This document shows, piece after piece, positions 1-64,000 of a stretch of DNA of 64,000 nucleotides. The position numbers and the translations under genes are program-made. Below the pieces are notes generated by a model. The model ran no database searches and was not told the origin of the DNA. It worked only from the letters and a program-made list of their open reading frames with translations. The stretch's first letter is position 1, and each line of letters opens with the position of its first letter. The stretch comes from Candidatus Flemingiibacterium sp. (GTDB lineage: Bacteria; Bacillota; Clostridia; Oscillospirales; CAG-272): NCBI GenBank assembly GCA_045578725.1, contig JAZNKS010000105.1:1423-65422 (forward strand), read 5' to 3'.

Positions 1-440
1 TGTACAAAACGGCCAACAGCACCGATCACCCATACCGAAAACAGCAGATAGGCACCGACCTCCAGCCATTTTTCGGCCGATGCGCTCATACGCCGCCAAA
101 ACATTTGCAGGGAAGCGGAATGATGCCCCCGTTCCCATTGCGCCTTTTGAATCCGTTCATAATTTCCGTAGTCGGGATGGGCGACAATCCAGTTCCAGTT
201 TTCGCTGACCGCTTCGATTTCCGCATCCGAAGGACAGTCGGCTTCCGCTGTTTCAAACAGCACAACCGGCGGTACATGAATGCGGATCGGGAGAACAGCC
301 AGGATCAGTATGACGATCCAGACCGGATACATGATTCCCTCGCGGCCGCGGAGGAATCGCCGGCGAAGCAGGAGGGCTGCTCCGCCGGTCAGAGTAAACA
401 CAGTTGACAGAGCGGCAAGAGTCAGAACAAAGTGCAGCAT
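1..440 (-). CDS. BlaR1/MecR1-like M56 family membrane protein, N-terminal part (runs off window start)
   Basis: Not in the ORF track. Manual translation from ATG at 440 gives MLHFVLTLAALSTVFTLTGGAALLLRRRF...IMYPVWIVILILAVLPIRI...YLLFSVWVIGAVGRFV with no stop to base 1. TM pattern is typical of M56 N-termini; it lies directly downstream of a BlaI-like gene with an RBS (AAGGA). Confidence 0.75.
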   Translation of the reverse strand, partial: MLHFVLTLAALSTVFTLTGGAALLLRRRFLRGREGIMYPVWIVILILAVLPIRIHVPPVVLFETAEADCPSDAEIEAVSENWNWIVAHPDYGNYERIQKAQWERGHHSASLQMFWRRMSASAEKWLEVGAYLLFSVWVIGAVGRFV

Positions 441-457
441 GATGCCGACCTGTTCCT

Positions 458-871
458 TTATTTGTCTGCGTCCTCAGCGGCAAGCCCGCGACGAAGATCC
501 GCAATATCTTCATCCGAAAGGATACCGTCGCTGTAGAGTGCACAGATCATGCCTCTCGTATCGTTCTTGAACACCGTGGCAACAAAATCCGCCGCCGCAT
601 GATGCTTGTATTCGTTTTCATCGGCCAGTACAACGGCGCAGTTGGAGCGTCCGTGCTTTTCCAGGCGGATAAAGCCCTTATCCTGCAGACGGGTGGTGAG
701 AGTGAGAATCGTTGTGATCGCCAGATGGCCTACCACATGGGGATAGGTATCCACGATTGTCTTGGCATTGATGTCTTTTACGCCCTTGCGATCCAGTTCC
801 CAGATCAGCTGCATGATGGTCAGCTCGGATTCGGGCAGCTTGACGTAATTCTTCTTGTTCTTGCGGATCAT
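458..871 (-). CDS. BlaI/MecI/CopY family transcriptional repressor
   Basis: KLPESELTIMQLIWE...TTILTLTTRLQDKGFI winged-HTH signature; ATG 871 preceded by AAGGAG. Confidence 0.88.
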   Translation of the reverse strand: MIRKNKKNYVKLPESELTIMQLIWELDRKGVKDINAKTIVDTYPHVVGHLAITTILTLTTRLQDKGFIRLEKHGRSNCAVVLADENEYKHHAAADFVATVFKNDTRGMICALYSDGILSDEDIADLRRGLAAEDADK

Positions 872-928
872 AGCAATATCTCCTTTATTTCGGTTACCGT
901 TTATCGGGCTCCGATTGTTTCTGTCATT

Positions 929-958
929 ATTATACACGATACGGATTTGTTCCGTCAA
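929..958 (-). promoter_or_regulatory. sigma-A promoter of the blaI-like gene with an overlapping palindrome (candidate operator)
   Basis: TTGACG-18-TATAAT on the minus strand; inverted repeat ACGGA-N5-TCCGT at 941-955. Confidence 0.6.
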
Positions 959-1013
959 TACATTTTTTGAAAATTTACGGTATTTTCTGTATTTTTGCGG
1001 TCATACGGCGTTT

Positions 1014-1871
1014 TTACTCCTTACGGAAGGCAACAGGCGGTATTCCGATGATCTGCTTGAACACCCGTGAAAACAGACTGATATCCCCGAATCCGGTTTC
1101 AGCGGCAATATCGGCAATGGATCGGTCAGTTGTCTTGAGCAGATCGATCGCCTTGGCAACGCGGAATTTCCGGACATACTCCGAGGGGGTCATGGCCATG
1201 ACCGCCTTGAACTGCTTGGTCAGATAGTCGGCCGACAGCCCGGCATACGCGGCAATATCCTTACCGCTGATATCCTCCCGGTAATGATCCTCCACATACT
1301 GCAGAGCGCTGTAAATGTAGCCGCAGTAGCCCCGGCTGTCATCGCCTGCGACCTCTTCCGCGCTGTTCTGGATCATTCGCGAGAACATAATGAGAAAGCG
1401 GATCAGCAGACTTTTGAGATTCAGCTCCCATCCGATTCCCTTGTTCTGACGTTCCCAGCGCATCTGCTCCAGCAGCATGACCAGATCGTGACGGTCAGCC
1501 GGCGAAACGCGGATGAGCGGCAGATGGGGATTTTTTTCGCCGCCCCGGTTCCAGTCGATACCGGGCAGGCGGAGGATCTCCTCCTTCAGATCGCCCAGAT
1601 CATCCAGATAAAACAGGCAGTTGTACAGACTGGTATGATACACGCTGTTGTAGGAATGGATATCGCCCGGGAAAATGGCGAACAGATCGCCCGCCGTCAG
1701 CACGGTGGTTTTCCCGTTGTAGGAATGAAGGGAGAATCCCTTATCGATATAGACGAATTCAAAGAAACCGTGAGTATGCTTCCAATACTTTCCTTGGTGC
1801 TCGCAGTTCAGCACAACAATTTTGACGCTGTTCTCCGGGAAATAACGCTGGTCCAATTCAATAAACGGCAT
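1014..1871 (-). CDS. AraC family transcriptional regulator (cupin sensor + double HTH)
   Basis: HTHGFFEFVYI cupin motif; C-terminal SIADIAAETGFGDISLFSRVFKQIIGIPP AraC signature. Confidence 0.93.
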   Translation of the reverse strand: MPFIELDQRYFPENSVKIVVLNCEHQGKYWKHTHGFFEFVYIDKGFSLHSYNGKTTVLTAGDLFAIFPGDIHSYNSVYHTSLYNCLFYLDDLGDLKEEILRLPGIDWNRGGEKNPHLPLIRVSPADRHDLVMLLEQMRWERQNKGIGWELNLKSLLIRFLIMFSRMIQNSAEEVAGDDSRGYCGYIYSALQYVEDHYREDISGKDIAAYAGLSADYLTKQFKAVMAMTPSEYVRKFRVAKAIDLLKTTDRSIADIAAETGFGDISLFSRVFKQIIGIPPVAFRKE

Positions 1872-1909
1872 AGGCTCTCCTGTCGCTTCCGGTAAAATTC
1901 TCTGCCGAT

Positions 1910-1938
1910 ATTATAGCATATTCCGACCGAAAACGCAA
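1910..1938 (-). promoter_or_regulatory. sigma-A promoter for the AraC gene
   Basis: TTGCGT-17-TATAAT with extended -10 TG. Confidence 0.55.
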
Positions 1939-1984
1939 GCTGTTTTTCGGAATTCGGAAACTTTCCCTTCTGCTGTTTTACTTC

Positions 1985-2013
1985 TTGACAGCCGCGGTGT
2001 TTCGTGATATAAT
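1985..2013 (+). promoter_or_regulatory. consensus sigma-A promoter
   Basis: TTGACA-17-TATAAT with TG extension, 34 nt before the GDPD start. Confidence 0.8.
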
Positions 2014-2047
2014 GACGGCAAATCGATCTTCATAAGGGAGTGTTTCC

Positions 2048-2779
2048 ATGTTTGATAAGCTGTTCTGTGCTCACCGCGGTCTGTCCGCTCTGATGCCGGA
2101 AAATACCCTGCCCGCTTTTTCCGCCGCTCATGCTCTCGGAGCCGATGAAATCGAGCTGGATGTCCGTCTCACAAAGGACGGGCAGATCGCCGTCACGCAT
2201 GATAAGAATCTGGAGCGGATCTCCGACGGCACCGGCCTCATCGCCGAGCATACGATGGACGAGCTCCGAAAAATGAACATCGGCATCAAGCACGGCTGGG
2301 AGATTTCCTTCTGCTCGGCCGAGGAGGTCTTCGCGCTGCTTGCCAACCGGCTGACCTTCAATATCCATATCAAGGAGGTTGGCGAGGATGGCTGTCTGAT
2401 CCGTCAGCTGACCGACCTGGTGGAAAAGTACAATGCCGCCGATCATGTCTATTATGCCGCCAATCCCCGCGAGTGCAGCGGCTTCGATCACATTATCCGT
2501 ATCGCGCCTCAAATCGAGCGCTGTGCCATCCAGCTGCCAAGTGACACCGAAAACATCTGCGATATGGCTCTGCGGCTTGGATGCCGGCGCATTCAGTTCT
2601 GGCGCGGGCTGTACGATCAGGCTCTCATCGACCGTCTGCACAGCGAGGGAATCCGCTGCAATCTCTTCAACGCCGATAGCATTGAGGGCTTTGAAAGTGC
2701 CTTTGGGATGGGGATCGATACCATTCTCACCAACCGTATGGATCTTGCCGCCGTTTACCGCCGTGCGCGGATGAACTAA
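2048..2779 (+). CDS. glycerophosphodiester phosphodiesterase family protein (cytoplasmic)
   Basis: AHRG...PENTLPAF...IELDVRLTKDG...VTHD...ILTN GDPD motifs; RBS AAGGGAG. Confidence 0.9.
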   Translation: MFDKLFCAHRGLSALMPENTLPAFSAAHALGADEIELDVRLTKDGQIAVTHDKNLERISDGTGLIAEHTMDELRKMNIGIKHGWEISFCSAEEVFALLANRLTFNIHIKEVGEDGCLIRQLTDLVEKYNAADHVYYAANPRECSGFDHIIRIAPQIERCAIQLPSDTENICDMALRLGCRRIQFWRGLYDQALIDRLHSEGIRCNLFNADSIEGFESAFGMGIDTILTNRMDLAAVYRRARMN

Positions 2780-2822
2780 TCGGAATTTCCCCGATTTTTC
2801 CGCACAAATTCAGCAAAACCCC

Positions 2823-2851
2823 TTGACATTCCGGACGTTATATGGTATAAT
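2823..2851 (+). promoter_or_regulatory. consensus sigma-A promoter of rplU-prp-rpmA
   Basis: TTGACA-17-TATAAT with TG extension. Confidence 0.85.
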
Positions 2852-2854
2852 AAA

Positions 2855-2955
2855 GGGCCGCTTGAAGATGGCTTTGTTAAATTTCCGTGTATATCACAGG
2901 AATGCCACTCTTTGGCGAGTTCATAGCTCATTTGAGCTGTTCAGAAAGTGAGGTG
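2855..2955 (+). ncRNA. probable ribosomal protein L21 leader (cis-regulatory 5' UTR)
   Basis: About 100-nt leader between promoter and rplU, containing GCCGC...GGCGAGT and small hairpins, at the position of the Firmicute L21 leader. Not confirmed by covariance model. Confidence 0.5.
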
Positions 2956-2961
2956 CTTTTC

Positions 2962-3273
2962 GTGTTTGCAGTTATCGAAACGGGCGGAAAGCAGTATAAG
3001 GTTAACGAAGGCGACGTAATCTTCATTGAGAAGCTTGACGTTGAAGCCGGAGACAAGGTTACTTTTGACAAGGTACTTGCTCTCTCCACCGGCGAGAAGT
3101 TCGCTGCGGGCGCTCCCTATGTTGAGGGCGCAAGCGTAGTGGCTAATGTCGTTAAGAACGGCAAGGGCCCGAAGATTCATGTACTGAAGTACAAGTCCAA
3201 GAAGGACTCCAAGAAGAAGATCGGCCACAGACAGCCTTACACCAAGGTTCAGATCGAAAAGATCGTCGGCTAA
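2962..3273 (+). CDS. rplU: 50S ribosomal protein L21
   Basis: (M)[13 protein letters not shown]...[17 protein letters not shown] start after GAGGTG RBS. Confidence 0.98.
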
Positions 3274-3282
3274 TTTTCTCTC

Positions 3283-3639
3283 ATGACAAAGATCGTTTTT
3301 TACAAGTGGGGTAACGTCTTTTACGGTTTCTCGGAGACGGGTCACACCGGATACGGCGAATCGGGCAACGACATTCTGTGCGCAGCCCTTTCGTCCATGA
3401 CGATGCTGATCATCAACACCATCGAGGTGGCCTACGCCTCGGATGTGAAGTACACCATCGATGAGAATACCACCGATATTCAGGTGATCGCTCACAGCGC
3501 CCTCCGCGATTTTGAGGAGGATGAATGCAAGCGCTTCGCCATTTCGGGACTTATCCAGGCTTATTACTACCAGCTCAACGATATGCTCGAGGATTATTAC
3601 GATTATCTCGATGTTGAAGTGGTAGAAGAACTGATCTGA
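3283..3639 (+). CDS. prp: ribosomal-processing cysteine protease Prp
   Basis: GHTGYG...DILCAALS His/Cys dyad; lies between rplU and rpmA. Confidence 0.93.
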
Positions 3640-3709
3640 CTTCAGCGATTCGGTTTTCACACGAATTATCGCAGTATTTTCCAATACATTCGGGAAAGGA
3701 GTAACCACC

Positions 3710-3988
3710 ATGTTAAAACTCAGCTTACAGTTTTTCGCTCATAAGAAGGGTGTCGGTTCGACCAAGAACGGCCGCGACAGCGAAGCAAAGCGTCTCGGCG
3801 TCAAGAAGTCGGACGGCCAGCCTGTAAAGGCCGGCAACATCATCATCAGACAGAGAGGCACCGCCGTTCATCCCGGCAACAATGTCGGCATCGGCTCCGA
3901 TGATACTCTCTTCGCTCTGATCGACGGTAAGGTTAAGTTTGAGCACATCGCAGGCGGCAAGAAGGCTGTCAGCGTTTACAACGCTTAA
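3710..3988 (+). CDS. rpmA: 50S ribosomal protein L27 with Prp-cleaved N-terminal extension
   Basis: [24 protein letters not shown]...RQRGT. Confidence 0.98.
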
Positions 3989-4003
3989 TTACCTTAGACT
4001 TTC

Positions 4004-4040
4004 AAAAAAATCCTCTGCGCTCCGCGCGGAGGATTTTTTT
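4004..4040 (+). terminator. intrinsic terminator after rpmA
   Basis: A7-TCCTCTGCGC-tcc-GCGCGGAGGA-T7. Confidence 0.85.
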
Positions 4041-4083
4041 GGGCACACGCGATGCACCGCACAACAAATAATCGTTCGGCGGC

Positions 4084-4136
4084 TCAATATTTATACATTT
4101 ATCACCTTGACACACTCCCCCGCCGAGTGGTATAAT
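4084..4136 (+). promoter_or_regulatory. carAB promoter with possible upstream ARG-box-like site
   Basis: TTGACA (4107)-18-TATAAT (4131); TCAATATTTATACA at 4084-4097 resembles an ArgR/AhrC box. Confidence 0.6.
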
Positions 4137-4167
4137 ATTATGAAAAGACCAAAATGGAGGTATTCAT

Positions 4168-5250
4168 ATGCAAGCAAAACCCGCCTATCTGATTCTGGCC
4201 AACGGCACGGTTTTCGCCGGCCAGTCTTTCGGCTGTGAAGCCGATACGGTTGGTGAAATTTGTTTCACCACATCTATGACCGGCTATCTCGAAACTCTTA
4301 CGGATCCCGCATACTGCGGTCAGATCCTCGTGCAGACCTTCCCGCTCATCGGCAATTACGGTGTAATTGAGTCCGATCTTGAGAGTGCTGCACCCTCCCT
4401 TCGTGCCTATATTGTCAGAGACTTATGTCAAGAGCCTTCCAATTTTCGCTGCGAAGGTTGTCTTGACGTTTTTTTAAGTAAACACAAGGTGGTCGGTCTC
4501 TGCGGCATTGATACCCGCCGTCTTACCCGGATTATCCGCGAAGCCGGCACCATGAATGCTAAAATCGTTCACGAGCTGCCCGCCGATCTCCGTGCTGTCG
4601 TCGGTGAACTGAACGCTTACCAGCCCGGCAATCCCGTTATGGAAGTTACCGCCCGCGAGACCGCCGTCTACACCCCCGAAGATGTGCTGAAGAAGGTGGT
4701 TCTCTGGGATTTCGGTACACAGGCGTCTGTACGCCGTGCGCTGGTTGAGCGCGGATGCGAGGTCACGGTTGTCGGAGCCTCTGCTTCAGCCGAAGATATC
4801 CTCGCTCTGAATCCGGACGGCATCCTGATCTCCAACGGCCCCGGCGATCCCATGATCCAGACCGATCTCATTGCGAAAATCCGTAAGCTCGCCGAAGAGA
4901 AGATTCCGATGTTCGGCATTGGCCTCGGTCACATCCTGCTCGCTCTTTCGCAGGGCGCCGGCAGTGAAAAGCTCACGCCCGGACACCGCGGCGGCCAGCC
5001 GGTTATCCGTCTGGAGGACAACCGCGTCTTCATCACCTCGCAGAATCAGGGCTACACCGTAGGTCCCGATTCCCTGCCGGAGGGCTGCCGGATCAGCTAT
5101 AAGAACGGCAATGACGGCACCGTTGAAGGTCTGACATACGATAACCTGCCCGCATTCTCCGTATCGTTCTACCCCGGCACGGCCGGCGGTCCGATCGCCA
5201 CGGATTTCCTGTATGACCGTTTTATTGCCATGATGAAGGAGGCTAACTGA
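4168..5250 (+). CDS. carA: carbamoyl-phosphate synthase small subunit; glutaminase catalytic residues degenerate
   Basis: GEICFTTSMTGYLETLTDPAYCGQI...PLIGNYG...GIDTRRLTRIIR...SNGPGDP are CarA motifs, but it has GIGLGHI and SVSFYPG instead of GICLGHQ and SVQFHPE. Confidence 0.93.
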   Translation: MQAKPAYLILANGTVFAGQSFGCEADTVGEICFTTSMTGYLETLTDPAYCGQILVQTFPLIGNYGVIESDLESAAPSLRAYIVRDLCQEPSNFRCEGCLDVFLSKHKVVGLCGIDTRRLTRIIREAGTMNAKIVHELPADLRAVVGELNAYQPGNPVMEVTARETAVYTPEDVLKKVVLWDFGTQASVRRALVERGCEVTVVGASASAEDILALNPDGILISNGPGDPMIQTDLIAKIRKLAEEKIPMFGIGLGHILLALSQGAGSEKLTPGHRGGQPVIRLEDNRVFITSQNQGYTVGPDSLPEGCRISYKNGNDGTVEGLTYDNLPAFSVSFYPGTAGGPIATDFLYDRFIAMMKEAN

Positions 5251-5251
5251 T

Positions 5252-8200
5252 ATGCCGCTGCGCAAGGATATAAAGAAAGTTATGGTTATCGGCTCCGGCC
5301 CGATTGTCATCGGACAGGCCGCCGAGTTTGACTACGCCGGCACCCAGGCCTGCCGTGCTCTGAAGGAAGACGGACTGGAGGTTGTTCTTGTCAACTCCAA
5401 TCCCGCTACCATCATGACCGACAATGCCATGGCCGATGAAGTCTACATCGAGCCGCTGACTCTGCCTACCATCAAGCGCATCATCGAAAAGGAGCGCCCT
5501 GATTCCCTGCTCTCCACGCTGGGCGGCCAGACCGGTCTGACCCTGTCCATGCAGCTGGCCAAGGAAGGCTTCCTCGACAAGATGGGCGTCAAGCTTCTCG
5601 GTGCCAATCCCGAAACGATTGACAAGGCCGAAGACCGTCAGATGTTCAAGGACACCATGATGAAGATCGGCCAGCCCTGCATCCCGTCCACCGTTGTCAA
5701 CGATCTGGAGGCGGCGCTGGACTTCGCTCACGCCAACGGCTATCCGCTGATTCTCCGTCCCGCCTTCACGCTCGGCGGCACCGGCGGCGGCATTGCCAAC
5801 AACGAAGACGAATTCATCGAGATTACCAATACCGGCCTCCACGCCTCGCCGATCCATCAGGTTCTGGTTGAAAAGTGTGTCTCCGGCTGGAAGGAGATCG
5901 AATTCGAGGTTATGCGCGACAGCGCCGGCAACGTTATCACCATCTGCTCGATGGAAAACGTGGATCCTGTCGGCGTTCATACCGGTGACAGCGTGGTTGT
6001 CGCTCCGGCTGTCACCCTTTCCGATAAGGAATACCAGATGCTCCGTTCGGCGGCTCTGTCGATCATCGACGAGCTGAAGATCGAGGGCGGCTGCAACTGT
6101 CAGTTCGCGCTCCATCCCGAGAGCTTTGAATATGCGGTCATCGAGGTCAACCCCCGCGTATCCCGTTCGTCCGCGCTGGCTTCCAAGGCCACCGGCTATC
6201 CGATCGCCAAGGTTGCCGCCAAGATCGCCATCGGCTACACTCTGCCGGAAATCCTTAACGCGGTTACCGGTACGACCTACGCCTGCTTTGAGCCGACCAT
6301 CGACTATATGGTTGTCAAATTCCCCAAGTGGCCCTTCGATAAATTCGTCTATGCCAAGCGCACGCTCGGCACCCAGATGAAGGCCACCGGCGAGGTTATG
6401 GCTATCGGCACCACCTTTGAGCAGGCCATGATGAAGGCGGTCCGCGGTGTCGAAATCGGCATGACCAGCCTCTCCCACGCCAAGTACCGCTCCCTGTCCG
6501 ACGAGGATGTGGCATCCCGTCTGCACAACGTGGATGATGAGCGCCTCTTCATCGTTTATGAGGCCCTCCGCCGCGGCGTATCCGTGGATGAGATTCATTC
6601 GATCACGATGATCGATGAGTGGTTCCTCTGCAAGTTCCTCAATCTGATCGCCATGGAGAAGCAGCTCGCTTCCGGCGTACTTGATGATGCTCTGTATCTG
6701 GGGGCCAAGAAGCTCGGCTTCCCGGACAAGCTGATCGAAGAGCTGAACGGCAATAAGCTCCCCGCCGGTATGCACCGCTCGGCCGTATACAAGGTCGTTG
6801 ATACCTGCGCCGCCGAGGTTTCCGCCGAAACGCCCTACTTCTATTCCACCTATGATGAGGAGAACGAGGCCCGCGAGTTCATTGACAATCACAAGGATCC
6901 CGCCAAGAAGACCGTCATCGTCTTCGGCTCCGGCCCGATCCGCATCGGTCAGGGTATTGAGTTCGACTATGCATCGGTTCACTGCGTATGGTCCCTGAAG
7001 AAGGCCGGCTACGATGTTGTCATCGTCAACAACAACCCCGAAACCGTATCCACCGACTTTGACACGGCCGACCGCCTCTACTTCGAGCCGCTGACTCCCG
7101 AGGATGTCATGAACATCATCGAAACCGAAAAGCCCTATGGCGTTGTCGTTGCCTTCGGCGGTCAGACAGCCATCAAGCTGACCAAGTTCATGTACGAAAA
7201 CGGTGTCAACATTCTCGGTACCTCCGCCGATTCCATCGATGCCGCCGAGGACCGCGAGCGCTTCGATGCCCTCCTGGAGGAGCATCACATCGAGCGCCCG
7301 ACCGGATTCACGGTTATGTCTACGGAAGAGGCACTCACCATTGCCAACCGTGTCGGCTATCCTGTTCTGATGCGTCCCTCCTACGTTCTGGGCGGACAGA
7401 ATATGATTATCGCCTTCAACGATGACGATATCAAGGAATACATGGCCATCATCCTTGCCAACAACATCGAGAACCCCGTGCTCATCGATAAGTATCTGAT
7501 GGGTATCGAGCTTGAGGTTGATGCCATCTGCGACGGCGAGGACATCCTGATACCCGGCATCATGGAGCACGTCGAGCGCACCGGTATCCACTCCGGTGAC
7601 TCCATTGCGGTATATCCGTCCTGGAACATCTCGGACAAGCTCCGGGCCGAAATCCTCGACTGCACCAAGAAGCTCTCCGTTTCGCTGAAGATCATGGGTC
7701 TGGTCAACATCCAGTACCTGATCTATAAGGATCAGCTTTATGTCATCGAGGTCAACCCCCGTTCGTCCCGTACCATCCCCTATATCAGCAAGGTTACCGG
7801 CGTTCCGATGGTCGATCTCGCTACCCGCTGTATGCTCGGTGAAAAGCTGGCCGATATGGGCTACGGCACCGGCATCTACAAGACTTCGCCTTATGTTGCT
7901 GTCAAGGTTCCGGTCTTCTCCTTTGAGAAGCTGATGAATGTAGACAACCACCTCGGTCCGGAAATGAAGTCAACCGGTGAGGTTCTGGGTCTGGCCAGCA
8001 CCCGCGAGGAGGCGCTCTACAAGGGCCTCGTTGCTGCCGGCTATACCATGAAGAAAAATGGCGGCGTCTTCATCACCGTCCGCGACAGCGATAAGTCGGA
8101 AATCGCCGATACTGCCAAACGCTTCTACGATCTCGGCTTTGAGCTGTATGCTACCCGCGGCACCGCCCGGATCCTTGATGACTACGGTCTGCCGGTAACA

Positions 8201-9313
8201 ACGGTGGACAAGATCCACGAGGGCGAGAACAACACGCTGAAGCTTATCGAGAGCGGCCGCGTCGATTATGTCATCTCCACCTCCGCGAAGGGCCGTATCC
8301 CGACCCGCGACAGTGTAAAAATCCGCCGCAAGACGGTCGAGCGTGCAATCCCCTGCCTGACCTCCATCGACACCGCCAATGCGGTTGCCGACTGCCTCAA
8401 GAGCCGCTATTCGCAGATTTCAACTGAGCTTGTCAACATCAACGATATGCGTGCCGAGAAGGCTGCTCTTGAATTCACCAAGATGCAGGGCTGCGGCAAT
8501 GACTATATCTACTTCAACTGCTTTACCCAGAAGATTGACAATCCCGAAGGCCTGAGCATCCGGTTCGCTGACCGTCACTTCGGAATCGGCGGCGACGGTG
8601 CGGTTCTGATGTATCCCTCCGATGTAGCCGATGTCAGGATGCGTATGTTCAATCTGGATGGCACCGAAGGTAAGATGTGCGGCAATGCCGTTCGCTGTAT
8701 CGCCAAATACATCGTTGACAATAAGATTGCCGATAAGGATAATGTCACGGTAGAAACCCTCAGCGGCATCCGCGAGGTTCATGTCGACAAGGTCGATGGC
8801 GTGGTTACCTGGGCCACCGTCAATATGGGCAAGGCCGAGCTGAATCCGACCATGATCCCGGTCAAGCTCCCCGGTCATTCCGTAATCGGCGCCTTCACGA
8901 GCATCGCCGGCGGGCGCTACCGCATTACCTGCGTATCGATGGGCAATCCGCACTGCGTTGTCTTCTGCGACGATCTGAAGATGCACATTGATGAAATCGA
9001 TCTGGCTTCCATCGGCCCCAAGTTTGAAAACGATCCTCTCTTCCCCGAGCGGGTCAACACCGAATTCATCAAGATCCTGAACCCCACAACGCTCAAGATG
9101 CGCGTTTGGGAGCGCGGGTCAGGTGAAACCTTTGCCTGCGGCACCGGCGCCTGTGCGGCCGTTGTAGCGGCCGTAGAGAACGGCTACTGTCCGAAGGGCG
9201 AAGAGATCACAGTCAAGCTTCCCGGCGGCGATCTGAAGATCCGCTACACCGATGAAGCGGTTTACCTCTCCGGCGCCTGTGAAAAGGTCTACGAGGGCCG
9301 CGTCGAGCTGTAA
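5252..9313 (+). CDS. carB: carbamoyl-phosphate synthase large subunit fused to a C-terminal diaminopimelate epimerase (DapF, ~8468-9313)
   Basis: IGSGPIVIGQAAEFDY, two ATP-grasp halves and an MGS domain, then FTKMQGCGNDY...MCGNAVRC...SMGNPH...NTEF...RVWERGSGETFACGTGAC in one uninterrupted frame. Confidence 0.96.
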   Translation: MPLRKDIKKVMVIGSGPIVIGQAAEFDYAGTQACRALKEDGLEVVLVNSNPATIMTDNAMADEVYIEPLTLPTIKRIIEKERPDSLLSTLGGQTGLTLSMQLAKEGFLDKMGVKLLGANPETIDKAEDRQMFKDTMMKIGQPCIPSTVVNDLEAALDFAHANGYPLILRPAFTLGGTGGGIANNEDEFIEITNTGLHASPIHQVLVEKCVSGWKEIEFEVMRDSAGNVITICSMENVDPVGVHTGDSVVVAPAVTLSDKEYQMLRSAALSIIDELKIEGGCNCQFALHPESFEYAVIEVNPRVSRSSALASKATGYPIAKVAAKIAIGYTLPEILNAVTGTTYACFEPTIDYMVVKFPKWPFDKFVYAKRTLGTQMKATGEVMAIGTTFEQAMMKAVRGVEIGMTSLSHAKYRSLSDEDVASRLHNVDDERLFIVYEALRRGVSVDEIHSITMIDEWFLCKFLNLIAMEKQLASGVLDDALYLGAKKLGFPDKLIEELNGNKLPAGMHRSAVYKVVDTCAAEVSAETPYFYSTYDEENEAREFIDNHKDPAKKTVIVFGSGPIRIGQGIEFDYASVHCVWSLKKAGYDVVIVNNNPETVSTDFDTADRLYFEPLTPEDVMNIIETEKPYGVVVAFGGQTAIKLTKFMYENGVNILGTSADSIDAAEDRERFDALLEEHHIERPTGFTVMSTEEALTIANRVGYPVLMRPSYVLGGQNMIIAFNDDDIKEYMAIILANNIENPVLIDKYLMGIELEVDAICDGEDILIPGIMEHVERTGIHSGDSIAVYPSWNISDKLRAEILDCTKKLSVSLKIMGLVNIQYLIYKDQLYVIEVNPRSSRTIPYISKVTGVPMVDLATRCMLGEKLADMGYGTGIYKTSPYVAVKVPVFSFEKLMNVDNHLGPEMKSTGEVLGLASTREEALYKGLVAAGYTMKKNGGVFITVRDSDKSEIADTAKRFYDLGFELYATRGTARILDDYGLPVTTVDKIHEGENNTLKLIESGRVDYVISTSAKGRIPTRDSVKIRRKTVERAIPCLTSIDTANAVADCLKSRYSQISTELVNINDMRAEKAALEFTKMQGCGNDYIYFNCFTQKIDNPEGLSIRFADRHFGIGGDGAVLMYPSDVADVRMRMFNLDGTEGKMCGNAVRCIAKYIVDNKIADKDNVTVETLSGIREVHVDKVDGVVTWATVNMGKAELNPTMIPVKLPGHSVIGAFTSIAGGRYRITCVSMGNPHCVVFCDDLKMHIDEIDLASIGPKFENDPLFPERVNTEFIKILNPTTLKMRVWERGSGETFACGTGACAAVVAAVENGYCPKGEEITVKLPGGDLKIRYTDEAVYLSGACEKVYEGRVEL

Positions 9314-9330
9314 ACCATCCCCTAAATAAG

Positions 9331-9368
9331 AGAACCTCCCGCAGTTTTCATCTGCGGGAGGTTTTTTC
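9331..9368 (+). terminator. intrinsic terminator after carB-dapF
   Basis: AACCTCCCGCAG/CTGCGGGAGGTT stem followed by T-tract. Confidence 0.8.
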
Positions 9369-9405
9369 TGTAAATTACCGCCACAACCGTGACCTCTTCA
9401 AGACC

Positions 9406-9438
9406 AAAAAAGAAGCGCTGCTTTGCAGCGCTTCTTTT
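9406..9438 (-). terminator. intrinsic terminator of the large transporter operon (bidirectional shape)
   Basis: AAAAGAAGCGCTGC-ttt-GCAGCGCTTCTTTT perfect inverted repeat. Confidence 0.8.
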
Positions 9439-9453
9439 GATGGATCGATTTGA

Positions 9454-10512
9454 TTAACCAACGATACCGGAACGCTCGATACCGCCGATCAGGTATCTCT
9501 GAAGGAAGACATACATGATAAGCAGGGGAGCGAGGATCAGCAGACCGCAGGTGTTGCGGATCGCGGATTCGTAGAGGTTCTGGGCCGCATATACGGTATC
9601 CAGAGTCTTCGGAATGGCGATAACGTCGGGCATCAGTACGCTCGATGCCTTGGTGAAGAAGACGGTGGTGTAGAAGTTATCCGTCCACTGCCACGAGAAG
9701 GCAAAGAGGAAGATGGTGATCATCATCGGGACAGACAGCGGGAGAATGATCTGGATGAAGGTACGGAATACGCCGCTTCCGTCGATGTAAGCCGACTCTT
9801 CCAGCTCATCCGGTACGCCCTGGAAGAACTGACGCATCATGAAGATGTACAGACCGTTCTTAAAGGCGAGACCGCCGAGTGACAGGAGTGCCAGGGGCCA
9901 GTAGGAGTTATTGAGGTTCAGTGATGTAAACGGTATTACATTCAAGCCCTCAAACATACCGCCGCCGAGCAGATTGAAAATGCCAAGGATATCGAAGTAA
10001 CGGAACTTCATGAACATCGAAAGCTGGAGAGTTCTGTGAGGAACAACCATCGTAAAGATAACGAGGAGGAAGACCAGCTTGTTACCCTTGAACTTGAACT
10101 TGGACAGACCGTAGCCGATCAGGCAGCATACGAAGGTCTGAATCAAGCCGCAGAGTACAGAAAGGGTAAAGGTGTTCAGAAGTGCAGTCAAATACTTGTT
10201 TTCACTGATGATAGCCTTGTAGGTATCCAGCGTCGGGTACTTCGGGATCAGCTTAACCGTTACGTCAACGAAGTCCTCACGGCTCATGAAAGAGCCGGAG
10301 ATCTTCGCAAAGAACGGGAACAGAATGACGTACGAAATACCGATCAGCAGGACATACTTGAAGATGTTGACGACAACCGTCGTGAAGAAGTTGAGATTCA
10401 GAAACTTCGCCTTAAGACGTTCCTTCAGAGGGGTTCTTTCAAACTCAACCTTGATTGTGTTCTTGCTCTCCTTGGTAATGCGGGGAGCCTGCTGTACCTG
10501 TTGAGAATTCAT
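9454..10512 (-). CDS. carbohydrate ABC transporter permease (MalG-like), second pair
   Basis: Six TM segments; EAA loop ELEESAYIDGSG; ends GIERSGIVG. Confidence 0.92.
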   Translation of the reverse strand: MNSQQVQQAPRITKESKNTIKVEFERTPLKERLKAKFLNLNFFTTVVVNIFKYVLLIGISYVILFPFFAKISGSFMSREDFVDVTVKLIPKYPTLDTYKAIISENKYLTALLNTFTLSVLCGLIQTFVCCLIGYGLSKFKFKGNKLVFLLVIFTMVVPHRTLQLSMFMKFRYFDILGIFNLLGGGMFEGLNVIPFTSLNLNNSYWPLALLSLGGLAFKNGLYIFMMRQFFQGVPDELEESAYIDGSGVFRTFIQIILPLSVPMMITIFLFAFSWQWTDNFYTTVFFTKASSVLMPDVIAIPKTLDTVYAAQNLYESAIRNTCGLLILAPLLIMYVFLQRYLIGGIERSGIVG

Positions 10513-10524
10513 TGTTATCCCTCC

Positions 10525-11499
10525 TTAATCGCGTTTCTGATAGAAGACATAGCTGGAAAGCATAGCTGCGACAACACCGATGATCAACATAACGATCAGG
10601 AAGTAAATCCAGGACATTGCCGAGCTGAGTACGTTACCGCCAGCCTTATCGTATACCGTCGAGATGTAGCTCATGACCGTGTTGGACTGCGAAGTAAACG
10701 AGTCAATGACCGTATAAATCGAGTTAACCAGGATCATCGGGCTGATCATCGGGAAGGTAATCTTCCAGAAGGTTTCCCAGCCGGTTGCACCGTCAATCGA
10801 GCACGATTCGTAAATCGCGGGAGAGATGGACTGCAGACCTGCGAGGTAAATCAGCATCTGTACACCGGAACGGTTGATGATATTGTAGATGTTGTTAACC
10901 ATCGTAACAACGTACTCAACCAGCTCGGTACCGACCTTCATGTTCTGGAACAGAACCTCGATATCGACAGCCGACAGAATTTCCGATGTGGTATTCTGTC
11001 CGGAACCGTCCGAGATGCCTTCTTCGGTGTTCTCCATGTAGTCAAGCATGGTGTTCGCCTGGTCGATCTTATCGATCAGACCGGTCGAAATGATAACCGG
11101 AATAAAGAAGATTGCACGGAACGCTGCGCGTCCAACCATCTTCGTATTCAGTATGACAGCCATGAAGAGCGAGAAAATAACAATTGCGGGGATATCAAAG
11201 ATCAGCTGCTGAATACCGGATGTCAGCGTCTGAACGAACTGCGGGTCAACGAAGAGAGCTTCCTGATAGTTCTCCCAGCCGACGTATTCCAGCGTATAAC
11301 CGCCGCCCTGACCGATCTTGATCTTATTGAAGCTGTACTTGATCGAGTCAATAATGATCGGCAGGTAGATGATGATAAAGCTGATTACGAACGGGGATAC
11401 GAACACCCAACCCGCACGGGCTTTTTTCTTTTCAAGAGAGGCTCCGCGTCTTCTTTTCTTAGGCGCGCCAACTTTTGAAAGCTTTACTTCACTATTCAA
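10525..11499 (-). CDS. carbohydrate ABC transporter permease (MalF-like), second pair
   Basis: YVGWENY; LAGLQSISPAIYESCSIDGATGWETFWKITFP EAA region. Confidence 0.92.
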   Translation of the reverse strand: MNSEVKLSKVGAPKKRRRGASLEKKKARAGWVFVSPFVISFIIIYLPIIIDSIKYSFNKIKIGQGGGYTLEYVGWENYQEALFVDPQFVQTLTSGIQQLIFDIPAIVIFSLFMAVILNTKMVGRAAFRAIFFIPVIISTGLIDKIDQANTMLDYMENTEEGISDGSGQNTTSEILSAVDIEVLFQNMKVGTELVEYVVTMVNNIYNIINRSGVQMLIYLAGLQSISPAIYESCSIDGATGWETFWKITFPMISPMILVNSIYTVIDSFTSQSNTVMSYISTVYDKAGGNVLSSAMSWIYFLIVMLIIGVVAAMLSSYVFYQKRD

Positions 11500-11519
11500 T
11501 TTGTAACACCTCTCTTTAC

Positions 11520-14500
11520 TTATTTAACCTTTACGAAATCGAGGGCACCGATGGTATAGGTCTTACCGTTGTCCTCAACCGTAATCTCGAAGCTGTTGTA
11601 GTTCAGGATGAACGACTTGCCGCCCTCGTAAGTTACCTTAACAATGCGTCCGTCGTCGGAAGTGTACTTCGTGTAGACATATCCGTCGGGGGACACCTTC
11701 GGCTTCTCTTCCAGTACAGGAATTTCAACTACAGGAATGTCCTGGACCTCACGTCCGTCACGGGCTGCAAGGCGCTCTTCGAGCTTCCTGCGCTTTTCTT
11801 CCTTCTCCTTCGCAATCTTCTCAGCTTCAGCCTTAGCCTCTGCGATAGCATCAGCTGCTTCCTTATCGGCTGCAACCTCTTCAGCGGAAGGTACGCGCTC
11901 ACCCAGCAGGAACTCATGGCCTACGATCTTCTTATCCTGAAGATCGGCAAGAGCCTCGTTCAGAGTGGTGTAGAGCTCAACAACGTCTTCCTTCCAGATA
12001 TCAAAGGATACGGAGTAGTACTTGTTGAATTCAATGTCTTCCTTCAGAAGCGAAGTGTTCTGGCAGGAAAGCACGAAGTACATGGAAGCACCATTCTCAA
12101 TTGCCTTCAGAAGCTCATACTTGGTATCACCGGCCATGTTGATCGGCGTACCGGCAAAGTTGAGGCTTCCGTGGAGAACCATGCCCATGAAGGGTACGGC
12201 TTCGCTGGCGTTCGAGAAGCGGCTGGAGTCGAGGGCTACGTTGATCATATGATCAACATAGGGATAAACATAAGCGTTGCCGCCGTCAACCATGACACTC
12301 TTGTAATCCTCACTGATCTGTGCCAGCAGGTCGGTAGTGAATTCGCGGGAGTCCTCACGGTTGTAGGGATCCTTCTTATCAAAGTCGGAGTTCAGGTCGG
12401 TACCGAGGGTGGATACAGACAGGCCGCTGGGCGACAGCTTCTGCATTTCCTCGTTGAAATGCTCGTAGAAGTAATCAAATACGGAAGGCGAGATAGCCAG
12501 GGACCAGCCGCGGACGAAGTCCTGCAGCGTGGAGTCGTAATACCGCTTGGAGGTATAACGGTTGTCCATGGTCTTGACCAGGTGCTTTCTGTAGGTGATG
12601 CCGTCAAACATTTCGGTGGCACCAACGTTTACAAAGTCGAAGTCCGGATATACGCCGATACCGTTCTGTTCAGCGTAAGCAACAAATTCGGTGAATCCGT
12701 CATTGCCGCCGACTTCCTTTTCAAACTTGACCTTATACGGTACGATATCGTTCATACCGCCGTTGGCATAACCGGTCAGCTTGTAGTTAACATTGGTGAT
12801 TCCTGCTTCAGACAGGGTGGTGTACATATTCTTCAGGTCATCGAACGTGGTCAGGGGCTTGAGAACCTCAACCGGGATCGAAAGAATTCTTTCGATGGTG
12901 TTCAGAGCACCGAAGGTTTCGATGTACAGCGGGATGGAATCCTTTACGTCGGTAAGATCGGTGAGCTTACCTTCGTTCTTCAGATAATCTCTGTAAGCTG
13001 CTGCCATACCGACATAGCTTGCTTCGTAATAATCCTTCAGACCGGAATCCTTAGCCAGCTCTTCTTCGGTCAGCATGATGTACTTGATACGGTAGCTTCC
13101 GGTGTACTTACGCTCGGAAACAACGGTGTAGGTAGCATTCTGACCGACCGAGATGGACTCTGCCAGGTTGTAGGAGTCCTTCGGTCTGGGATAGAAGGTG
13201 GTGTAAACGGTGTTGTACTTGTGAAGGGTACCGCCGTGAACCGAGCTGATTTCAGCCAGCGAGTCACCTTCTTCAAGAATTGCGAGGAAGCCATTGGTGG
13301 GCTTCACATAGGTATCAGCAGGAACTTCAGGTGCAGCGGGAGCTGCGGGATCGGTTCCTTCGGTGGTTTCGGTATCAACCGTGGGAGCGGCATCCTCCGG
13401 AACAGCCTCAACGAGGTCGTTGGTTTCAACGACACCGTATACAGGAAGTCTCATAACTTCCTTGTGCTCACCGGATACAACCTGGTAAGCGTAGTCCTGA
13501 CCGTAAAGCTTACCGGTCAGAGTTACCGGCTTGGAGGTAACGTCCTCGAAGCGGATCAGAGTACCGGAACCGTCGGGAATGAAGGTGTAGCCTCTGTATT
13601 CCGCTGCGCCGGCGCCGAAGTAAGGCAGCAGGCTGATGTAGGTCAGCTGGTAGGTACTCTCGTCGAAACGGATACCGTTTGCGGGAAGACGTACATCCAG
13701 GGATCCGTCTTCATCCAGGGTGTATTCGAGGGAAAGACGGAAGAGAACCGGTGCACGGTCAGCACCTTCGTATTGAGTGATGCCATGGTCTTCTTCGAGC
13801 GTTTCGTAGGTGTACTCGGGGCAGTATTCCTTGATCCAAGCCTCGATCATGTTCAGCTCACGATCCGATGCCTGCGGGTCGAAGACGTAAATTGCCATCT
13901 CCTCGGTGATCGGGAACGTTGCGCGAAGCTCACGCTGTGCACGCTCTGTCAGAGTGGGATCATAGGGATCCTTCAGCTGATAGAACGCTTCGAACTTCTT
14001 CCAGGCGGGGCTGTCCTGGGGGATATTCGCCAGAATCAGTTCCTCATAGCGCTCTCTCTTGATGTGCTTCGGAACGAGCTTACGGGTTTCCTCACGGCCC
14101 ATCGTGTATTCGACGCGGACACCGTTCTTGATCTTCTTAACGTTGATCTGGCCTCTCTGGCACGCTTCGGTGAAGCTCAGCAGATTCAGCTCGGAGTCAT
14201 TGTCAGTATACTTGATGATGATCTGCGAAAGCAGCTCTTCCTTGACGGACGAAGACGATGCGGTCTGCGACACATCATAGGGGTTGGAGAAGAGGATCTG
14301 ACCGGTCTTGTTGTTTACATAAGCAAACTCACCGGAAACAGGCTCTACATAGAAAGCGTAGTTGCCTTTTTCAAGGTACTTCGTCATCGTAGCCAGCTTA
14401 GCCTGGGGGGTATCAAATACCTCAGTCAGGTAAGCGATGGTAGGCTTACCGGTTTCGGGATCAAGTCCCGGAACCAGCTCCTCTTCTGCCGCAAATGCGG

Positions 14501-14573
14501 GAACCGCGGATGCGAGCATACCTAAGACCATAACAACAGTCAGGAACGCCGATAATAATCTGAATTTTTTCAT
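11520..14573 (-). CDS. large secreted protein, DUF5696-like (predicted glycoside-hydrolase-like barrel)
   Basis: Sec signal peptide; LLPYFGA, GYTFIPDGSGTLI, LPVYG, GYANGG, VPFMGMVLHG and LLKAIENGA motifs recalled from DUF5696 proteins found in this gene context. Confidence 0.7.
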   Translation of the reverse strand: MKKFRLLSAFLTVVMVLGMLASAVPAFAAEEELVPGLDPETGKPTIAYLTEVFDTPQAKLATMTKYLEKGNYAFYVEPVSGEFAYVNNKTGQILFSNPYDVSQTASSSSVKEELLSQIIIKYTDNDSELNLLSFTEACQRGQINVKKIKNGVRVEYTMGREETRKLVPKHIKRERYEELILANIPQDSPAWKKFEAFYQLKDPYDPTLTERAQRELRATFPITEEMAIYVFDPQASDRELNMIEAWIKEYCPEYTYETLEEDHGITQYEGADRAPVLFRLSLEYTLDEDGSLDVRLPANGIRFDESTYQLTYISLLPYFGAGAAEYRGYTFIPDGSGTLIRFEDVTSKPVTLTGKLYGQDYAYQVVSGEHKEVMRLPVYGVVETNDLVEAVPEDAAPTVDTETTEGTDPAAPAAPEVPADTYVKPTNGFLAILEEGDSLAEISSVHGGTLHKYNTVYTTFYPRPKDSYNLAESISVGQNATYTVVSERKYTGSYRIKYIMLTEEELAKDSGLKDYYEASYVGMAAAYRDYLKNEGKLTDLTDVKDSIPLYIETFGALNTIERILSIPVEVLKPLTTFDDLKNMYTTLSEAGITNVNYKLTGYANGGMNDIVPYKVKFEKEVGGNDGFTEFVAYAEQNGIGVYPDFDFVNVGATEMFDGITYRKHLVKTMDNRYTSKRYYDSTLQDFVRGWSLAISPSVFDYFYEHFNEEMQKLSPSGLSVSTLGTDLNSDFDKKDPYNREDSREFTTDLLAQISEDYKSVMVDGGNAYVYPYVDHMINVALDSSRFSNASEAVPFMGMVLHGSLNFAGTPINMAGDTKYELLKAIENGASMYFVLSCQNTSLLKEDIEFNKYYSVSFDIWKEDVVELYTTLNEALADLQDKKIVGHEFLLGERVPSAEEVAADKEAADAIAEAKAEAEKIAKEKEEKRRKLEERLAARDGREVQDIPVVEIPVLEEKPKVSPDGYVYTKYTSDDGRIVKVTYEGGKSFILNYNSFEITVEDNGKTYTIGALDFVKVK

Positions 14574-14596
14574 TTACTATAACTCCTATCCTGTTA

Positions 14597-16720
14597 TTAC
14601 ATTCTGAATGTGATTTCGGTAATGATGCTGGAGATGAAGCTTACAATCTTGGCAAGCAGCGTGGAGAACAGAATGCCGATAAACATGATGATCGCCATAC
14701 CAACAATGGTACCAAGAGAAGTAAGAATGTTCTTCGAGAAGGTGTAGTCGTGTGTTACCATCATGCCAAAGAAGATCAGCAGACCTGCCCAGATGAAGGC
14801 AAAGGATACAAGCAGATTGATGATTGTAGCTTCGCTTTCAATGGAGAAGTTGGAGAGGATAACAGACGGGATAATGAGCAGCGGAATCGGAACAAGCGAG
14901 TAGCAGGTTGCAATCCAGATATCCTTGAAGCTTCCTTCACCGTCGAACAGCGTGGTCAGACACCAGTTGGCAACCGCCCAGAGAAGGACAGGAACCAAAA
15001 CGCCGGTGAGCTGAACGATGATGGTGGACATACCCGGATAAGGATTGAAGATGTAGCCGGTACCAACATCCTGATAGTAGAAGGTCAGAACGGCAAGAGC
15101 AACCCAAACGAGTGAAGCTCTTACGGAACCGCGGTACTCATGCTTCAGATCCCAGAAACCGTCGAACGGATGGAAGATAACGTGGTGAGCGTAAACGAGC
15201 TCTTCCCAGAAAGTCTTTCTTCCCTTCTTGAGCTGTGTCTTCTTATTGAGTTTGGTTGCATATTTGCCGAAGAGGACAAGTAAAACAACCAATGCAATAA
15301 CAATAATCGGGATCAGAATAATGTACTTGGAGATCCAGTTCTTACGGATTTCCTTGAAGGATTCGGAATAGTTGGTCGTGTCATAAGCAGACTTGTAGTA
15401 CTCCAGGGACTCTTCGTAGTCAGCACTTCTGTACAGGGACTTACCGATTCCGATGTAGGCAGCATCGAAGTTGTTGTTTCTCTTCAGGATTTCGGTCCAG
15501 TAGTCAACGGTCGTATCATAGTTACGCTCGTTGGTGTTGCGGATCGCATCCAGAAGCAGATCGCCGTACTCGGTGCGGCGGAATACCGAAATGCTGTCAG
15601 ATGTTTTGTCGAGGATCAGAATGTCCGTATCGAGATAGGTGATCGCTTCAATCGACTGAATGCTGCCCAGCTGCATACCCTTGTCGCCGAAGATGAACAG
15701 CAGGTTGCCGTCTTCGTCGTAGGTGTATACCTTCTGACGCTTTTCGTCGATAATAGACCAGGTCTTTTCCGGACCGATTGCAACGTCGATGATCTTGGAA
15801 GGACCGGTGATCTCGGAAGTGGACAGGTTGGAAATGTTTACTTCACCGCCGGGACCGAAGAATCCGTTACGCTTCATGATGTCCGAACCGGCCGTATTGA
15901 GCATCTTGACCGGAGCGTAGGTACCATCCTTGCTGGTGATCGCTGCCTGCTGCGAGCTCTCGTTAACCGAGGAAGTGGTTACATAGATGAAGCCGTTTTC
16001 ATCGATCGTACAGTTGTTGAACTCGGTGGAAACGTACTGCTGCGAAAGCTTACGCTGTTCCTCGGTCTGGAATCTTCTCCAGATGATATCCAGAGCGCTG
16101 ATCGTTACCTTCTGAGCACCGATGAAGCCCTGGAAATCGCCGTCTTCATTGATGGCGATGATACCCATGTAGGTGGTGGAGGAAACAACGTAAATACGTC
16201 CGTAAGCGTCAACAGCCAGTGCAACCGGCTTATAGATCGAACCGGCCGGGAATACGTCCGCATCCGGCTCTTCAATAATCTTATAGAAAGAACCGTCGCG
16301 CTCGAACATAACAATACGGTTGTTGTCGGTGTCCGCTACATAGATCTTATCTTCCGTAACGAAGACACCGGAGGGGCTCTTCAGAGAGTCCGGAACGCCG
16401 TTTAAGTTCGTAAATTCCTTGATGTAGAACTTGAGCTTAAAATACCGGTCAAGAACTACGATACGGTTGTTGGCTGCGTCTGCGATGTAGATGTTCTTCT
16501 GCTTATCGACAACGAGGTCGCGGGGATCATCAATCGCAGGCTCTACACCCATGTAAGCGGAATCGATGGTGCGGTCGGGTGTATAAGCATCCGGGGACAT
16601 CAGAGCGAAGCCGTCGATGGAATAGGTGTAGGTGGAGTAAGGCGTAATAGCGCTTACCGGGAGGCAGCCGATGACGAGCATCAGGCAGGCTGCGAGGGCA
16701 AGTATTCTCGAAATTTTCAT
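14597..16720 (-). CDS. NHL-repeat beta-propeller / TPR / Yip1-domain membrane protein
   Basis: Signal peptide; repeated IYIADxxNNRIV NHL units; TPR-like AYIGIGKSLYRSADYEESLEYY; TM helix; FHPFDGFWDLK followed by 5-6 TM Yip1 domain. Confidence 0.82.
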   Translation of the reverse strand: MKISRILALAACLMLVIGCLPVSAITPYSTYTYSIDGFALMSPDAYTPDRTIDSAYMGVEPAIDDPRDLVVDKQKNIYIADAANNRIVVLDRYFKLKFYIKEFTNLNGVPDSLKSPSGVFVTEDKIYVADTDNNRIVMFERDGSFYKIIEEPDADVFPAGSIYKPVALAVDAYGRIYVVSSTTYMGIIAINEDGDFQGFIGAQKVTISALDIIWRRFQTEEQRKLSQQYVSTEFNNCTIDENGFIYVTTSSVNESSQQAAITSKDGTYAPVKMLNTAGSDIMKRNGFFGPGGEVNISNLSTSEITGPSKIIDVAIGPEKTWSIIDEKRQKVYTYDEDGNLLFIFGDKGMQLGSIQSIEAITYLDTDILILDKTSDSISVFRRTEYGDLLLDAIRNTNERNYDTTVDYWTEILKRNNNFDAAYIGIGKSLYRSADYEESLEYYKSAYDTTNYSESFKEIRKNWISKYIILIPIIVIALVVLLVLFGKYATKLNKKTQLKKGRKTFWEELVYAHHVIFHPFDGFWDLKHEYRGSVRASLVWVALAVLTFYYQDVGTGYIFNPYPGMSTIIVQLTGVLVPVLLWAVANWCLTTLFDGEGSFKDIWIATCYSLVPIPLLIIPSVILSNFSIESEATIINLLVSFAFIWAGLLIFFGMMVTHDYTFSKNILTSLGTIVGMAIIMFIGILFSTLLAKIVSFISSIITEITFRM

Positions 16721-16731
16721 ATTTACCCTCC

Positions 16732-17604
16732 TTAGTCTTTCATACCCGAAGAGCCCATCGTTTCAATGATGTTACTCTGCGAGATAACGAATACGGCAAT
16801 CGGAACGGCCATCATGATAACCGTGGATGCAGCAGCCGCACCGGCACGGGCGATACCGCCGTTAACGATCTGGCCGATCGCGTAGTTAAAGGTCTTCAGC
16901 TGCTCGGAATAGATGTAGATCGAGCCGCCGGCATTCCACAGACCCTGGAAGGAGTAGATGATCAGGGTCAGCCAGGCCGGCTTAACCATCGGCATCGCAA
17001 TCCGTAAGAAGGTGTAGAATTCGGATGCACCGTCCAGACGCGCCGATTCAAGAACGGAGTCCGGAACGGAGGTTTCCATGAAGTTCTTCATGAGGTACAG
17101 ACCGAGGGAAGTACACCAAGCCGGAACGACCAGAGCAAGGTAGGTATCAACCCAGTGAAGGGTACTCATGGTGAGGAAGTTTGCGATACCGGTAACGGTG
17201 GAGTTGAACATCAGCGAAAGAACGATGACTTCAAAGATCCATTTGCGGCCGGGGAAGTTGATCTTCGACAGCGCATAAGCAGCCAGCGAGGAGAGGATCA
17301 GGTTACCGGCTGTACCGGCTACGGAAATGAATACCGTGTTGAAGATGTAACGCGAGAAAGGTACCCAGGAGGTTCCCATCAGGCGGAACAGGTCAGCGAA
17401 GTTCTTGAACGTAGGCGAAACAACGTAGAAGCGCGGCGGGAACATCCACAGCTCATCCAGCGGCTTCAGCGACTGCATGACCGTGTAGAGCATCGGGATG
17501 AACATGAAAGCGCCGAGGAGGATCAGCATCGTATTGATGCCGATATCGCCGCCAACCGAACGGTTGAGGACAACTTTATGTTTTCTGGTTCTTAACTTTG
17601 CCAT
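16732..17604 (-). CDS. carbohydrate ABC transporter permease (MalG-like), first pair
   Basis: SLKPLDELWMFPP; VPDSVLESARLDGASE EAA loop. Confidence 0.93.
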   Translation of the reverse strand: MAKLRTRKHKVVLNRSVGGDIGINTMLILLGAFMFIPMLYTVMQSLKPLDELWMFPPRFYVVSPTFKNFADLFRLMGTSWVPFSRYIFNTVFISVAGTAGNLILSSLAAYALSKINFPGRKWIFEVIVLSLMFNSTVTGIANFLTMSTLHWVDTYLALVVPAWCTSLGLYLMKNFMETSVPDSVLESARLDGASEFYTFLRIAMPMVKPAWLTLIIYSFQGLWNAGGSIYIYSEQLKTFNYAIGQIVNGGIARAGAAAASTVIMMAVPIAVFVISQSNIIETMGSSGMKD

Positions 17605-17605
17605 A

Positions 17606-18565
17606 TTATTGTCCCACCTTCGATAATAATTTTTTGATAATCAGATTGGAACCGACCATGATTACGAACAGGACAACCGCGATGCAGGAGGAGTAACCAA
17701 CCTCAAAACGCTGTCCGCCGTAGTCCTCAAGGTGGTGCATGATCGTATGCGCCGCGTAGTCAACGGACGGGAAGCCGGCCAGAGCCGTTACAACGCCGCC
17801 GAAACCGAACGAGCTGGTAATCGACATAACCGCACCGAACATCAGCTGAGGCTTCATGGTAGGAAGGGTGATGTACCAAAGCTCCTGCCAACGGTTGCGG
17901 ATACCGTCAACCGCGCCTGCTTCATAGAGCGACTTGTCGATCGTCTGAAGACCGGCGATAAACGAAAGGAACGAGGTACCGAGCGAGGTCCACAGTGCAA
18001 CTACGATACAAAGAGGCATAACGTAGTCGGCATCGCGGAACCAGAGGATCGGGTCGGTGATGAAGCCCAGCTCCATCAGCCACGCATTGACGTAACCGTA
18101 GGAGTCCGCCGAGAAGAGGATGGACCAGATCAGGTAAACCGAACCGGAAATGGAAGGGGCATAGAATACCAGCGTTACAATAGCGCGGATTCTCGGAGAA
18201 AGCTCGTTAATGAACCAAGCAATCAAAAGGGACAGCAGGTAGGAAACCGGGCCCGTGATCGAAGCGAACACCAGCGTATTCTGACAAGCCGTCATGAAAA
18301 TATCATCATCAAGGAAAAGACGGATATAGTTATCCATGAAGATGAACTCAGGAAATTCGAGCAGGTTGAACTGCGTGAAGCTCAGAACAATGGACAGAGC
18401 AACCGGGAACACCGTGAAGATCAGGAACAGAATAAGGAACGGAGCAATCATGATGTATGCCGTCTTATTCCGAGCCATTTCCTTCAGTGTCCACTGAAGC
18501 CTTGTCATGTCTTTTCGAGCTGTCGGCTTCGAAGTTCCCTTTGCAGCCGCTGCATTCTGTGACAT
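17606..18565 (-). CDS. carbohydrate ABC transporter permease (MalF-like), first pair
   Basis: AGLQTIDKSLYEAGAVDGIRNRWQELWYITLP; start moved to ATG 18565 (RBS AAGGAG). Confidence 0.92.
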   Translation of the reverse strand: MSQNAAAAKGTSKPTARKDMTRLQWTLKEMARNKTAYIMIAPFLILFLIFTVFPVALSIVLSFTQFNLLEFPEFIFMDNYIRLFLDDDIFMTACQNTLVFASITGPVSYLLSLLIAWFINELSPRIRAIVTLVFYAPSISGSVYLIWSILFSADSYGYVNAWLMELGFITDPILWFRDADYVMPLCIVVALWTSLGTSFLSFIAGLQTIDKSLYEAGAVDGIRNRWQELWYITLPTMKPQLMFGAVMSITSSFGFGGVVTALAGFPSVDYAAHTIMHHLEDYGGQRFEVGYSSCIAVVLFVIMVGSNLIIKKLLSKVGQ

Positions 18566-18610
18566 GTGCGTTCTCTCCTTATAACAGATTTTGTTGATCC
18601 TGTCGCGGGG

Positions 18611-18645
18611 CCGTGGGGATTCATCCACTTGAACGAATCCCCGGC
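18611..18645 (-). other. intercistronic stem-loop after the solute-binding protein gene
   Basis: GGGGATTC-N12-GAATCCCC, no U-tract. Confidence 0.6.
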
Positions 18646-18670
18646 TCACGCATTGGCAGGAGTGTGTTTA

Positions 18671-21634
18671 TTATTCGGCGCCCTGAGCAGCTTTTGCTTC
18701 TCTGTCGGCCAACGTTTCACCAAGCTCAAGCGTATCAAGGTCAAACTCTTTACGCTTTCTGGTAATTTCCTTATTGATATCATCGATGTAGCCAAGGAGT
18801 TCATCAACCGGGTCAGCAGCATCGTTGTAAGCAGCAAGGAATGCGAAGCTTACATAACGGGCGATAATGTAACCGCCGGGCATTTCAGGAATCGTTGCCA
18901 GGTTGTTGTACTGAGCAAGAATGTTCTTAAGGTCATTCGTGGACCACGGGAGGGCCTCAAGAGCTTCCTTATTTGCCGTTGCGTACATGGAGCCCATACC
19001 GACGATGGATACCATCTCGTTTGCGTAGGTGGACTGGGTTTCCGCGGTGGTGTACCAATCCATGAACTTCCATGCATTTTCCTGCTTCTCGCAGCCGTTC
19101 ATCATAATCATAGACGTTACGGTGGAGATGGCCGTATTGTTGATGTTGCCTTTTTCGTCTTCCATACCAACGACCGGAACGAATTCCCAAAGGTCGCGGA
19201 TTTCCGTTGCGAAGATCGACAGCTGGTTGTAAGCACCGATGTAATCCGCAAAGCCGATCGGCATTTCACCGGTTCTGAAACGGTTTGCGAAGTCGTAGGT
19301 AACAGGGAACGAATACTGTGTAAAGAAGGAGCACAGCTTATCGAATGCTTCCAGTGCAAGGTTGGAATCCAGGTTGATTCTCATACCTTCGTCAGCATAA
19401 AGCTCGCCGCCCATCTGATACAGGAACATATTCAGACCGCCAAGCTCACCGGGGATACCAACGAGCATATTGTTGTACTGAAGAACCGGTACAATAGCCA
19501 TCAGATCATCCCAAGTCTTCGGAATGTCGATACCGAGCTCAGCAAAAACGTCCTTGCGGTAGAAGAGCATATTGAAGGACTGCGTTTCCGGCAGACCGTA
19601 GGTCGTACCGTACAGGGACAGCGGAACAATCGCAGATTCCGAGAACCGGGAGGTAACCTCATCAAAGGTATCGAAATCATTCAGCGGCTGAACCGCATTA
19701 CGGATCGCGTACTGAACCGGGATGTCCTGACCGTTTGACAGAGCAACGTCAGGGCCGGTACCCGACAGCGTAGCCGGGAGCAGCGTACCGCCGGTAACAA
19801 GTTTCAGTCTTACACCAATGTTGGTTTCGGGCGTAAACTTGTTATCAATCATCGAACGGATAACCAGGGACTGGTCACGTCCGGTAGGAGTCCATACATC
19901 AATTACGTCTGCTTCATTCAACTCAATGGTAGCGCCGAGGTTGGAGTAGTCCGTAAAGAAGGACATAATGAAGGAGCTGATTTCAAAGGCAGCCGCTTCA
20001 AAGAAGTTGGCATTTGCCTTCGGGAGCTTGCTGTCTGCAGGCTGGATCGAAATATAGTCGAAGAGCAGCGGCTGATTTCTTACCGTGTTGAGCCAGGTAC
20101 CCAGAGTACCGATGTAGCTCTTCAGGTTACCCATGTTCTTAGCAACCTCGTCCTCATCCGTAGACATCAGCTTCAGGATACGGGCGATGTTGTCCAGCGT
20201 TGCGGTGTTGCTTCCCTTGACACCGTTGATCTCCGTGATCAGTTCGGAGATGGTGGTCAATTCAAGATACTGCGCGTAAAGATCCTTGATCGTATCGGGA
20301 ATCAGCGTACGGAAGTTGTAGTCACGGTACTCATCAGGATCCGCACCGGTAATCTGAAGAATCTTCAGATAGTCCGAGTTGATCGAAGACAGTACATCCT
20401 GAACGCGGCCGATAATCGAGCTCATGCCGCCGAGAACAACTTCAAACTGAATGGTATATGTCTTACCCTCTTCAAAGTAGAAACGGAAGGTCTGCTCACC
20501 GTCTGTCAGTGCTGCAGCCTGCCAGTCATCCGAGAAGTTAAACTGGAGATAATTCGCCTCGCTGAAGGGGATTTCGCCATTGATGCGAATCCGGCGGGAC
20601 GTGTACATACCGGAAAGGTCGGACTGCTTGTAGCGAGGAACGATATCATACAGACCGCTCTTCTCACAGGTAAAGGAATATTCAACCCACTGACCAACGG
20701 TCTGCCACTTCGTACTGCCGAGCGTATTCAGCTTGGACAGCGACGGGCTCTGCGGCTGGGTCAGTGCAGAAGATCTGTCATTCTGCGGATAGATCGTCTG
20801 GTCGGAAGTAGCATCCGGCATTTCAGCCTGAATGATAATCGGCTCAGCGCCTTCTGCAGCCGTGTATCCCTTGCTCTGGTAATCAGCCAGAACCTCAGCA
20901 TAGGTCGGAAGATCCTCATAAGGATACAGCGTGATCGACTTGATTATGATTTCCTCACGGGAAGACTCCAGCGAGATGGTATGTTCGCCCTTTTCGAAGA
21001 CGACTTCATACGGAAGCATATCATATCCGGTCGAGTCCGAGAAGTAGTAGGTTCTCCACTCCGGGTTCTGTGCCTTCTGAGCCTTGATATCATTTCCGTT
21101 GATGTCCGTCTTGAAGGAGCGATTTCCCTCTTCGTCCAAGAGATACTCGTCTTTCCATACCTTCGGAATGGACATATAGCGTGCGCCCTTGAAGGGATAC
21201 TTGTCATCCACACGCAGTCTGCGTTCGATCGCCGTAGACTTACCGACTACCGGGTAGTATTCGATTTCAATCGCATACTTTGCGGTAGCAGGGATCGAAA
21301 CATCCCATGTAACCGTGCCGTCAGCCGGGATGAAGAGCGACTTACCCGAAGAACCTTCGTAGTTCGTCTCCACCTTGACCTTTGCATCGGTCTTTTCCTT
21401 GTTGTAATTTGCTGCTTCGATTGTAATTGGTGATTTGCCTCTGGGTACGTCAGCGTTGCGCGCTGCGTAATCGGCATAGGATTCCGCATTGAGAAGTTCA
21501 CGAACCTCTGCAATGTCATAGCTCACGAAGGAGCTTTCGGGATCCACCTCGGCCGCGCTCACAACGAACGCAGAACCGAGCATCATCAATGACAAAACAG
21601 CAGCAATTAACCTTGTTAATACTGTTTTTCTCAT
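18671..21634 (-). CDS. very large extracellular solute-binding protein (N-terminal CBM-like beta domains + C-terminal family-1 SBP domain)
   Basis: SPase-I-type signal (VSA-AE); C-terminal ~400 aa with GTGPDVAL, YGLPETQSFNMLFYRKDVF, PKTWDDL, AWKFMDW; RBS AGGAGG. Confidence 0.88.
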   Translation of the reverse strand: MRKTVLTRLIAAVLSLMMLGSAFVVSAAEVDPESSFVSYDIAEVRELLNAESYADYAARNADVPRGKSPITIEAANYNKEKTDAKVKVETNYEGSSGKSLFIPADGTVTWDVSIPATAKYAIEIEYYPVVGKSTAIERRLRVDDKYPFKGARYMSIPKVWKDEYLLDEEGNRSFKTDINGNDIKAQKAQNPEWRTYYFSDSTGYDMLPYEVVFEKGEHTISLESSREEIIIKSITLYPYEDLPTYAEVLADYQSKGYTAAEGAEPIIIQAEMPDATSDQTIYPQNDRSSALTQPQSPSLSKLNTLGSTKWQTVGQWVEYSFTCEKSGLYDIVPRYKQSDLSGMYTSRRIRINGEIPFSEANYLQFNFSDDWQAAALTDGEQTFRFYFEEGKTYTIQFEVVLGGMSSIIGRVQDVLSSINSDYLKILQITGADPDEYRDYNFRTLIPDTIKDLYAQYLELTTISELITEINGVKGSNTATLDNIARILKLMSTDEDEVAKNMGNLKSYIGTLGTWLNTVRNQPLLFDYISIQPADSKLPKANANFFEAAAFEISSFIMSFFTDYSNLGATIELNEADVIDVWTPTGRDQSLVIRSMIDNKFTPETNIGVRLKLVTGGTLLPATLSGTGPDVALSNGQDIPVQYAIRNAVQPLNDFDTFDEVTSRFSESAIVPLSLYGTTYGLPETQSFNMLFYRKDVFAELGIDIPKTWDDLMAIVPVLQYNNMLVGIPGELGGLNMFLYQMGGELYADEGMRINLDSNLALEAFDKLCSFFTQYSFPVTYDFANRFRTGEMPIGFADYIGAYNQLSIFATEIRDLWEFVPVVGMEDEKGNINNTAISTVTSMIMMNGCEKQENAWKFMDWYTTAETQSTYANEMVSIVGMGSMYATANKEALEALPWSTNDLKNILAQYNNLATIPEMPGGYIIARYVSFAFLAAYNDAADPVDELLGYIDDINKEITRKRKEFDLDTLELGETLADREAKAAQGAE

Positions 21635-21828
21635 TAATCTTTCCTCCTGCCAAGATTTTTACTTTGAAGGGAACAGAAACGCTTAGACGGCTCTGTCCAG
21701 GCGTTGATCGCTGTGTCGGCAATCCGCCGGTGTGGCTCAACATCGACCGCGCCATGACAAAGCAATGAACCAACCGCACGGCAGCCGGGACGCGCATCCA
21801 GACTATCCGCCGATTTTTTCATACAAAT

Positions 21829-21857
21829 ATAATACCATAATGTTAACGAAAAGTCAA
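21829..21857 (-). promoter_or_regulatory. sigma-A promoter of the transporter operon
   Basis: TTGACT-17-TATTAT with TG extension, giving a leader of about 185 nt. Confidence 0.7.
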
Positions 21858-22326
21858 GAGCGGCATTTTTTTCGTAGTTTTTATTTTTCGCTCCCTTTTC
21901 ATCTCTGTGCGGTGCGAATTTCGTCATTTCGCGTTTCAACGAAGCTTCCGGCACCGGGAGAACCGCGTTTTTCATCCGTAAAACGCCGTATGGGTAATTA
22001 TATTTTACCTTACAACGCCTTTATCTCCCGTTATTTCGGAGCTATTTTGCATTTCAAGGCGGGAGACTTTGATTATGTAATTCTTGTTCACCTTTCATGC
22101 CTGTACCCCGCCCTGGCTTGCGGTATGCCAAAACCCCTGTTTTTTTGTGCACCTTACACAAATATTTCACCGGATTTTCTACATGTGCATTTTTCTTACA
22201 TTCTTTTCCGCGTTTTTGGGCACTCATTTGTGCACCATGCACATTTTTGAGATTTTCGCGGGATATTCACACCATAAATCCCCAATATTTGCCATTTTTC
22301 TTTTGAATCCGCCGCTCCCGATGCAT

Positions 22327-22359
22327 AAACAAAAGGCGGCGCTGCGGCCGCCTTTGTTT
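22327..22359 (-). terminator. terminator after iscU
   Basis: AAACAAAAGGCGGC...GCCGCCTTTGTTT inverted repeat. Confidence 0.7.
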
Positions 22360-22377
22360 AGCAGGAATCTCTTTGTA

Positions 22378-22809
22378 TCAGTGCTTCTTGCTGCAGGTTG
22401 CGCAATGACCGTCGCAGCCGTCCAGCAGATTGTGCTTGATGCCCTTCTTGTCATAGTAATTGGCAATCGCCGACTTGACAGCCTCCTCGGCCAGGACCGA
22501 GCAGTGGATCTTCTGGGGCGGAAGTCCGTCCAGCGCCTCCACAACCGCCTTGTTGGTCAGCTTGAGTGCTTCTTCGACTGTCTTGCCCTTGATCATCTCG
22601 GTTGCCATCGACGAGGTTGCGATGGCCGCGCCGCAGCCGAAGGTCTTGAACTTGATATCCTCGATCACGCCGTCATCGCTGATCTTCAGATACATCTTCA
22701 TGATATCACCGCAGGTTGCGTTGCCGACTTCACCGACAGCATCTGCGTTTTCGATTTCGCCTACATTGCGGGGATTGGCGAAATGATCCATTACTTTCTC
22801 GCTGTACAT
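22378..22809 (-). CDS. iscU: Fe-S cluster scaffold IscU/NifU
   Basis: MYSEKVMDHFANPRNVG, GNATCGD, FGCGAAIA, KIHCSVLA. Confidence 0.96.
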   Translation of the reverse strand: MYSEKVMDHFANPRNVGEIENADAVGEVGNATCGDIMKMYLKISDDGVIEDIKFKTFGCGAAIATSSMATEMIKGKTVEEALKLTNKAVVEALDGLPPQKIHCSVLAEEAVKSAIANYYDKKGIKHNLLDGCDGHCATCSKKH

Positions 22810-22826
22810 TCTATCTATCCTCCAGA

Positions 22827-24014
22827 TTATTTTTCAGAAGCTTTTACCGATTCATAAAGAGGGCTCATGTCGCGCAGGCGCTGCACGATCGGCGGCAGCT
22901 TTTCAAGGATGTATGCGACATCCTCCTCCGTTGTTTCCCGGCTGATCGAAAGCCGGAGTGATCCGTGCGCCTGTTCTACCGGAACGCCGATGGCAAGCAG
23001 CACATGGGAGGCCTCCAGCGATGCCGATGAGCAGGCCGATCCGGTCGAAGCGCAGATGCCGGCCATATCCAGAAGGAGCAGCAGGCTCTCGCCCTCGATA
23101 AATTCGAAGCTGACATTGACATTGCCCGGGAGCCGTCCCTCACGCGGACCGTTGAGCCGTGCATAGGGGATCTTTTCGAGGATTCCGTCGATCAGCTGAT
23201 CACGGAGGCGGGCAACCCGCTCGCTCTCGCCGATTCCGGCCAGCGCATCCTCCAGCGCCTTCGCGAGGCCGACGATGTAGGCGACATTCTCCGTGCCGCC
23301 GCGCTTGCCTCTTTCCTGTCCGCCGCCGTCGATCAGGTTGGCTACCCGGATTCCGTTGCGGATATACAGAGCGCCGATACCCTTCGGTGCGTGAATCTTA
23401 TGCCCGGACAGGCTGAGCATATCCACGCCCAGCTCGGCGATGTTGATCGGCACATTTCCGATTGCCTGTACAGCATCGGTGAAGACGAGCGTCTTCGGAT
23501 TCTTTGCCTTAACCGCCGCGGCAATTTCGCCGATCGGCTCCAGCGTGCCGATTTCGTTGTTGGCAAACATCACCTCAACCAGAACAGTATCCTCGCGGAC
23601 CGCCGCTGCGACCTGTTCGGGTGTGACGCGGCCTTCGCTGTCCACATCCAGATAAGTGACCTCGAATCCCTGCTTTTCCAGAGATTCCAGCGCATGGAGA
23701 ACCGCATGATGCTCAATCTTCGTTGATACGATATGCTTGCCTTTGGCCTGCTGGGCCAGAGCGGCGCCCTTGATTGCCCAGTTGTCGGCTTCCGAGCCGC
23801 TGGCGGTAAAGTAGATTTCGCCGGGCTTGCAGCCGAGCAGGGAAGCAATCTTCTCTCTTGCCGCGGTGATAGCCGCCTTGGTCTCTCGTCCCTTCTGATG
23901 AAGGCTGGACGGGTTGCCGTATCCTTCGCCGAAATACGGGAGCATAACCTCAAGCACCTCTTTGGAGGTAGCCGTGGTTGCCGCGTTATCGGCGTAAACA
24001 AAACGTTGTTCCAT
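22827..24014 (-). CDS. iscS: cysteine desulfurase IscS/NifS
   Basis: [24 protein letters not shown] (PLP Lys), STGSACSS (catalytic Cys). Confidence 0.96.
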
Positions 24015-24111
24015 TTATTTCAACTCCTTGATGAGGAAAATTTCTGCAATATTATTGTATACTATTTTGGTGCGATTTTCAATAGCCTGCCGCAGATTTT
24101 GTGTAAACAAT

Positions 24112-24555
24112 TTATGAATAACGGTGCCGCTCGGCCTGCGCAACCGCCAGCGCATCACAGCGCTCGTTGTACGGATGCCCGGCATGGCCCTTGACCCAGA
24201 CCAGCTTGACCGTGTGAATCTCCAGCAGCTGCAGAAGCCGCTCCCAGAGATCCGGATTCAGCGCCGGCGTTTTATCGGATTTTACCCAGCCGCGCTTTTT
24301 CCAGCCGTAGACCCACTTTTTCTCGATCGAATCGATCATGTATTTGGAATCGGAGGTCAGCGTCACATCGCACGGCTCCTTGAGCGCTTCCAGCGCGTTT
24401 ATCGCCGCCAGCAGCTCCATGCGATTGTTGGTTGTCTTCGCCTCACCGCCGGAAAGCTCCTTCTCGATTTTGCCATAGACGATCACCGCTCCCCAACCGC
24501 CGGGGCCGGGATTGTTTTTGCAGGCGCCATCGGTATAGATATCGACGTGTTTCAT
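24112..24555 (-). CDS. rnhA: ribonuclease HI
   Basis: [44 protein letters not shown]. Confidence 0.97.
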
Positions 24556-24588
24556 TCTTTTTCTTCCTTATTATATATAGGCGGCGGA

Positions 24589-25287
24589 TTACATACGTGC
24601 GCCGTTTTCGTCATAGCGGTCGAGGAAGGTTTCGCCCTTCCCTTCCTTCATGAGGCGGACAAAATCTGCCGCCGATTCAATCCGCTCGGGCAGCCACACA
24701 CCGCCAAGCCATTCCCGCTTGCCGACATGATTGTCCGACCCGGCCGAGCGGATAAGCCCGTATTCTTCGGCATACCATTCGGCCCGGCGGTTCACCTCCG
24801 GCTTCATGCTGGAATTGATGACTTCAACACCGTCCACATCCCGCGGGATCAGACGGATCAGCTCGATATAACCGGCCTCGCGGAAGGGATGAGCGTGGAT
24901 AACCAATCCGCCGTCCTCTCGAACCTTACTCATATACTCGCGCAGTTTCCAGGATAACTGATCGGGATGCGACGAGAGCCAATTTTCATCCAGACCGTAG
25001 ATCAAAAAATCATTTCCGCCGATGGTATATTCCCAGCCGAAAAAGACATCCAACCCGATCTTTTTGCCCTCTTCCTTGGCAGACCGATAACCTTTCACAA
25101 ATCCGGCCACCCACTCATTCCACGGAAGATCCCGGGGTACGATCGTGTTTCCGTTATAAAAGTGATCGGTAATAAAAATTCCCGTATACCCCAGCGACTT
25201 ATAAAAACGCGCCAGCTCCGCGCCGCCAATCCGGGAGCACTTGCTCCCCTCGGCTGTATGGGTATGTGTTTCGTACTTATAAAGCAT
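24589..25287 (-). CDS. PHP-domain phosphoesterase
   Basis: ETHTHT, ITDH, HAHPFR and GSDNH metal-binding motifs. Confidence 0.88.
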   Translation of the reverse strand: MLYKYETHTHTAEGSKCSRIGGAELARFYKSLGYTGIFITDHFYNGNTIVPRDLPWNEWVAGFVKGYRSAKEEGKKIGLDVFFGWEYTIGGNDFLIYGLDENWLSSHPDQLSWKLREYMSKVREDGGLVIHAHPFREAGYIELIRLIPRDVDGVEVINSSMKPEVNRRAEWYAEEYGLIRSAGSDNHVGKREWLGGVWLPERIESAADFVRLMKEGKGETFLDRYDENGARM

Positions 25288-25473
25288 CGCCGCATCCTCC
25301 GAAAAAAGACTACCTTATTATTATATCACATTTCGTCCGATAATTCAAATCTTTTACGGCATTTCCCTTGAAAATTCCATCGAAAATATTGTATAATATT
25401 TATGGAAAACGCCAACCTTTTCAATAATTCCGCCACTTATATGGTACAGCCGCAGAATAAAGGAGGGAAATGC

Positions 25474-27090
25474 ATGGACAAAGCTGTGTGCGATCAACTG
25501 ATTCTTCAGTATACAAATAAGCTGTTCGCATTTGCTGCTGCGAAGACAAGCTCCCTCGAGCGCGCCGAGGAGCTGGCTTCCCGGATCACGCTGGAGGTCT
25601 ATGCTTCCCTTCTGCGGCAGGATGAAATCCGCAATGTGAATGCCTATATCGGCCGCATTGCACGGAATGTCTATGCCCGCTATACCGATGAAAACCGGAT
25701 TCATCGTTGGACGGATCTTGACGGACTGGAGATTTCATCCGGCGAGGATTTCACCGAATCCGTCATCCGGGACGAAATGGCCTCCAGACTGCGTCTGGAA
25801 ATCGCCTATCTTTCCGAGATGCGCCGCAAGGTGCTGATCCAGCACTATTATCAGAACAAGAAGCTGTCCGACATCGCAAAGATGCTGTCCATTCCCATCG
25901 GAACGGTGAAATGGCATCTGAGCGGCGCCCGGGACGAGCTGAAAGAAAGGTTGGATACCATGCATACCATCGGAAATCTGGGACTTTGTCCCATCGAACT
26001 CACCAATCTCGGCCATGACGGCCACCCGGGAAGCCGGGGCGACACGGCGGATTTTCTGGCCCGGCGGCTCACGCAGAATATCGCTTACGCGGCCTATCAT
26101 CAGGCCCTCACCGTCAATGAAATTGCCGATGAGCTCGGCGTTTCCCCGCTTTTTGTCGCCGACGAGGTCGCCGTGCTGGAGGAATACGGCTTCATGGATA
26201 AGCTGCCCGGCGGCAAATACCGCACCAACATTTACATCAGCGAGATGACAAAGGAATGGGATGCGAAGTTGCATGACATTTTCTGCCGCTATGCCGCCAT
26301 CCTCCGCCGGGACTGGGTTCCGGCCGTGATCGAAACGCTGAAGGGATTCGATCCTGCCCGGCTTTACATCCCGGACAAGGACGAAAATCTCTGGCTCTGG
26401 TCCGGCATCACCTGGGCGCTCGGCTCCATCCGGGTCACGGATTCCGGAAAATATTCCGCCGATTCGTATGCCGTCAGCCGTAAGGACGGCGGCCGGTATA
26501 TCGCATGGGCTTCGGTGAAGACGTCCTTCACGCCCGACTACGATGCCTCCCGCTACAACGCCTGCGGCAATATGACCCGCGGATCCGACAAATATCCGAT
26601 CTTTTCCTGGCAGCTGAATACCGTCTACGATACCCGCGAGATGGGCTGGCGGGAGAATCTCTACACCGACTATGAATCGCTGTACGAATTCTATACCGGG
26701 CGGATTCGGAAGAACGAGGCAAGCATCGAAAAGTATCAGCGCCTGCGGAATAAGGGATATCTGCGCGCAGATGATACGGTCAACCTGATCGTTGTCGAGC
26801 ATGGCGGTGCCAATCGGGATGGCGGGCTGACCTCCGTGCTCCCTGCGGCCAATCCCGAAACCGACAAAATCGCGCGGGATCTGGCCGAGGAGATTTACGC
26901 GGTCAACTCGCCGCATTATCCCGAGCATATGCGGCCTCTCTGCCGTGCGTATGCCGAATCCTATAACGGCAACGGTATCCGTATGCGGGTTCTCGAGCAG
27001 CTGGTTCAGGAAGGAATCCTGCAGCTCCCGAAGCCCGAACAGGCCGCCGGGCTGAATACCCTGCTGTTTGCCGATACCCTTCCCCGCTGA
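25474..27090 (+). CDS. ECF-type sigma-70 factor with long soluble C-terminal extension
   Basis: Region 2 (LFAFAAAKTSSLERAEEL...YIGRIARNVY) and region 4 (LSDIAKMLSIPIGTVKWHL); ATG 25474 after AAGGAGG; upstream TTGAAA-18-TATAAT at 25368-25397. Confidence 0.85.
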   Translation: MDKAVCDQLILQYTNKLFAFAAAKTSSLERAEELASRITLEVYASLLRQDEIRNVNAYIGRIARNVYARYTDENRIHRWTDLDGLEISSGEDFTESVIRDEMASRLRLEIAYLSEMRRKVLIQHYYQNKKLSDIAKMLSIPIGTVKWHLSGARDELKERLDTMHTIGNLGLCPIELTNLGHDGHPGSRGDTADFLARRLTQNIAYAAYHQALTVNEIADELGVSPLFVADEVAVLEEYGFMDKLPGGKYRTNIYISEMTKEWDAKLHDIFCRYAAILRRDWVPAVIETLKGFDPARLYIPDKDENLWLWSGITWALGSIRVTDSGKYSADSYAVSRKDGGRYIAWASVKTSFTPDYDASRYNACGNMTRGSDKYPIFSWQLNTVYDTREMGWRENLYTDYESLYEFYTGRIRKNEASIEKYQRLRNKGYLRADDTVNLIVVEHGGANRDGGLTSVLPAANPETDKIARDLAEEIYAVNSPHYPEHMRPLCRAYAESYNGNGIRMRVLEQLVQEGILQLPKPEQAAGLNTLLFADTLPR

Positions 27091-27102
27091 ATAAACAAGC
27101 CA

Positions 27103-27139
27103 GGGAGGTGCTGCATTTTCTGCAGCACCTCCCGTTTTT
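27103..27139. terminator. terminator between convergent sigma factor and purL
   Basis: GGGAGGTGCTGCA-ttttc-TGCAGCACCTCCC then T-tract. Confidence 0.8.
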
Positions 27140-27140
27140 C

Positions 27141-30100
27141 TTACTTGAAGTACTTGACGCCGGATTCAAACAGATGCTGATCCTTGTCGCCTTCAATATT
27201 GATCGCAACATTGTGACCGATACGCTCGCTGTGGCCCATCTTGCCGAGGATCCGGCCGTCGGGGCTGAGGATGCCTTCGATCGCCATGATCGATCCGTTG
27301 GGATTGTAGCGGATGTCCATCGTAGGATCGCCGTCCATATCCACATACTGGGTTGCGATCTGACCGTTGGCGGCCAGCTTGGAAACCAGCTCCTCGCTCG
27401 CCCAGAAGCGGCCTTCGCCGTGGGAGATCGGGATGGAGTGGATGTCACCGGCATTCACACCCATCAGCCACGGGGACTTGGTGGAGGCAATGCGGGTGCG
27501 GACCATCATCGACTGGTGACGGCCGATGGTGTTGAAGGTCAGGGTCGGGCAGTCGGGGCGCATCTCGTCCATGATCTTGCCGTAGGGCAGCAGACCGGAC
27601 TTGACCAGAGCCTGGAAGCCGTTGCAGATACCGAGCATCAGACCGTCGCGGTTTTCCAGCAGATCGGTCAGCGCTTCCTTCACACGGGGGTTACGGAGAA
27701 CGGCCGTGATGAACTTGCCGGAGCCATCGGGCTCGTCACCGCCGGAGAAGCCGCCGGGGATCATGAAGATCTGGGCCTGCTTAATCAGGGAAACCATCTC
27801 CTCGACCGCGCTCTCCAGAGCGTTCGCATCCAGATTGCGGAGGACGAAGATATCGGCTGCCGCACCGGCCGCTTTGAAGCGGCGCATGGTATCGTATTCG
27901 CAGTTGGTGCCCGGGAAGACCGGAATGACCACACGGGGACGGGCGAAGGTTTCGCCGTCATGGGTCTTGGCACGCTGATCGCAGGTGAAGGCCGCAACCT
28001 TCTCCGGCTTGATGGCGGCAACGCGGGTCGGGAATACCTTTTCAAGCGTGCCCTCCCAGGATGCCTGCAGCTCTTCGATGGTGAGCGAGGTATCACCGAT
28101 CGTAATCGAAGCATCGGCCACCGTCACGCCGAGCAGCTGACCGTCCAGCTCCTCATCGGTTTCCACGATGAAGGAACCGTAGCAGAGGCCGTACAGTGTC
28201 TTTGCATCCAGTACATCGCCCTTGAAGCCGATGCGGTTGCCAAAGCTCATCTTGACAAGGCCTTCGGCCACACCGCCGTTATCGACGGTCCAGACCGACA
28301 GCGCCTTGCCGGACTCGGTCAGCGAATGGATCTTATCAAACAAGGCGCGCAGGCTCTCGTAATCCGGGAGACCGTCCGCAGTATAGGCCGGCTTGAAGAG
28401 GTAAACCTTGCTGCCTGCCTTCTTGAATTCGGGGGTGATAACCTTGCCGGCTTCCATTGCGGCTACGGCAAAGGATACCAGCGTCGGCGGAACATCAATC
28501 TTCTCAAAGGTACCGGACATGGAGTCCTTACCGCCGATAGCGGCGATTCCAAGCTCCAGCTGGGCCTTCAGCGCGCCGAGCAGAGCCGCCATCGGCTTGC
28601 CCCAGCGCTTCGGCTGATTGTTGGTGCGCTCAAAATATTCCTGGAAGGTGAGATAGATATCCGAATACGGAACGCCGGCTGCAACCAGCTTGGCCGCCGA
28701 TTCCACAACCGCGAAGGCCGCACCGTGATACGGGCTCTTGGCCGACAGGAAGGGATCATAACCGTAGGCCATCAGCGAGGAGGTATCGGTTTCGCCCTCC
28801 AGCACCGGAATCTTGGCCGCCATGTACTGAGGCTGAGTCAGCTGATACCGGCCGCCGTACGGCATAACAACCGTGCCGGCACCGATGGAGCTGTCAAACT
28901 TCTCGACCAGACCGCGCTGGGAGCATACATTGAGATCGCCGATCAGCGCCTTCAGCGCTTCATCGGTCTTCTTGCCGGCAAGCTCGGCGGCAAAGCCGTC
29001 CAGAATGCCGTCGGTGTTGACTTCTTCGATTTCAATCGCGGTATGCTTCTCGGCACCGTTGGAGTTGAGGAACTCGCGGGACAGATCGATAATGTAATTG
29101 CCGTTCCAGAGCATCTTCAGACGGGCTTCCTCGGTAATGGTTGCCACGATGGTGGATTCCAGATTCTCGCGCGAAGCGTATTCGCGGAACTTCTCCGCAT
29201 CCTCGGCGGCAACAACAACCGCCATGCGCTCCTGCGACTCGGAAATGGCCAGTTCGGTGCCGTCCAGGCCCTCGTATTTCTTCGGAACCTTGGACAGATC
29301 GATCAGCAGACCGTCGGCCAGCTCGCCGATGGCTACCGATACGCCGCCGGCACCGAAGTCATTGCAGCGCTTGATGAGGCGGGTAACCTTCTCATCGCGG
29401 AAGAGGCGCTGAATCTTGCGCTCTTCGGGCGGATTACCCTTCTGAACCTCGGCACCGCAGGTGGTCAGCGACTCGGTGGTATGTGCCTTGGAGGAACCGG
29501 TTGCACCGCCGCAGCCGTCACGGCCGGTACGGCCGCCGAGCAGGATGATGACATCGCCGGGAGCCGGACGCTCGCGGACAACGTTCTTGGCCGGAGCGGC
29601 ACCGACAACGGCACCGATCTCCAGATGCTTTGCCACATAGTCGGGATGGTAGATCTCATAGACCGCGCCGGTAGCCAGACCGATCTGGTTTCCGTAGGAG
29701 GAATAACCGGCCGAAGCACCGTGGGTGATCTTGGACTGGGGAAGCTTGCCGGGAATGGTCTCGGCAACGGGCGTGCGGGGGTCTGCACAGCCGGTGACAC
29801 GCATCGCCTGATAGACATATGCACGGCCGGACAGCGGGTCGCGGATCGCGCCGCCAAGGCAGGTAGCCGCACCGCCGAAGGGCTCGATTTCGGTGGGATG
29901 GTTGTGCGTTTCGTTCTTGAACATGAGCAGCCACTCTTCGGGCTTGCCGTCTACTGTCGCGGTGATCTTGACCGAGCAGGCATTGATCTCCTCCGACTCG
30001 TCCAGATTCTTCAGAACGCCGGTCTTCTTGAGATACTTGGCGGCGATGGTCGCCATGTCCATCAGCGTGACATTCTTATGGCGCGCGCCGTATACAGCCT

Positions 30101-30863
30101 TGCGCTTTTCGATGTAATCCTCATAGGTTTCGCGGACAAAGTCGCTGCCGATCTTCACATCGTCAATCGCCGTGAGGAAGGTGGTGTGACGGCAATGGTC
30201 CGACCAGTACGAGTCGATCAGGCGGATCTCCGAAATGGTGGGATCACGCTTTTCTTCCTCTCTGAAATACTTCTGGCAGAATACAACATCGTCGAAATCC
30301 ATGGCCAGCGCGTACTTCTTGAGGAAGGCAGCAAGGGCATCGGCATCCATGCCGATGAAGCCATCGATCGTTTCCACGGTGGTGGGAATGTCGAACTGCT
30401 CGGCCAGCGTTTCAGGCTTATCAAGCGAAGCCTCACGGCTCTCAACCGGGTTGATCACATAGCTCTTAATCTTTTCGACCTCGGCATCGGTAAGTGCGCC
30501 GGAGAGAATGTATACCCTTGCCGTACGGACGGCCGGGCGGTCCTCATAGGTAATCAGCTGTACGCACTGGGCGCAGGAATCCGCGCGCTGGTCAAACTGA
30601 CCGGGCAGATATTCCACAGCAAAAATATGCTCGCCCTCGGAAGCCGTAACATCATCGAAAATGATGTCGCTCTGCGGCTCGGAGAAGATCGTATTCTTCG
30701 CCTTAGCAAAGATATCGGCAGAGATGCCTTCAATATCGTAGCGATTGAGCAGGCGCAGATCATTAAGCGCGGTAATCATCAGATTCTCGCGGATATCCGC
30801 CAGAAGAGAACGTGCTTCGGTTGCGTGTGCGGGCTGTTTTTCAACAAAAATTCTATATACCAT
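27141..30863 (-). CDS. purL: phosphoribosylformylglycinamidine synthase, single-chain form
   Basis: WSDHCRH, KNETHNHPTEIEPFGGAAT, DFGAGG; intact glutaminase domain PGGFSGGD, GICNGFQ, MGHSER. Confidence 0.97.
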   Translation of the reverse strand: MVYRIFVEKQPAHATEARSLLADIRENLMITALNDLRLLNRYDIEGISADIFAKAKNTIFSEPQSDIIFDDVTASEGEHIFAVEYLPGQFDQRADSCAQCVQLITYEDRPAVRTARVYILSGALTDAEVEKIKSYVINPVESREASLDKPETLAEQFDIPTTVETIDGFIGMDADALAAFLKKYALAMDFDDVVFCQKYFREEEKRDPTISEIRLIDSYWSDHCRHTTFLTAIDDVKIGSDFVRETYEDYIEKRKAVYGARHKNVTLMDMATIAAKYLKKTGVLKNLDESEEINACSVKITATVDGKPEEWLLMFKNETHNHPTEIEPFGGAATCLGGAIRDPLSGRAYVYQAMRVTGCADPRTPVAETIPGKLPQSKITHGASAGYSSYGNQIGLATGAVYEIYHPDYVAKHLEIGAVVGAAPAKNVVRERPAPGDVIILLGGRTGRDGCGGATGSSKAHTTESLTTCGAEVQKGNPPEERKIQRLFRDEKVTRLIKRCNDFGAGGVSVAIGELADGLLIDLSKVPKKYEGLDGTELAISESQERMAVVVAAEDAEKFREYASRENLESTIVATITEEARLKMLWNGNYIIDLSREFLNSNGAEKHTAIEIEEVNTDGILDGFAAELAGKKTDEALKALIGDLNVCSQRGLVEKFDSSIGAGTVVMPYGGRYQLTQPQYMAAKIPVLEGETDTSSLMAYGYDPFLSAKSPYHGAAFAVVESAAKLVAAGVPYSDIYLTFQEYFERTNNQPKRWGKPMAALLGALKAQLELGIAAIGGKDSMSGTFEKIDVPPTLVSFAVAAMEAGKVITPEFKKAGSKVYLFKPAYTADGLPDYESLRALFDKIHSLTESGKALSVWTVDNGGVAEGLVKMSFGNRIGFKGDVLDAKTLYGLCYGSFIVETDEELDGQLLGVTVADASITIGDTSLTIEELQASWEGTLEKVFPTRVAAIKPEKVAAFTCDQRAKTHDGETFARPRVVIPVFPGTNCEYDTMRRFKAAGAAADIFVLRNLDANALESAVEEMVSLIKQAQIFMIPGGFSGGDEPDGSGKFITAVLRNPRVKEALTDLLENRDGLMLGICNGFQALVKSGLLPYGKIMDEMRPDCPTLTFNTIGRHQSMMVRTRIASTKSPWLMGVNAGDIHSIPISHGEGRFWASEELVSKLAANGQIATQYVDMDGDPTMDIRYNPNGSIMAIEGILSPDGRILGKMGHSERIGHNVAINIEGDKDQHLFESGVKYFK

Positions 30864-30884
30864 ATTCCGATTCCCTCAAACCTT

Positions 30885-32213
30885 TCACAAAATAAATCCG
30901 GTGTAGACATTGCCGTCGAAGCCGTTCAGCTTGACGGTGCGTACTTCATTGTGCAGTTCCAGCGGCGTGATGACCGATACCTCAAGAAATTCCGGCGTAT
31001 GACCGATGGCCCGTCCTTCCTCGCAGAGCTCGAACAGAACCTCGCACTTGCGGCCGACATAGCCTTCCGCCAGCGAGAATGCCGTTTCGCGGCCAACCTG
31101 CTCCATGCGGGCGGCCCGGTCGGTCTTGATATCGCGTGGAATCTGATTCTCCCATTCGGCGGCTTCCGTTCCCGCACGTCTGGAATACGGGAAAATATGC
31201 AGGTGGATAAATCCGACCCGGCGGACAAATGCCGCGGTTTCTTCAAACTGCTCCTCTGTTTCACCGGGGAAGCCGACAATCACATCTGCCGCAAATGTTG
31301 CATCCGGGATGGCTTCACGGATTCTGGCAATGCCCTCCTCAGCCATCGCCACCGTATATTTCCGGCGCATGGAGGCAAGCACGGCATCGCTGCCCGACTG
31401 CATGGAGATGTGGAAATGCGGCGCAAGATTCTTCAGTCCGGCCAGGCGGGAAACAAACTCCTCCTTCAGGCAGGACGGATCCAGCGAACCCAGGCGGATC
31501 CGCTCAATGCCCTCCACCCGGTCCACAGCCTCCAGAAGATCGGCAAGGCCGATTCCGTCATCGAAATCCTTGCCGTACGAAGCGGTTTCGATGCCGGTCA
31601 GCACAATCTCGCGGTATCCCGCGCCGGCAAGGCCCTTCACCTCGTCAACAATTTCATCCAGCGCACGGGAGCGAACATGGCCGCGTGCCTGCGGAATGAC
31701 GCAGTAAGCACAGCGTCCGTCGCATCCATCCTCGATTTTGACATAAGCACGGGTCCGGTCGGACGAATGTATCGTCATTGCCTCATACGGCGCGCTCATG
31801 ATATCATCAACCTTGATATCAGCTGCAGAATTCTTTTCGCCCGAGGCAACAAGGCCGAGAGCCGCATCCACCAGGCGGAGCTTGTTGCTGCAGCCGCAGA
31901 CGAAATCGACACCGTCAATGCCGGCGGTCTTTCCGGGATTCAGCTGCGAATAGCAGCCCGTAACAAGAACATACGCATTCGGATTGTGGCGTGCAGCACG
32001 GCGGATCATCTGCCGTGTCTTTCGGTCACTTTCTGAAGTGACCGTACAGGTATTGATTACATAAATTCCGCATTTTTCGGAGAAACGGCCGATAACAAAG
32101 CCGTGCTTTGCAAATTCCTCCGCAATGGCGGAGCTTTCATACTGATTAACCTTACAGCCGAGAGTCATGATGCCGACTCTGCGGGCTACGGATTTTTTCT
32201 CGATTTTAACCAC
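30885..32213 (-). CDS. mtaB: tRNA t6A37 methylthiotransferase MtaB (radical SAM); start uncertain
   Basis: TLGCKVNQYE, NTCTVT, VTGCY, GCDGRCAYC, IVGFPGET, HIFPYSRRAGT. Confidence 0.9.
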   Translation of the reverse strand: MVKIEKKSVARRVGIMTLGCKVNQYESSAIAEEFAKHGFVIGRFSEKCGIYVINTCTVTSESDRKTRQMIRRAARHNPNAYVLVTGCYSQLNPGKTAGIDGVDFVCGCSNKLRLVDAALGLVASGEKNSAADIKVDDIMSAPYEAMTIHSSDRTRAYVKIEDGCDGRCAYCVIPQARGHVRSRALDEIVDEVKGLAGAGYREIVLTGIETASYGKDFDDGIGLADLLEAVDRVEGIERIRLGSLDPSCLKEEFVSRLAGLKNLAPHFHISMQSGSDAVLASMRRKYTVAMAEEGIARIREAIPDATFAADVIVGFPGETEEQFEETAAFVRRVGFIHLHIFPYSRRAGTEAAEWENQIPRDIKTDRAARMEQVGRETAFSLAEGYVGRKCEVLFELCEEGRAIGHTPEFLEVSVITPLELHNEVRTVKLNGFDGNVYTGFIL

Positions 32214-32370
32214 CCCAACTTTACTCAAAAAACAGTATTGCCGCATTACAAGCATAAAGTCTCATAATACTATATATTGTAACATTTTTCGTCGATTGTG
32301 TAAATATCCATAACGCCGAAGTTTCGAATTTGTTTTGAAAAGTTACTGACGATAATCAACAAACTACGCA

Positions 32371-32418
32371 ATTTGCGCCTTTCATTTTGGTGCTATTACC
32401 AAAACAAAAGGCGCAAAT
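32371..32418 (-). terminator. hairpin after oxidoreductase gene
   Basis: ATTTGCGCCTTT...AAAGGCGCAAAT inverted repeat. Confidence 0.6.
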
Positions 32419-32457
32419 CCGGGAATGCTTATTCAATTAACCGTCGTGCAGACACCT

Positions 32458-33591
32458 TCACAGCTTTTCGGGAAGCGTTTCGCCATCGTAAATGCCGCGC
32501 AGTTTTTCATACAAGCCATCCACATAGGTCAGTTCATCCGGTCCCATCCGCTTTTCATCCTCACCAAAGATGCGGATTTCCTGATCGGCCAGCCCGGCAA
32601 TGCAGCGCACCTGCGCCGATGCTGTTTCGATGCCGCAGGGGACAAAGGGCTTATCCGCCGTGACATTGGCAATGGCAATGTCCAGCTTGAGAATCTCATC
32701 GGCAAACGGATCACCGTAATCGCGAACCGTTCCATCCTTCATCCGGCCGATGATTCTCTTATTGGCCCCTTCTTCAAAGGAGATTGTGCCCTTGGAGAAC
32801 CGATAGGAGAAGATCGGATGCAGAGTACAGTCAATCGCGTGGGAGGCAATAAACAACGCCTTCGCACCATTTTCAAAGGAGCAGCTCATCGCAATCGTGT
32901 CGAAGTTTTCAATCTCATTGGCCCGTGCAAGCAGCGCCTTTGCGGCAATCGGCTCGCAGACGGCATCCAGCGCAGAGCCGAGCACGAAAAAGATATTGTG
33001 CAGATAATGGGCAGTCGCATTGTTGGCTACGCTGTCCAAAATCAGCGTACCGTCATCGGCGCGGCGCTTTCCGGCCCAGCCGCTTCCGCGCTTGTAATAA
33101 GCCTTGTTGCGCGGCCAGAGAATCAGCGTCTTCAGGAATTCCGGCTCGCCGTACATACCGGCCATGATATCCTGCTTCATATTGAGAATAGCCTCGCTGT
33201 GCGACCACTGATAGCCGATCATGACAAACTTCTTTGCCTCATCGCGGGCGGCAATCAGCTCCGGGATATCGCTCACATCACCGGTAAGCGGCTTTTCGCA
33301 GAGGACATTGCTTCCCTTCGACAGCGCCAGCTTGATCTGACGGGTATGGAAGGCAATCGGCGTGGACAGAACCGCCAAATCACAGGTATTCTCCGCATAG
33401 AATTCATCAACGGTGCGATAAATCTTCCAGCCGCGTTCCTTTACTTCCTCCATGCGGCGGCAGCTTTCGGGGAACGGCTCAACAAGGCCGACGACCTTCA
33501 CAATGCCTTCCTTCTCGCGCTGGAGCAGGCGGCGGAGATAGTTGTCGCCGTATCCTCCGATACCGGCGAGCATAACACTTACGCAGGACAT
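32458..33591 (-). CDS. Gfo/Idh/MocA family NAD(P)-dependent oxidoreductase
   Basis: AGIGGYG Rossmann motif, STPIAFH, VLCEKP; ATG 33591 with GGAGG RBS. Confidence 0.9.
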   Translation of the reverse strand: MSCVSVMLAGIGGYGDNYLRRLLQREKEGIVKVVGLVEPFPESCRRMEEVKERGWKIYRTVDEFYAENTCDLAVLSTPIAFHTRQIKLALSKGSNVLCEKPLTGDVSDIPELIAARDEAKKFVMIGYQWSHSEAILNMKQDIMAGMYGEPEFLKTLILWPRNKAYYKRGSGWAGKRRADDGTLILDSVANNATAHYLHNIFFVLGSALDAVCEPIAAKALLARANEIENFDTIAMSCSFENGAKALFIASHAIDCTLHPIFSYRFSKGTISFEEGANKRIIGRMKDGTVRDYGDPFADEILKLDIAIANVTADKPFVPCGIETASAQVRCIAGLADQEIRIFGEDEKRMGPDELTYVDGLYEKLRGIYDGETLPEKL

Positions 33592-33719
33592 AACACAAAC
33601 CTCCAAATAATAATAAGCTGTTTCCATTATAAAACGCCGCCCGCATTTTGTCAACGCAGGCGGCGCTTTTTGCTCGATTTTCCCGAAAAATCCTCGGAAT
33701 CGGTTGATAATCTGAAATC

Positions 33720-35369
33720 TTATGCCAGCAGAGAATTGATCTTTTCCCGAAGTCCGAGCAGATAATCCTGCCCCGTCGGATATTTTACGAAGGTGAGCGG
33801 TTCCGTGCAGGCTTCCTCAATCAGCGCCAGAACCGCATCGCGTCCGATCTTCGCTTCCAGCAGCTGGAGGGCACGCATATCCTGAAGGCCTTCATAGAAC
33901 TGCAGAGCGTGGAGCGATTCCATCGCCTTGCCGTCCGGTCCGGGATATACGGAGCAGGTGTCGCCGGCGGGCACGAAGTAGTCACCGCAGGTATCCACAA
34001 ACGGATTGAGCTTGTGAAGCGAATACTGGCTGTACCAGAAATTGAAGCCCCACTGCAGGAAGCCGACAATCGCGAACTTGTACAGCTGAACGCCCAGAAT
34101 ACGGGTGCGCTGACCGGGCATCGACAAAAAGCGGTTGGATGTATTCTGATGCTGACCGCAGCAGTAATAGGTCCAGAGCTCCGGTACCTTGTTTTCAAGG
34201 AAGGGGCCGATGGCGTTGGTCGCGGGAATCGGCGTTTCCACCAGACCGGATTCGTAGTAATCGTAGTGCGAAAGCGCATCCATTGTCTTGTAATCCTTCA
34301 GCAGATCGGCGACCTGTGCCTTCGCGGCCACATAGCTCTCCAGATGCTCGATCGTGGGCTCATCCGAGATGTGGAACCAGCATTTTTTGTCAATTCCAAG
34401 CTCCTTCAGATGGGCCAGCAGCGCCGTCAGGAAGCTGCGGATAAAGCACCCGTATTCTTCACCGGCCGCATCGGTTTCCCAGCCGAAGATTTTTTTCACC
34501 TCGCCGTCTACTGCGGCAACAACCTTCGGCGCGTGCTTGGCGCCCCACTGGGTGAAGAAATGTGCGATTTCAAAATACTTCATACCGCAGTCCTGTGCCA
34601 GCTTTACATAGCGGTCCAGCTTATCAAATCCAAAGGTGTAGGCATCGCCATTTTTGATGACATCCACCAGCTGAACGGTCGGGCGCTCATGGCCGACGGC
34701 CGTATCCAGCGGAGGCGTGAAGACCGGTGTCAGAATCATATTGATGCCGCACCGTCTTGCCGCCTTCATATAATTGCCGACGATCTCCCAATGCCGCTCG
34801 GAGAAGACCTCGCACTCATACCAGGTCGCCAGACAGTCATTGTGGAACCACTGGGTATGCATCAGGGTCTGCTCGGGAAGCATGGCATCGATAACCGTGA
34901 TTTCGATCGACGTTGAGAAAACCTCCTCGCCCCATGTCACCGTGAATTCCAGCGGATAGGTGCCGGGGGCCAGGCCCTCTTCGTTCTCGATTGTAATCAT
35001 CAGCGTCTGAAGCTGCTTGTAGGCTACCATCAGCTGCTGGGACTCCGTGATCGGTGTCAGCAGATCAGGATACATTCCCGGCTCGGTGCGGAGGTAGTTC
35101 TCATTAGGAAATTCCGGATAGACCGGCATCTGTACCGGCAGAGAATCCACCTTTGACACGGTGATGGCATCGGCCAACGGGCTTTCGATATGCCAGCGGC
35201 ACATCGCCTTGGGTTTGCCCGAGGGGTCCTCGGTTGTGTACGCTGCCTGAAGGGACAGACGCTCATTGCGGAGCATGGAAATTTTCTCCAGCTGTGTCTT
35301 GCCCGCAATCGACTCATCGAGGAAGCATTTTTCCATCGACGAGAGGATTTTCAGTTCCATGTTTGCCAT
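33720..35369 (-). CDS. DUF4091 / GH123-like glycoside hydrolase, cytoplasmic
   Basis: HISDEP acidic pair, WTYYCC, GFLQWGFNFW, GDTCSVYPG, EGLQDMRALQLL; no signal peptide. Confidence 0.72.
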   Translation of the reverse strand: MANMELKILSSMEKCFLDESIAGKTQLEKISMLRNERLSLQAAYTTEDPSGKPKAMCRWHIESPLADAITVSKVDSLPVQMPVYPEFPNENYLRTEPGMYPDLLTPITESQQLMVAYKQLQTLMITIENEEGLAPGTYPLEFTVTWGEEVFSTSIEITVIDAMLPEQTLMHTQWFHNDCLATWYECEVFSERHWEIVGNYMKAARRCGINMILTPVFTPPLDTAVGHERPTVQLVDVIKNGDAYTFGFDKLDRYVKLAQDCGMKYFEIAHFFTQWGAKHAPKVVAAVDGEVKKIFGWETDAAGEEYGCFIRSFLTALLAHLKELGIDKKCWFHISDEPTIEHLESYVAAKAQVADLLKDYKTMDALSHYDYYESGLVETPIPATNAIGPFLENKVPELWTYYCCGQHQNTSNRFLSMPGQRTRILGVQLYKFAIVGFLQWGFNFWYSQYSLHKLNPFVDTCGDYFVPAGDTCSVYPGPDGKAMESLHALQFYEGLQDMRALQLLEAKIGRDAVLALIEEACTEPLTFVKYPTGQDYLLGLREKINSLLA

Positions 35370-35424
35370 AATTTTCTTTCCTTTCTATTTTTGCGGCATA
35401 AGCTGCCGAAAAAACCAAAGCATT

Positions 35425-36879
35425 TCAGCTCTTGCGCCATGTGGTCGGCGCAAACAGAAGCAGCAGGGGGAAGATTTCAAGTCTTCCGGCCAGCATGACA
35501 GCCGAAAGCAGCAGCTTGGTCGCGGTGTGCAGGAATCCGAAATTCGCCGCCGGTCCCACCGACCCAAGGCCCGGACCGATGTTGTTCAGGCAGGCGGCCA
35601 CCGCGGTGAATCCGGTCACAAGATCGCACTCCTCCAGAATCTCCACCGCCAGGAACGCTCCGACGAAGAGAACTCCGTACACAATGATAAAGGAAGTCGC
35701 GCCCCGTACCGTTTCATGATCCACTGCCTTGCCTTCCATCTTGACAGCAGCAACAGCGCGAGGATGGAGCATATATTTGATCTCACGCAATCCGGTTTTG
35801 ACCAGCAGGATAACACGTCCGATCTTAATGCCGCCTGCGGTCGAGCCCGCGCAGGCACCGCTGAACATCAGCAGCACGAGAACCGCCTGTGACAGCGCCG
35901 GCCACTGATTGAAATCCGCCGTGGCAAAGCCGGTCGTTGTCATGATGGATGCCACCTGGAAGAAGGAATAGCGGATCGCCTCGGATACGCTTCCGTACAG
36001 GCGGTAAATATCGACTGCAATAATGGTAGTGGCGCTCAAAAGCATCGCCAGATACCAATGCAGCTCCTCACTTTTGAACACCTGAACCGCCTGTCCGAGC
36101 AGGATCATATAAAACAGGTTGAAATTGATGCCGAACAGCACCATGAAGATGCCGATGACATATTCGGCATACACGCTGTCATAGGCTCCGATGCCGGCAT
36201 TGCGGATGCTGAAGCCACCGGTTCCGGCTGTGCCGAAGGCGTTGAGAAGGCTGTCAAAGAAGGGCATCCGTCCAATCAGCAGGAAGACAACCAGTACAGC
36301 CGTCATGACAATGTAGATGCCGTACATAATCCGGGCGGTCTTGCTGATTTTGGAAACCAGCTTTCCGACCTTCGGGCCGGGGACCTCCGCGCGCATGACG
36401 TGCATCATCTTTCCCGAGCCTGTGCCCGCCTGCGGCAGGACCGCCATGACAAACACCAGTACCCCCATGCCGCCGATCCAATGGGTAAAGCTCCGCCAGA
36501 ATAAGATCCCCTTCCCGAGCGATTCCACGTCCGAAAGGATGCTTGCACCCGTGGTTGTGAAGCCGGACACCGTTTCAAACAGCGCATCCGCGTAGGATGG
36601 GACCCATCCGCCGATCACAAAGGGAAGCGCACCGATCAGCGAGAGCAGGATCCAGGCAAGTCCGACGGTGACAAAGCCCTCTCTGGCAAAAAAGGTTGAT
36701 TCAGCCGGCTTGCGGAGAGTCAGCAGCGTTCCGGCAAGGATGGCGCCCCCCGCCGGACCCATGAAGGCAATCAGCGGATCCTCGCCGTAAATCAGCATAC
36801 AGATCACCGAAGGCAGCATCAGAATTCCCTCGATGCGGACGATCTGGCCGATCAGATAAGCTATCATTCTGTAATTCAT
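35425..36879 (-). CDS. trkH: Trk potassium uptake membrane protein
   Basis: FETVSGFTTTGAS, WIGGMG, AGTGGF, TTTGFAT, GSTAGGIK, NNIGPG pore loops. Confidence 0.95.
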   Translation of the reverse strand: MNYRMIAYLIGQIVRIEGILMLPSVICMLIYGEDPLIAFMGPAGGAILAGTLLTLRKPAESTFFAREGFVTVGLAWILLSLIGALPFVIGGWVPSYADALFETVSGFTTTGASILSDVESLGKGILFWRSFTHWIGGMGVLVFVMAVLPQAGTGSGKMMHVMRAEVPGPKVGKLVSKISKTARIMYGIYIVMTAVLVVFLLIGRMPFFDSLLNAFGTAGTGGFSIRNAGIGAYDSVYAEYVIGIFMVLFGINFNLFYMILLGQAVQVFKSEELHWYLAMLLSATTIIAVDIYRLYGSVSEAIRYSFFQVASIMTTTGFATADFNQWPALSQAVLVLLMFSGACAGSTAGGIKIGRVILLVKTGLREIKYMLHPRAVAAVKMEGKAVDHETVRGATSFIIVYGVLFVGAFLAVEILEECDLVTGFTAVAACLNNIGPGLGSVGPAANFGFLHTATKLLLSAVMLAGRLEIFPLLLLFAPTTWRKS

Positions 36880-36889
36880 CGTCTCAGCC

Positions 36890-38245
36890 TCATTCGATAA
36901 TATCTTCCAGGCTGTCCAGCATCGCTTCGCTTTCGGCAACGACAATCACGCTGTCCCCGGCCTCGATGGTATCCGAGCCGTGCGGATAAATGACCTTCGT
37001 TCCCCGGATGATACAGCCCAGCAGAAGATTCTTTTTCAGCTTCATATCTTTCAGCGGCACGCCGAGGGAAACAAAACCCTCATCCGCCGCAAATTCCAGA
37101 ACCTCGGCCTTGTCATCCATAATGGTATACAACGTCTGAACTCCGCTTCCGGATGAATTGCCGATACCGCGCACATAACGAAGGATATAGTCTGCTGTCA
37201 GGCTCTTGGGCGACACCACGCACTCAAGTCCGATCGATTCCAGCATCTTGATCATATTCAGCCGGTTGACCTTGGTGATAACCTTGGCCACCTTGCGGCT
37301 TTCCGAAAACAGGGAGATGATGATATTCTCCTCGTCCACACCGGTCAGCGACACCGTGGCATCCACCGTATCCACGCCCTCCTCCAGGAGAACATCGCTG
37401 TCCGTGCCGTCCGCATGAATCACGGTCGCCTTCGGCAGCTGCTCTGCCAGAAAATGAGCACGTTCCTCGTCAATCTCGATAATCTTGACCCGGATTCCCA
37501 TGCCCAGCAGCTCCCGCGCCAGAAAATAGGAGATCTTGCCGCCGCCGATCAGCATGACGCTTCGGATCGGCTTGATGGCCGTTCCCAGCCGGACGAAATT
37601 CACAAGCTCGGTGTGCGGCGCCGTGACATGAATGACATCCTCCGCCTCCAATACGAAATCGCCGGACGGAATCGTGACGGTATCGCCTCTGCGCACCGCA
37701 CAGATCAGCAAATTGACCTTGTAGCGGCTGCGGAGCTCGGACAGACGGCATCCGCAGAGCGGATTGCCCGGCGAAAGCTTCAGCTCGGCCAGATCGACCC
37801 GGCCCTTGGCAAAGGTTTCGACCTTCAGCGCCTCCGGCAGCTGGATGATGCGGACAATCTCGTGAGCGGCATCCGCCTCCGGATTGACCGTCATCGACAG
37901 GCCGAAATCGCGGCGCATCCGATGGGTCTGCGCGCTGTATTCGGGATCGCGCACCCGTGCAATGGTATGCCGGGCGCCCATCTTCCGCGCGACCATGCAG
38001 CTGAGAATATTCAGCTCGTCCGATGCGGTAACGGCGATCAGAAGATCCGCCTTCGCGGCACCGGCCTCCTCCAGAACCGTGTGGCTGGCACCGTTTCCGG
38101 TGATTGCCATCACGTCATATTTATTGACGATACTTTCTGTGACTCCGGGATCGTTATCAACGATCACCAGATCGTGTCCTTCCTCGGATATGCAGTCCGC
38201 CAGCTGCTCGCCGACCTTGCCGCATCCGACAATTACAATATACAT
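36890..38245 (-). CDS. trkA: Trk potassium uptake NAD-binding regulatory subunit
   Basis: Two RCK units (IVGCGKVG; IGGGKIS); start MYIVIVG. Confidence 0.95.
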   Translation of the reverse strand: MYIVIVGCGKVGEQLADCISEEGHDLVIVDNDPGVTESIVNKYDVMAITGNGASHTVLEEAGAAKADLLIAVTASDELNILSCMVARKMGARHTIARVRDPEYSAQTHRMRRDFGLSMTVNPEADAAHEIVRIIQLPEALKVETFAKGRVDLAELKLSPGNPLCGCRLSELRSRYKVNLLICAVRRGDTVTIPSGDFVLEAEDVIHVTAPHTELVNFVRLGTAIKPIRSVMLIGGGKISYFLARELLGMGIRVKIIEIDEERAHFLAEQLPKATVIHADGTDSDVLLEEGVDTVDATVSLTGVDEENIIISLFSESRKVAKVITKVNRLNMIKMLESIGLECVVSPKSLTADYILRYVRGIGNSSGSGVQTLYTIMDDKAEVLEFAADEGFVSLGVPLKDMKLKKNLLLGCIIRGTKVIYPHGSDTIEAGDSVIVVAESEAMLDSLEDIIE

Positions 38246-38356
38246 TTTCAAACCCACCATTTCTTCGGTTTCTATTATTTTAACACAATTCCCTTCAAAA
38301 AGCAACTGCCTTTGCAAACAATCTGTGAATAATCTGCCATATTTTTCAGAAAGGGC

Positions 38357-38411
38357 TTGACAGATCATTATGCGTATGATATCATATAGCTGTACTATAA
38401 CAAGTAATACA
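38357..38411 (+). promoter_or_regulatory. sigma-A promoter with YtrA-type operator
   Basis: TTGACA-17-TATCAT, followed by palindrome TGTACTA-N7-TAATACA at 38391-38411. Confidence 0.72.
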
Positions 38412-38438
38412 GTCGATCAGACAGAAAGGAAACCGATT

Positions 38439-38816
38439 ATGGGCGCCATAACCGTCGACACACGGGACCGCAAACCAATCTGGGAGCAGCTGGTATCCAA
38501 CATCAAATCGCTGGTACTGCGGGGCATCCTCAAGCCGGACGAACAGCTCCCCAGCGTGCGGGCGCTGGCCGGCGAGCTTGCCATCAATCCCAACACCATC
38601 CAGAAAGCGTACGCCGAGCTGGAGCGGCAGGGCATCATTTGCTCCCTTCCCGGCCGCGGCAGCTTCATCACCGGCAGCATCGATGAGCTGACCCGCATCC
38701 GCCGCCAGCGGATCTTTGAAGAACTGGAGATCTGCCTGAAAAAAGCGCAGGAAGCCGGGATCATCCGGGAAGAAATTATGGAAGCTGCCGAAAAAATCTA
38801 CGGAGGACAGAAATGA
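38439..38816 (+). CDS. GntR family (YtrA subfamily) transcriptional regulator
   Basis: PIWEQL...LPSVRALAGELAINPNTIQKAYAELE...GRGSF; short C-terminus; precedes ABC genes. Confidence 0.93.
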   Translation: MGAITVDTRDRKPIWEQLVSNIKSLVLRGILKPDEQLPSVRALAGELAINPNTIQKAYAELERQGIICSLPGRGSFITGSIDELTRIRRQRIFEELEICLKKAQEAGIIREEIMEAAEKIYGGQK

Positions 38817-39712
38817 TTGCGATTGAAAATGTATCCATGACATACGGTAATGTCCGATCGCTGGATCAGGTCAGCGCCGTCATCCGGGACGGCTCGATCT
38901 TCGGTCTGATCGGATCGAACGGATCGGGCAAATCCACGCTGCTGCGCATTATGTGCGGCGTTATCCGGCCGGACAGCGGAACCGTTTTGTATGATGGCGA
39001 GTCCGTCTGGGAAAATGATCTCAAAAAGCAGGAGATCCTCTATCTGTCCGATGAGCAGTTTTTCCTGCCGCACAGCACGATCAACGATATGAAGCGCTTC
39101 TACAAAAGCGTGTATACCGGCTTTTCGGAGGAAACCTTCAAAAAGCTCCGCGGCATCTTCACCCTTGACTGCGACCGCAAGATCAACACCTTCTCCAAAG
39201 GTATGAAAAAGCAGGCGGCGGTCATGCTGGCTCTTGCCTCCCGCCCGCGCGTTCTTCTGTGCGATGAAACCTTCGATGGCCTGGATCCGGTCATCCGCCA
39301 GCTGGTCAAGCGGATACTGGCCGAGGAATCGGCCGAAAGCGGGATGACGACCATCATCGCCTCGCACAATCTCCGGGAAATGGAGGATATCTGCGACACA
39401 GTGGCTCTGCTCCACAAGGGCGACCTGCTCTTCTCCCGGGAGCTGGATGACATGAAGCTCGCCATTCACAAGGTGCAGGCCATCTTCGAGGGCGAATTCG
39501 ATGTCGGAAAGCTGGCCGATCTTAAAATTATCGGATATGAGCGCCGCGGCAGTCTTGTCACCTTTGTGGCACGCGGCGAGGCCGATGAAATCCGTGATGC
39601 CATGCAGGAAAAGGCACCCACATTCTTTGAAATGATCCCCCTCACCCTGGAGGAAATCTTCATCAGCGAAATGGAGGAAAAAGGCTATGACTTCAGCAAA
39701 CTTGTCTACTGA
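38813..39712 (+). CDS. ABC transporter ATP-binding protein (YtrB-like)
   Basis: GSNGSGKST, FSKGMKK, LCDETFDGLD, SH. Confidence 0.94.
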   Translation: MIAIENVSMTYGNVRSLDQVSAVIRDGSIFGLIGSNGSGKSTLLRIMCGVIRPDSGTVLYDGESVWENDLKKQEILYLSDEQFFLPHSTINDMKRFYKSVYTGFSEETFKKLRGIFTLDCDRKINTFSKGMKKQAAVMLALASRPRVLLCDETFDGLDPVIRQLVKRILAEESAESGMTTIIASHNLREMEDICDTVALLHKGDLLFSRELDDMKLAIHKVQAIFEGEFDVGKLADLKIIGYERRGSLVTFVARGEADEIRDAMQEKAPTFFEMIPLTLEEIFISEMEEKGYDFSKLVY

Positions 39713-41822
39713 GCGCACCGCCCGTCCCAAAGCTCCGTTTGGCTGGCTGTTCGGCTTCACCCTGCGTCAGCACTGGACAACCGCGCTGCTGTATTCCATT
39801 ATTTTCTTCTTCGTTCTGCCGGTTCCGGTACTGATGGTGCTGACCGAATTCCGTGACAGCTCCCGCTATCCGAACAATCTGATCAACGATCTCACCGATT
39901 GGAGCGAATACATCCGCTATGCCACTACCCCCATTCTCTCCGTGCTGGCTATCATCATGGCGATCGTCCTCTTTCAGTATCTGAAGAACAAGGTGTCGGT
40001 GGACTTCTATCATTCCCTCCCGCTGAAGCGGGATCGGCTGTACATCAATCAGCTGGCCTCCGGCGCGCTGATTCTGGCCGTACCGTTTTTCGTCATGCTC
40101 CTTTTCACCGGCATTCTCATCGCCGTCAACGGGGTGATGACCGGCGAAATCCTTTATAATATGCTGATCGTCCTGCGGGATACCCTGCTGTACGCGCTGC
40201 TCTTCTATTCCATCGGAACGCTGGTGGGCATGGTCTGCGGCCTCAGCTTTGTTCAGCTTCTGCTGACGCTGGTTGCCCTCTTCATTCTGCCGGCCATCCA
40301 TGCGGTAACGGTTCTTTATCTCGATATTTTCGTTGAGAATATGTGGACGGACTGGTACTTCAATGCCGATCTCTTCCGCACCCTCTCACCGGTGCTTAAG
40401 TTCTTCATCGATCTTGCCGAGGAAGGTGAGCTTCTGCGTATCGCCGATCTGATTCTCTTCCCGCTTATTTCGGCAGCCCTGCTGGTCGGCGGATACTTTG
40501 TCTACCGCTATCGCAGGAGTGAGCGCGCCGGCACACCGGTGGTCTTCCCGCTGCTGGGCTCCGTCATTAAGTACATCCTGGTCTATCTCGGCACGCTGCT
40601 CGGCTCCCTGCTCTTCTATTACATCACAGACAGCCTCTTCTGGACCATCTTCGGTATGGTCTGCGGCGGTCTGCTGGTCTTCATGCTGGCCAACACCATT
40701 CTGTTCAAGACGGCCAAGGCCATGTTCAAGGGTTGGAAGCACCTCTGCATCTGGGGCGCAATCGCCGCTGTCGCCTTCCTTATCCTCCTTACCAATGCCT
40801 TCGGCATCAACGATTATGTCCCCACCCCCGGCAATCTCTCCCGCGTGGAGGTTTCCTTCGGCTATTCCGGTGCCGGCCCGCTGACCTTCCGCGATTCGGA
40901 TGTCATGAAGGCCGTCCGCAATGTCTACCTCGAGGGGCTCCGGGTTTCAAATGATCCCTTCGACTGGAAGGAAGAAAACACCGTGGAAATTGCTCCTGTC
41001 GATATGGAGGTCTACGAATACGAATACCGGTACTTAGATGAATCCATCCGCATGGAGGTGGTCTTCTATCCGAAATTCGGCCTGCCTGTGGCAAAGAGCC
41101 TCTGGATCTACGAAACCGCCGATGCGATCGACGATTTCCGGATCATTCTGGACAGCGATGAATTCGAAGCGCAAATTCAGAAGCATCTGAACGATCATCT
41201 CGACTGGAGCAGCAGCCGCGCACGGCTCTCGCTTGATGCCATGAGCCTCTCCATCAAGGACAACGCGATGATTATCGATTCCATCGACAACTATACCACC
41301 CGCGAGGCAACGCCCGAGGCCCTGCGCCTGCTGGAATCGCTGAAGAAGGATTACACCGATATCGGCTTTGACACCTTCCAGAAGAATGTGGTCGGCGAAG
41401 TCAGCCTGCGCAATGACTCCTATGACTATGTTTATCTGCCGATTATGCTCGACATGAACAACACCCTGCCGATCATCCGGAATCTCGGCCTGTCCGAAAC
41501 CGATTTCGGTACGTTCACCGATCTGATTTTGGCGGCGGTGGATAAAATCACCGTCACCGACCGCGAGACCGGTCAGTCGCTGACCTTCCAAAAGGAAAGC
41601 GAGCTCCGTCAGATTCTGGATCATACCCGGTATCCGATCAGTTCCTTCAACGGATTCTCCTTCGCCTTTACCGAGTCCCGGTATACCGTAACCTATGCCA
41701 TCAAGGCAAAGAATTACAACCACCGCGTGGACGACGGCTCTGTTCCGGATGCCAGCCTCTGCCAGACCCGCTTCTTTATCGATCAGGTTCCCGCCTTCAT
41801 CACCGAAGCCTTCGGCAAGTAA
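39687..41822 (+). CDS. ABC exporter permease with large C-terminal extracellular domain
   Basis: About 10 TM helices, DFYHSLPLKRDRLY motif, hydrophilic C-terminal ~330 aa. Confidence 0.82.
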   Translation: MTSANLSTERTARPKAPFGWLFGFTLRQHWTTALLYSIIFFFVLPVPVLMVLTEFRDSSRYPNNLINDLTDWSEYIRYATTPILSVLAIIMAIVLFQYLKNKVSVDFYHSLPLKRDRLYINQLASGALILAVPFFVMLLFTGILIAVNGVMTGEILYNMLIVLRDTLLYALLFYSIGTLVGMVCGLSFVQLLLTLVALFILPAIHAVTVLYLDIFVENMWTDWYFNADLFRTLSPVLKFFIDLAEEGELLRIADLILFPLISAALLVGGYFVYRYRRSERAGTPVVFPLLGSVIKYILVYLGTLLGSLLFYYITDSLFWTIFGMVCGGLLVFMLANTILFKTAKAMFKGWKHLCIWGAIAAVAFLILLTNAFGINDYVPTPGNLSRVEVSFGYSGAGPLTFRDSDVMKAVRNVYLEGLRVSNDPFDWKEENTVEIAPVDMEVYEYEYRYLDESIRMEVVFYPKFGLPVAKSLWIYETADAIDDFRIILDSDEFEAQIQKHLNDHLDWSSSRARLSLDAMSLSIKDNAMIIDSIDNYTTREATPEALRLLESLKKDYTDIGFDTFQKNVVGEVSLRNDSYDYVYLPIMLDMNNTLPIIRNLGLSETDFGTFTDLILAAVDKITVTDRETGQSLTFQKESELRQILDHTRYPISSFNGFSFAFTESRYTVTYAIKAKNYNHRVDDGSVPDASLCQTRFFIDQVPAFITEAFGK

Positions 41823-41850
41823 GCCGGCCGCAAAACAGCCAATAACCCGC

Positions 41851-41884
41851 AAAGTCCCGGCTTCCGTACGAAAGCCGGGACTTT
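41851..41884 (+). terminator. terminator
   Basis: AAAGTCCCGGCTT...AAGCCGGGACTTT. Confidence 0.75.
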
Positions 41885-42017
41885 ATTCATCATTTATTCA
41901 CAATAATGGCGATTATTTCACGGGAATCCCCCGCGAAATTTTAATTTTGTTCACTCATTTTTTTGCAGATGTGATATAATAATGGTAACGAATATGCGTC
42001 AAAGGATGAATTCACAT

Positions 42018-42794
42018 ATGCAGATCAGTGCAAAAGAAATTGCTTCTCTGGTACGGACCCTGTCAAGGACTGCCGATCAGCCGCATTTCACCTCCGCCAT
42101 TATCGCCGCCGCCGGACAGGGCCGACGGATGGGCGGTACCGACGGCATCACCAAGCAGCAGCTGGAGCTGTGCGGGATGCCGGTCATTGTCCGCACGCTG
42201 AAAGCCTTTCAGGACTGCCCGCTGATCGACGAGATCATCGTCGTCGCGCTGGCTCCGGAAATCCCGATGTACGAGGACTACCGGAAGAAATGGAAGCTGG
42301 ACAAGATCACCGCCGTCACTCCCGGCGGCGATACCCGTCAGGAATCCGTCCGCCTCGGATTTGAGAAAATCGATGAGCGCTCGGAATTTGTTGCCATTCA
42401 TGACGGCGCCCGCTGTCTGATCACCGGCGAAAACATCGAAGCGGTGGTCCGCGAGGCTTATCGGCGGGGTGCCGCAACCGCCGCCACCCGTGCCAGCGAT
42501 ACCGTCAAGCGTGCCGATTCCAAGGGCTTTATCGAGGAAACGATCGACCGCGAAACGCTCTGGTTTGCGCAGACACCGCAGGTCTTCAAGACCGAGCTTT
42601 ACCGTGCAGCCGCCTATGTCGCGCTTGACGAAGGCTTTACGGCCACCGATGACAATTCGCTGGCCGAGCATATCGGCTATGCCGTGAAGCTGGTTGACTG
42701 CGGTCACGAGAATATCAAGATCACCACGCCCTCCGACCTTGCCATCGCCGAGGTCGTCCTCCGTCAGAGAGAAAAAAAGGATCGGGAGAATTAA
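42018..42794 (+). CDS. ispD: 2-C-methyl-D-erythritol 4-phosphate cytidylyltransferase
   Basis: AAAGQGRRMG, GGDTRQESV, IHDGAR, AQTPQVF, TDD, NIKITTPSDL. Confidence 0.93.
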   Translation: MQISAKEIASLVRTLSRTADQPHFTSAIIAAAGQGRRMGGTDGITKQQLELCGMPVIVRTLKAFQDCPLIDEIIVVALAPEIPMYEDYRKKWKLDKITAVTPGGDTRQESVRLGFEKIDERSEFVAIHDGARCLITGENIEAVVREAYRRGAATAATRASDTVKRADSKGFIEETIDRETLWFAQTPQVFKTELYRAAAYVALDEGFTATDDNSLAEHIGYAVKLVDCGHENIKITTPSDLAIAEVVLRQREKKDREN

Positions 42795-42822
42795 CTCTCC
42801 CGATCCCCTCCGGATTCCCGCT

Positions 42823-42987
42823 TCAGAATTGCTCCTGCTGACTTCTGCGGTTTTCCGCGCGGTCGGATTCACGGCTGTTCTTATTCTGCCGGTTGTCCGG
42901 ATTCTGATTCTGGGTCTGGTTCTGGCCCGGATTGGAATTCTTACCGGGATTCTGCTTGTTCGTATTCTTTTCGTTGCTGTACATCAT
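42823..42987 (-). CDS. small Asn/Gln-rich hydrophilic protein (54 aa), possibly sporulation-associated
   Basis: MMYSNEKNTNKQNPGKNSNPGQNQTQNQN...; strong RBS AAGGAG; fills an otherwise empty intergenic gap. Confidence 0.62.
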   Translation of the reverse strand: MMYSNEKNTNKQNPGKNSNPGQNQTQNQNPDNRQNKNSRESDRAENRRSQQEQF

Positions 42988-43100
42988 TTGTACTCCTTCC
43001 CTCATCGCACAGGCGACGGATTCATCCGTAATTTCCTCGGGAAATTACAGAACCAGTATTCACGCTTTCACGAAATCTTATTCATTTATGCGAGGTAGCT

Positions 43101-44054
43101 ATGAAATATTATCCTATGAAACTCATCCCCGCCGTCAAGGAAATCATCTGGGGCGGTCAGAAGCTGAAGAACGATTACGGCAAGACGGCCGATTTTGACA
43201 AGCTCGCCGAAAGCTGGGAGCTTACCGTCCGGCCCGATGGCATGAACACCGTCGCAAACGGCGAGGCCGCCGGTCAGACACTGGAGGCATTCTTCGCCGC
43301 CCATCCCGATGCGCTCGGCAGCCGCGGTGCAGGAGAGCGCTTCCCTCTGCTGATCAAATTCATCGATGCCTGCGACCGTCTGTCGGTTCAGGTGCATCCG
43401 GCCGATGACTATGCGCTGAAAAATGAGAACGAATTCGGCAAGACCGAGATGTGGTACATCGTGGAGGCTGAGGAGGGCGCCCAACTTGTCTTCGGCGTCG
43501 AGAACTATACGCCCGAAGCCTTCGATGCGGCGATCCGCGAGGGCCGCGTTGAGGAAATGCTCCACAGTGTCACGGTTCACGCCGGCGATGTCTATTTCAT
43601 CCCCGCCGGTCTGGTCCATGCCATCGGCGCCGGGATCCTGATCTGCGAAATCCAGCAGAATTCCAATGTCACCTACCGCGTGTACGACTACAACCGTCCC
43701 GGCAAGGACGGCAAGCCCCGCGAGCTTCATGTCGAAAAGGCCAAGCAGGTTATCGTGGACTACACACCCGAGGAAATCGAGCGGCTCCGCTTTGAGGCTG
43801 CTGACAAGCGGGATGACTCCCTTCTTGCCGCGTGCGGCAAGTTCACGGTCCGCAGGTATGCCGTCAACGGCGAGCAGAAGCTGACAGCCACATCCGAAAG
43901 CTTCCTCTCGCTGACCTTCACCGAAGGCGAAGGCCATATCCTGGCAGGCGGGGAAAGCTATCCGATCTGCAAGGGTGAAACCTGGCTGATTCCGGCCGGC
44001 CTCGGCGATTTCACCGTCAGCGGCCGCAATGTCTGCATCACGGCAGAGGTATAA
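43101..44054 (+). CDS. manA: mannose-6-phosphate isomerase, class I
   Basis: IWGG, AESWE, FPLLIKFIDA..LSVQVHP, GKTEMWY, HAIG, EIQQNSNVTYRVYDY. Confidence 0.93.
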   Translation: MKYYPMKLIPAVKEIIWGGQKLKNDYGKTADFDKLAESWELTVRPDGMNTVANGEAAGQTLEAFFAAHPDALGSRGAGERFPLLIKFIDACDRLSVQVHPADDYALKNENEFGKTEMWYIVEAEEGAQLVFGVENYTPEAFDAAIREGRVEEMLHSVTVHAGDVYFIPAGLVHAIGAGILICEIQQNSNVTYRVYDYNRPGKDGKPRELHVEKAKQVIVDYTPEEIERLRFEAADKRDDSLLAACGKFTVRRYAVNGEQKLTATSESFLSLTFTEGEGHILAGGESYPICKGETWLIPAGLGDFTVSGRNVCITAEV

Positions 44055-44065
44055 GCAATCATAAC

Positions 44066-44099
44066 AACCGGCCCGGCACGCGAAGTGCCGGGCCGGTTT
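44066..44099. terminator. terminator between convergent genes
   Basis: AACCGGCCCGGCAC-gcgaa-GTGCCGGGCCGGTT. Confidence 0.78.
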
Positions 44100-44103
44100 G
44101 TCT

Positions 44104-45534
44104 TCAGGCCAATGTAATTTTCAGGCAGTTGGTATAGGCGGTCGGCATCGCATCGGGAAGCTTGACCGTCAGCACACCGAAATTCACGGCGAACGGAATC
44201 TTGCCCTCTCCCAGAAGCTCGACCGATTCAATCTTCTGATCGGCGAAGGATTTCAGCACAGCGGTGCGGTTGTCCGGTGTCTTCATGATGAAGGCGTAGA
44301 CATCCCTGCCCTTGGCGGTGAAGCGATAGTCGGATGCCATCCAGGCCACCTGCTCCTCCTTGAAGCCTTCGATCAGCACGCGGCTCTCACCTTCGGATGC
44401 CGTAATCCACGGGCGCGTGCCGTAGATGGCATCGCCGCAGACCGCATACCAGCCGGCGATCTCCTCCAGCGTCCAGCGGGCCCATTCATCGATGGTGCCG
44501 TCCGGCTTCTGAAGAACATTCAGGAGCATATTGCCGTTCTTGGCTACTACATCAATCAGCATTTCAATGATATGGCCCGGCTTCTTGTAGTTCTGGCGCA
44601 CATCGTAGAACCAGTTGCCGATGCAGGTATCGCAGTGCCAAGGATCCGGCATGATGCCCGGAAGCTGACTCTTTTCGATATCCAGAATACCGACCTTATA
44701 GATCTCCGGCTCCCGCTTCTTCTGCAGATAAACCGCACGGTTTTCGCCGTAGGTCTGAATGGAGCGGTTGTACAGATCGGCAACAGCCGCAAGGCCGGTA
44801 TCATAAAAGCCGGGGCCGAACGGAAGCTCGGAATCCGAGTACAGCAGATCGGGCGTGAAGGCTTCGATCATTTCCCGGACTGCAGCAGCCCAATATTCGT
44901 GGTGACGGCGATCGTCGGTCAGCCAGGGTGCCCGCTCGATCGGGCCGTTTTCATCCGAATACTGATAGTTGTCATAGTAGAAATCGCGGTAGGCGGGATC
45001 GTTTCCGTCATAGAGAACGCCTGCATACGGGCCGGTCTTATCCCAGCCCTTGTTGCGGTTCCACCAGCTGAAAGAGGCCGCCAGATGCTCCGAAAGACCG
45101 AAGGGCATTCCCTTTTTGTCGGCAGCCGCCTTCCACATGGCGCAGATATCCCTGCCCGGGCCGACATTCACCGAATTCATCCGGTTGACCTTGGAAGCAT
45201 AATTGAAGAAGTTGTCGTGATGGGTCGCCTGCGCCATGAAGTAGCGGGCACCGGCCTTGTGGTAGAGCGCCATCAGCTCATCGGGATCAAAGCGCTCGGC
45301 CTTCCAAAGTTTGCAGATATCCTTGTATCCGAACTTCGACGGGTGGCCGTAATGGCGGACATGGTACTTGTACTGCTCCGAGCCCTCCACATACATATGA
45401 CGTGCATACCAGTCGCCGTACATCGGCACCGACTGCGGGCCCCAATGGCTCCAGATACCGAATTTGGCATCGCGGAACCAGGTCGGGCACTCATATTCAT
45501 AGAGCGATTCGAAGGTGGGTTCAAACTTTTTCAT
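44104..45534 (-). CDS. alpha-L-fucosidase-like glycoside hydrolase family 29, cytoplasmic
   Basis: PTWFRDAKFGIWSHWG, AGARY, HHDNF, DVVAKNGNMLLNV, AIYGTRPW. Confidence 0.9.
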   Translation of the reverse strand: MKKFEPTFESLYEYECPTWFRDAKFGIWSHWGPQSVPMYGDWYARHMYVEGSEQYKYHVRHYGHPSKFGYKDICKLWKAERFDPDELMALYHKAGARYFMAQATHHDNFFNYASKVNRMNSVNVGPGRDICAMWKAAADKKGMPFGLSEHLAASFSWWNRNKGWDKTGPYAGVLYDGNDPAYRDFYYDNYQYSDENGPIERAPWLTDDRRHHEYWAAAVREMIEAFTPDLLYSDSELPFGPGFYDTGLAAVADLYNRSIQTYGENRAVYLQKKREPEIYKVGILDIEKSQLPGIMPDPWHCDTCIGNWFYDVRQNYKKPGHIIEMLIDVVAKNGNMLLNVLQKPDGTIDEWARWTLEEIAGWYAVCGDAIYGTRPWITASEGESRVLIEGFKEEQVAWMASDYRFTAKGRDVYAFIMKTPDNRTAVLKSFADQKIESVELLGEGKIPFAVNFGVLTVKLPDAMPTAYTNCLKITLA

Positions 45535-45560
45535 AGGCATCCTCCTTTATTGAGAGAAAA

Positions 45561-46370
45561 TTATTTCATCGGATCAAAGCCTTCAAAAATGAAGGCCGCA
45601 AAGGATTTCCGTCCGTCTGCCAGCGCATCGTGAGATACAAAGGTCCAGCCGACCGGCATCGCACCGAGGCGGCTTGTCAGCCGCCGGACCGCTTTGGAGG
45701 CGAATTGGCGATCGTAGGACACGAAATCCGGCCGGGCAATGAAGTTGAAGACCAGCTCGCCGAGCAGGCGTTTTGCCGCGCCCTCGCCGCGGATTACAGT
45801 TGCCAGCTGACCGCGCAGGATCTCCGGCCGATGCTTTTTGTACCAGCCGGGCACAAACGGATAGAAGGACTGAATGAAGTATTTTCCCGGATAGTCGGCG
45901 AGAATCCGGTCCGCCGCTTCGCAGAGTCTGCGGCAGCCGGATAAATCCGTGCACTTGAATTCAATCAGCAGCGGGACACGTCCTCCCACCTCCTGAAGGC
46001 ATTCGGCTAAAGTCGGAATCCCTTCCCCGCTCTCTCCAAGGCGGAGAGAGCGAAGCTCGCAGAGCGTCATCTCCTCGATTTTTCCGTCAACGCCGCACAT
46101 TCGCAGGGGCGAATCGTCATGGAAGACCACCACCTCGCCGTCTTTGGTGATGTGGATATCGGTTTCGATGATAATACCCGCATCGCAGGCCCGGCGGAAG
46201 GCCGCAAGGGAATTCTCCGGTATGCCGTCGCCGTGCAGACCGCGGTGGGCGATCAGCCGCCCCTCAAGGATTGCCCGATCGGGATGGCGGCGTGCGGTGG
46301 GAAAGATCAGAAAAAGCCAGATCCCGGCGATCAGCGCCGCAGCAGGCAGAATCCACAGAAGCACACCCAT
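45561..46370 (-). CDS. membrane-anchored glycerophosphodiester phosphodiesterase family protein
   Basis: N-terminal TM; IAHRGLH, PENSLAAF, IETDIH, VFHD, LLIEFK. Confidence 0.9.
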   Translation of the reverse strand: MGVLLWILPAAALIAGIWLFLIFPTARRHPDRAILEGRLIAHRGLHGDGIPENSLAAFRRACDAGIIIETDIHITKDGEVVVFHDDSPLRMCGVDGKIEEMTLCELRSLRLGESGEGIPTLAECLQEVGGRVPLLIEFKCTDLSGCRRLCEAADRILADYPGKYFIQSFYPFVPGWYKKHRPEILRGQLATVIRGEGAAKRLLGELVFNFIARPDFVSYDRQFASKAVRRLTSRLGAMPVGWTFVSHDALADGRKSFAAFIFEGFDPMK

Positions 46371-46373
46371 CTG

Positions 46374-47675
46374 TCAATCCTCCGTATCAAAATTCTCCAG
46401 TCCCTTTTTCGGGAGAGGCTTTCCGTCGCCGTGCTTTACCAGTGACATGGTAACAAAGGAAAGTGCGGAGAAGATCACCGCATACGGGAAGAGCACCGAA
46501 TAGCCGAGTCCCAGCCGGTCGATCAGAAAGCCGGACAGAAGAGGGGTTGTAATCTGCGCCGCCATCGAAAAGGTGTAATAAAAGCCGGTGTATTTTCCCA
46601 CATTCGCGCCGCTGCTCATCTCCACAACCATCGGGAAGGAATTGACGTTAATCGCCGCCCATCCGATGCCGACCAGAGCAAAAATCAGATACATCGCCGG
46701 TGTCTGCTCCGTGATGAAGACGGCAATGGCATAGCAGGCTGTCATCAGCGCCACGCCGCAGAGCACGGTCTTCTTCCGTCCCAGTGCGCCCGAAAGCCAT
46801 CCCAGCGGGACAAAGGCCGCAATCGCCGATACGGTCGCCGTCAGCAAAAAGCCGGAGGACACACCAAGGTCCACATTCCATACATTCACGCAGTAGCGCG
46901 AAAAGGCAGTTGTCACCGCATTGTATGCCATAAACCAGAGAAAGACCGAGAGCAGAATCAGCACAAGGCTGATAAAAACCGGCTTTTCAAGCCTGCCGCC
47001 TGCGGACGCCGTTTTTTCATCCGCCTCATCCTGCACGCCCGCCTCCCGGATCAGCTTATTTTCCCGGATCCCGATGACCATAACCAGTACGGAGATCAGC
47101 ATAAAGGCGGCGATCACGAGAAAAATCGGGGTGAAGGACTGATCCTCGGCATAAACCGTTTGTCCGTCGGCGGACTTATCGCTTCGCAGAAGGAACATCA
47201 TCATGACGGTCGAGAAGATGCCGCCGATATAGCCCACCAGATTGATGATGGCATTGGCCTTGCTTCTCAGCGGCTTTGGCGTGACATCCGGCATATAGGC
47301 AACCGCCGGTGTGCGGTAGGTTGCCATGACAAACAGGAGCACCATCAGACATACAACAAAGCCGACAAAGCTATGTGTGCTGACAAAATACGCCAGACCC
47401 AGCATCAGAATCACCGCCGCCAGCGTTCCGAACAGAATATAGGGAGTCCGCCGTCCGAGGCGGGTTCGGGTGCGGTCGGAGAGCATACCGAACAGCGGGA
47501 GCATAAAGATGGCCAGAATATTATCCACCGACATAATGGCATTGGCTGTGAAGGTGGACAGGCCAAAATGATTTTCCAGAAGATAGGGGATCACCTGATC
47601 GTAAAACTGCCAGAAGGCCAGGATCGACATAAACGCAAGTCCGATCCAGACCGTCCGTTTGATATTCAGCTTCAT
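46374..47675 (-). CDS. MFS transporter (sugar/glycoside type)
   Basis: 12 TM; GMLSDRTRTRLGRRTPY motif A. Confidence 0.9.
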   Translation of the reverse strand: MKLNIKRTVWIGLAFMSILAFWQFYDQVIPYLLENHFGLSTFTANAIMSVDNILAIFMLPLFGMLSDRTRTRLGRRTPYILFGTLAAVILMLGLAYFVSTHSFVGFVVCLMVLLFVMATYRTPAVAYMPDVTPKPLRSKANAIINLVGYIGGIFSTVMMMFLLRSDKSADGQTVYAEDQSFTPIFLVIAAFMLISVLVMVIGIRENKLIREAGVQDEADEKTASAGGRLEKPVFISLVLILLSVFLWFMAYNAVTTAFSRYCVNVWNVDLGVSSGFLLTATVSAIAAFVPLGWLSGALGRKKTVLCGVALMTACYAIAVFITEQTPAMYLIFALVGIGWAAINVNSFPMVVEMSSGANVGKYTGFYYTFSMAAQITTPLLSGFLIDRLGLGYSVLFPYAVIFSALSFVTMSLVKHGDGKPLPKKGLENFDTED

Positions 47676-47876
47676 AAGCATTGTCCTTTCCGCGCGTTGG
47701 CGCAAGCTCTGTGTTTATTATATCATACCTATCCGCAAAACACAAGTCCCGCGCCAAAAGCTAAACAAATTTTTGAGCTTCTGTTTATAAATTGTAAATT
47801 TCATCCGCCTTATATACAAATCGCAGAAAATATGTTATAATAGATACAAGAAATTCTTCTGAAAGGTGGAAGCTGC

Positions 47877-48569
47877 GTGAAACATTCTACTTCCGGCACG
47901 CCCGGGCAGACCTATGATAAAAGCCGTTTTCGTGAGGTAAAGCACCCGTCGGTCATTCCTTATTATGCCGTGGCCGTCAGCTGGCTGGTATTTGCCCTGT
48001 TTTTTCCGATGTACAAGCCCGTGCATTTTATCCTGCCGGCGCTGATTACCGCCGCCGAGCTTCTGCTTCTCGGCCGGATCTTCCCGCCGCGCACGGAATA
48101 CATCCCGATCCCCTACGAGGCACCGAAGGCCGGTATCGACGAGGTTGACCGCGTAATCGCGGGCGGTGCCGAATATGTACGGAAATTCGACAGAATTGCC
48201 GCCGAGCTTCAGAGTGTCGATCCCAAGATCACCGCGAAGGTGCTGGAGCTGCGCGAGCTGATGAACACCATCTTCACCTGTGTTGCCAAAAATCCCGACA
48301 AGCTTTCCCGGATCCGGCGCTTCATGAACTTCTACCTGCCGACCCTGGAAAAGCTGATGAATACCTATCTTGAGCTGAACGCCCAGAAAATCAAGGGTGA
48401 GAACATCACGAAAACCCTCGCCGGCATCGAAGAGGTGCTTGACACCGTAAAGCCCGCCTTTGAGCGCCAGCTGGACAATCTCTACGAGGATCAGGCCATC
48501 GACATCTCCGCCGATATCACCGTGCTGGAGCAGATGCTGGCACACGAATCCGTCACCGACAACCGATAA
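47877..48569 (+). CDS. XpaC-like (5-bromo-4-chloroindolyl phosphate hydrolysis family) membrane protein
   Basis: Two N-terminal TMs; RRFMNFYLPTLEKLMNTY...AFERQLDNLYEDQAIDISADITVLEQML; precedes telA. Confidence 0.85.
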   Translation: MKHSTSGTPGQTYDKSRFREVKHPSVIPYYAVAVSWLVFALFFPMYKPVHFILPALITAAELLLLGRIFPPRTEYIPIPYEAPKAGIDEVDRVIAGGAEYVRKFDRIAAELQSVDPKITAKVLELRELMNTIFTCVAKNPDKLSRIRRFMNFYLPTLEKLMNTYLELNAQKIKGENITKTLAGIEEVLDTVKPAFERQLDNLYEDQAIDISADITVLEQMLAHESVTDNR

Positions 48570-48596
48570 CGATAACCTGTAAGGAGAATACCGATC

Positions 48597-49739
48597 ATGG
48601 ACAGCAAGCAGATTCCCGAGCTTACCCTCACGCCCTTCGCCGCCGAGGCCGAGGACAAAACCATTCCCACGCCCGAAACCGCCGTTGTTTCCCCCGCCGA
48701 GGCCGCACCCGAAACCGCCATCGTGCTGACCCCCGAGGAGCAGAAGATGGTCAGCGATTTCGCCGCGCGCATTGATATCACCGACCCGAATATCGTTCTG
48801 CAGTACGGAGCCGGCTCCCAGCAGAAGATCGCTAACTTCTCGGACAGCGCTCTTGACAATGTCAAAACGCAGGATCTGGGTGAGGTCGGCGAGATGATCA
48901 CCGGTCTGCTCGGCGAGCTCCGCGATTTTGAGGAGGAGGAAAGCCGCGGCATTCTCGGTTTCTTCAAAAAGCAGGGCAACAAGATCGAAAAGATGAAGGC
49001 CAAGTACGATAAGGTCGAGGTCAATGTCGAAAAAATCACCGCAGGCCTTGAACAGCATCAGGTCAAGCTGATGAAGGATGTTGCCGTTCTCGATCAGCTC
49101 TACGATGTCAATCTGACCAACTTCAAGGAGCTTTCCATGTATATTCTCGCCGGCAAGCAGAAGCTGGAGGAGGTCCGCAGCGTGAATGTTCCGGCGCTTG
49201 TGGAGCGTGCCAACCAGTCCGGTCTTCCCGAGGATGCACAGGCCGCCAAGGATATGATGGATATGTGCGACCGCTTTGAAAAGAAGATCCACGATCTGGA
49301 GCTCACCCGCAACATTTCGATTCAGATGGCACCGCAGATCCGCCTGATCCAGAACAATGACACCGTCATGTGCGAAAAAATCCAGACAACGATTGTCAAT
49401 ACCATACCGCTCTGGAAGAGCCAGATGGTCATCGCGCTCGGTCTGGCCCACTCCCAGGAGGCCCTCAAGGCCCAGCAGCAGGTCACCGATCTGACCAACG
49501 AGCTGCTGAAAAAGAATGCCGAAGCCCTCAAGCTCTCCACGCTTGAAACGGCAAAAGCCTCCGAGCGCGGTATTGTCGATGTCGAAACGCTGAAGCAGAC
49601 CAACGAAACGCTGATTTCCACGCTGGACGAGGTTATGCAGATTCAGAATGACGGCCGTCAGAAGCGCCGCGAGGCCGAACAGGAGCTGGCCCGCATCGAA
49701 AACGAGCTGAAAAACAAGCTGCTGGCCATGAAAGGCTGA
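48597..49739 (+). CDS. TelA/YaaN toxic anion resistance protein
   Basis: LQYGAGSQ, RFEKKIHDLEL, QMAPQIRLIQ, TIPLWKSQ, NELLKKNAE, ERGIVDVETL. Confidence 0.93.
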   Translation: MDSKQIPELTLTPFAAEAEDKTIPTPETAVVSPAEAAPETAIVLTPEEQKMVSDFAARIDITDPNIVLQYGAGSQQKIANFSDSALDNVKTQDLGEVGEMITGLLGELRDFEEEESRGILGFFKKQGNKIEKMKAKYDKVEVNVEKITAGLEQHQVKLMKDVAVLDQLYDVNLTNFKELSMYILAGKQKLEEVRSVNVPALVERANQSGLPEDAQAAKDMMDMCDRFEKKIHDLELTRNISIQMAPQIRLIQNNDTVMCEKIQTTIVNTIPLWKSQMVIALGLAHSQEALKAQQQVTDLTNELLKKNAEALKLSTLETAKASERGIVDVETLKQTNETLISTLDEVMQIQNDGRQKRREAEQELARIENELKNKLLAMKG

Positions 49740-49771
49740 TAAATGTCAGCCGCAATTCACGGAGGTAAGGA

Positions 49772-50326
49772 ATGAGCCTGCTGAAAAAACGTCCGATCGC
49801 CATCCTGATCATGATTGCCGCGATCCTGCTCGGCACTCTGATCGGATGCTGGCGTTCTCTCACCGCCGAGAAGCAGAAGGTTGAGGACTGCTTCTACAGC
49901 GGTTCGCTCGGTGACGGTTACTCCATCCAGAGCGATCTGGAATACATCAATGCGACCGCCGGCAATCTGAAGACGGTGGCGCTCCGCTATCTGGCCGCCG
50001 ATTCACCGGCTATCACGGAACTGAATTCCGCCAGAAGCGCGCTGACCGAGGCGGAAACCGTCAAGGAGAAGTATATCGCCTCCATCTCGCTCTATGAGGC
50101 GGTGACCAATCTGCACGGCGCGCTGGATCCCGGAGAGCTGGATATGAATTCCACCGATGAGCGCTTCCGCTCCAGCCTGTATGACGATATTTCCTCGGCG
50201 ATGCAGCGGATTTCCCACAATGAATACAACGATGCCGCCCGCGCCTTCAACAGCGCGCTCGGCGGATTTCCGGCGGCCCTGATTTCCGGGCTGATCGGAC
50301 TGCAGCCGGCCCAGCTGTTCGGCTGA
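49772..50326 (+). CDS. LemA-like membrane-anchored helical protein
   Basis: N-terminal TM; C-terminal YNDAARAFNSALGGFPAALI matches the LemA end motif. Confidence 0.68.
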   Translation: MSLLKKRPIAILIMIAAILLGTLIGCWRSLTAEKQKVEDCFYSGSLGDGYSIQSDLEYINATAGNLKTVALRYLAADSPAITELNSARSALTEAETVKEKYIASISLYEAVTNLHGALDPGELDMNSTDERFRSSLYDDISSAMQRISHNEYNDAARAFNSALGGFPAALISGLIGLQPAQLFG

Positions 50327-50348
50327 TTCTTCGAAGGAGAAAACCGTA

Positions 50349-51293
50349 TTGATTCATAGATCCTTCCGGGCCGCGACGATGCTTCTGCTTGCCGCGGTCC
50401 TCTTTTCCCTCTCGCTGACGGCATCCGGCATTCCGGAGCCGTCCAAAGAATTCTACGTCCTCGATTCGTCCGGTGTCATCGATGCCGGAACGGAGGCGTA
50501 TATCATCGAAAAAAACGATGCGCTCTTTGATGCCGTCGGAGCACAGATTGTGGTTGTTACCGTGGATTTTGTCCCAAACGGCGATCTGGAGCAGTATGCC
50601 TATAGTCTGTTCAATAGCTGGCAGATCGGTTCCGACGAAGAGAACAACGGCATTCTCCTGCTGATCTCGGTCGGCGACGATGATTATTGGTGTTTGCAGG
50701 GCAAGGGGCTGGAGGCCTCGCTGTCCAGCGGTACCATCGGTAATCTGCTGGAGGATTATCTGGAGCCGGATTTTGCACGGCAGAATTACAGCGCCGGCAT
50801 CCGCAAGGTCTTCGATGCTCTCTATGAACAGCTTGCCGCCATCAGCGGCTGGACACCGGAATCCGTTGATACCGGCATTACCGAGCCGCTCCGTCCGGTT
50901 GATCCGGAGCCGATTTATCGGCCGGAGAAGCCCGGATCGGCCGTCCCGCGAAGCGGCGGCTTTCTGAAAACGCTTTTGATTGTCATCCTTGCCGTCATGC
51001 TGATCCGCAGCTTCACCTCCGGCGGTGTCTATGCGGGAGGCGGAACCTCCTCCGGATGCGGCGGTTTTCTGCTCGGTCTGCTGCTTGGAAACAGCTTCGG
51101 TCATTCGACGCACAGCCGTCCCTTCGGCCGCAGTACCGGCGGATTTGGCTCACGTCCCTTCGGCGGTCATTCCGGCGGCTTTGGTGGAAATTCCGGCGGC
51201 TTTGGCGGAAATTCCGGCGGAAACCGTTCACGCGGTCCGAGAAGCGGAGGCGGCGGAAGCTCACGCGGCGGCGGCGCCGGGCGCAGACGTTAA
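50349..51293 (+). CDS. TPM-domain membrane protein with Gly-rich cytoplasmic tail
   Basis: YVLDSSGVI, AQIVVVTV, LFNSWQIG..NNGILLL, GKGLE; TM; GGGGSSRGGGAGRR end; TTG start after GAAGGAG. Confidence 0.9.
   Translation: MIHRSFRAATMLLLAAVLFSLSLTASGIPEPSKEFYVLDSSGVIDAGTEAYIIEKNDALFDAVGAQIVVVTVDFVPNGDLEQYAYSLFNSWQIGSDEENNGILLLISVGDDDYWCLQGKGLEASLSSGTIGNLLEDYLEPDFARQNYSAGIRKVFDALYEQLAAISGWTPESVDTGITEPLRPVDPEPIYRPEKPGSAVPRSGGFLKTLLIVILAVMLIRSFTSGGVYAGGGTSSGCGGFLLGLLLGNSFGHSTHSRPFGRSTGGFGSRPFGGHSGGFGGNSGGFGGNSGGNRSRGPRSGGGGSSRGGGAGRRR
51170..51220 (+). repeat. 21-bp tandem repeat (about 2.4 copies) encoding SGGFGGN
   Basis: TTCCGGCGGCTTTGGYGGAAA x2 + TTCCGGCGG. Confidence 0.8.
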
Positions 51294-51308
51294 CACAATC
51301 GTTTTTTG

Positions 51309-51343
51309 AGGTTTGCTGTACCTGCGTGCAGCAAACCTTTTTT
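51309..51343 (+). terminator. terminator of xpaC-telA-lemA-TPM operon
   Basis: AGGTTTGCTGTAC/GTGCAGCAAACCT stem + T-tract. Confidence 0.78.
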
Positions 51344-51450
51344 CGGCATAAGTGTTTCTCGCCGAACATAGGATGGAGCAGACCGACTCCCGCCTGTTAT
51401 GTCGGTTTCGGCCGGACGGCAAAAAAAATGAAAAATTTTCCCGAAAAAGG

Positions 51451-51537
51451 TTGACAAACCGGTTTTGACGTGGTATACTATATGTCGGTTAGAGGCTGCT
51501 AACCGTTTTTTACGGCCGCAGGTTAGCCTTAGCTAAC
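51451..51537 (+). promoter_or_regulatory. feoB promoter with two GTTAG-N6-CTAAC operator boxes
   Basis: TTGACA-17-TATACT (51451-51479); palindromes at 51488-51503 and 51522-51537. Confidence 0.78.
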
Positions 51538-51605
51538 TGTCTGCAGGAGAATACCGATGCCGTCCGAACTGCATCGGTGTCCTATAATATTCAGGAGGAA
51601 TCTGT

Positions 51606-53603
51606 ATGAGAATCGCGCTTGCCGGAAACCCCAACTCCGGTAAAACAACCATGTTCAATGCCCTCACCGGTCAGAATGAAAAGGCCGGCAACTGGGCGGG
51701 CGTCACCGCCGACAAGAAGGAGCACCCGATTAAGAAGGCCTACTTCGGCGGAAGCGAAACGCTCGTCGCCGTTGACCTTCCCGGTGCCTACTCCATGTCG
51801 CCGTTCACCTCGGAGGAGAGCATCACCAGCTCGTATGTCAAGAACGAGAACCCCGATGCCATCATCAACATCGTGGATGCCACCAACCTTTCAAGAAGCC
51901 TGTTCTTCACCACCCAGCTTTTAGAGCTCGGCGTGCCGGTTGTTGTGGCGCTGAACAAGAGCGACCTCAATGACAAGAAGGGCAATAAGGTCGATGCCGA
52001 CACGCTGTCCGAAAAGCTCGGCTGCCCGGTCATCGGAACCACCGCCACCTCCGCCGAAGGCCTGAAGGCCGTTGTGGAAGCGGCCGTCGCTATCGCCGGC
52101 AAGGATCAGAGCGCTCCCTACAAGCAGGATGACATCGATCTGACCGATAAAGCCGCTGTCGAAGCGGCTGACCGCAAGCGCTTCGCCTTTGTAAACGGTA
52201 TCGTCAAGGAAGTCGAAAACCGCAAGGTTCTCACCAAGGATGAGAATTTCGGCGACAAGATCGACGCCGTTCTCACCAACAAATGGCTCGGCATTCCGAT
52301 CTTCGCCGTTGTCATGTTCCTCGTATTCCAGATTTCGCAGGTATGGGTCGGCACTCCGATTGCCGATCTTCTCGTCGGCTGGCTGGAAACCTTCCAGGGC
52401 TGGGTCGGTGAACTGCTTGCCGATGCTTCGCCCCTGCTCTCCGCCATTCTCGTTGACGGCATCATCGGCGGTGTCGTCGCCGTTGTCGGCTTCCTCCCGC
52501 TGGTCATGGTTATGTACTTCCTGATCGCACTCCTCGAGGACTGCGGCTACATGGCCCGCGTTGCCGTTGTTCTGGACCCGATCTTCAAAAAGGTCGGCCT
52601 CTCCGGCAAGTCGGTTATTCCCTTCGTCATCACCATCGGATGCGCCGTTCCCGGCATCATGGCATCCCGTACCATCCGCAGCGAGCGTGAGAGAAGAGCC
52701 ACCGCGATGCTCTCACCGTTCATGCCCTGCGGCGCCAAGATTCCCGTCATCGCTCTCTTTGCCGGTGCCTTCTTTGACGATGCCGGCTGGGTCAGCACCG
52801 TGATGTACCTCTCCGGTATCGTACTGATCTTCCTCTGCGCCCTGCTCATCAATAAGATTACCGGATACAAGGCAAGGAAGTCCTACTTCATCATCGAGCT
52901 CCCCGAATATAAGATTCCCTCCTTCTGGGGTGCCTTCAAGTCCATGTGCAGCCGCGGATGGGCGTACATCGTAAAGGCCGCCACCATCATCCTCCTCTGC
53001 AACATGGTTGTTCAGCTCATGCAGACCTTCACCTGGACCTTCGCCGTTGCCGAGATTGCCGATGAATCCATCCTCGCTTCCATCGCGCGTCCCTTCGCTT
53101 ATCTCCTCGTTCCGATCATCGGCGTTCTTTCCTGGCAGATGGCGGCTGCAGCCATTACCGGCTTCATCGCCAAGGAAAACGTTGTCGGCACGCTGGCTGT
53201 CTGCTTTGTCGGCCTTGACAACCTCATCGACACCGAGGAGCTCGCCCTCATGGAGGGTGCGGGTGCCGAGGTTGCCGGCATCATGGCCATCTCCAAGGCT
53301 GCCGCTCTGGCTTACCTGATGTTCAACCTGTTCACGCCTCCCTGCTTCGCCGCAATCGGTGCTATGAATGCGGAAATGAAGTCGGCCAAGTGGCTCTGGG
53401 GTGGCATCGGTCTTCAGCTGGCCGTCGGCTACACCGTTGCCTATTTCGTCTACACCGTCGGCACGCTCGTCACGGGCGGTGCGCTGAACATCGGTGCCGC
53501 AATCGCCGGTCTGGCCGCCATCCTGGCTATGGTCGCTGTGATTCTGTTCATCATCAACAACACCAACAAAAAGCTCAAGGCGGACTACGCGCTGAGCAAG
53601 TAA
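51606..53603 (+). CDS. feoB: ferrous iron transporter B
   Basis: GNPNSGKTT, NWAGVT, DLPG, NKSD G-motifs; LEDCGYMAR, GCAVPGIMASRTI, PFMPCGAK, AKENVV, PPCFAAI. Confidence 0.96.
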   Translation: MRIALAGNPNSGKTTMFNALTGQNEKAGNWAGVTADKKEHPIKKAYFGGSETLVAVDLPGAYSMSPFTSEESITSSYVKNENPDAIINIVDATNLSRSLFFTTQLLELGVPVVVALNKSDLNDKKGNKVDADTLSEKLGCPVIGTTATSAEGLKAVVEAAVAIAGKDQSAPYKQDDIDLTDKAAVEAADRKRFAFVNGIVKEVENRKVLTKDENFGDKIDAVLTNKWLGIPIFAVVMFLVFQISQVWVGTPIADLLVGWLETFQGWVGELLADASPLLSAILVDGIIGGVVAVVGFLPLVMVMYFLIALLEDCGYMARVAVVLDPIFKKVGLSGKSVIPFVITIGCAVPGIMASRTIRSERERRATAMLSPFMPCGAKIPVIALFAGAFFDDAGWVSTVMYLSGIVLIFLCALLINKITGYKARKSYFIIELPEYKIPSFWGAFKSMCSRGWAYIVKAATIILLCNMVVQLMQTFTWTFAVAEIADESILASIARPFAYLLVPIIGVLSWQMAAAAITGFIAKENVVGTLAVCFVGLDNLIDTEELALMEGAGAEVAGIMAISKAAALAYLMFNLFTPPCFAAIGAMNAEMKSAKWLWGGIGLQLAVGYTVAYFVYTVGTLVTGGALNIGAAIAGLAAILAMVAVILFIINNTNKKLKADYALSK

Positions 53604-53661
53604 TCCCGCAAAAGCAAGGGGATGCGCAATGGGGGCGCATCCCCTGCTCTCGGGGGTATGA

Positions 53662-53677
53662 GTTAGCACAGGCTAAC
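53662..53677 (+). promoter_or_regulatory. third GTTAG-N6-CTAAC box before DUF2325 gene
   Basis: GTTAGcacaggCTAAC, just after a GC hairpin (53618-53644). Confidence 0.7.
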
Positions 53678-53702
53678 CGATATCATTCAAAGGAGCACCC
53701 AC

Positions 53703-53978
53703 ATGAGTATTGTCATTCTGGGCGGAAATGAATGCATGACCCGCCGGTATATGGATCTGTGCGGCCAATACAAATGCAAGGCCAAGGTCTATCCGAAAAT
53801 GTCCTGCGGGCTTCGCAATATCGGATGCCCCGATCTTCTGGTTCTCTTCACCGACACAATCTCCCACAAAATGGTACACTGTGTGATGGGGGATCTTGAC
53901 AGCCGCACGCGGATTGCCCGCTCTCACAGCAGCTCCATGTCGGCGCTGAAGAATATTCTCGAAGAGCATATCGGCTGA
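53703..53978 (+). CDS. DUF2325 family protein
   Basis: MSIVILGGNECM...DLLVLFTDTISHKM...HSSSMSALK; RBS AAGGAG. Confidence 0.85.
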   Translation: MSIVILGGNECMTRRYMDLCGQYKCKAKVYPKMSCGLRNIGCPDLLVLFTDTISHKMVHCVMGDLDSRTRIARSHSSSMSALKNILEEHIG

Positions 53979-53987
53979 AATACAGCG

Positions 53988-54026
53988 GCCCCGGAATCGG
54001 CCACAAACCGATTCCGGGGCTTTTCT
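53988..54026. terminator. terminator between convergent genes
   Basis: GCCCCGGAATCGG...CCGATTCCGGGGC + T-tract. Confidence 0.78.
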
Positions 54027-54713
54027 TTATATGACGCCGAACAGAATAAATCCGATGGTATTGATGGCGAAATTGGCCGCCATATGGACAAACCAGGACG
54101 GATAGATGTTTCCGAGCCGATCATTCAGAGTGTTGAAGATCAGGCCCCCGGCAATCAGACCGGCCATAATCAGAACCAGCACCGCAGGATGGAACATCCC
54201 GATCAGCATCCCGGTATGATAGACGGCAAACAGCACCGGGCTGAACAGATACGCCAGCCGGATGTCCACGTATTTCTTCAGTGTGATGAAGCCGAAGCCG
54301 CGGAAAAAGAATTCCTCCAGAAACGAATTCATGACAGATATATATATCGCAACCCAGACAAAATTGTCAGCGGTGATTCCCATCTCCGAGGTCAGGCTGG
54401 AGGTGACATTGGAATAATCGATGATATCCCGGGTCAGAAAAAAGCCGCCGAGAATCACGCCGAAAATCACCGTGCCGAGCAGGAGCGACATAGCCAGCCC
54501 CTTCTTTTTGAAGCGGAAGAGCGTTCCGAAGGCCGGCCATTCCTCCCGCCAGATTGCGAAGAACAGCATCGGCAGGGCGAGGAAGAAAAGAATCTTGATC
54601 GGAATCTTGGAGAAATACGGCGGCTGTACCACCGCATCAATCCAGGTCACAGCGAGCGAAAAAGCGATCACCGACAGAAGAATATACCACTTTTGAGCCG
54701 TTATCCGTTTCAT
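54027..54713 (-). CDS. CPBP (Abi/CAAX) family intramembrane metalloprotease
   Basis: LEEFFFRG, FAVYH, HMAAN motifs; multiple TMs. Confidence 0.9.
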   Translation of the reverse strand: MKRITAQKWYILLSVIAFSLAVTWIDAVVQPPYFSKIPIKILFFLALPMLFFAIWREEWPAFGTLFRFKKKGLAMSLLLGTVIFGVILGGFFLTRDIIDYSNVTSSLTSEMGITADNFVWVAIYISVMNSFLEEFFFRGFGFITLKKYVDIRLAYLFSPVLFAVYHTGMLIGMFHPAVLVLIMAGLIAGGLIFNTLNDRLGNIYPSWFVHMAANFAINTIGFILFGVI

Positions 54714-54723
54714 ACGATCCTCC

Positions 54724-56220
54724 TCACGGAAGCAATACCGCGTGTGCATCGCGGGACAGCACCTCAAAAAAGGTCAGCCGCCATTCCACCCGCTCCTGCT
54801 TTTCATAGGTCATCGCCGAAACGGCGGTATGATCGGTTCCGGTATCGGACGGCTTCGGGCGGCTGATGACCACCGCCGTCGGACCGTCTGCGCCGCCGAT
54901 GATTCCGACGGAAGCTGCTCCTTCCCATCCATCCCGATCGATTTTACTCCGCTTGACGGGATCGTTTTGCCGCACATCCCGGATTTTCAGATTCGCCGCG
55001 GGAATCGGCGGATCGACACGGCCGGTCAGCTCGGTATAGTGCGGCGGAAGAATCCATCCGCCGGTTTCGGTCTGCTCCAGTTCGCCGTCCTGATACGCCA
55101 GTACCGTCAGCGTGTGCTCCGTCTTCGTGATCGGATGGGTGAAGGGAATCACCTGCCCCACGCGCTCGACCGTGAAGCATGGGCCGGGGATCGCCGTCGG
55201 CTTCTTTGTCAGGCAGAGCGCAAGGGAGCGGATTTTCGGCTTCACGCCGTCCGCCCATGCAAAGGCAAGGCGGCATTGCATCCAGCATTCTTCCGGAGAG
55301 AGCCCGTAATGCGCAAGCGCTTCCTCCATGCCGCCGGTATTGTACTGCTCCCGCAGTTCGGGTATGCTGACATACTGTCCCCATTGACCGCGCCGGTTGA
55401 TATGCTCCCGGCCATTGACCGTCAGCACCGATGAGAAAGTCATCCCAAACGGATTCTGCCGGGCGATCGTCTCCGCATCCTCACCGTTTGCAGGATTTGT
55501 CCAGCGCTCATGGAACGAGCGGATTTCTTCGGACGGAATCTCGCAGAACAGATCCAGCACGATACCATCCCGGCACACATAGGCGGCAGGAGCTGTCCAA
55601 TCATGCCCGTCAAACCGGAAAGAAGCTCCGAGCGCAAGCTCGCGGCCGGCTCGTTCCCGTTTCTCACCGGTTTCCCCGCAGGTGCTGTAATAAACCTTCC
55701 ATTCCCGCTTTACCGGCTTTTCTTCGACGGGCACCCATTCATAATAATCCTTCTTGTACGGCACCGTGTCAAAATCGAAGGCATCGTAAATCTCCTTCAA
55801 TTCGGCATACGGATCCCCGACCGGTGTCAGCCCAAACTGTGCGGCAAGAGAATCCGCGGCGGATTTCTGCTCCGGCGTGATGGGATTGTCCGCAAGAAAC
55901 TGCGCATATTGCTCCCGTGTCCAGGCATGAGCCTGCTCCAGCACCGCTTCATGATGGCAGGTGATCAGCAGGCGCAGAAAACCTTCAAAATTCTCCGCCA
56001 CCGGAAAGGCGTGCTTCTTCGGATCCGCCATAGGATTGACGGCAAAAACCGTTTCGCCGTGACTTTTCAGCATACAGTAGTGGATACCGTCAACACCGGT
56101 CCATCCTAAAATCACCGCGCCGCGCGGAGTGCAGAAATAATCGCTGCGGGTATCGCCCTTCTCAATGCCGAAGGGCGCCAGCGAAAACGGATTCTTTTTA
56201 TACGTTTCATAAAGGGTCAT
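54724..56220 (-). CDS. hypothetical soluble protein: SMI1/KNR4(SUKH)-like N-terminus and C-terminal GIIGGADGPT motif
   Basis: 498-aa ORF with GGAGG RBS, tightly packed between neighbours; domain calls tentative. Confidence 0.75.
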   Translation of the reverse strand: MTLYETYKKNPFSLAPFGIEKGDTRSDYFCTPRGAVILGWTGVDGIHYCMLKSHGETVFAVNPMADPKKHAFPVAENFEGFLRLLITCHHEAVLEQAHAWTREQYAQFLADNPITPEQKSAADSLAAQFGLTPVGDPYAELKEIYDAFDFDTVPYKKDYYEWVPVEEKPVKREWKVYYSTCGETGEKRERAGRELALGASFRFDGHDWTAPAAYVCRDGIVLDLFCEIPSEEIRSFHERWTNPANGEDAETIARQNPFGMTFSSVLTVNGREHINRRGQWGQYVSIPELREQYNTGGMEEALAHYGLSPEECWMQCRLAFAWADGVKPKIRSLALCLTKKPTAIPGPCFTVERVGQVIPFTHPITKTEHTLTVLAYQDGELEQTETGGWILPPHYTELTGRVDPPIPAANLKIRDVRQNDPVKRSKIDRDGWEGAASVGIIGGADGPTAVVISRPKPSDTGTDHTAVSAMTYEKQERVEWRLTFFEVLSRDAHAVLLP

Positions 56221-56232
56221 CAGCCGGCCTCC

Positions 56233-56706
56233 TTATCGCCGCTGTGCATCGATGCAGGCATCGATGACCAGAACAACGGCCAGCGCGAGAATTTCATCCG
56301 TACCCTCACCGATTGAAATCTCATAGGCATCTCCGAGCGTGAACCATTCTTTTTCCACCGATGCGATAAGCGAATCGCCGTCCCGCACCTCATAATCGTG
56401 ATCGAAAAAGTCGCCCGATACCGTCCAGCCGGGGCCTTCAACCGTATATTCGGGATGGAAGAAGGTGAATTCCTTGACTACCTCGGCCGCCTGCTCCCCG
56501 TCCCGGTAAATCACATAGCGGGGCATCCAGGTGAACAGCTGCTGTTCGATATAGGCAAGCTCACGTCCCGCAGGATCGCAGAGATGGAGCTTCCGGCCAA
56601 AGGTGAGAATTTCCCCCTCACAGGTAAATTTCTCATTTCCGGCCTCATCGTAGATCGAAAACTGATCTCCCCAGGTAAAAATATGCTGCTTGATGTACAG
56701 ATTCAT
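56233..56706 (-). CDS. LURP-one-related / tubby-C-like (scramblase superfamily) protein
   Basis: LYIKQHIFTWGDQFSIYD, GDFFDHDYEV, KEWFTLGDAYEI, LAVVLVID. Confidence 0.88.
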   Translation of the reverse strand: MNLYIKQHIFTWGDQFSIYDEAGNEKFTCEGEILTFGRKLHLCDPAGRELAYIEQQLFTWMPRYVIYRDGEQAAEVVKEFTFFHPEYTVEGPGWTVSGDFFDHDYEVRDGDSLIASVEKEWFTLGDAYEISIGEGTDEILALAVVLVIDACIDAQRR

Positions 56707-56775
56707 GAAAGCGCCTCCTTTTCAAGTACCGGGTTTCATACAGTATAGCACGGATCTGTGAACACATAAAGAATA

Positions 56776-56820
56776 GCGGCGCAATTTTTCATGAAGTTTT
56801 TTCCATGAAAATTGCGCCGC
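56776..56820 (-). terminator. hairpin after the M56 gene
   Basis: GCGGCGCAATTTT(T)CATG...CATGAAAATTGCGCCGC. Confidence 0.6.
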
Positions 56821-56827
56821 CGGATGT

Positions 56828-58414
56828 TTATCCGGATGTGTGCCTCTTGATGAAGGAGGCCAGATCATCCTTTGTGATGTCGGCAAATTCACCGCTTTCC
56901 ATATGCTTCAGCCGGATATACATCGGCTTGCCGACCGGAGAGCCCCCGCCGATCCAGACTTCAAAACAGCCGTCGATTTCATAGACCCGGATATACAGCC
57001 CCGATCCGGTTTCGAAGGATTTGTATCCGGAAAAATCCTCCCATGTGAGATCCTCGCCTTTTTGGGCCAGCGCGAGAACATCGGAAAGGGTCAAAAACTT
57101 CTGTCCTTCGGGCAGGATGGAGGGAATGGCAGCATCCGAAATGACAACGCCTGCCGCCGGTTTATTCCCGCGCGGCTGAATATAGGCCAGCAAAAGCCCG
57201 GTAAAGCCCTCGCTGTCCGTCGCCTTGACCGTGCAGGTCATGGCATCCTTCCCATCGTACAGATAATAATCCACCGCCTGCACCTCGATGGCAATCGGCT
57301 CCCGGAAATCGGCAAACTCCTCGCGTATCAGCGTCAAAAGCATACGGTCGCGGGTATCCGCATCCAGAAACGGCTCCCGCAGAGTCGATTTCACCGCCTC
57401 CGCCGTGAAGCTCTCATCAACCCGTCGGCAGATATAGTCCCGCACCGGATCCGATCCGGAGTAAGATCCTGAACGCGGATTGGTCAGAAAGCATACCGCC
57501 ACCACCGCCAAAAGGATCACGGCAAGCAGAATGAACCAGGGTGCCGGCTTCTTATCCTCCAGCACCGCCCGGATCCGCCGCCCGACTCCGATTTCACCGA
57601 ACGCAGGCGGGCAGGTAAAGACGGTCATTCGGCCGGTGCTTGCCGCCAGCAGAGCCTCGGAATAATCGGCCCGCTCGGCCATCCCCATGTTCCGCACCGT
57701 GCTCGCATCGCAGGCCATTTCCAAATCCCGACAGAAGAGATAATACGCCAGCCAGACAAGCGGATTGAACCAATGAACGGACAGCAGAAGAAAGCCAAAC
57801 GGCTTCCACCAATGATCGAGGCGGCCGATATGTGTCCGCTCATGGGCGATCACACAGCTCATACTGACAGCATCCGTCCCGGCGGGAAGGAAGATACGCG
57901 GCCGGATCAGCCCGTACACAAACGGCGATGCCAACCCATCGACAGTATAAATGTTATCTTCAAAATGCCGTGCATCGCGGAGCTGTCGGCGGATGCGGAC
58001 ATGACCGGCCAGCATCCAGACAAGTATCGCCGCCATGCCGCCAAGCCAGACATACGGAAGAATCCGGTTCCAATCCATGCCCCTGCGGACCGTTATGACC
58101 GGGGACGGCATCTCCTCGGTTGATATTTCGATGCCGGGATAGAGCGCGGCGATGAGATCTGTGTCGATCACATCCGGCTCAACCGCCTCCGCCTGCACCT
58201 CGGTCCTTGTTATCCATTCGGTCTTCGGCATCAGGCTGAGGGGACTTTCGATGCCGAAGGGAGAAATCAGCCGGACCGCCGCCAGTCCCCACAGCAGAAC
58301 ATTCACCCATTTGGGGGCGCCGCGCAGCACAAGGCGGAGCACCAGAATCAGCAGAATCAGGATTCCGGCCGTGATGCTCATATTGACAACCGCAAGAAAC
58401 AGTCCGCTCATCAC
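56828..58414 (-). CDS. BlaR1-like M56 metallopeptidase signal transducer with non-PBP extracellular domain
   Basis: SPFVYGLIRPRIFLP, HERTH (HExxH), HWFNPLVW, EMACD; start overlaps the blaI stop. Confidence 0.92.
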   Translation of the reverse strand: MMSGLFLAVVNMSITAGILILLILVLRLVLRGAPKWVNVLLWGLAAVRLISPFGIESPLSLMPKTEWITRTEVQAEAVEPDVIDTDLIAALYPGIEISTEEMPSPVITVRRGMDWNRILPYVWLGGMAAILVWMLAGHVRIRRQLRDARHFEDNIYTVDGLASPFVYGLIRPRIFLPAGTDAVSMSCVIAHERTHIGRLDHWWKPFGFLLLSVHWFNPLVWLAYYLFCRDLEMACDASTVRNMGMAERADYSEALLAASTGRMTVFTCPPAFGEIGVGRRIRAVLEDKKPAPWFILLAVILLAVVAVCFLTNPRSGSYSGSDPVRDYICRRVDESFTAEAVKSTLREPFLDADTRDRMLLTLIREEFADFREPIAIEVQAVDYYLYDGKDAMTCTVKATDSEGFTGLLLAYIQPRGNKPAAGVVISDAAIPSILPEGQKFLTLSDVLALAQKGEDLTWEDFSGYKSFETGSGLYIRVYEIDGCFEVWIGGGSPVGKPMYIRLKHMESGEFADITKDDLASFIKRHTSG

Positions 58415-58779
58415 CCATCCCCCTTCCGCGCCCGGTCGATCATCGCCTGCAGTTCATCCAGCTCGGAGGCGGAGATGCTCCTCCGCCTTGCAAAGGCTGC
58501 AAAGAAGGCCGGGACAGATCCCTCAAACTTCTCCTCCACAAACTCGTCAATCTGCGAGGCCTGCACATCATCCTTGGCAACCAGCGAGGTTACAACCGTG
58601 TTCTCATTCTTCAGCACGCCCCGGTCGGCCAGCCGCTTGATGACGGTGTAGGTGGTGGTGGTTTTCCAGCCAAGCCGCTCCGCGCAGAGTCTGGCCAGTT
58701 CCCCGCTCCGGATGGGTTCATGCTCCCACAAAATCAGGCAGAATTTGTATTCCTGTTCAAAAATCTTCGGTGTTTCCAT
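58411..58779 (-). CDS. BlaI/MecI/CopY family repressor
   Basis: EYKFCLILWEHEP...GWKTTTTYTVIKRLADRG...FEGSVPAFFAAF. Confidence 0.93.
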   Translation of the reverse strand: METPKIFEQEYKFCLILWEHEPIRSGELARLCAERLGWKTTTTYTVIKRLADRGVLKNENTVVTSLVAKDDVQASQIDEFVEEKFEGSVPAFFAAFARRRSISASELDELQAMIDRARKGDG

Positions 58780-58793
58780 AAATCGACCTCCAT

Positions 58794-58846
58794 TCTAATG
58801 CGTTAGAGTACAATACAATTCTAACGCATTAGAATTCATTTGTCAA
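58794..58846 (-). promoter_or_regulatory. blaI promoter with two palindromic operators
   Basis: TTGACA-17-TAGAAT; TCTAA-N4-TTAGA at 58794-58807 and 58820-58833. Confidence 0.8.
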
Positions 58847-58920
58847 GTCTTTTCCGCCGAAGTTACAGAATATTCACAATCTGCCCTCCTCCGCCTTGCG
58901 CCAGACCCTTTCCCGCCGCA

Positions 58921-58965
58921 AAAAGCAAAACAACGGCAGAATCGGGTAAAACCCGATTCTGCCGT
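58921..58965 (-). terminator. terminator after GH-like gene
   Basis: ACGGCAGAATCGGGT-aaa-ACCCGATTCTGCCGT perfect 15-bp stem, T-rich tail on the minus strand. Confidence 0.8.
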
Positions 58966-59001
58966 CACGGTTTCTCTGTGCGATTCTTTCGCCGGAGGCG
59001 T

Positions 59002-60492
59002 TTATCTTGCGTCGATTTCAATCCAGGAGACAGTAATGGGAGCACTTGCCACGCGGAAGGACAGCTCGTAGCGTTCCTGCTTGCCCGGAATGACGGCTGC
59101 ATAGCAAACCGTTCCCTTCGCCATAGCCGATTCAGGGGAGGGAGTAGGAATTTCCGTCATTTCGCCGACGGGAGCACCGTTGACAAGAATCCTGACATCG
59201 GCAGGCGAGCCTTCGGTGAAGCCGAGAATAAGGTGAAGCTGCTTGTCAGACGGCAGGCGGCCCGTATTAAAGGAAATGGAGCTTGCCTTGTAATTCCAAA
59301 GCCGCATCGGCAGGGGACGGAAATGCGGCAGCTCTTCGGGCACGATGGCGGCATTGTCCTCATTGATGGTGACAAAGCGCAGAGAACGGCTGACAGTGGT
59401 TTCGTAATCACCGACCGTGCGCTGTACCTCGCCATCGCGGGAATAATCGCCGTTTCCGAGTCCCTTTTGGCCGAACATATTGAAGGTATAAACACCGTCC
59501 GCGCCCTGTGCCAGAAAAGCAGCCGCATGACCGCGCACCATTTCCGCTGTCATAATGGCAAGGCCGTTCTCGGACATTCCCCAATCGCTGGAGATCAGGC
59601 CTTCGATGCAGGGGATGATCTCGGTCTTCGGCATAGCGCGCTTCCACTCACCAACGGGAATGTGGCTGTCGCTTCCCTGGAAACGGGGCGAGGGGATAAT
59701 GCGGTCAACCAATCCTTCCTTTTCCCAGGTAATGGGATCAAAGCCGTACAGACGGCTTTGCGCAATGTCGCGTGCCAGACGAACGGTGATCTCAATGCGG
59801 TGTCCGTAATGTGCCTCCGCCTCCCGCACAATGGCGGCCGCCTCACGCATAAAGCCATTCATCAAAGGGATGGCAATCTCTCTGTCCGCGCCAAGGTAAT
59901 CACAGCAAACCATGTCGCGCATAAAGTCCAGCTCAATGCCGTCCGCATCATAGCGGAAAAGCTGTTCGCGGATGTAATCGAGGAACATATTCCGCACCTC
60001 GGGGTACTTATAATTCAGGGTGCGGCGGTAATAGGCGTAACGGTCCCCGTTCATCCAGCCGTTGTCTCTCGCCTTGTAGAAGAAAGACGAGCGCAGACGG
60101 CAGGCAACATCGTCGGGGTTATGGCAATCGTTCATACGGAAGGAGATGTGAGCACGTCTGCCGATTTCACGGATGCGGCGGAACCAGACAGCAAAAGGAT
60201 CGATGCCGTGTATGCAGTTGACCGAATACCAGCAGCGCATGACATCAGTATAATCAACGGGATGCCCGTCCTCCATTTTTCTTTCGTAAACATCAAGGAA
60301 GTCATCCATCACATCGGATGCGCTGGACGAAGTCTGCCCGTTGACATTGAGCACAATATCGGTCAGATTGGTATCGGCGAACTCATCGATAAAGGGATAA
60401 AGATCCTCTTCGGTTACCTTCTCCTTGGAAAGAAGGGTATTGAGGAAAGGTTCGATCGTGGAATCACAGTCAATGTTCTGATAAAAGCTCAT
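59002..60492 (-). CDS. glycoside-hydrolase-like TIM-barrel protein (GHL10/DUF187-like), cytoplasmic
   Basis: ISFRMNDCH, LNYKYPEVR, YDADGIELDFMR, GADGVYTFN; no signal peptide. Confidence 0.68.
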   Translation of the reverse strand: MSFYQNIDCDSTIEPFLNTLLSKEKVTEEDLYPFIDEFADTNLTDIVLNVNGQTSSSASDVMDDFLDVYERKMEDGHPVDYTDVMRCWYSVNCIHGIDPFAVWFRRIREIGRRAHISFRMNDCHNPDDVACRLRSSFFYKARDNGWMNGDRYAYYRRTLNYKYPEVRNMFLDYIREQLFRYDADGIELDFMRDMVCCDYLGADREIAIPLMNGFMREAAAIVREAEAHYGHRIEITVRLARDIAQSRLYGFDPITWEKEGLVDRIIPSPRFQGSDSHIPVGEWKRAMPKTEIIPCIEGLISSDWGMSENGLAIMTAEMVRGHAAAFLAQGADGVYTFNMFGQKGLGNGDYSRDGEVQRTVGDYETTVSRSLRFVTINEDNAAIVPEELPHFRPLPMRLWNYKASSISFNTGRLPSDKQLHLILGFTEGSPADVRILVNGAPVGEMTEIPTPSPESAMAKGTVCYAAVIPGKQERYELSFRVASAPITVSWIEIDAR

Positions 60493-60633
60493 TTTTTCTC
60501 CTCTTTCTGTACGTTGATCATTCCGGTTGTTTTCCCGCACACGGCAAAAGGATACCGCGTGCTTGCATTAAGTATAGCAATTTTCCCCCGGAAAGTCAAG
60601 TCTTTTCTTCCGGAATTTCAGAGCAATCGCAAC

Positions 60634-61743
60634 TCATCCGCCGGCCATCGTAAATGCGGCCCAAAGAAGCAGGGATAGAAAGATCAGCAGAACCGCCGTC
60701 CGTGCCGCTGTCCCGGCAATCTCCGCGCGAAGCATCCTGCGGAGATCCTCCGGCTCCATTCCGATCATCCGATAGATACCCGCCGCCTTCCGGCGCTCGG
60801 CCATCCGGATCCGGGCCATCAGTATCGCCTGTATAAGACCGATGCCGGTCAAAAATGCAAAGCCGATCACCAGAAAGAGCAGGATCCCAACAACCGCATC
60901 GGCCGCAGCACCGACTGTATCCGTACCATCAAAGAGATTGACATCGAGAGTGACATCTTCGCCGCCGATTTTCCAGAACAGCATTACCGCCAGCATCGGA
61001 TAAACCGCCGCACCGGCAAACAGCAGCATCATGCGGGTATTGATTTTCGCATGATAATCGTTGCTTTTCTGTGCCAGTCGCTTTACCAGCGCCTTCTGGC
61101 GGAAGGTTTTGGACTGCCGGTAGCCGTGTGTCAGCTCACCTGCGGTGGGATTCTGGCGCCGGATGGTCTGTATAACCGCGCCTTGCCGGCGGATGGACGG
61201 CAGAAGATGAGCAAGCAGAATCAGCAGAATGCCGGCTCCCGCCGCGATCAGAAACAGCAGAAGAAAGGGCAGGTATTCCCTTCCCTCCAGCCGATCCGCG
61301 CCGCTGAAAATCCGCCCCGCCAAAGCCCCCGGCCCGATGCCGAGCGCCGCGCCGATCACAGTCGGCGGCAGATAGAGCCAAAGGATATCGGCCCACATCA
61401 GCGCCCGGATATCCTTTGGAGGCGCGCCGATGCCCTTCAGTACACCGACCAGCTGGGCATTCTCTTCCCTGCGGATAGCGCATTGGATCCGCACGTTCAT
61501 CAGCGTGACGAGGATCAGAATCCCGGCCGCAAGATTCATATACAGCGACACCTGACCGAGGAAATCTCCGATGGGCAGAGAATCAAAGCTTCCCCGCGGA
61601 TACAGCCGGACCCGGCAGACAAAGGCCAGAAAAAAGCCGATCATCAGCATGGAAACCAGCAGCGAGGCAAACAGAAGCCCATTTTTGAAGCGATCCGCCC
61701 GGAGTCTGCGAATCGCGATTTTCGTAACCGGTGACATCCTCAT
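60634..61743 (-). CDS. FtsX-like ABC transporter permease
   Basis: Two repeats of R..(E/K)..G.(L/Y)(K/R).IG motif, about 8 TMs; translationally coupled to the ATPase. Confidence 0.78.
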   Translation of the reverse strand: MRMSPVTKIAIRRLRADRFKNGLLFASLLVSMLMIGFFLAFVCRVRLYPRGSFDSLPIGDFLGQVSLYMNLAAGILILVTLMNVRIQCAIRREENAQLVGVLKGIGAPPKDIRALMWADILWLYLPPTVIGAALGIGPGALAGRIFSGADRLEGREYLPFLLLFLIAAGAGILLILLAHLLPSIRRQGAVIQTIRRQNPTAGELTHGYRQSKTFRQKALVKRLAQKSNDYHAKINTRMMLLFAGAAVYPMLAVMLFWKIGGEDVTLDVNLFDGTDTVGAAADAVVGILLFLVIGFAFLTGIGLIQAILMARIRMAERRKAAGIYRMIGMEPEDLRRMLRAEIAGTAARTAVLLIFLSLLLWAAFTMAGG

Positions 61744-62411
61744 CGCCTCCGGTCCGAGAGGATGCGGCCATCCGCGACGGTGATCACCCGCCCGGCCGCG
61801 TCCGCCGCCTCATTGCTGTGGGTGACCATCAGCACGGTAATCCCCTGCTCCCGGTTCAGGGTCCCAAGGAGCTTCATCACCTCGGCGCTGTTTTCGCCAT
61901 CAAGATTACCGGTCGGCTCATCGGCAAGAATGATCGACGGCCTGCCGATCACAGCTCTTGCGATCGCCGCGCGCTGCTGCTGACCGCCCGACAGTGCGGC
62001 CGGATAGGCATTCTCACGTCCGTTCAATCCCACCGTGCGCAGGATCTCGGACAGCCATTCACCATCGACCGGCCGCTCATCAAGCTCCAGAGGAAGCGTG
62101 ATGTTTTCTGCCACCGTCAGCTCGGGAATCAGATTGTAAAACTGATAAATCACGCCGATCTCGCGTCTGCGCAGAGCGGCACTTTTCCGCTCACTCATTT
62201 TCACGATATCGGCGCCGCGAAACAGAATGCTTCCGTGATCCGGCCGGTCCAGCCCCGCGATCATATTCAGCAGCGTGGTTTTGCCCGATCCGGACTTGCC
62301 GACAATGGCGGTGAATTCCCCGGCCTCAACGGTCAGCGACACCTCATCCAGCGCCGTGACCTCACCGTCCGCCGTGAAATAGCGCTTGCTCAATCCGGTT
62401 ATTTTCAGCAT
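61740..62411 (-). CDS. ABC transporter ATP-binding protein (LolD/MacB type)
   Basis: GKSGSGKTT, LSGGQQQR, LADEPTGNLD, VTH. Confidence 0.95.
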   Translation of the reverse strand: MLKITGLSKRYFTADGEVTALDEVSLTVEAGEFTAIVGKSGSGKTTLLNMIAGLDRPDHGSILFRGADIVKMSERKSAALRRREIGVIYQFYNLIPELTVAENITLPLELDERPVDGEWLSEILRTVGLNGRENAYPAALSGGQQQRAAIARAVIGRPSIILADEPTGNLDGENSAEVMKLLGTLNREQGITVLMVTHSNEAADAAGRVITVADGRILSDRRR

Positions 62412-62507
62412 ACCGATGCCCTCCGCACTTTGTTTTCTTCATTATATCATACAGATGTGAACATTTCTGCAGACAAATGACAAATCCGCACCGGAAGACA
62501 GCCCAAA

Positions 62508-63812
62508 CTATAAAATATCAACTGTTTCGCCGTTCAGCGCCTTGTTCATACTTCTGACGGCACAGAATTTGCCGCACATGGAACAGGTATCGTCATGCTC
62601 CGGCTTTCTCTCGTCGCGGATGCGCCTGGCTGTTTCGGGATCCAATGCGCACGCCCATTGACCTTCCCAATCCAGCTTACGGCGGGCCTCTGCCATGCGG
62701 TCATCAAGATCCCGCGCATGGGGAAGCTTCTTTGCGATATCCGCCGCATGAGCGGCGATTTTTGATGCGATAATACCCTGCTTTACATCCTCCACATTCG
62801 GAAGCGCCAGATGCTCTGCCGGTGTTACATAACACAGGAAGGCCGCACCGGATGCCGCCGCGATCGCACCGCCGATGGCAGAAGTGATGTGGTCGTATCC
62901 CGGCGCGATGTCCGTGACGATGGGACCGAGCACGTAGAACGGCGCCCCCATGCAGATGGTCTGCTGCATCTTCATGTTGGCTTCAATCTGATCCATCGGC
63001 ATATGTCCGGGACCTTCTACCATCACCTGCACATCCTTTTCCCAGGCACGTTTTGTCAGTTCCCCAAGGCGCACAAGCTCCTCGATCTGGCAGACGTCGC
63101 TTCCGTCCGCAAGGCATCCGGGACGGCAGGCATCACCAAGGGAGATCGTCACGTCATACTCCCGGCAAATCTCCAGAATCTCATCGTAATACTCATAGAA
63201 AGGATTTTCCTGCCCGGTCATGCTCATCCACGCAAAGACAAGCGAACCGCCGCGGGAAACGATATTCATCTTTCTCTTGTGCTTCTTGATCTGCTCGATC
63301 GTCTTTCGGGTGATGCCGCAATGGAGGGTTACAAAGTCCACGCCGTCTTCTGCATGAAGACGAACCACATCGATAAAATCCTTTGCCGTGAGGGTTGCAA
63401 GATCGCGCTGATAATGAATCACGCTGTCATATACGGGAACGGTGCCGATCATCGCAGGACATTCGCTTGTAAGCTTTCTGCGGAAGGGCTGTGTGCTGCC
63501 ATGGGAGGACAAATCCATGATCGCCTCCGCTCCCATATTGACCGCCGCCATTACCTTCTGCATCTCAATGTCGTAGTCCTTGCAGTCGCGGGATACGCCG
63601 AGATTGACGTTGATCTTGGTACGGAGCATGGAGCCCACGCCGTTCGGGTCGATACAGGTGTGCAGCTTGTTGGCACAGATCGCTACCTGTCCCTTTGCGA
63701 CAAGCTCACGGATTTCCTCCGGTGTCCGGTATTCCTTTTCGGCGACCGCTTTCATTTCGGGGGTAATGATGCCATGTCTTGCGGCATCCATTTGTGTGGT
63801 ATAGTTTCTCAT
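62508..63812 (-). CDS. thiC: phosphomethylpyrimidine synthase
   Basis: [46 protein letters not shown]. Confidence 0.97.
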
Positions 63813-63837
63813 TTTCGTTGGTTCCTTTCAGGCAGTA

Positions 63838-64000
63838 TTATTCAGCAAATTGGCTGTTCAGATCAAAGTTGTGCATCATCGGGCCCGCCCCCTGTCCAAG
63901 GTCGAGCATCGCGGCAAGTGCGCCCGAGATATAATCCTTTGCTCTCCTGATAGAGGTTTCAAGGTCATATCCCTTCGCGAGGTTTGATGCAATTGCAGAC
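63838..64000 (-). CDS. thiD: hydroxymethylpyrimidine/phosphomethylpyrimidine kinase, C-terminal end (partial)
   Basis: Manual translation SAIASNLAKGYDLETSIRRAKDYISGALAAMLDLGQGAGPMMHNFDLNSQFAE* matches the ThiD C-terminus; directly upstream of thiC. Confidence 0.85.
   Translation of the reverse strand, partial: SAIASNLAKGYDLETSIRRAKDYISGALAAMLDLGQGAGPMMHNFDLNSQFAE

Follow-up and report, generated by a model that had tools for sequence, protein, structure and literature searches.

A probable seven-gene oligosaccharide importer of Candidatus Flemingiibacterium and its putative role as a shared gate for orphan sugar-binding lipoproteins

Organisation of the operon

The window analysed here is a 64,000-nucleotide stretch of DNA from Candidatus Flemingiibacterium sp., and an ORF check recovers on its minus strand the seven genes that a first-pass annotation had placed there. 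The first of these (18671..21634), recognised by Pfam, encodes a giant SBP of 987 aa. It is followed by the genes for a first permease pair, F1 (17606..18565; MalF/UgpA type, 319 aa) and G1 (16732..17604; MalG/UgpE type), for a 707-aa protein combining NHL, TPR and Yip1 domains (14597..16720), for a secreted DUF5696 protein of 1017 aa with a GH129 fold (11520..14573; see below) and for a second permease pair, F2 (10525..11499; MalF type) and G2 (9454..10512; MalG type). The F1 start chosen is the ATG at 18565, which has a ribosome site; the longest F1 ORF begins at a GTG at 18649. With this ATG, the intergenic gaps are 105, 1, 11, 23, 20 and 12 nt in operon order. A sigma-A type promoter with an extended -10 element (TTGACT-17-TG-TATTAT, 10/12 + TG) is predicted at 21829..21857 on the minus strand; the promoter scan as a whole returned 14 promoter-like sites against 14.5 expected by chance, and thus no excess, but a motif of this type lies 5' of the SBP gene in 18/18 close loci examined. 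An intrinsic terminator on the same strand (9408..9438; 14-pair stem and T run, z -5.7) closes the operon. The gap between the SBP gene and F1 contains a stable hairpin (18611..18644, minus strand; z -4.1 for a 108-nt gap sequence), which likely sets the SBP-to-permease mRNA ratio, and no Rfam family was found in 9000-22500. The earlier description of a seven-gene operon with one promoter and one terminator is upheld by the ORFs, the gaps, the terminator and the recurring promoter motif. Two RNA runs had small shares of matching sequence (0.20 and 0.05); contigs from one of them (~91-98% alike, at an 85% likeness cut-off) yield pieces on six of the seven genes, with none listed for F1, three of the pieces crossing a gene junction, although these come from relatives and lack a DNA control, so that they establish neither transcription nor co-transcription of the operon.

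A polysaccharide utilisation locus in Gram-positive bacteria comprises enzyme, transporter and regulator (PMC13543919, in the portion available). Here, ORFs and Pfam reveal no ATPase or regulator gene inside the operon, and no degrading enzyme or regulator adjoins it, the flanks being carAB/dapF and nifU/nifS-type genes. The absence of ATPase and regulator had been remarked at first pass together with the absence of any recognisable hydrolase; the latter statement is only partly right, because the DUF5696 protein has the GH129 fold and is therefore a glycosidase homolog. Elsewhere in the window, two glycosidases earlier named are confirmed, GH29 (44104-45540) and GH123 (33720-35369), both without a hydrophobic N-terminus, and a third, the GHL10-like candidate at 59002-60540, has no Pfam match and is unconfirmed.

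The encoded proteins

All four permeases match BPD_transp_1 in Pfam and retain their EAA loops, as had been observed earlier, that of F2 reading YESCSIDGA. The operon thus possesses the hallmarks of CUT1 importers: two MalF/MalG-type pairs with four EAA loops and a MalE-fold binding domain. In addition, the genome (G000) contains an orphan MsmX-type ATPase gene (G000:C106:22-1275) with Walker A and B motifs, the signature and an OB_MalK domain, and we infer that its product pairs with these permeases. A CUT1 glycan importer served by a shared ATPase is very likely, in agreement with the original proposal of a conserved Gram-positive glycan import operon that uses an MsmX-type ATPase and imports before breakdown.

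In the giant SBP, Pfam assigns SBP_bac_1 to residues 595-867 only. The architecture consists of a signal peptide, two CBM35/CBM6-like sandwiches, a helical bundle and a MalE-type SBP domain at ~575-965; in the predicted structure (pLDDT 87.9), this last domain matches 5ysb with Z 36.5 and rmsd 2.8 over 370 aligned residues. The CBM-like assignment derives from profile matches, all of them weak (5x7g at E 1.6e-8; CBM_35 in 8/26 members), because the SBP domain filled the whole-protein fold searches. In the ESM Atlas, the N-terminal part falls into unnamed clusters, with a 0.75 lead to GH115_C. In both the giant SBP and the DUF5696 protein, the signal peptide is the sole hydrophobic segment and a lipobox is lacking, so that retention on the cell would require a partner.

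The DUF5696 protein (Pfam E 4e-146) was predicted with pLDDT 88.1 and pTM 0.84. Its top ten Foldseek matches are all GH129 chains, including 5opq (E 9e-29, TM 0.68 over the target, 11% identity), and profile matches agree; a direct PDB sequence search gave nothing significant, so that the relationship emerges from profile and fold searches. The catalytic positions were located by a profile alignment bridged by the genome's own GH129-like protein, rather than by superposed coordinates, with NagBb D435 (position counted) presumed to be the Asp nucleophile and E478 taken to be the acid/base Glu. On this alignment the nucleophile is absent and Thr722 stands in its place, a one-residue shift giving Ser721 or Leu723, and the acid/base position is Asp763. 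Among 74 DUF5696 sequences, the acid/base position is Asp in 40, Glu in 16 and another residue in 18; the nucleophile position is Asp in 18, of which only one also has the Glu. By comparison, the YxD motif was found in 3/3 of the genome's own GH129-like proteins and the acid/base motif in 2/3. The DUF5696 protein of this operon probably serves in binding or docking, as a subunit without catalytic activity.

In the 707-aa protein, Pfam recognises the NHL and Yip1 domains, matches to designed TPR proteins indicate a TPR segment at residues 398-452, and one membrane helix spans 467-485; in some relatives the protein is split into two separate genes. A predicted complex of Yip1 with F2/G2 scored 0.55, compared with 0.02 for the best control, with at least 89% of contacts agreeing between runs and partner pLDDT of at least 65. 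The mark applied to this score is reached by 116/157 solved pairs and 2/215 mismatched pairs, but the contact is only weakly predicted, because the range up to 0.60 holds only 18/157 solved pairs and both of the mismatches. The earlier suggestion of one physical complex, for which multimer prediction had been recommended, thereby gains weak support at this one interface, and on balance the accessory proteins seem to be physical subunits of the importer.

Conservation of the cassette and the orphan lipoproteins

The full seven-gene order is kept in 34/40 close loci, the other six being cut by contig ends, and in 18/19 order-level loci. Its core, consisting of the NHL-TPR-Yip1 gene, the DUF5696 gene and the second permease pair, holds its order in 35/35 uncut distant loci. 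The cassette occurs in 21/300 genomes across the phylum and in 35/60 across the order, and its neighbours in various genomes include GH26, GH43, GH10, GH42, GH31, GH28, GH5 and pectate lyase genes.

This conservation, the presence of the giant SBP in all 10 tested genomes with DUF5696 and the weak Yip1-F2/G2 prediction would suit the model first proposed, in which the seven chains form one obligate machine that threads long glycans through four permeases; the orphan proteins described below might hand over cargo to such a machine. However, among 35 uncut distant loci, the giant-SBP/F1/G1 half lies downstream in five and is missing from the stretch retrieved in 16. In addition, DUF5696 outnumbers the giant SBP in five multi-copy genomes (10:4, 11:4, 8:4, 11:6 and 20:11, fragments included), a ratio of ~2:1 that rules out one-to-one pairing. 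A fixed seven-chain machine accordingly appears unlikely. Sharing between loci could explain both the copy imbalance and the missing giant-SBP half.

The genome encodes a family of 125 orphan lipoproteins (at >=250 bits; 121 full length) distributed over 60 contigs, with a median identity of 29%. With the genome 95% complete, its ABC-importer permease genes amount to 13 PF00528 matches, four of which belong to this operon, and the sole other sugar-type permease pair (contig C125) comes with a dedicated ATPase and binding protein, the latter outside the orphan family. The orphans are identified as SBPs by SBP_bac_1 matches in 9/48 and by a family profile that matches an arabino-oligosaccharide SBP at E 2.5e-9; one orphan SBP, searched by itself, had no match in the PDB. 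An AraC gene lies within two genes of 61/125 orphans, compared with 349/2333 other genes; among orphan neighbours, of which 105 of 138 eligible were scanned (20 regions), 22 are AraC. The adjacent glycosidases include GH2, 4, 28, 29, 36, 39 and 78, and in 15/15 checked neighbouring enzymes the N-terminal hydropathy is <=2.04, compared with 2.5-3.2 for the secreted cassette proteins.

Several observations tie this family to the cassette. Each of the 121 full-length orphans obtains a better score against a profile made from 19 cassette-linked SBPs than against one made from 30 generic SBPs, and in a FastTree tree a branch with support 99 sets the orphans and 20/22 linked SBPs on one side; the remaining 2/22 linked SBPs fall outside this group, and two rows with long branches fall within it. 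In a set of 60 order-level genomes, a single DUF5696 gene is present in each of the 11 that carry the family, which occurs in 0/25 without DUF5696; a broader profile at E 1e-25 is matched in 29/35 cassette genomes and in 2/25 without the cassette. In the specificity control, genome G141 with 94 SBP_bac_1 matches, the family profile finds only 3/69 scored candidates, the best two of which (121 and 101 bits) adjoin its two cassette copies, the third reaching 43 bits. Family-profile matches lie directly after G2 in 6/6 cases in G171, as the top match in G086 and as the only match in G188. The imbalance between family SBPs and permease genes recurs elsewhere (65/11 in G330, 31/15 in G305, 89/16 in G353, 16/8 in G311 and 24/12 in G319), the two being about equal in G355 (10 and 11). 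These co-occurrence and imbalance counts are not independent, because the genomes are kin; the profiles were built partly from the genomes searched, and the large searches scored 5 to 28 candidates per genome. A permease pair adjoining one family member in G330 was considered as its partner and rejected, as it is part of a polyamine-type operon that includes a separate binding protein. Family and cassette are not obligately linked, since 6/35 cassette genomes lack an SBP of this clade and the cassette-adjacent SBP of G019 is generic. The clade also grades into ordinary SBPs, as the solved structure that fits the broad profile best, at 144 bits, is 6rjy, presumably the binding protein of a conventional three-gene transporter, and cassette-free genomes reach ~150 bits; the Chloroflexus SBP 22hh scores only 35 bits on the clade profile.

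An alternative reading, about as improbable as the obligate machine, is that the operon encodes two independent ordinary CUT1 importers together with a scaffold and an active surface glycosidase (the DUF5696 protein), with one glycan entering through the giant SBP and the orphans being unrelated. The four intact EAA loops and the separability of the operon halves would accord with this, as would the 11/74 DUF5696 sequences that keep an Asp nucleophile with an Asp or Glu acid/base, and the locus of Caldicellulosiruptor bescii is annotated in this manner, with XloEFG, AxoFGE and a putative GH129 that are all induced during growth on xylan (PMC8579813, in part). Against it, Thr722 occupies the nucleophile position here, the glycosidase and pectate lyase neighbours of the cassette elsewhere are too diverse to reflect a single enzyme specificity, the operon encodes no separate SBP for F2/G2 and 125 related SBPs lack permeases. 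Still less probable is a role for the orphans as surface lectins or sensors that share only ancestry with the cassette SBPs and deliver nothing to an ABC importer (or deliver to secondary carriers): 28/125 do have a multi-helix membrane protein within two genes, including MFS, SSS, MATE and one histidine kinase, and their Pfam SBP scores are weak, but 97/125 lack one, the genes around the orphans encode cytoplasmic regulators and enzymes, for which the sugar must enter the cell, and the family was found in none of the 25 order-level genomes without DUF5696.

The proposed importer and its relation to known systems

The preferred reading, to which we give a probability of roughly 0.6, is that the seven genes encode an oligosaccharide importer acting as a shared gate for the 125 orphan sugar-binding lipoproteins. 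The system is best described as an accessorised CUT1 importer that probably serves as a genome-wide hub, and that the orphan proteins feed it is likely in its own right. In the mechanism proposed, each orphan lipoprotein would be switched on by its neighbouring AraC regulator, capture its own oligosaccharide and dock on F2/G2, a site suggested because such SBPs elsewhere adjoin the core half, often after G2, even without the giant SBP. The Yip1 domain would pack against F2/G2 and its propeller would hold the DUF5696 protein, the giant SBP would serve F1/G1, the orphan ATPase would drive both channels and cytoplasmic glycosidases would finish the breakdown. A bolder proposal, which we regard as tentative and rather doubtful, is that the operon represents a class of ABC importer not described before, with a Yip1-propeller scaffold and an inactive GH129-fold subunit converting one permease pair into a substrate-blind port for more than 100 receptors. 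On this proposal, the duplication of one lipoprotein gene, along with the regulator and enzyme genes that accompany it, would give the bacterium access to a new glycan, which inverts the strategy of SusCD.

The import of many complex glycans by Gram-positive gut and soil bacteria without SusCD is poorly known. If the hub model is true, it would explain a large family of orphan lipoproteins and give DUF5696 a role. The hub could be tested in a genetically tractable thermophile with the same locus order, and the engineering of sugar uptake could profit from an importer that is receptor-agnostic.

In the open-access literature, as covered by listings and the openings of abstracts, neither the cassette nor the orphan family is described and DUF5696 is unmentioned; PMC13731917 mentions two ABC transporter sets, and NHL and Yip do not occur in its main text, as far as available. 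The closest parallel in print is the C. bescii locus xloEFG-X-GH129-axoFGE (Athe_0174-0181), whose order is alike by annotation: SBP, two permeases, the NHL protein Athe_0177, the putative GH129 Athe_0178 and two permeases. The available text of the paper describing it treats it as two ordinary transporters and leaves X and GH129 without a function (PMC8579813). The first-pass view that this gene order recurs without a mechanistic description therefore needs amending, since the order has been published, albeit not as a unit. The C. bescii locus likewise lacks an ATPase; the common MsmK powers its CUT1 importers and is needed for growth on oligosaccharides (PMC8579813, in part). It differs in being followed by genes for an ordinary SBP and xylanases and in its control by XynR/AraR, whereas here no SBP, enzyme or regulator gene is adjacent and 125 related SBPs lie elsewhere.

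In common with CUT1 importers of the MalEFGK2 type (TC 3.A.1.1), the operon has MalF/MalG permeases with EAA loops, the MalE fold and an orphan MsmX/MsmK ATPase with the MalK OB fold. Unlike them, it combines a second permease pair and two fixed accessory proteins with an SBP of 987 aa that carries CBM-like domains but lacks a lipobox, and the receptors number ~125, where one or two would be usual, e.g. the two SBPs in athe_0595-0598 (PMC12838199, in part). If one channel set serves 125 SBPs of 29% median identity, the picture of a permease pair with one or two receptors fails here. The DUF5696 protein shares the fold of GH129 (NagBb 5wzn, ZgGH129 5opq) and GH101, but at the aligned positions does not conserve the nucleophile, the acid/base Glu or a third acid, is secreted and is tied to permease genes. 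YknWXYZ of Bacillus also combines a Yip1-family accessory, YknW, with an ABC transporter whose assembly it modulates (PMC4887032, in part); that system, however, is an exporter of the MacB type and includes a membrane fusion protein, whereas the Yip1 domain of this operon is joined to a propeller-TPR ectodomain and is encoded next to the permeases of an importer.

The analogy with SusCD drawn at first pass fits poorly, because SusCD pairs multiply per substrate and in this genome ~125 separately encoded receptors seem to share one channel set. There is no homology, and no TonB-dependent barrel or SusD lipoprotein was matched by Pfam among the seven proteins. The likeness lies in surface glycan capture before intracellular breakdown and in the range of glycans handled by one organism, as in Bacteroidota (PMC13543919, in part). 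SusCD thus multiplies receptor and channel together, whereas this genome multiplies the receptor only and keeps a single channel set, a contrast to be read alongside other lineages that do multiply the cassette, with 8 to 20 DUF5696 matches.

Organisation and conservation of the cassette

The operon on the minus strand of the window (9454-21634) encodes, in order, a giant solute-binding protein (SBP), permeases F1 and G1, an NHL-TPR-Yip1 protein, a DUF5696 protein and permeases F2 and G2. The first-pass annotation described seven ORFs with short gaps, a promoter, a terminator and EAA loops in all four permeases; the ORFs, their sizes and gaps were borne out by ORF and gap checks of the operon, and the remaining features by sequence checks. 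The start of F1 is most likely the ATG at 18565, which yields the originally described 105-nt gap after the giant SBP gene, and a stable hairpin lies within this gap (z -4.1 by RNA folding). The promoter motif was seen again in all 18 close loci examined. By record title, the nearest loci belong to Candidatus Flemingibacterium and other uncultured Clostridia.

A neighbourhood check, which the first-pass annotation had called for, found the full gene order in 34 of 40 close loci; the other six are cut by contig ends and their order is unbroken as far as present. Full-length DUF5696 occurs in 21 of 300 other genomes across the phylum. At order level, 35 of 60 genomes have DUF5696, and 18 of 19 fetched regions carry the full order and one is cut. 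Among 40 strong DUF5696 matches listed, 38 distant loci were fetched, three of them cut. The core of NHL/Yip1, DUF5696, F2 and G2 is kept in all 35 uncut distant loci, whilst the giant SBP, F1 and G1 lie upstream of it in 14 and downstream in five (F1 being undetected in one), and were not found within the fetched stretch in 16. The cassette thus consists of two halves, the accessory-protein half being fixed and the giant-SBP half variable in distant loci. The ratio of DUF5696 to giant SBP is about 2:1 in five multi-copy genomes. The 3' side of the cassette often harbours an ordinary SBP, then enzymes from many families (59 scanned among 84 downstream genes listed). The cassette is a real, widespread and accessorised variant of the CUT1 (MalEFGK2-type) importers.

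In one locus (L059:5062-7921), G1 is represented by two ORFs, separated by about 1.6 kb in which a further ORF lies, as if split by an insertion. Elsewhere in the window, the plus strand encodes a 1353-aa carbamoyl-phosphate synthase large chain with diaminopimelate epimerase fused at its C-terminus (5252-9313) and a 562-aa ECF-type sigma factor with a C-terminal extension of ~370 aa (25402-27090). The 512-aa protein on the minus strand at 59002-60540, in which neither a signal peptide nor a Pfam match was found, is possibly the gene previously called GHL10-like.

Large proteins of the cassette

In structure models and profiles, the giant SBP shows a MalE-fold domain as well as a helical bundle and a pair of beta-sandwiches whose CBM35/CBM6 matches are weak. 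When the Yip1 part was folded with F2/G2, the complex scored 0.55 against 0.02 for the best control, with at least 89% contact agreement between runs and partner pLDDT of at least 65. In the benchmark, 116 of the 157 solved pairs attained the complex-score mark, as did 2 of the 215 mismatched ones; only 18 of the 157 solved pairs, plus both mismatches, reached it at 0.60 or below, which makes 0.55 weak support.

The ten best Foldseek matches of the DUF5696 model (pLDDT 88.1) are all GH129 chains. Catalytic positions were transferred by profile alignment from the GH129 enzyme NagBb (5wzn) through a bridge, the source genome's own GH129-like protein. The residues that we take to be the NagBb nucleophile, acid/base and third acid, their positions counted from its sequence, correspond to Thr722, Asp763 and Asn608, respectively. 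Of 74 DUF5696 sequences, 18 carry Asp where the nucleophile would be, accompanied at the second position by Glu in one and by Asp or Glu in 11. The DUF5696 protein of the window is unlikely to be a GH129-type enzyme; some relatives could be. Three GH129-like proteins of the source genome (G000:C122:7572-9293, C18:4846-6264 and C117:14223-15977), at least two of them near orphan SBPs, are matched by the DUF5696 Pfam model and retain a YxD motif; the Pfam family therefore covers both probable enzymes and the cassette subunit. Residues 897-960 make up an insertion near the C-terminus, comprising a long charged helix and an acidic linker, a clade-specific feature missing in distant relatives.

Orphan binding proteins and the cassette

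As the operon encodes no binding protein dedicated to F2/G2, binding proteins were counted genome-wide. An iterated profile identified 125 lipoprotein SBP paralogs in the source genome, 121 of them full length, spread over 60 contigs and with a median identity of 29%, against 13 permease matches. Four of the latter are the cassette's; the others include one sugar-type pair with its own ATPase and SBP, and one polyamine-type pair. The shortest distance from an orphan to any permease gene is 2.9 kb, for a broken copy; the three others sharing a contig with permease genes are at least 7.6 kb off. The MsmX-type ATPase gene stands alone. An AraC gene lies within two genes of 61/125 orphans, compared with 349/2333 other genes, and all 15 checked enzymes neighbouring orphans lack a signal-peptide-like N-terminus. 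The genome totals 123 AraC-type genes (local profile), nearly equal to the orphan number. Six orphan genes stand in tandem at C131:807-10524 (L087), and seven more within 17 kb on C86.

A profile of 48 orphans was searched in five distant genomes. In G141, with 94 family-1 SBPs, it gave three matches, the top two adjoining the cassette; cassette-adjacent SBPs were all six matches in G171, the top match in G086 and the only one in G188, and G019 gave no match. Conversely, when scored on two profiles, one built from 19 cassette-linked SBPs and the other from 30 generic SBPs, 121/121 orphans favoured the former; the generic set is biased toward canonical SBPs since it comprises the best Pfam matches from two genomes. 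Among the 60 order-level genomes, the family is present in 11, each with one DUF5696 gene, and was found in none of the 25 without. A broader profile, which includes a sequence from two of the 60, matches 29/35 DUF5696 genomes (six cassette genomes are blank) versus 2/25 without, these two at background level. Across the phylum, 16 other genomes have matches better than E 1e-50, all with DUF5696, 11 having contributed to building the broader profile; five DUF5696 genomes have no such match. An excess of SBPs over permeases also occurs in G330, G305, G353, G311 and G319, and was not seen in G355. As the compared genomes are kin, no statistical test is given. The cassette is the best candidate gate for the 125 orphan receptors.

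At two loci (L051 and L080; G171:C20 and G200:C9), at least five tandem SBP genes directly follow G2 of a single cassette, a small linked version of such a shared hub. Beside its one cassette, G319 (L157-L162), a genome from another family, carries 24 SBPs that form a further and divergent expansion; it may be independent, as the cassette-linked profile gives these SBPs higher scores than does that of the source-genome SBP family.

Proposed import route and known systems

Most likely, each orphan lipoprotein would capture its own sugar and hand it to F2/G2, which the Yip1-propeller protein and the DUF5696 subunit would join in a complex; F1/G1 would be served by the giant SBP. The lone MsmX-type ATPase would power both pairs, and cytoplasmic enzymes would complete sugar breakdown.

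The gene order of the cassette is already published; its unity and accessory parts were not found described in the open-access literature, where the term 'DUF5696' was not found. The terms NHL, Yip1 and orphan are absent from a 2026 glycoside-transporter review (PMC13543919), and PMC10318527 was judged not to bear on the cassette. The sections seen of PMC12285236, PMC5658599, PMC10492685, PMC11212667 and PMC12838199 treat regulation, expression and the shared ATPase, and give the accessory genes no role there. NagBb is described as similar to GH101 in a passage of PMC8106489. In PMC8579813, the xylan-induced C. bescii locus xloEFG-X-GH129-axoFGE is listed as encoding a pair of CUT1 transporters together with an NHL protein and a putative GH129; deletion of msmK, encoding the shared ATPase type, impaired growth on oligosaccharides.
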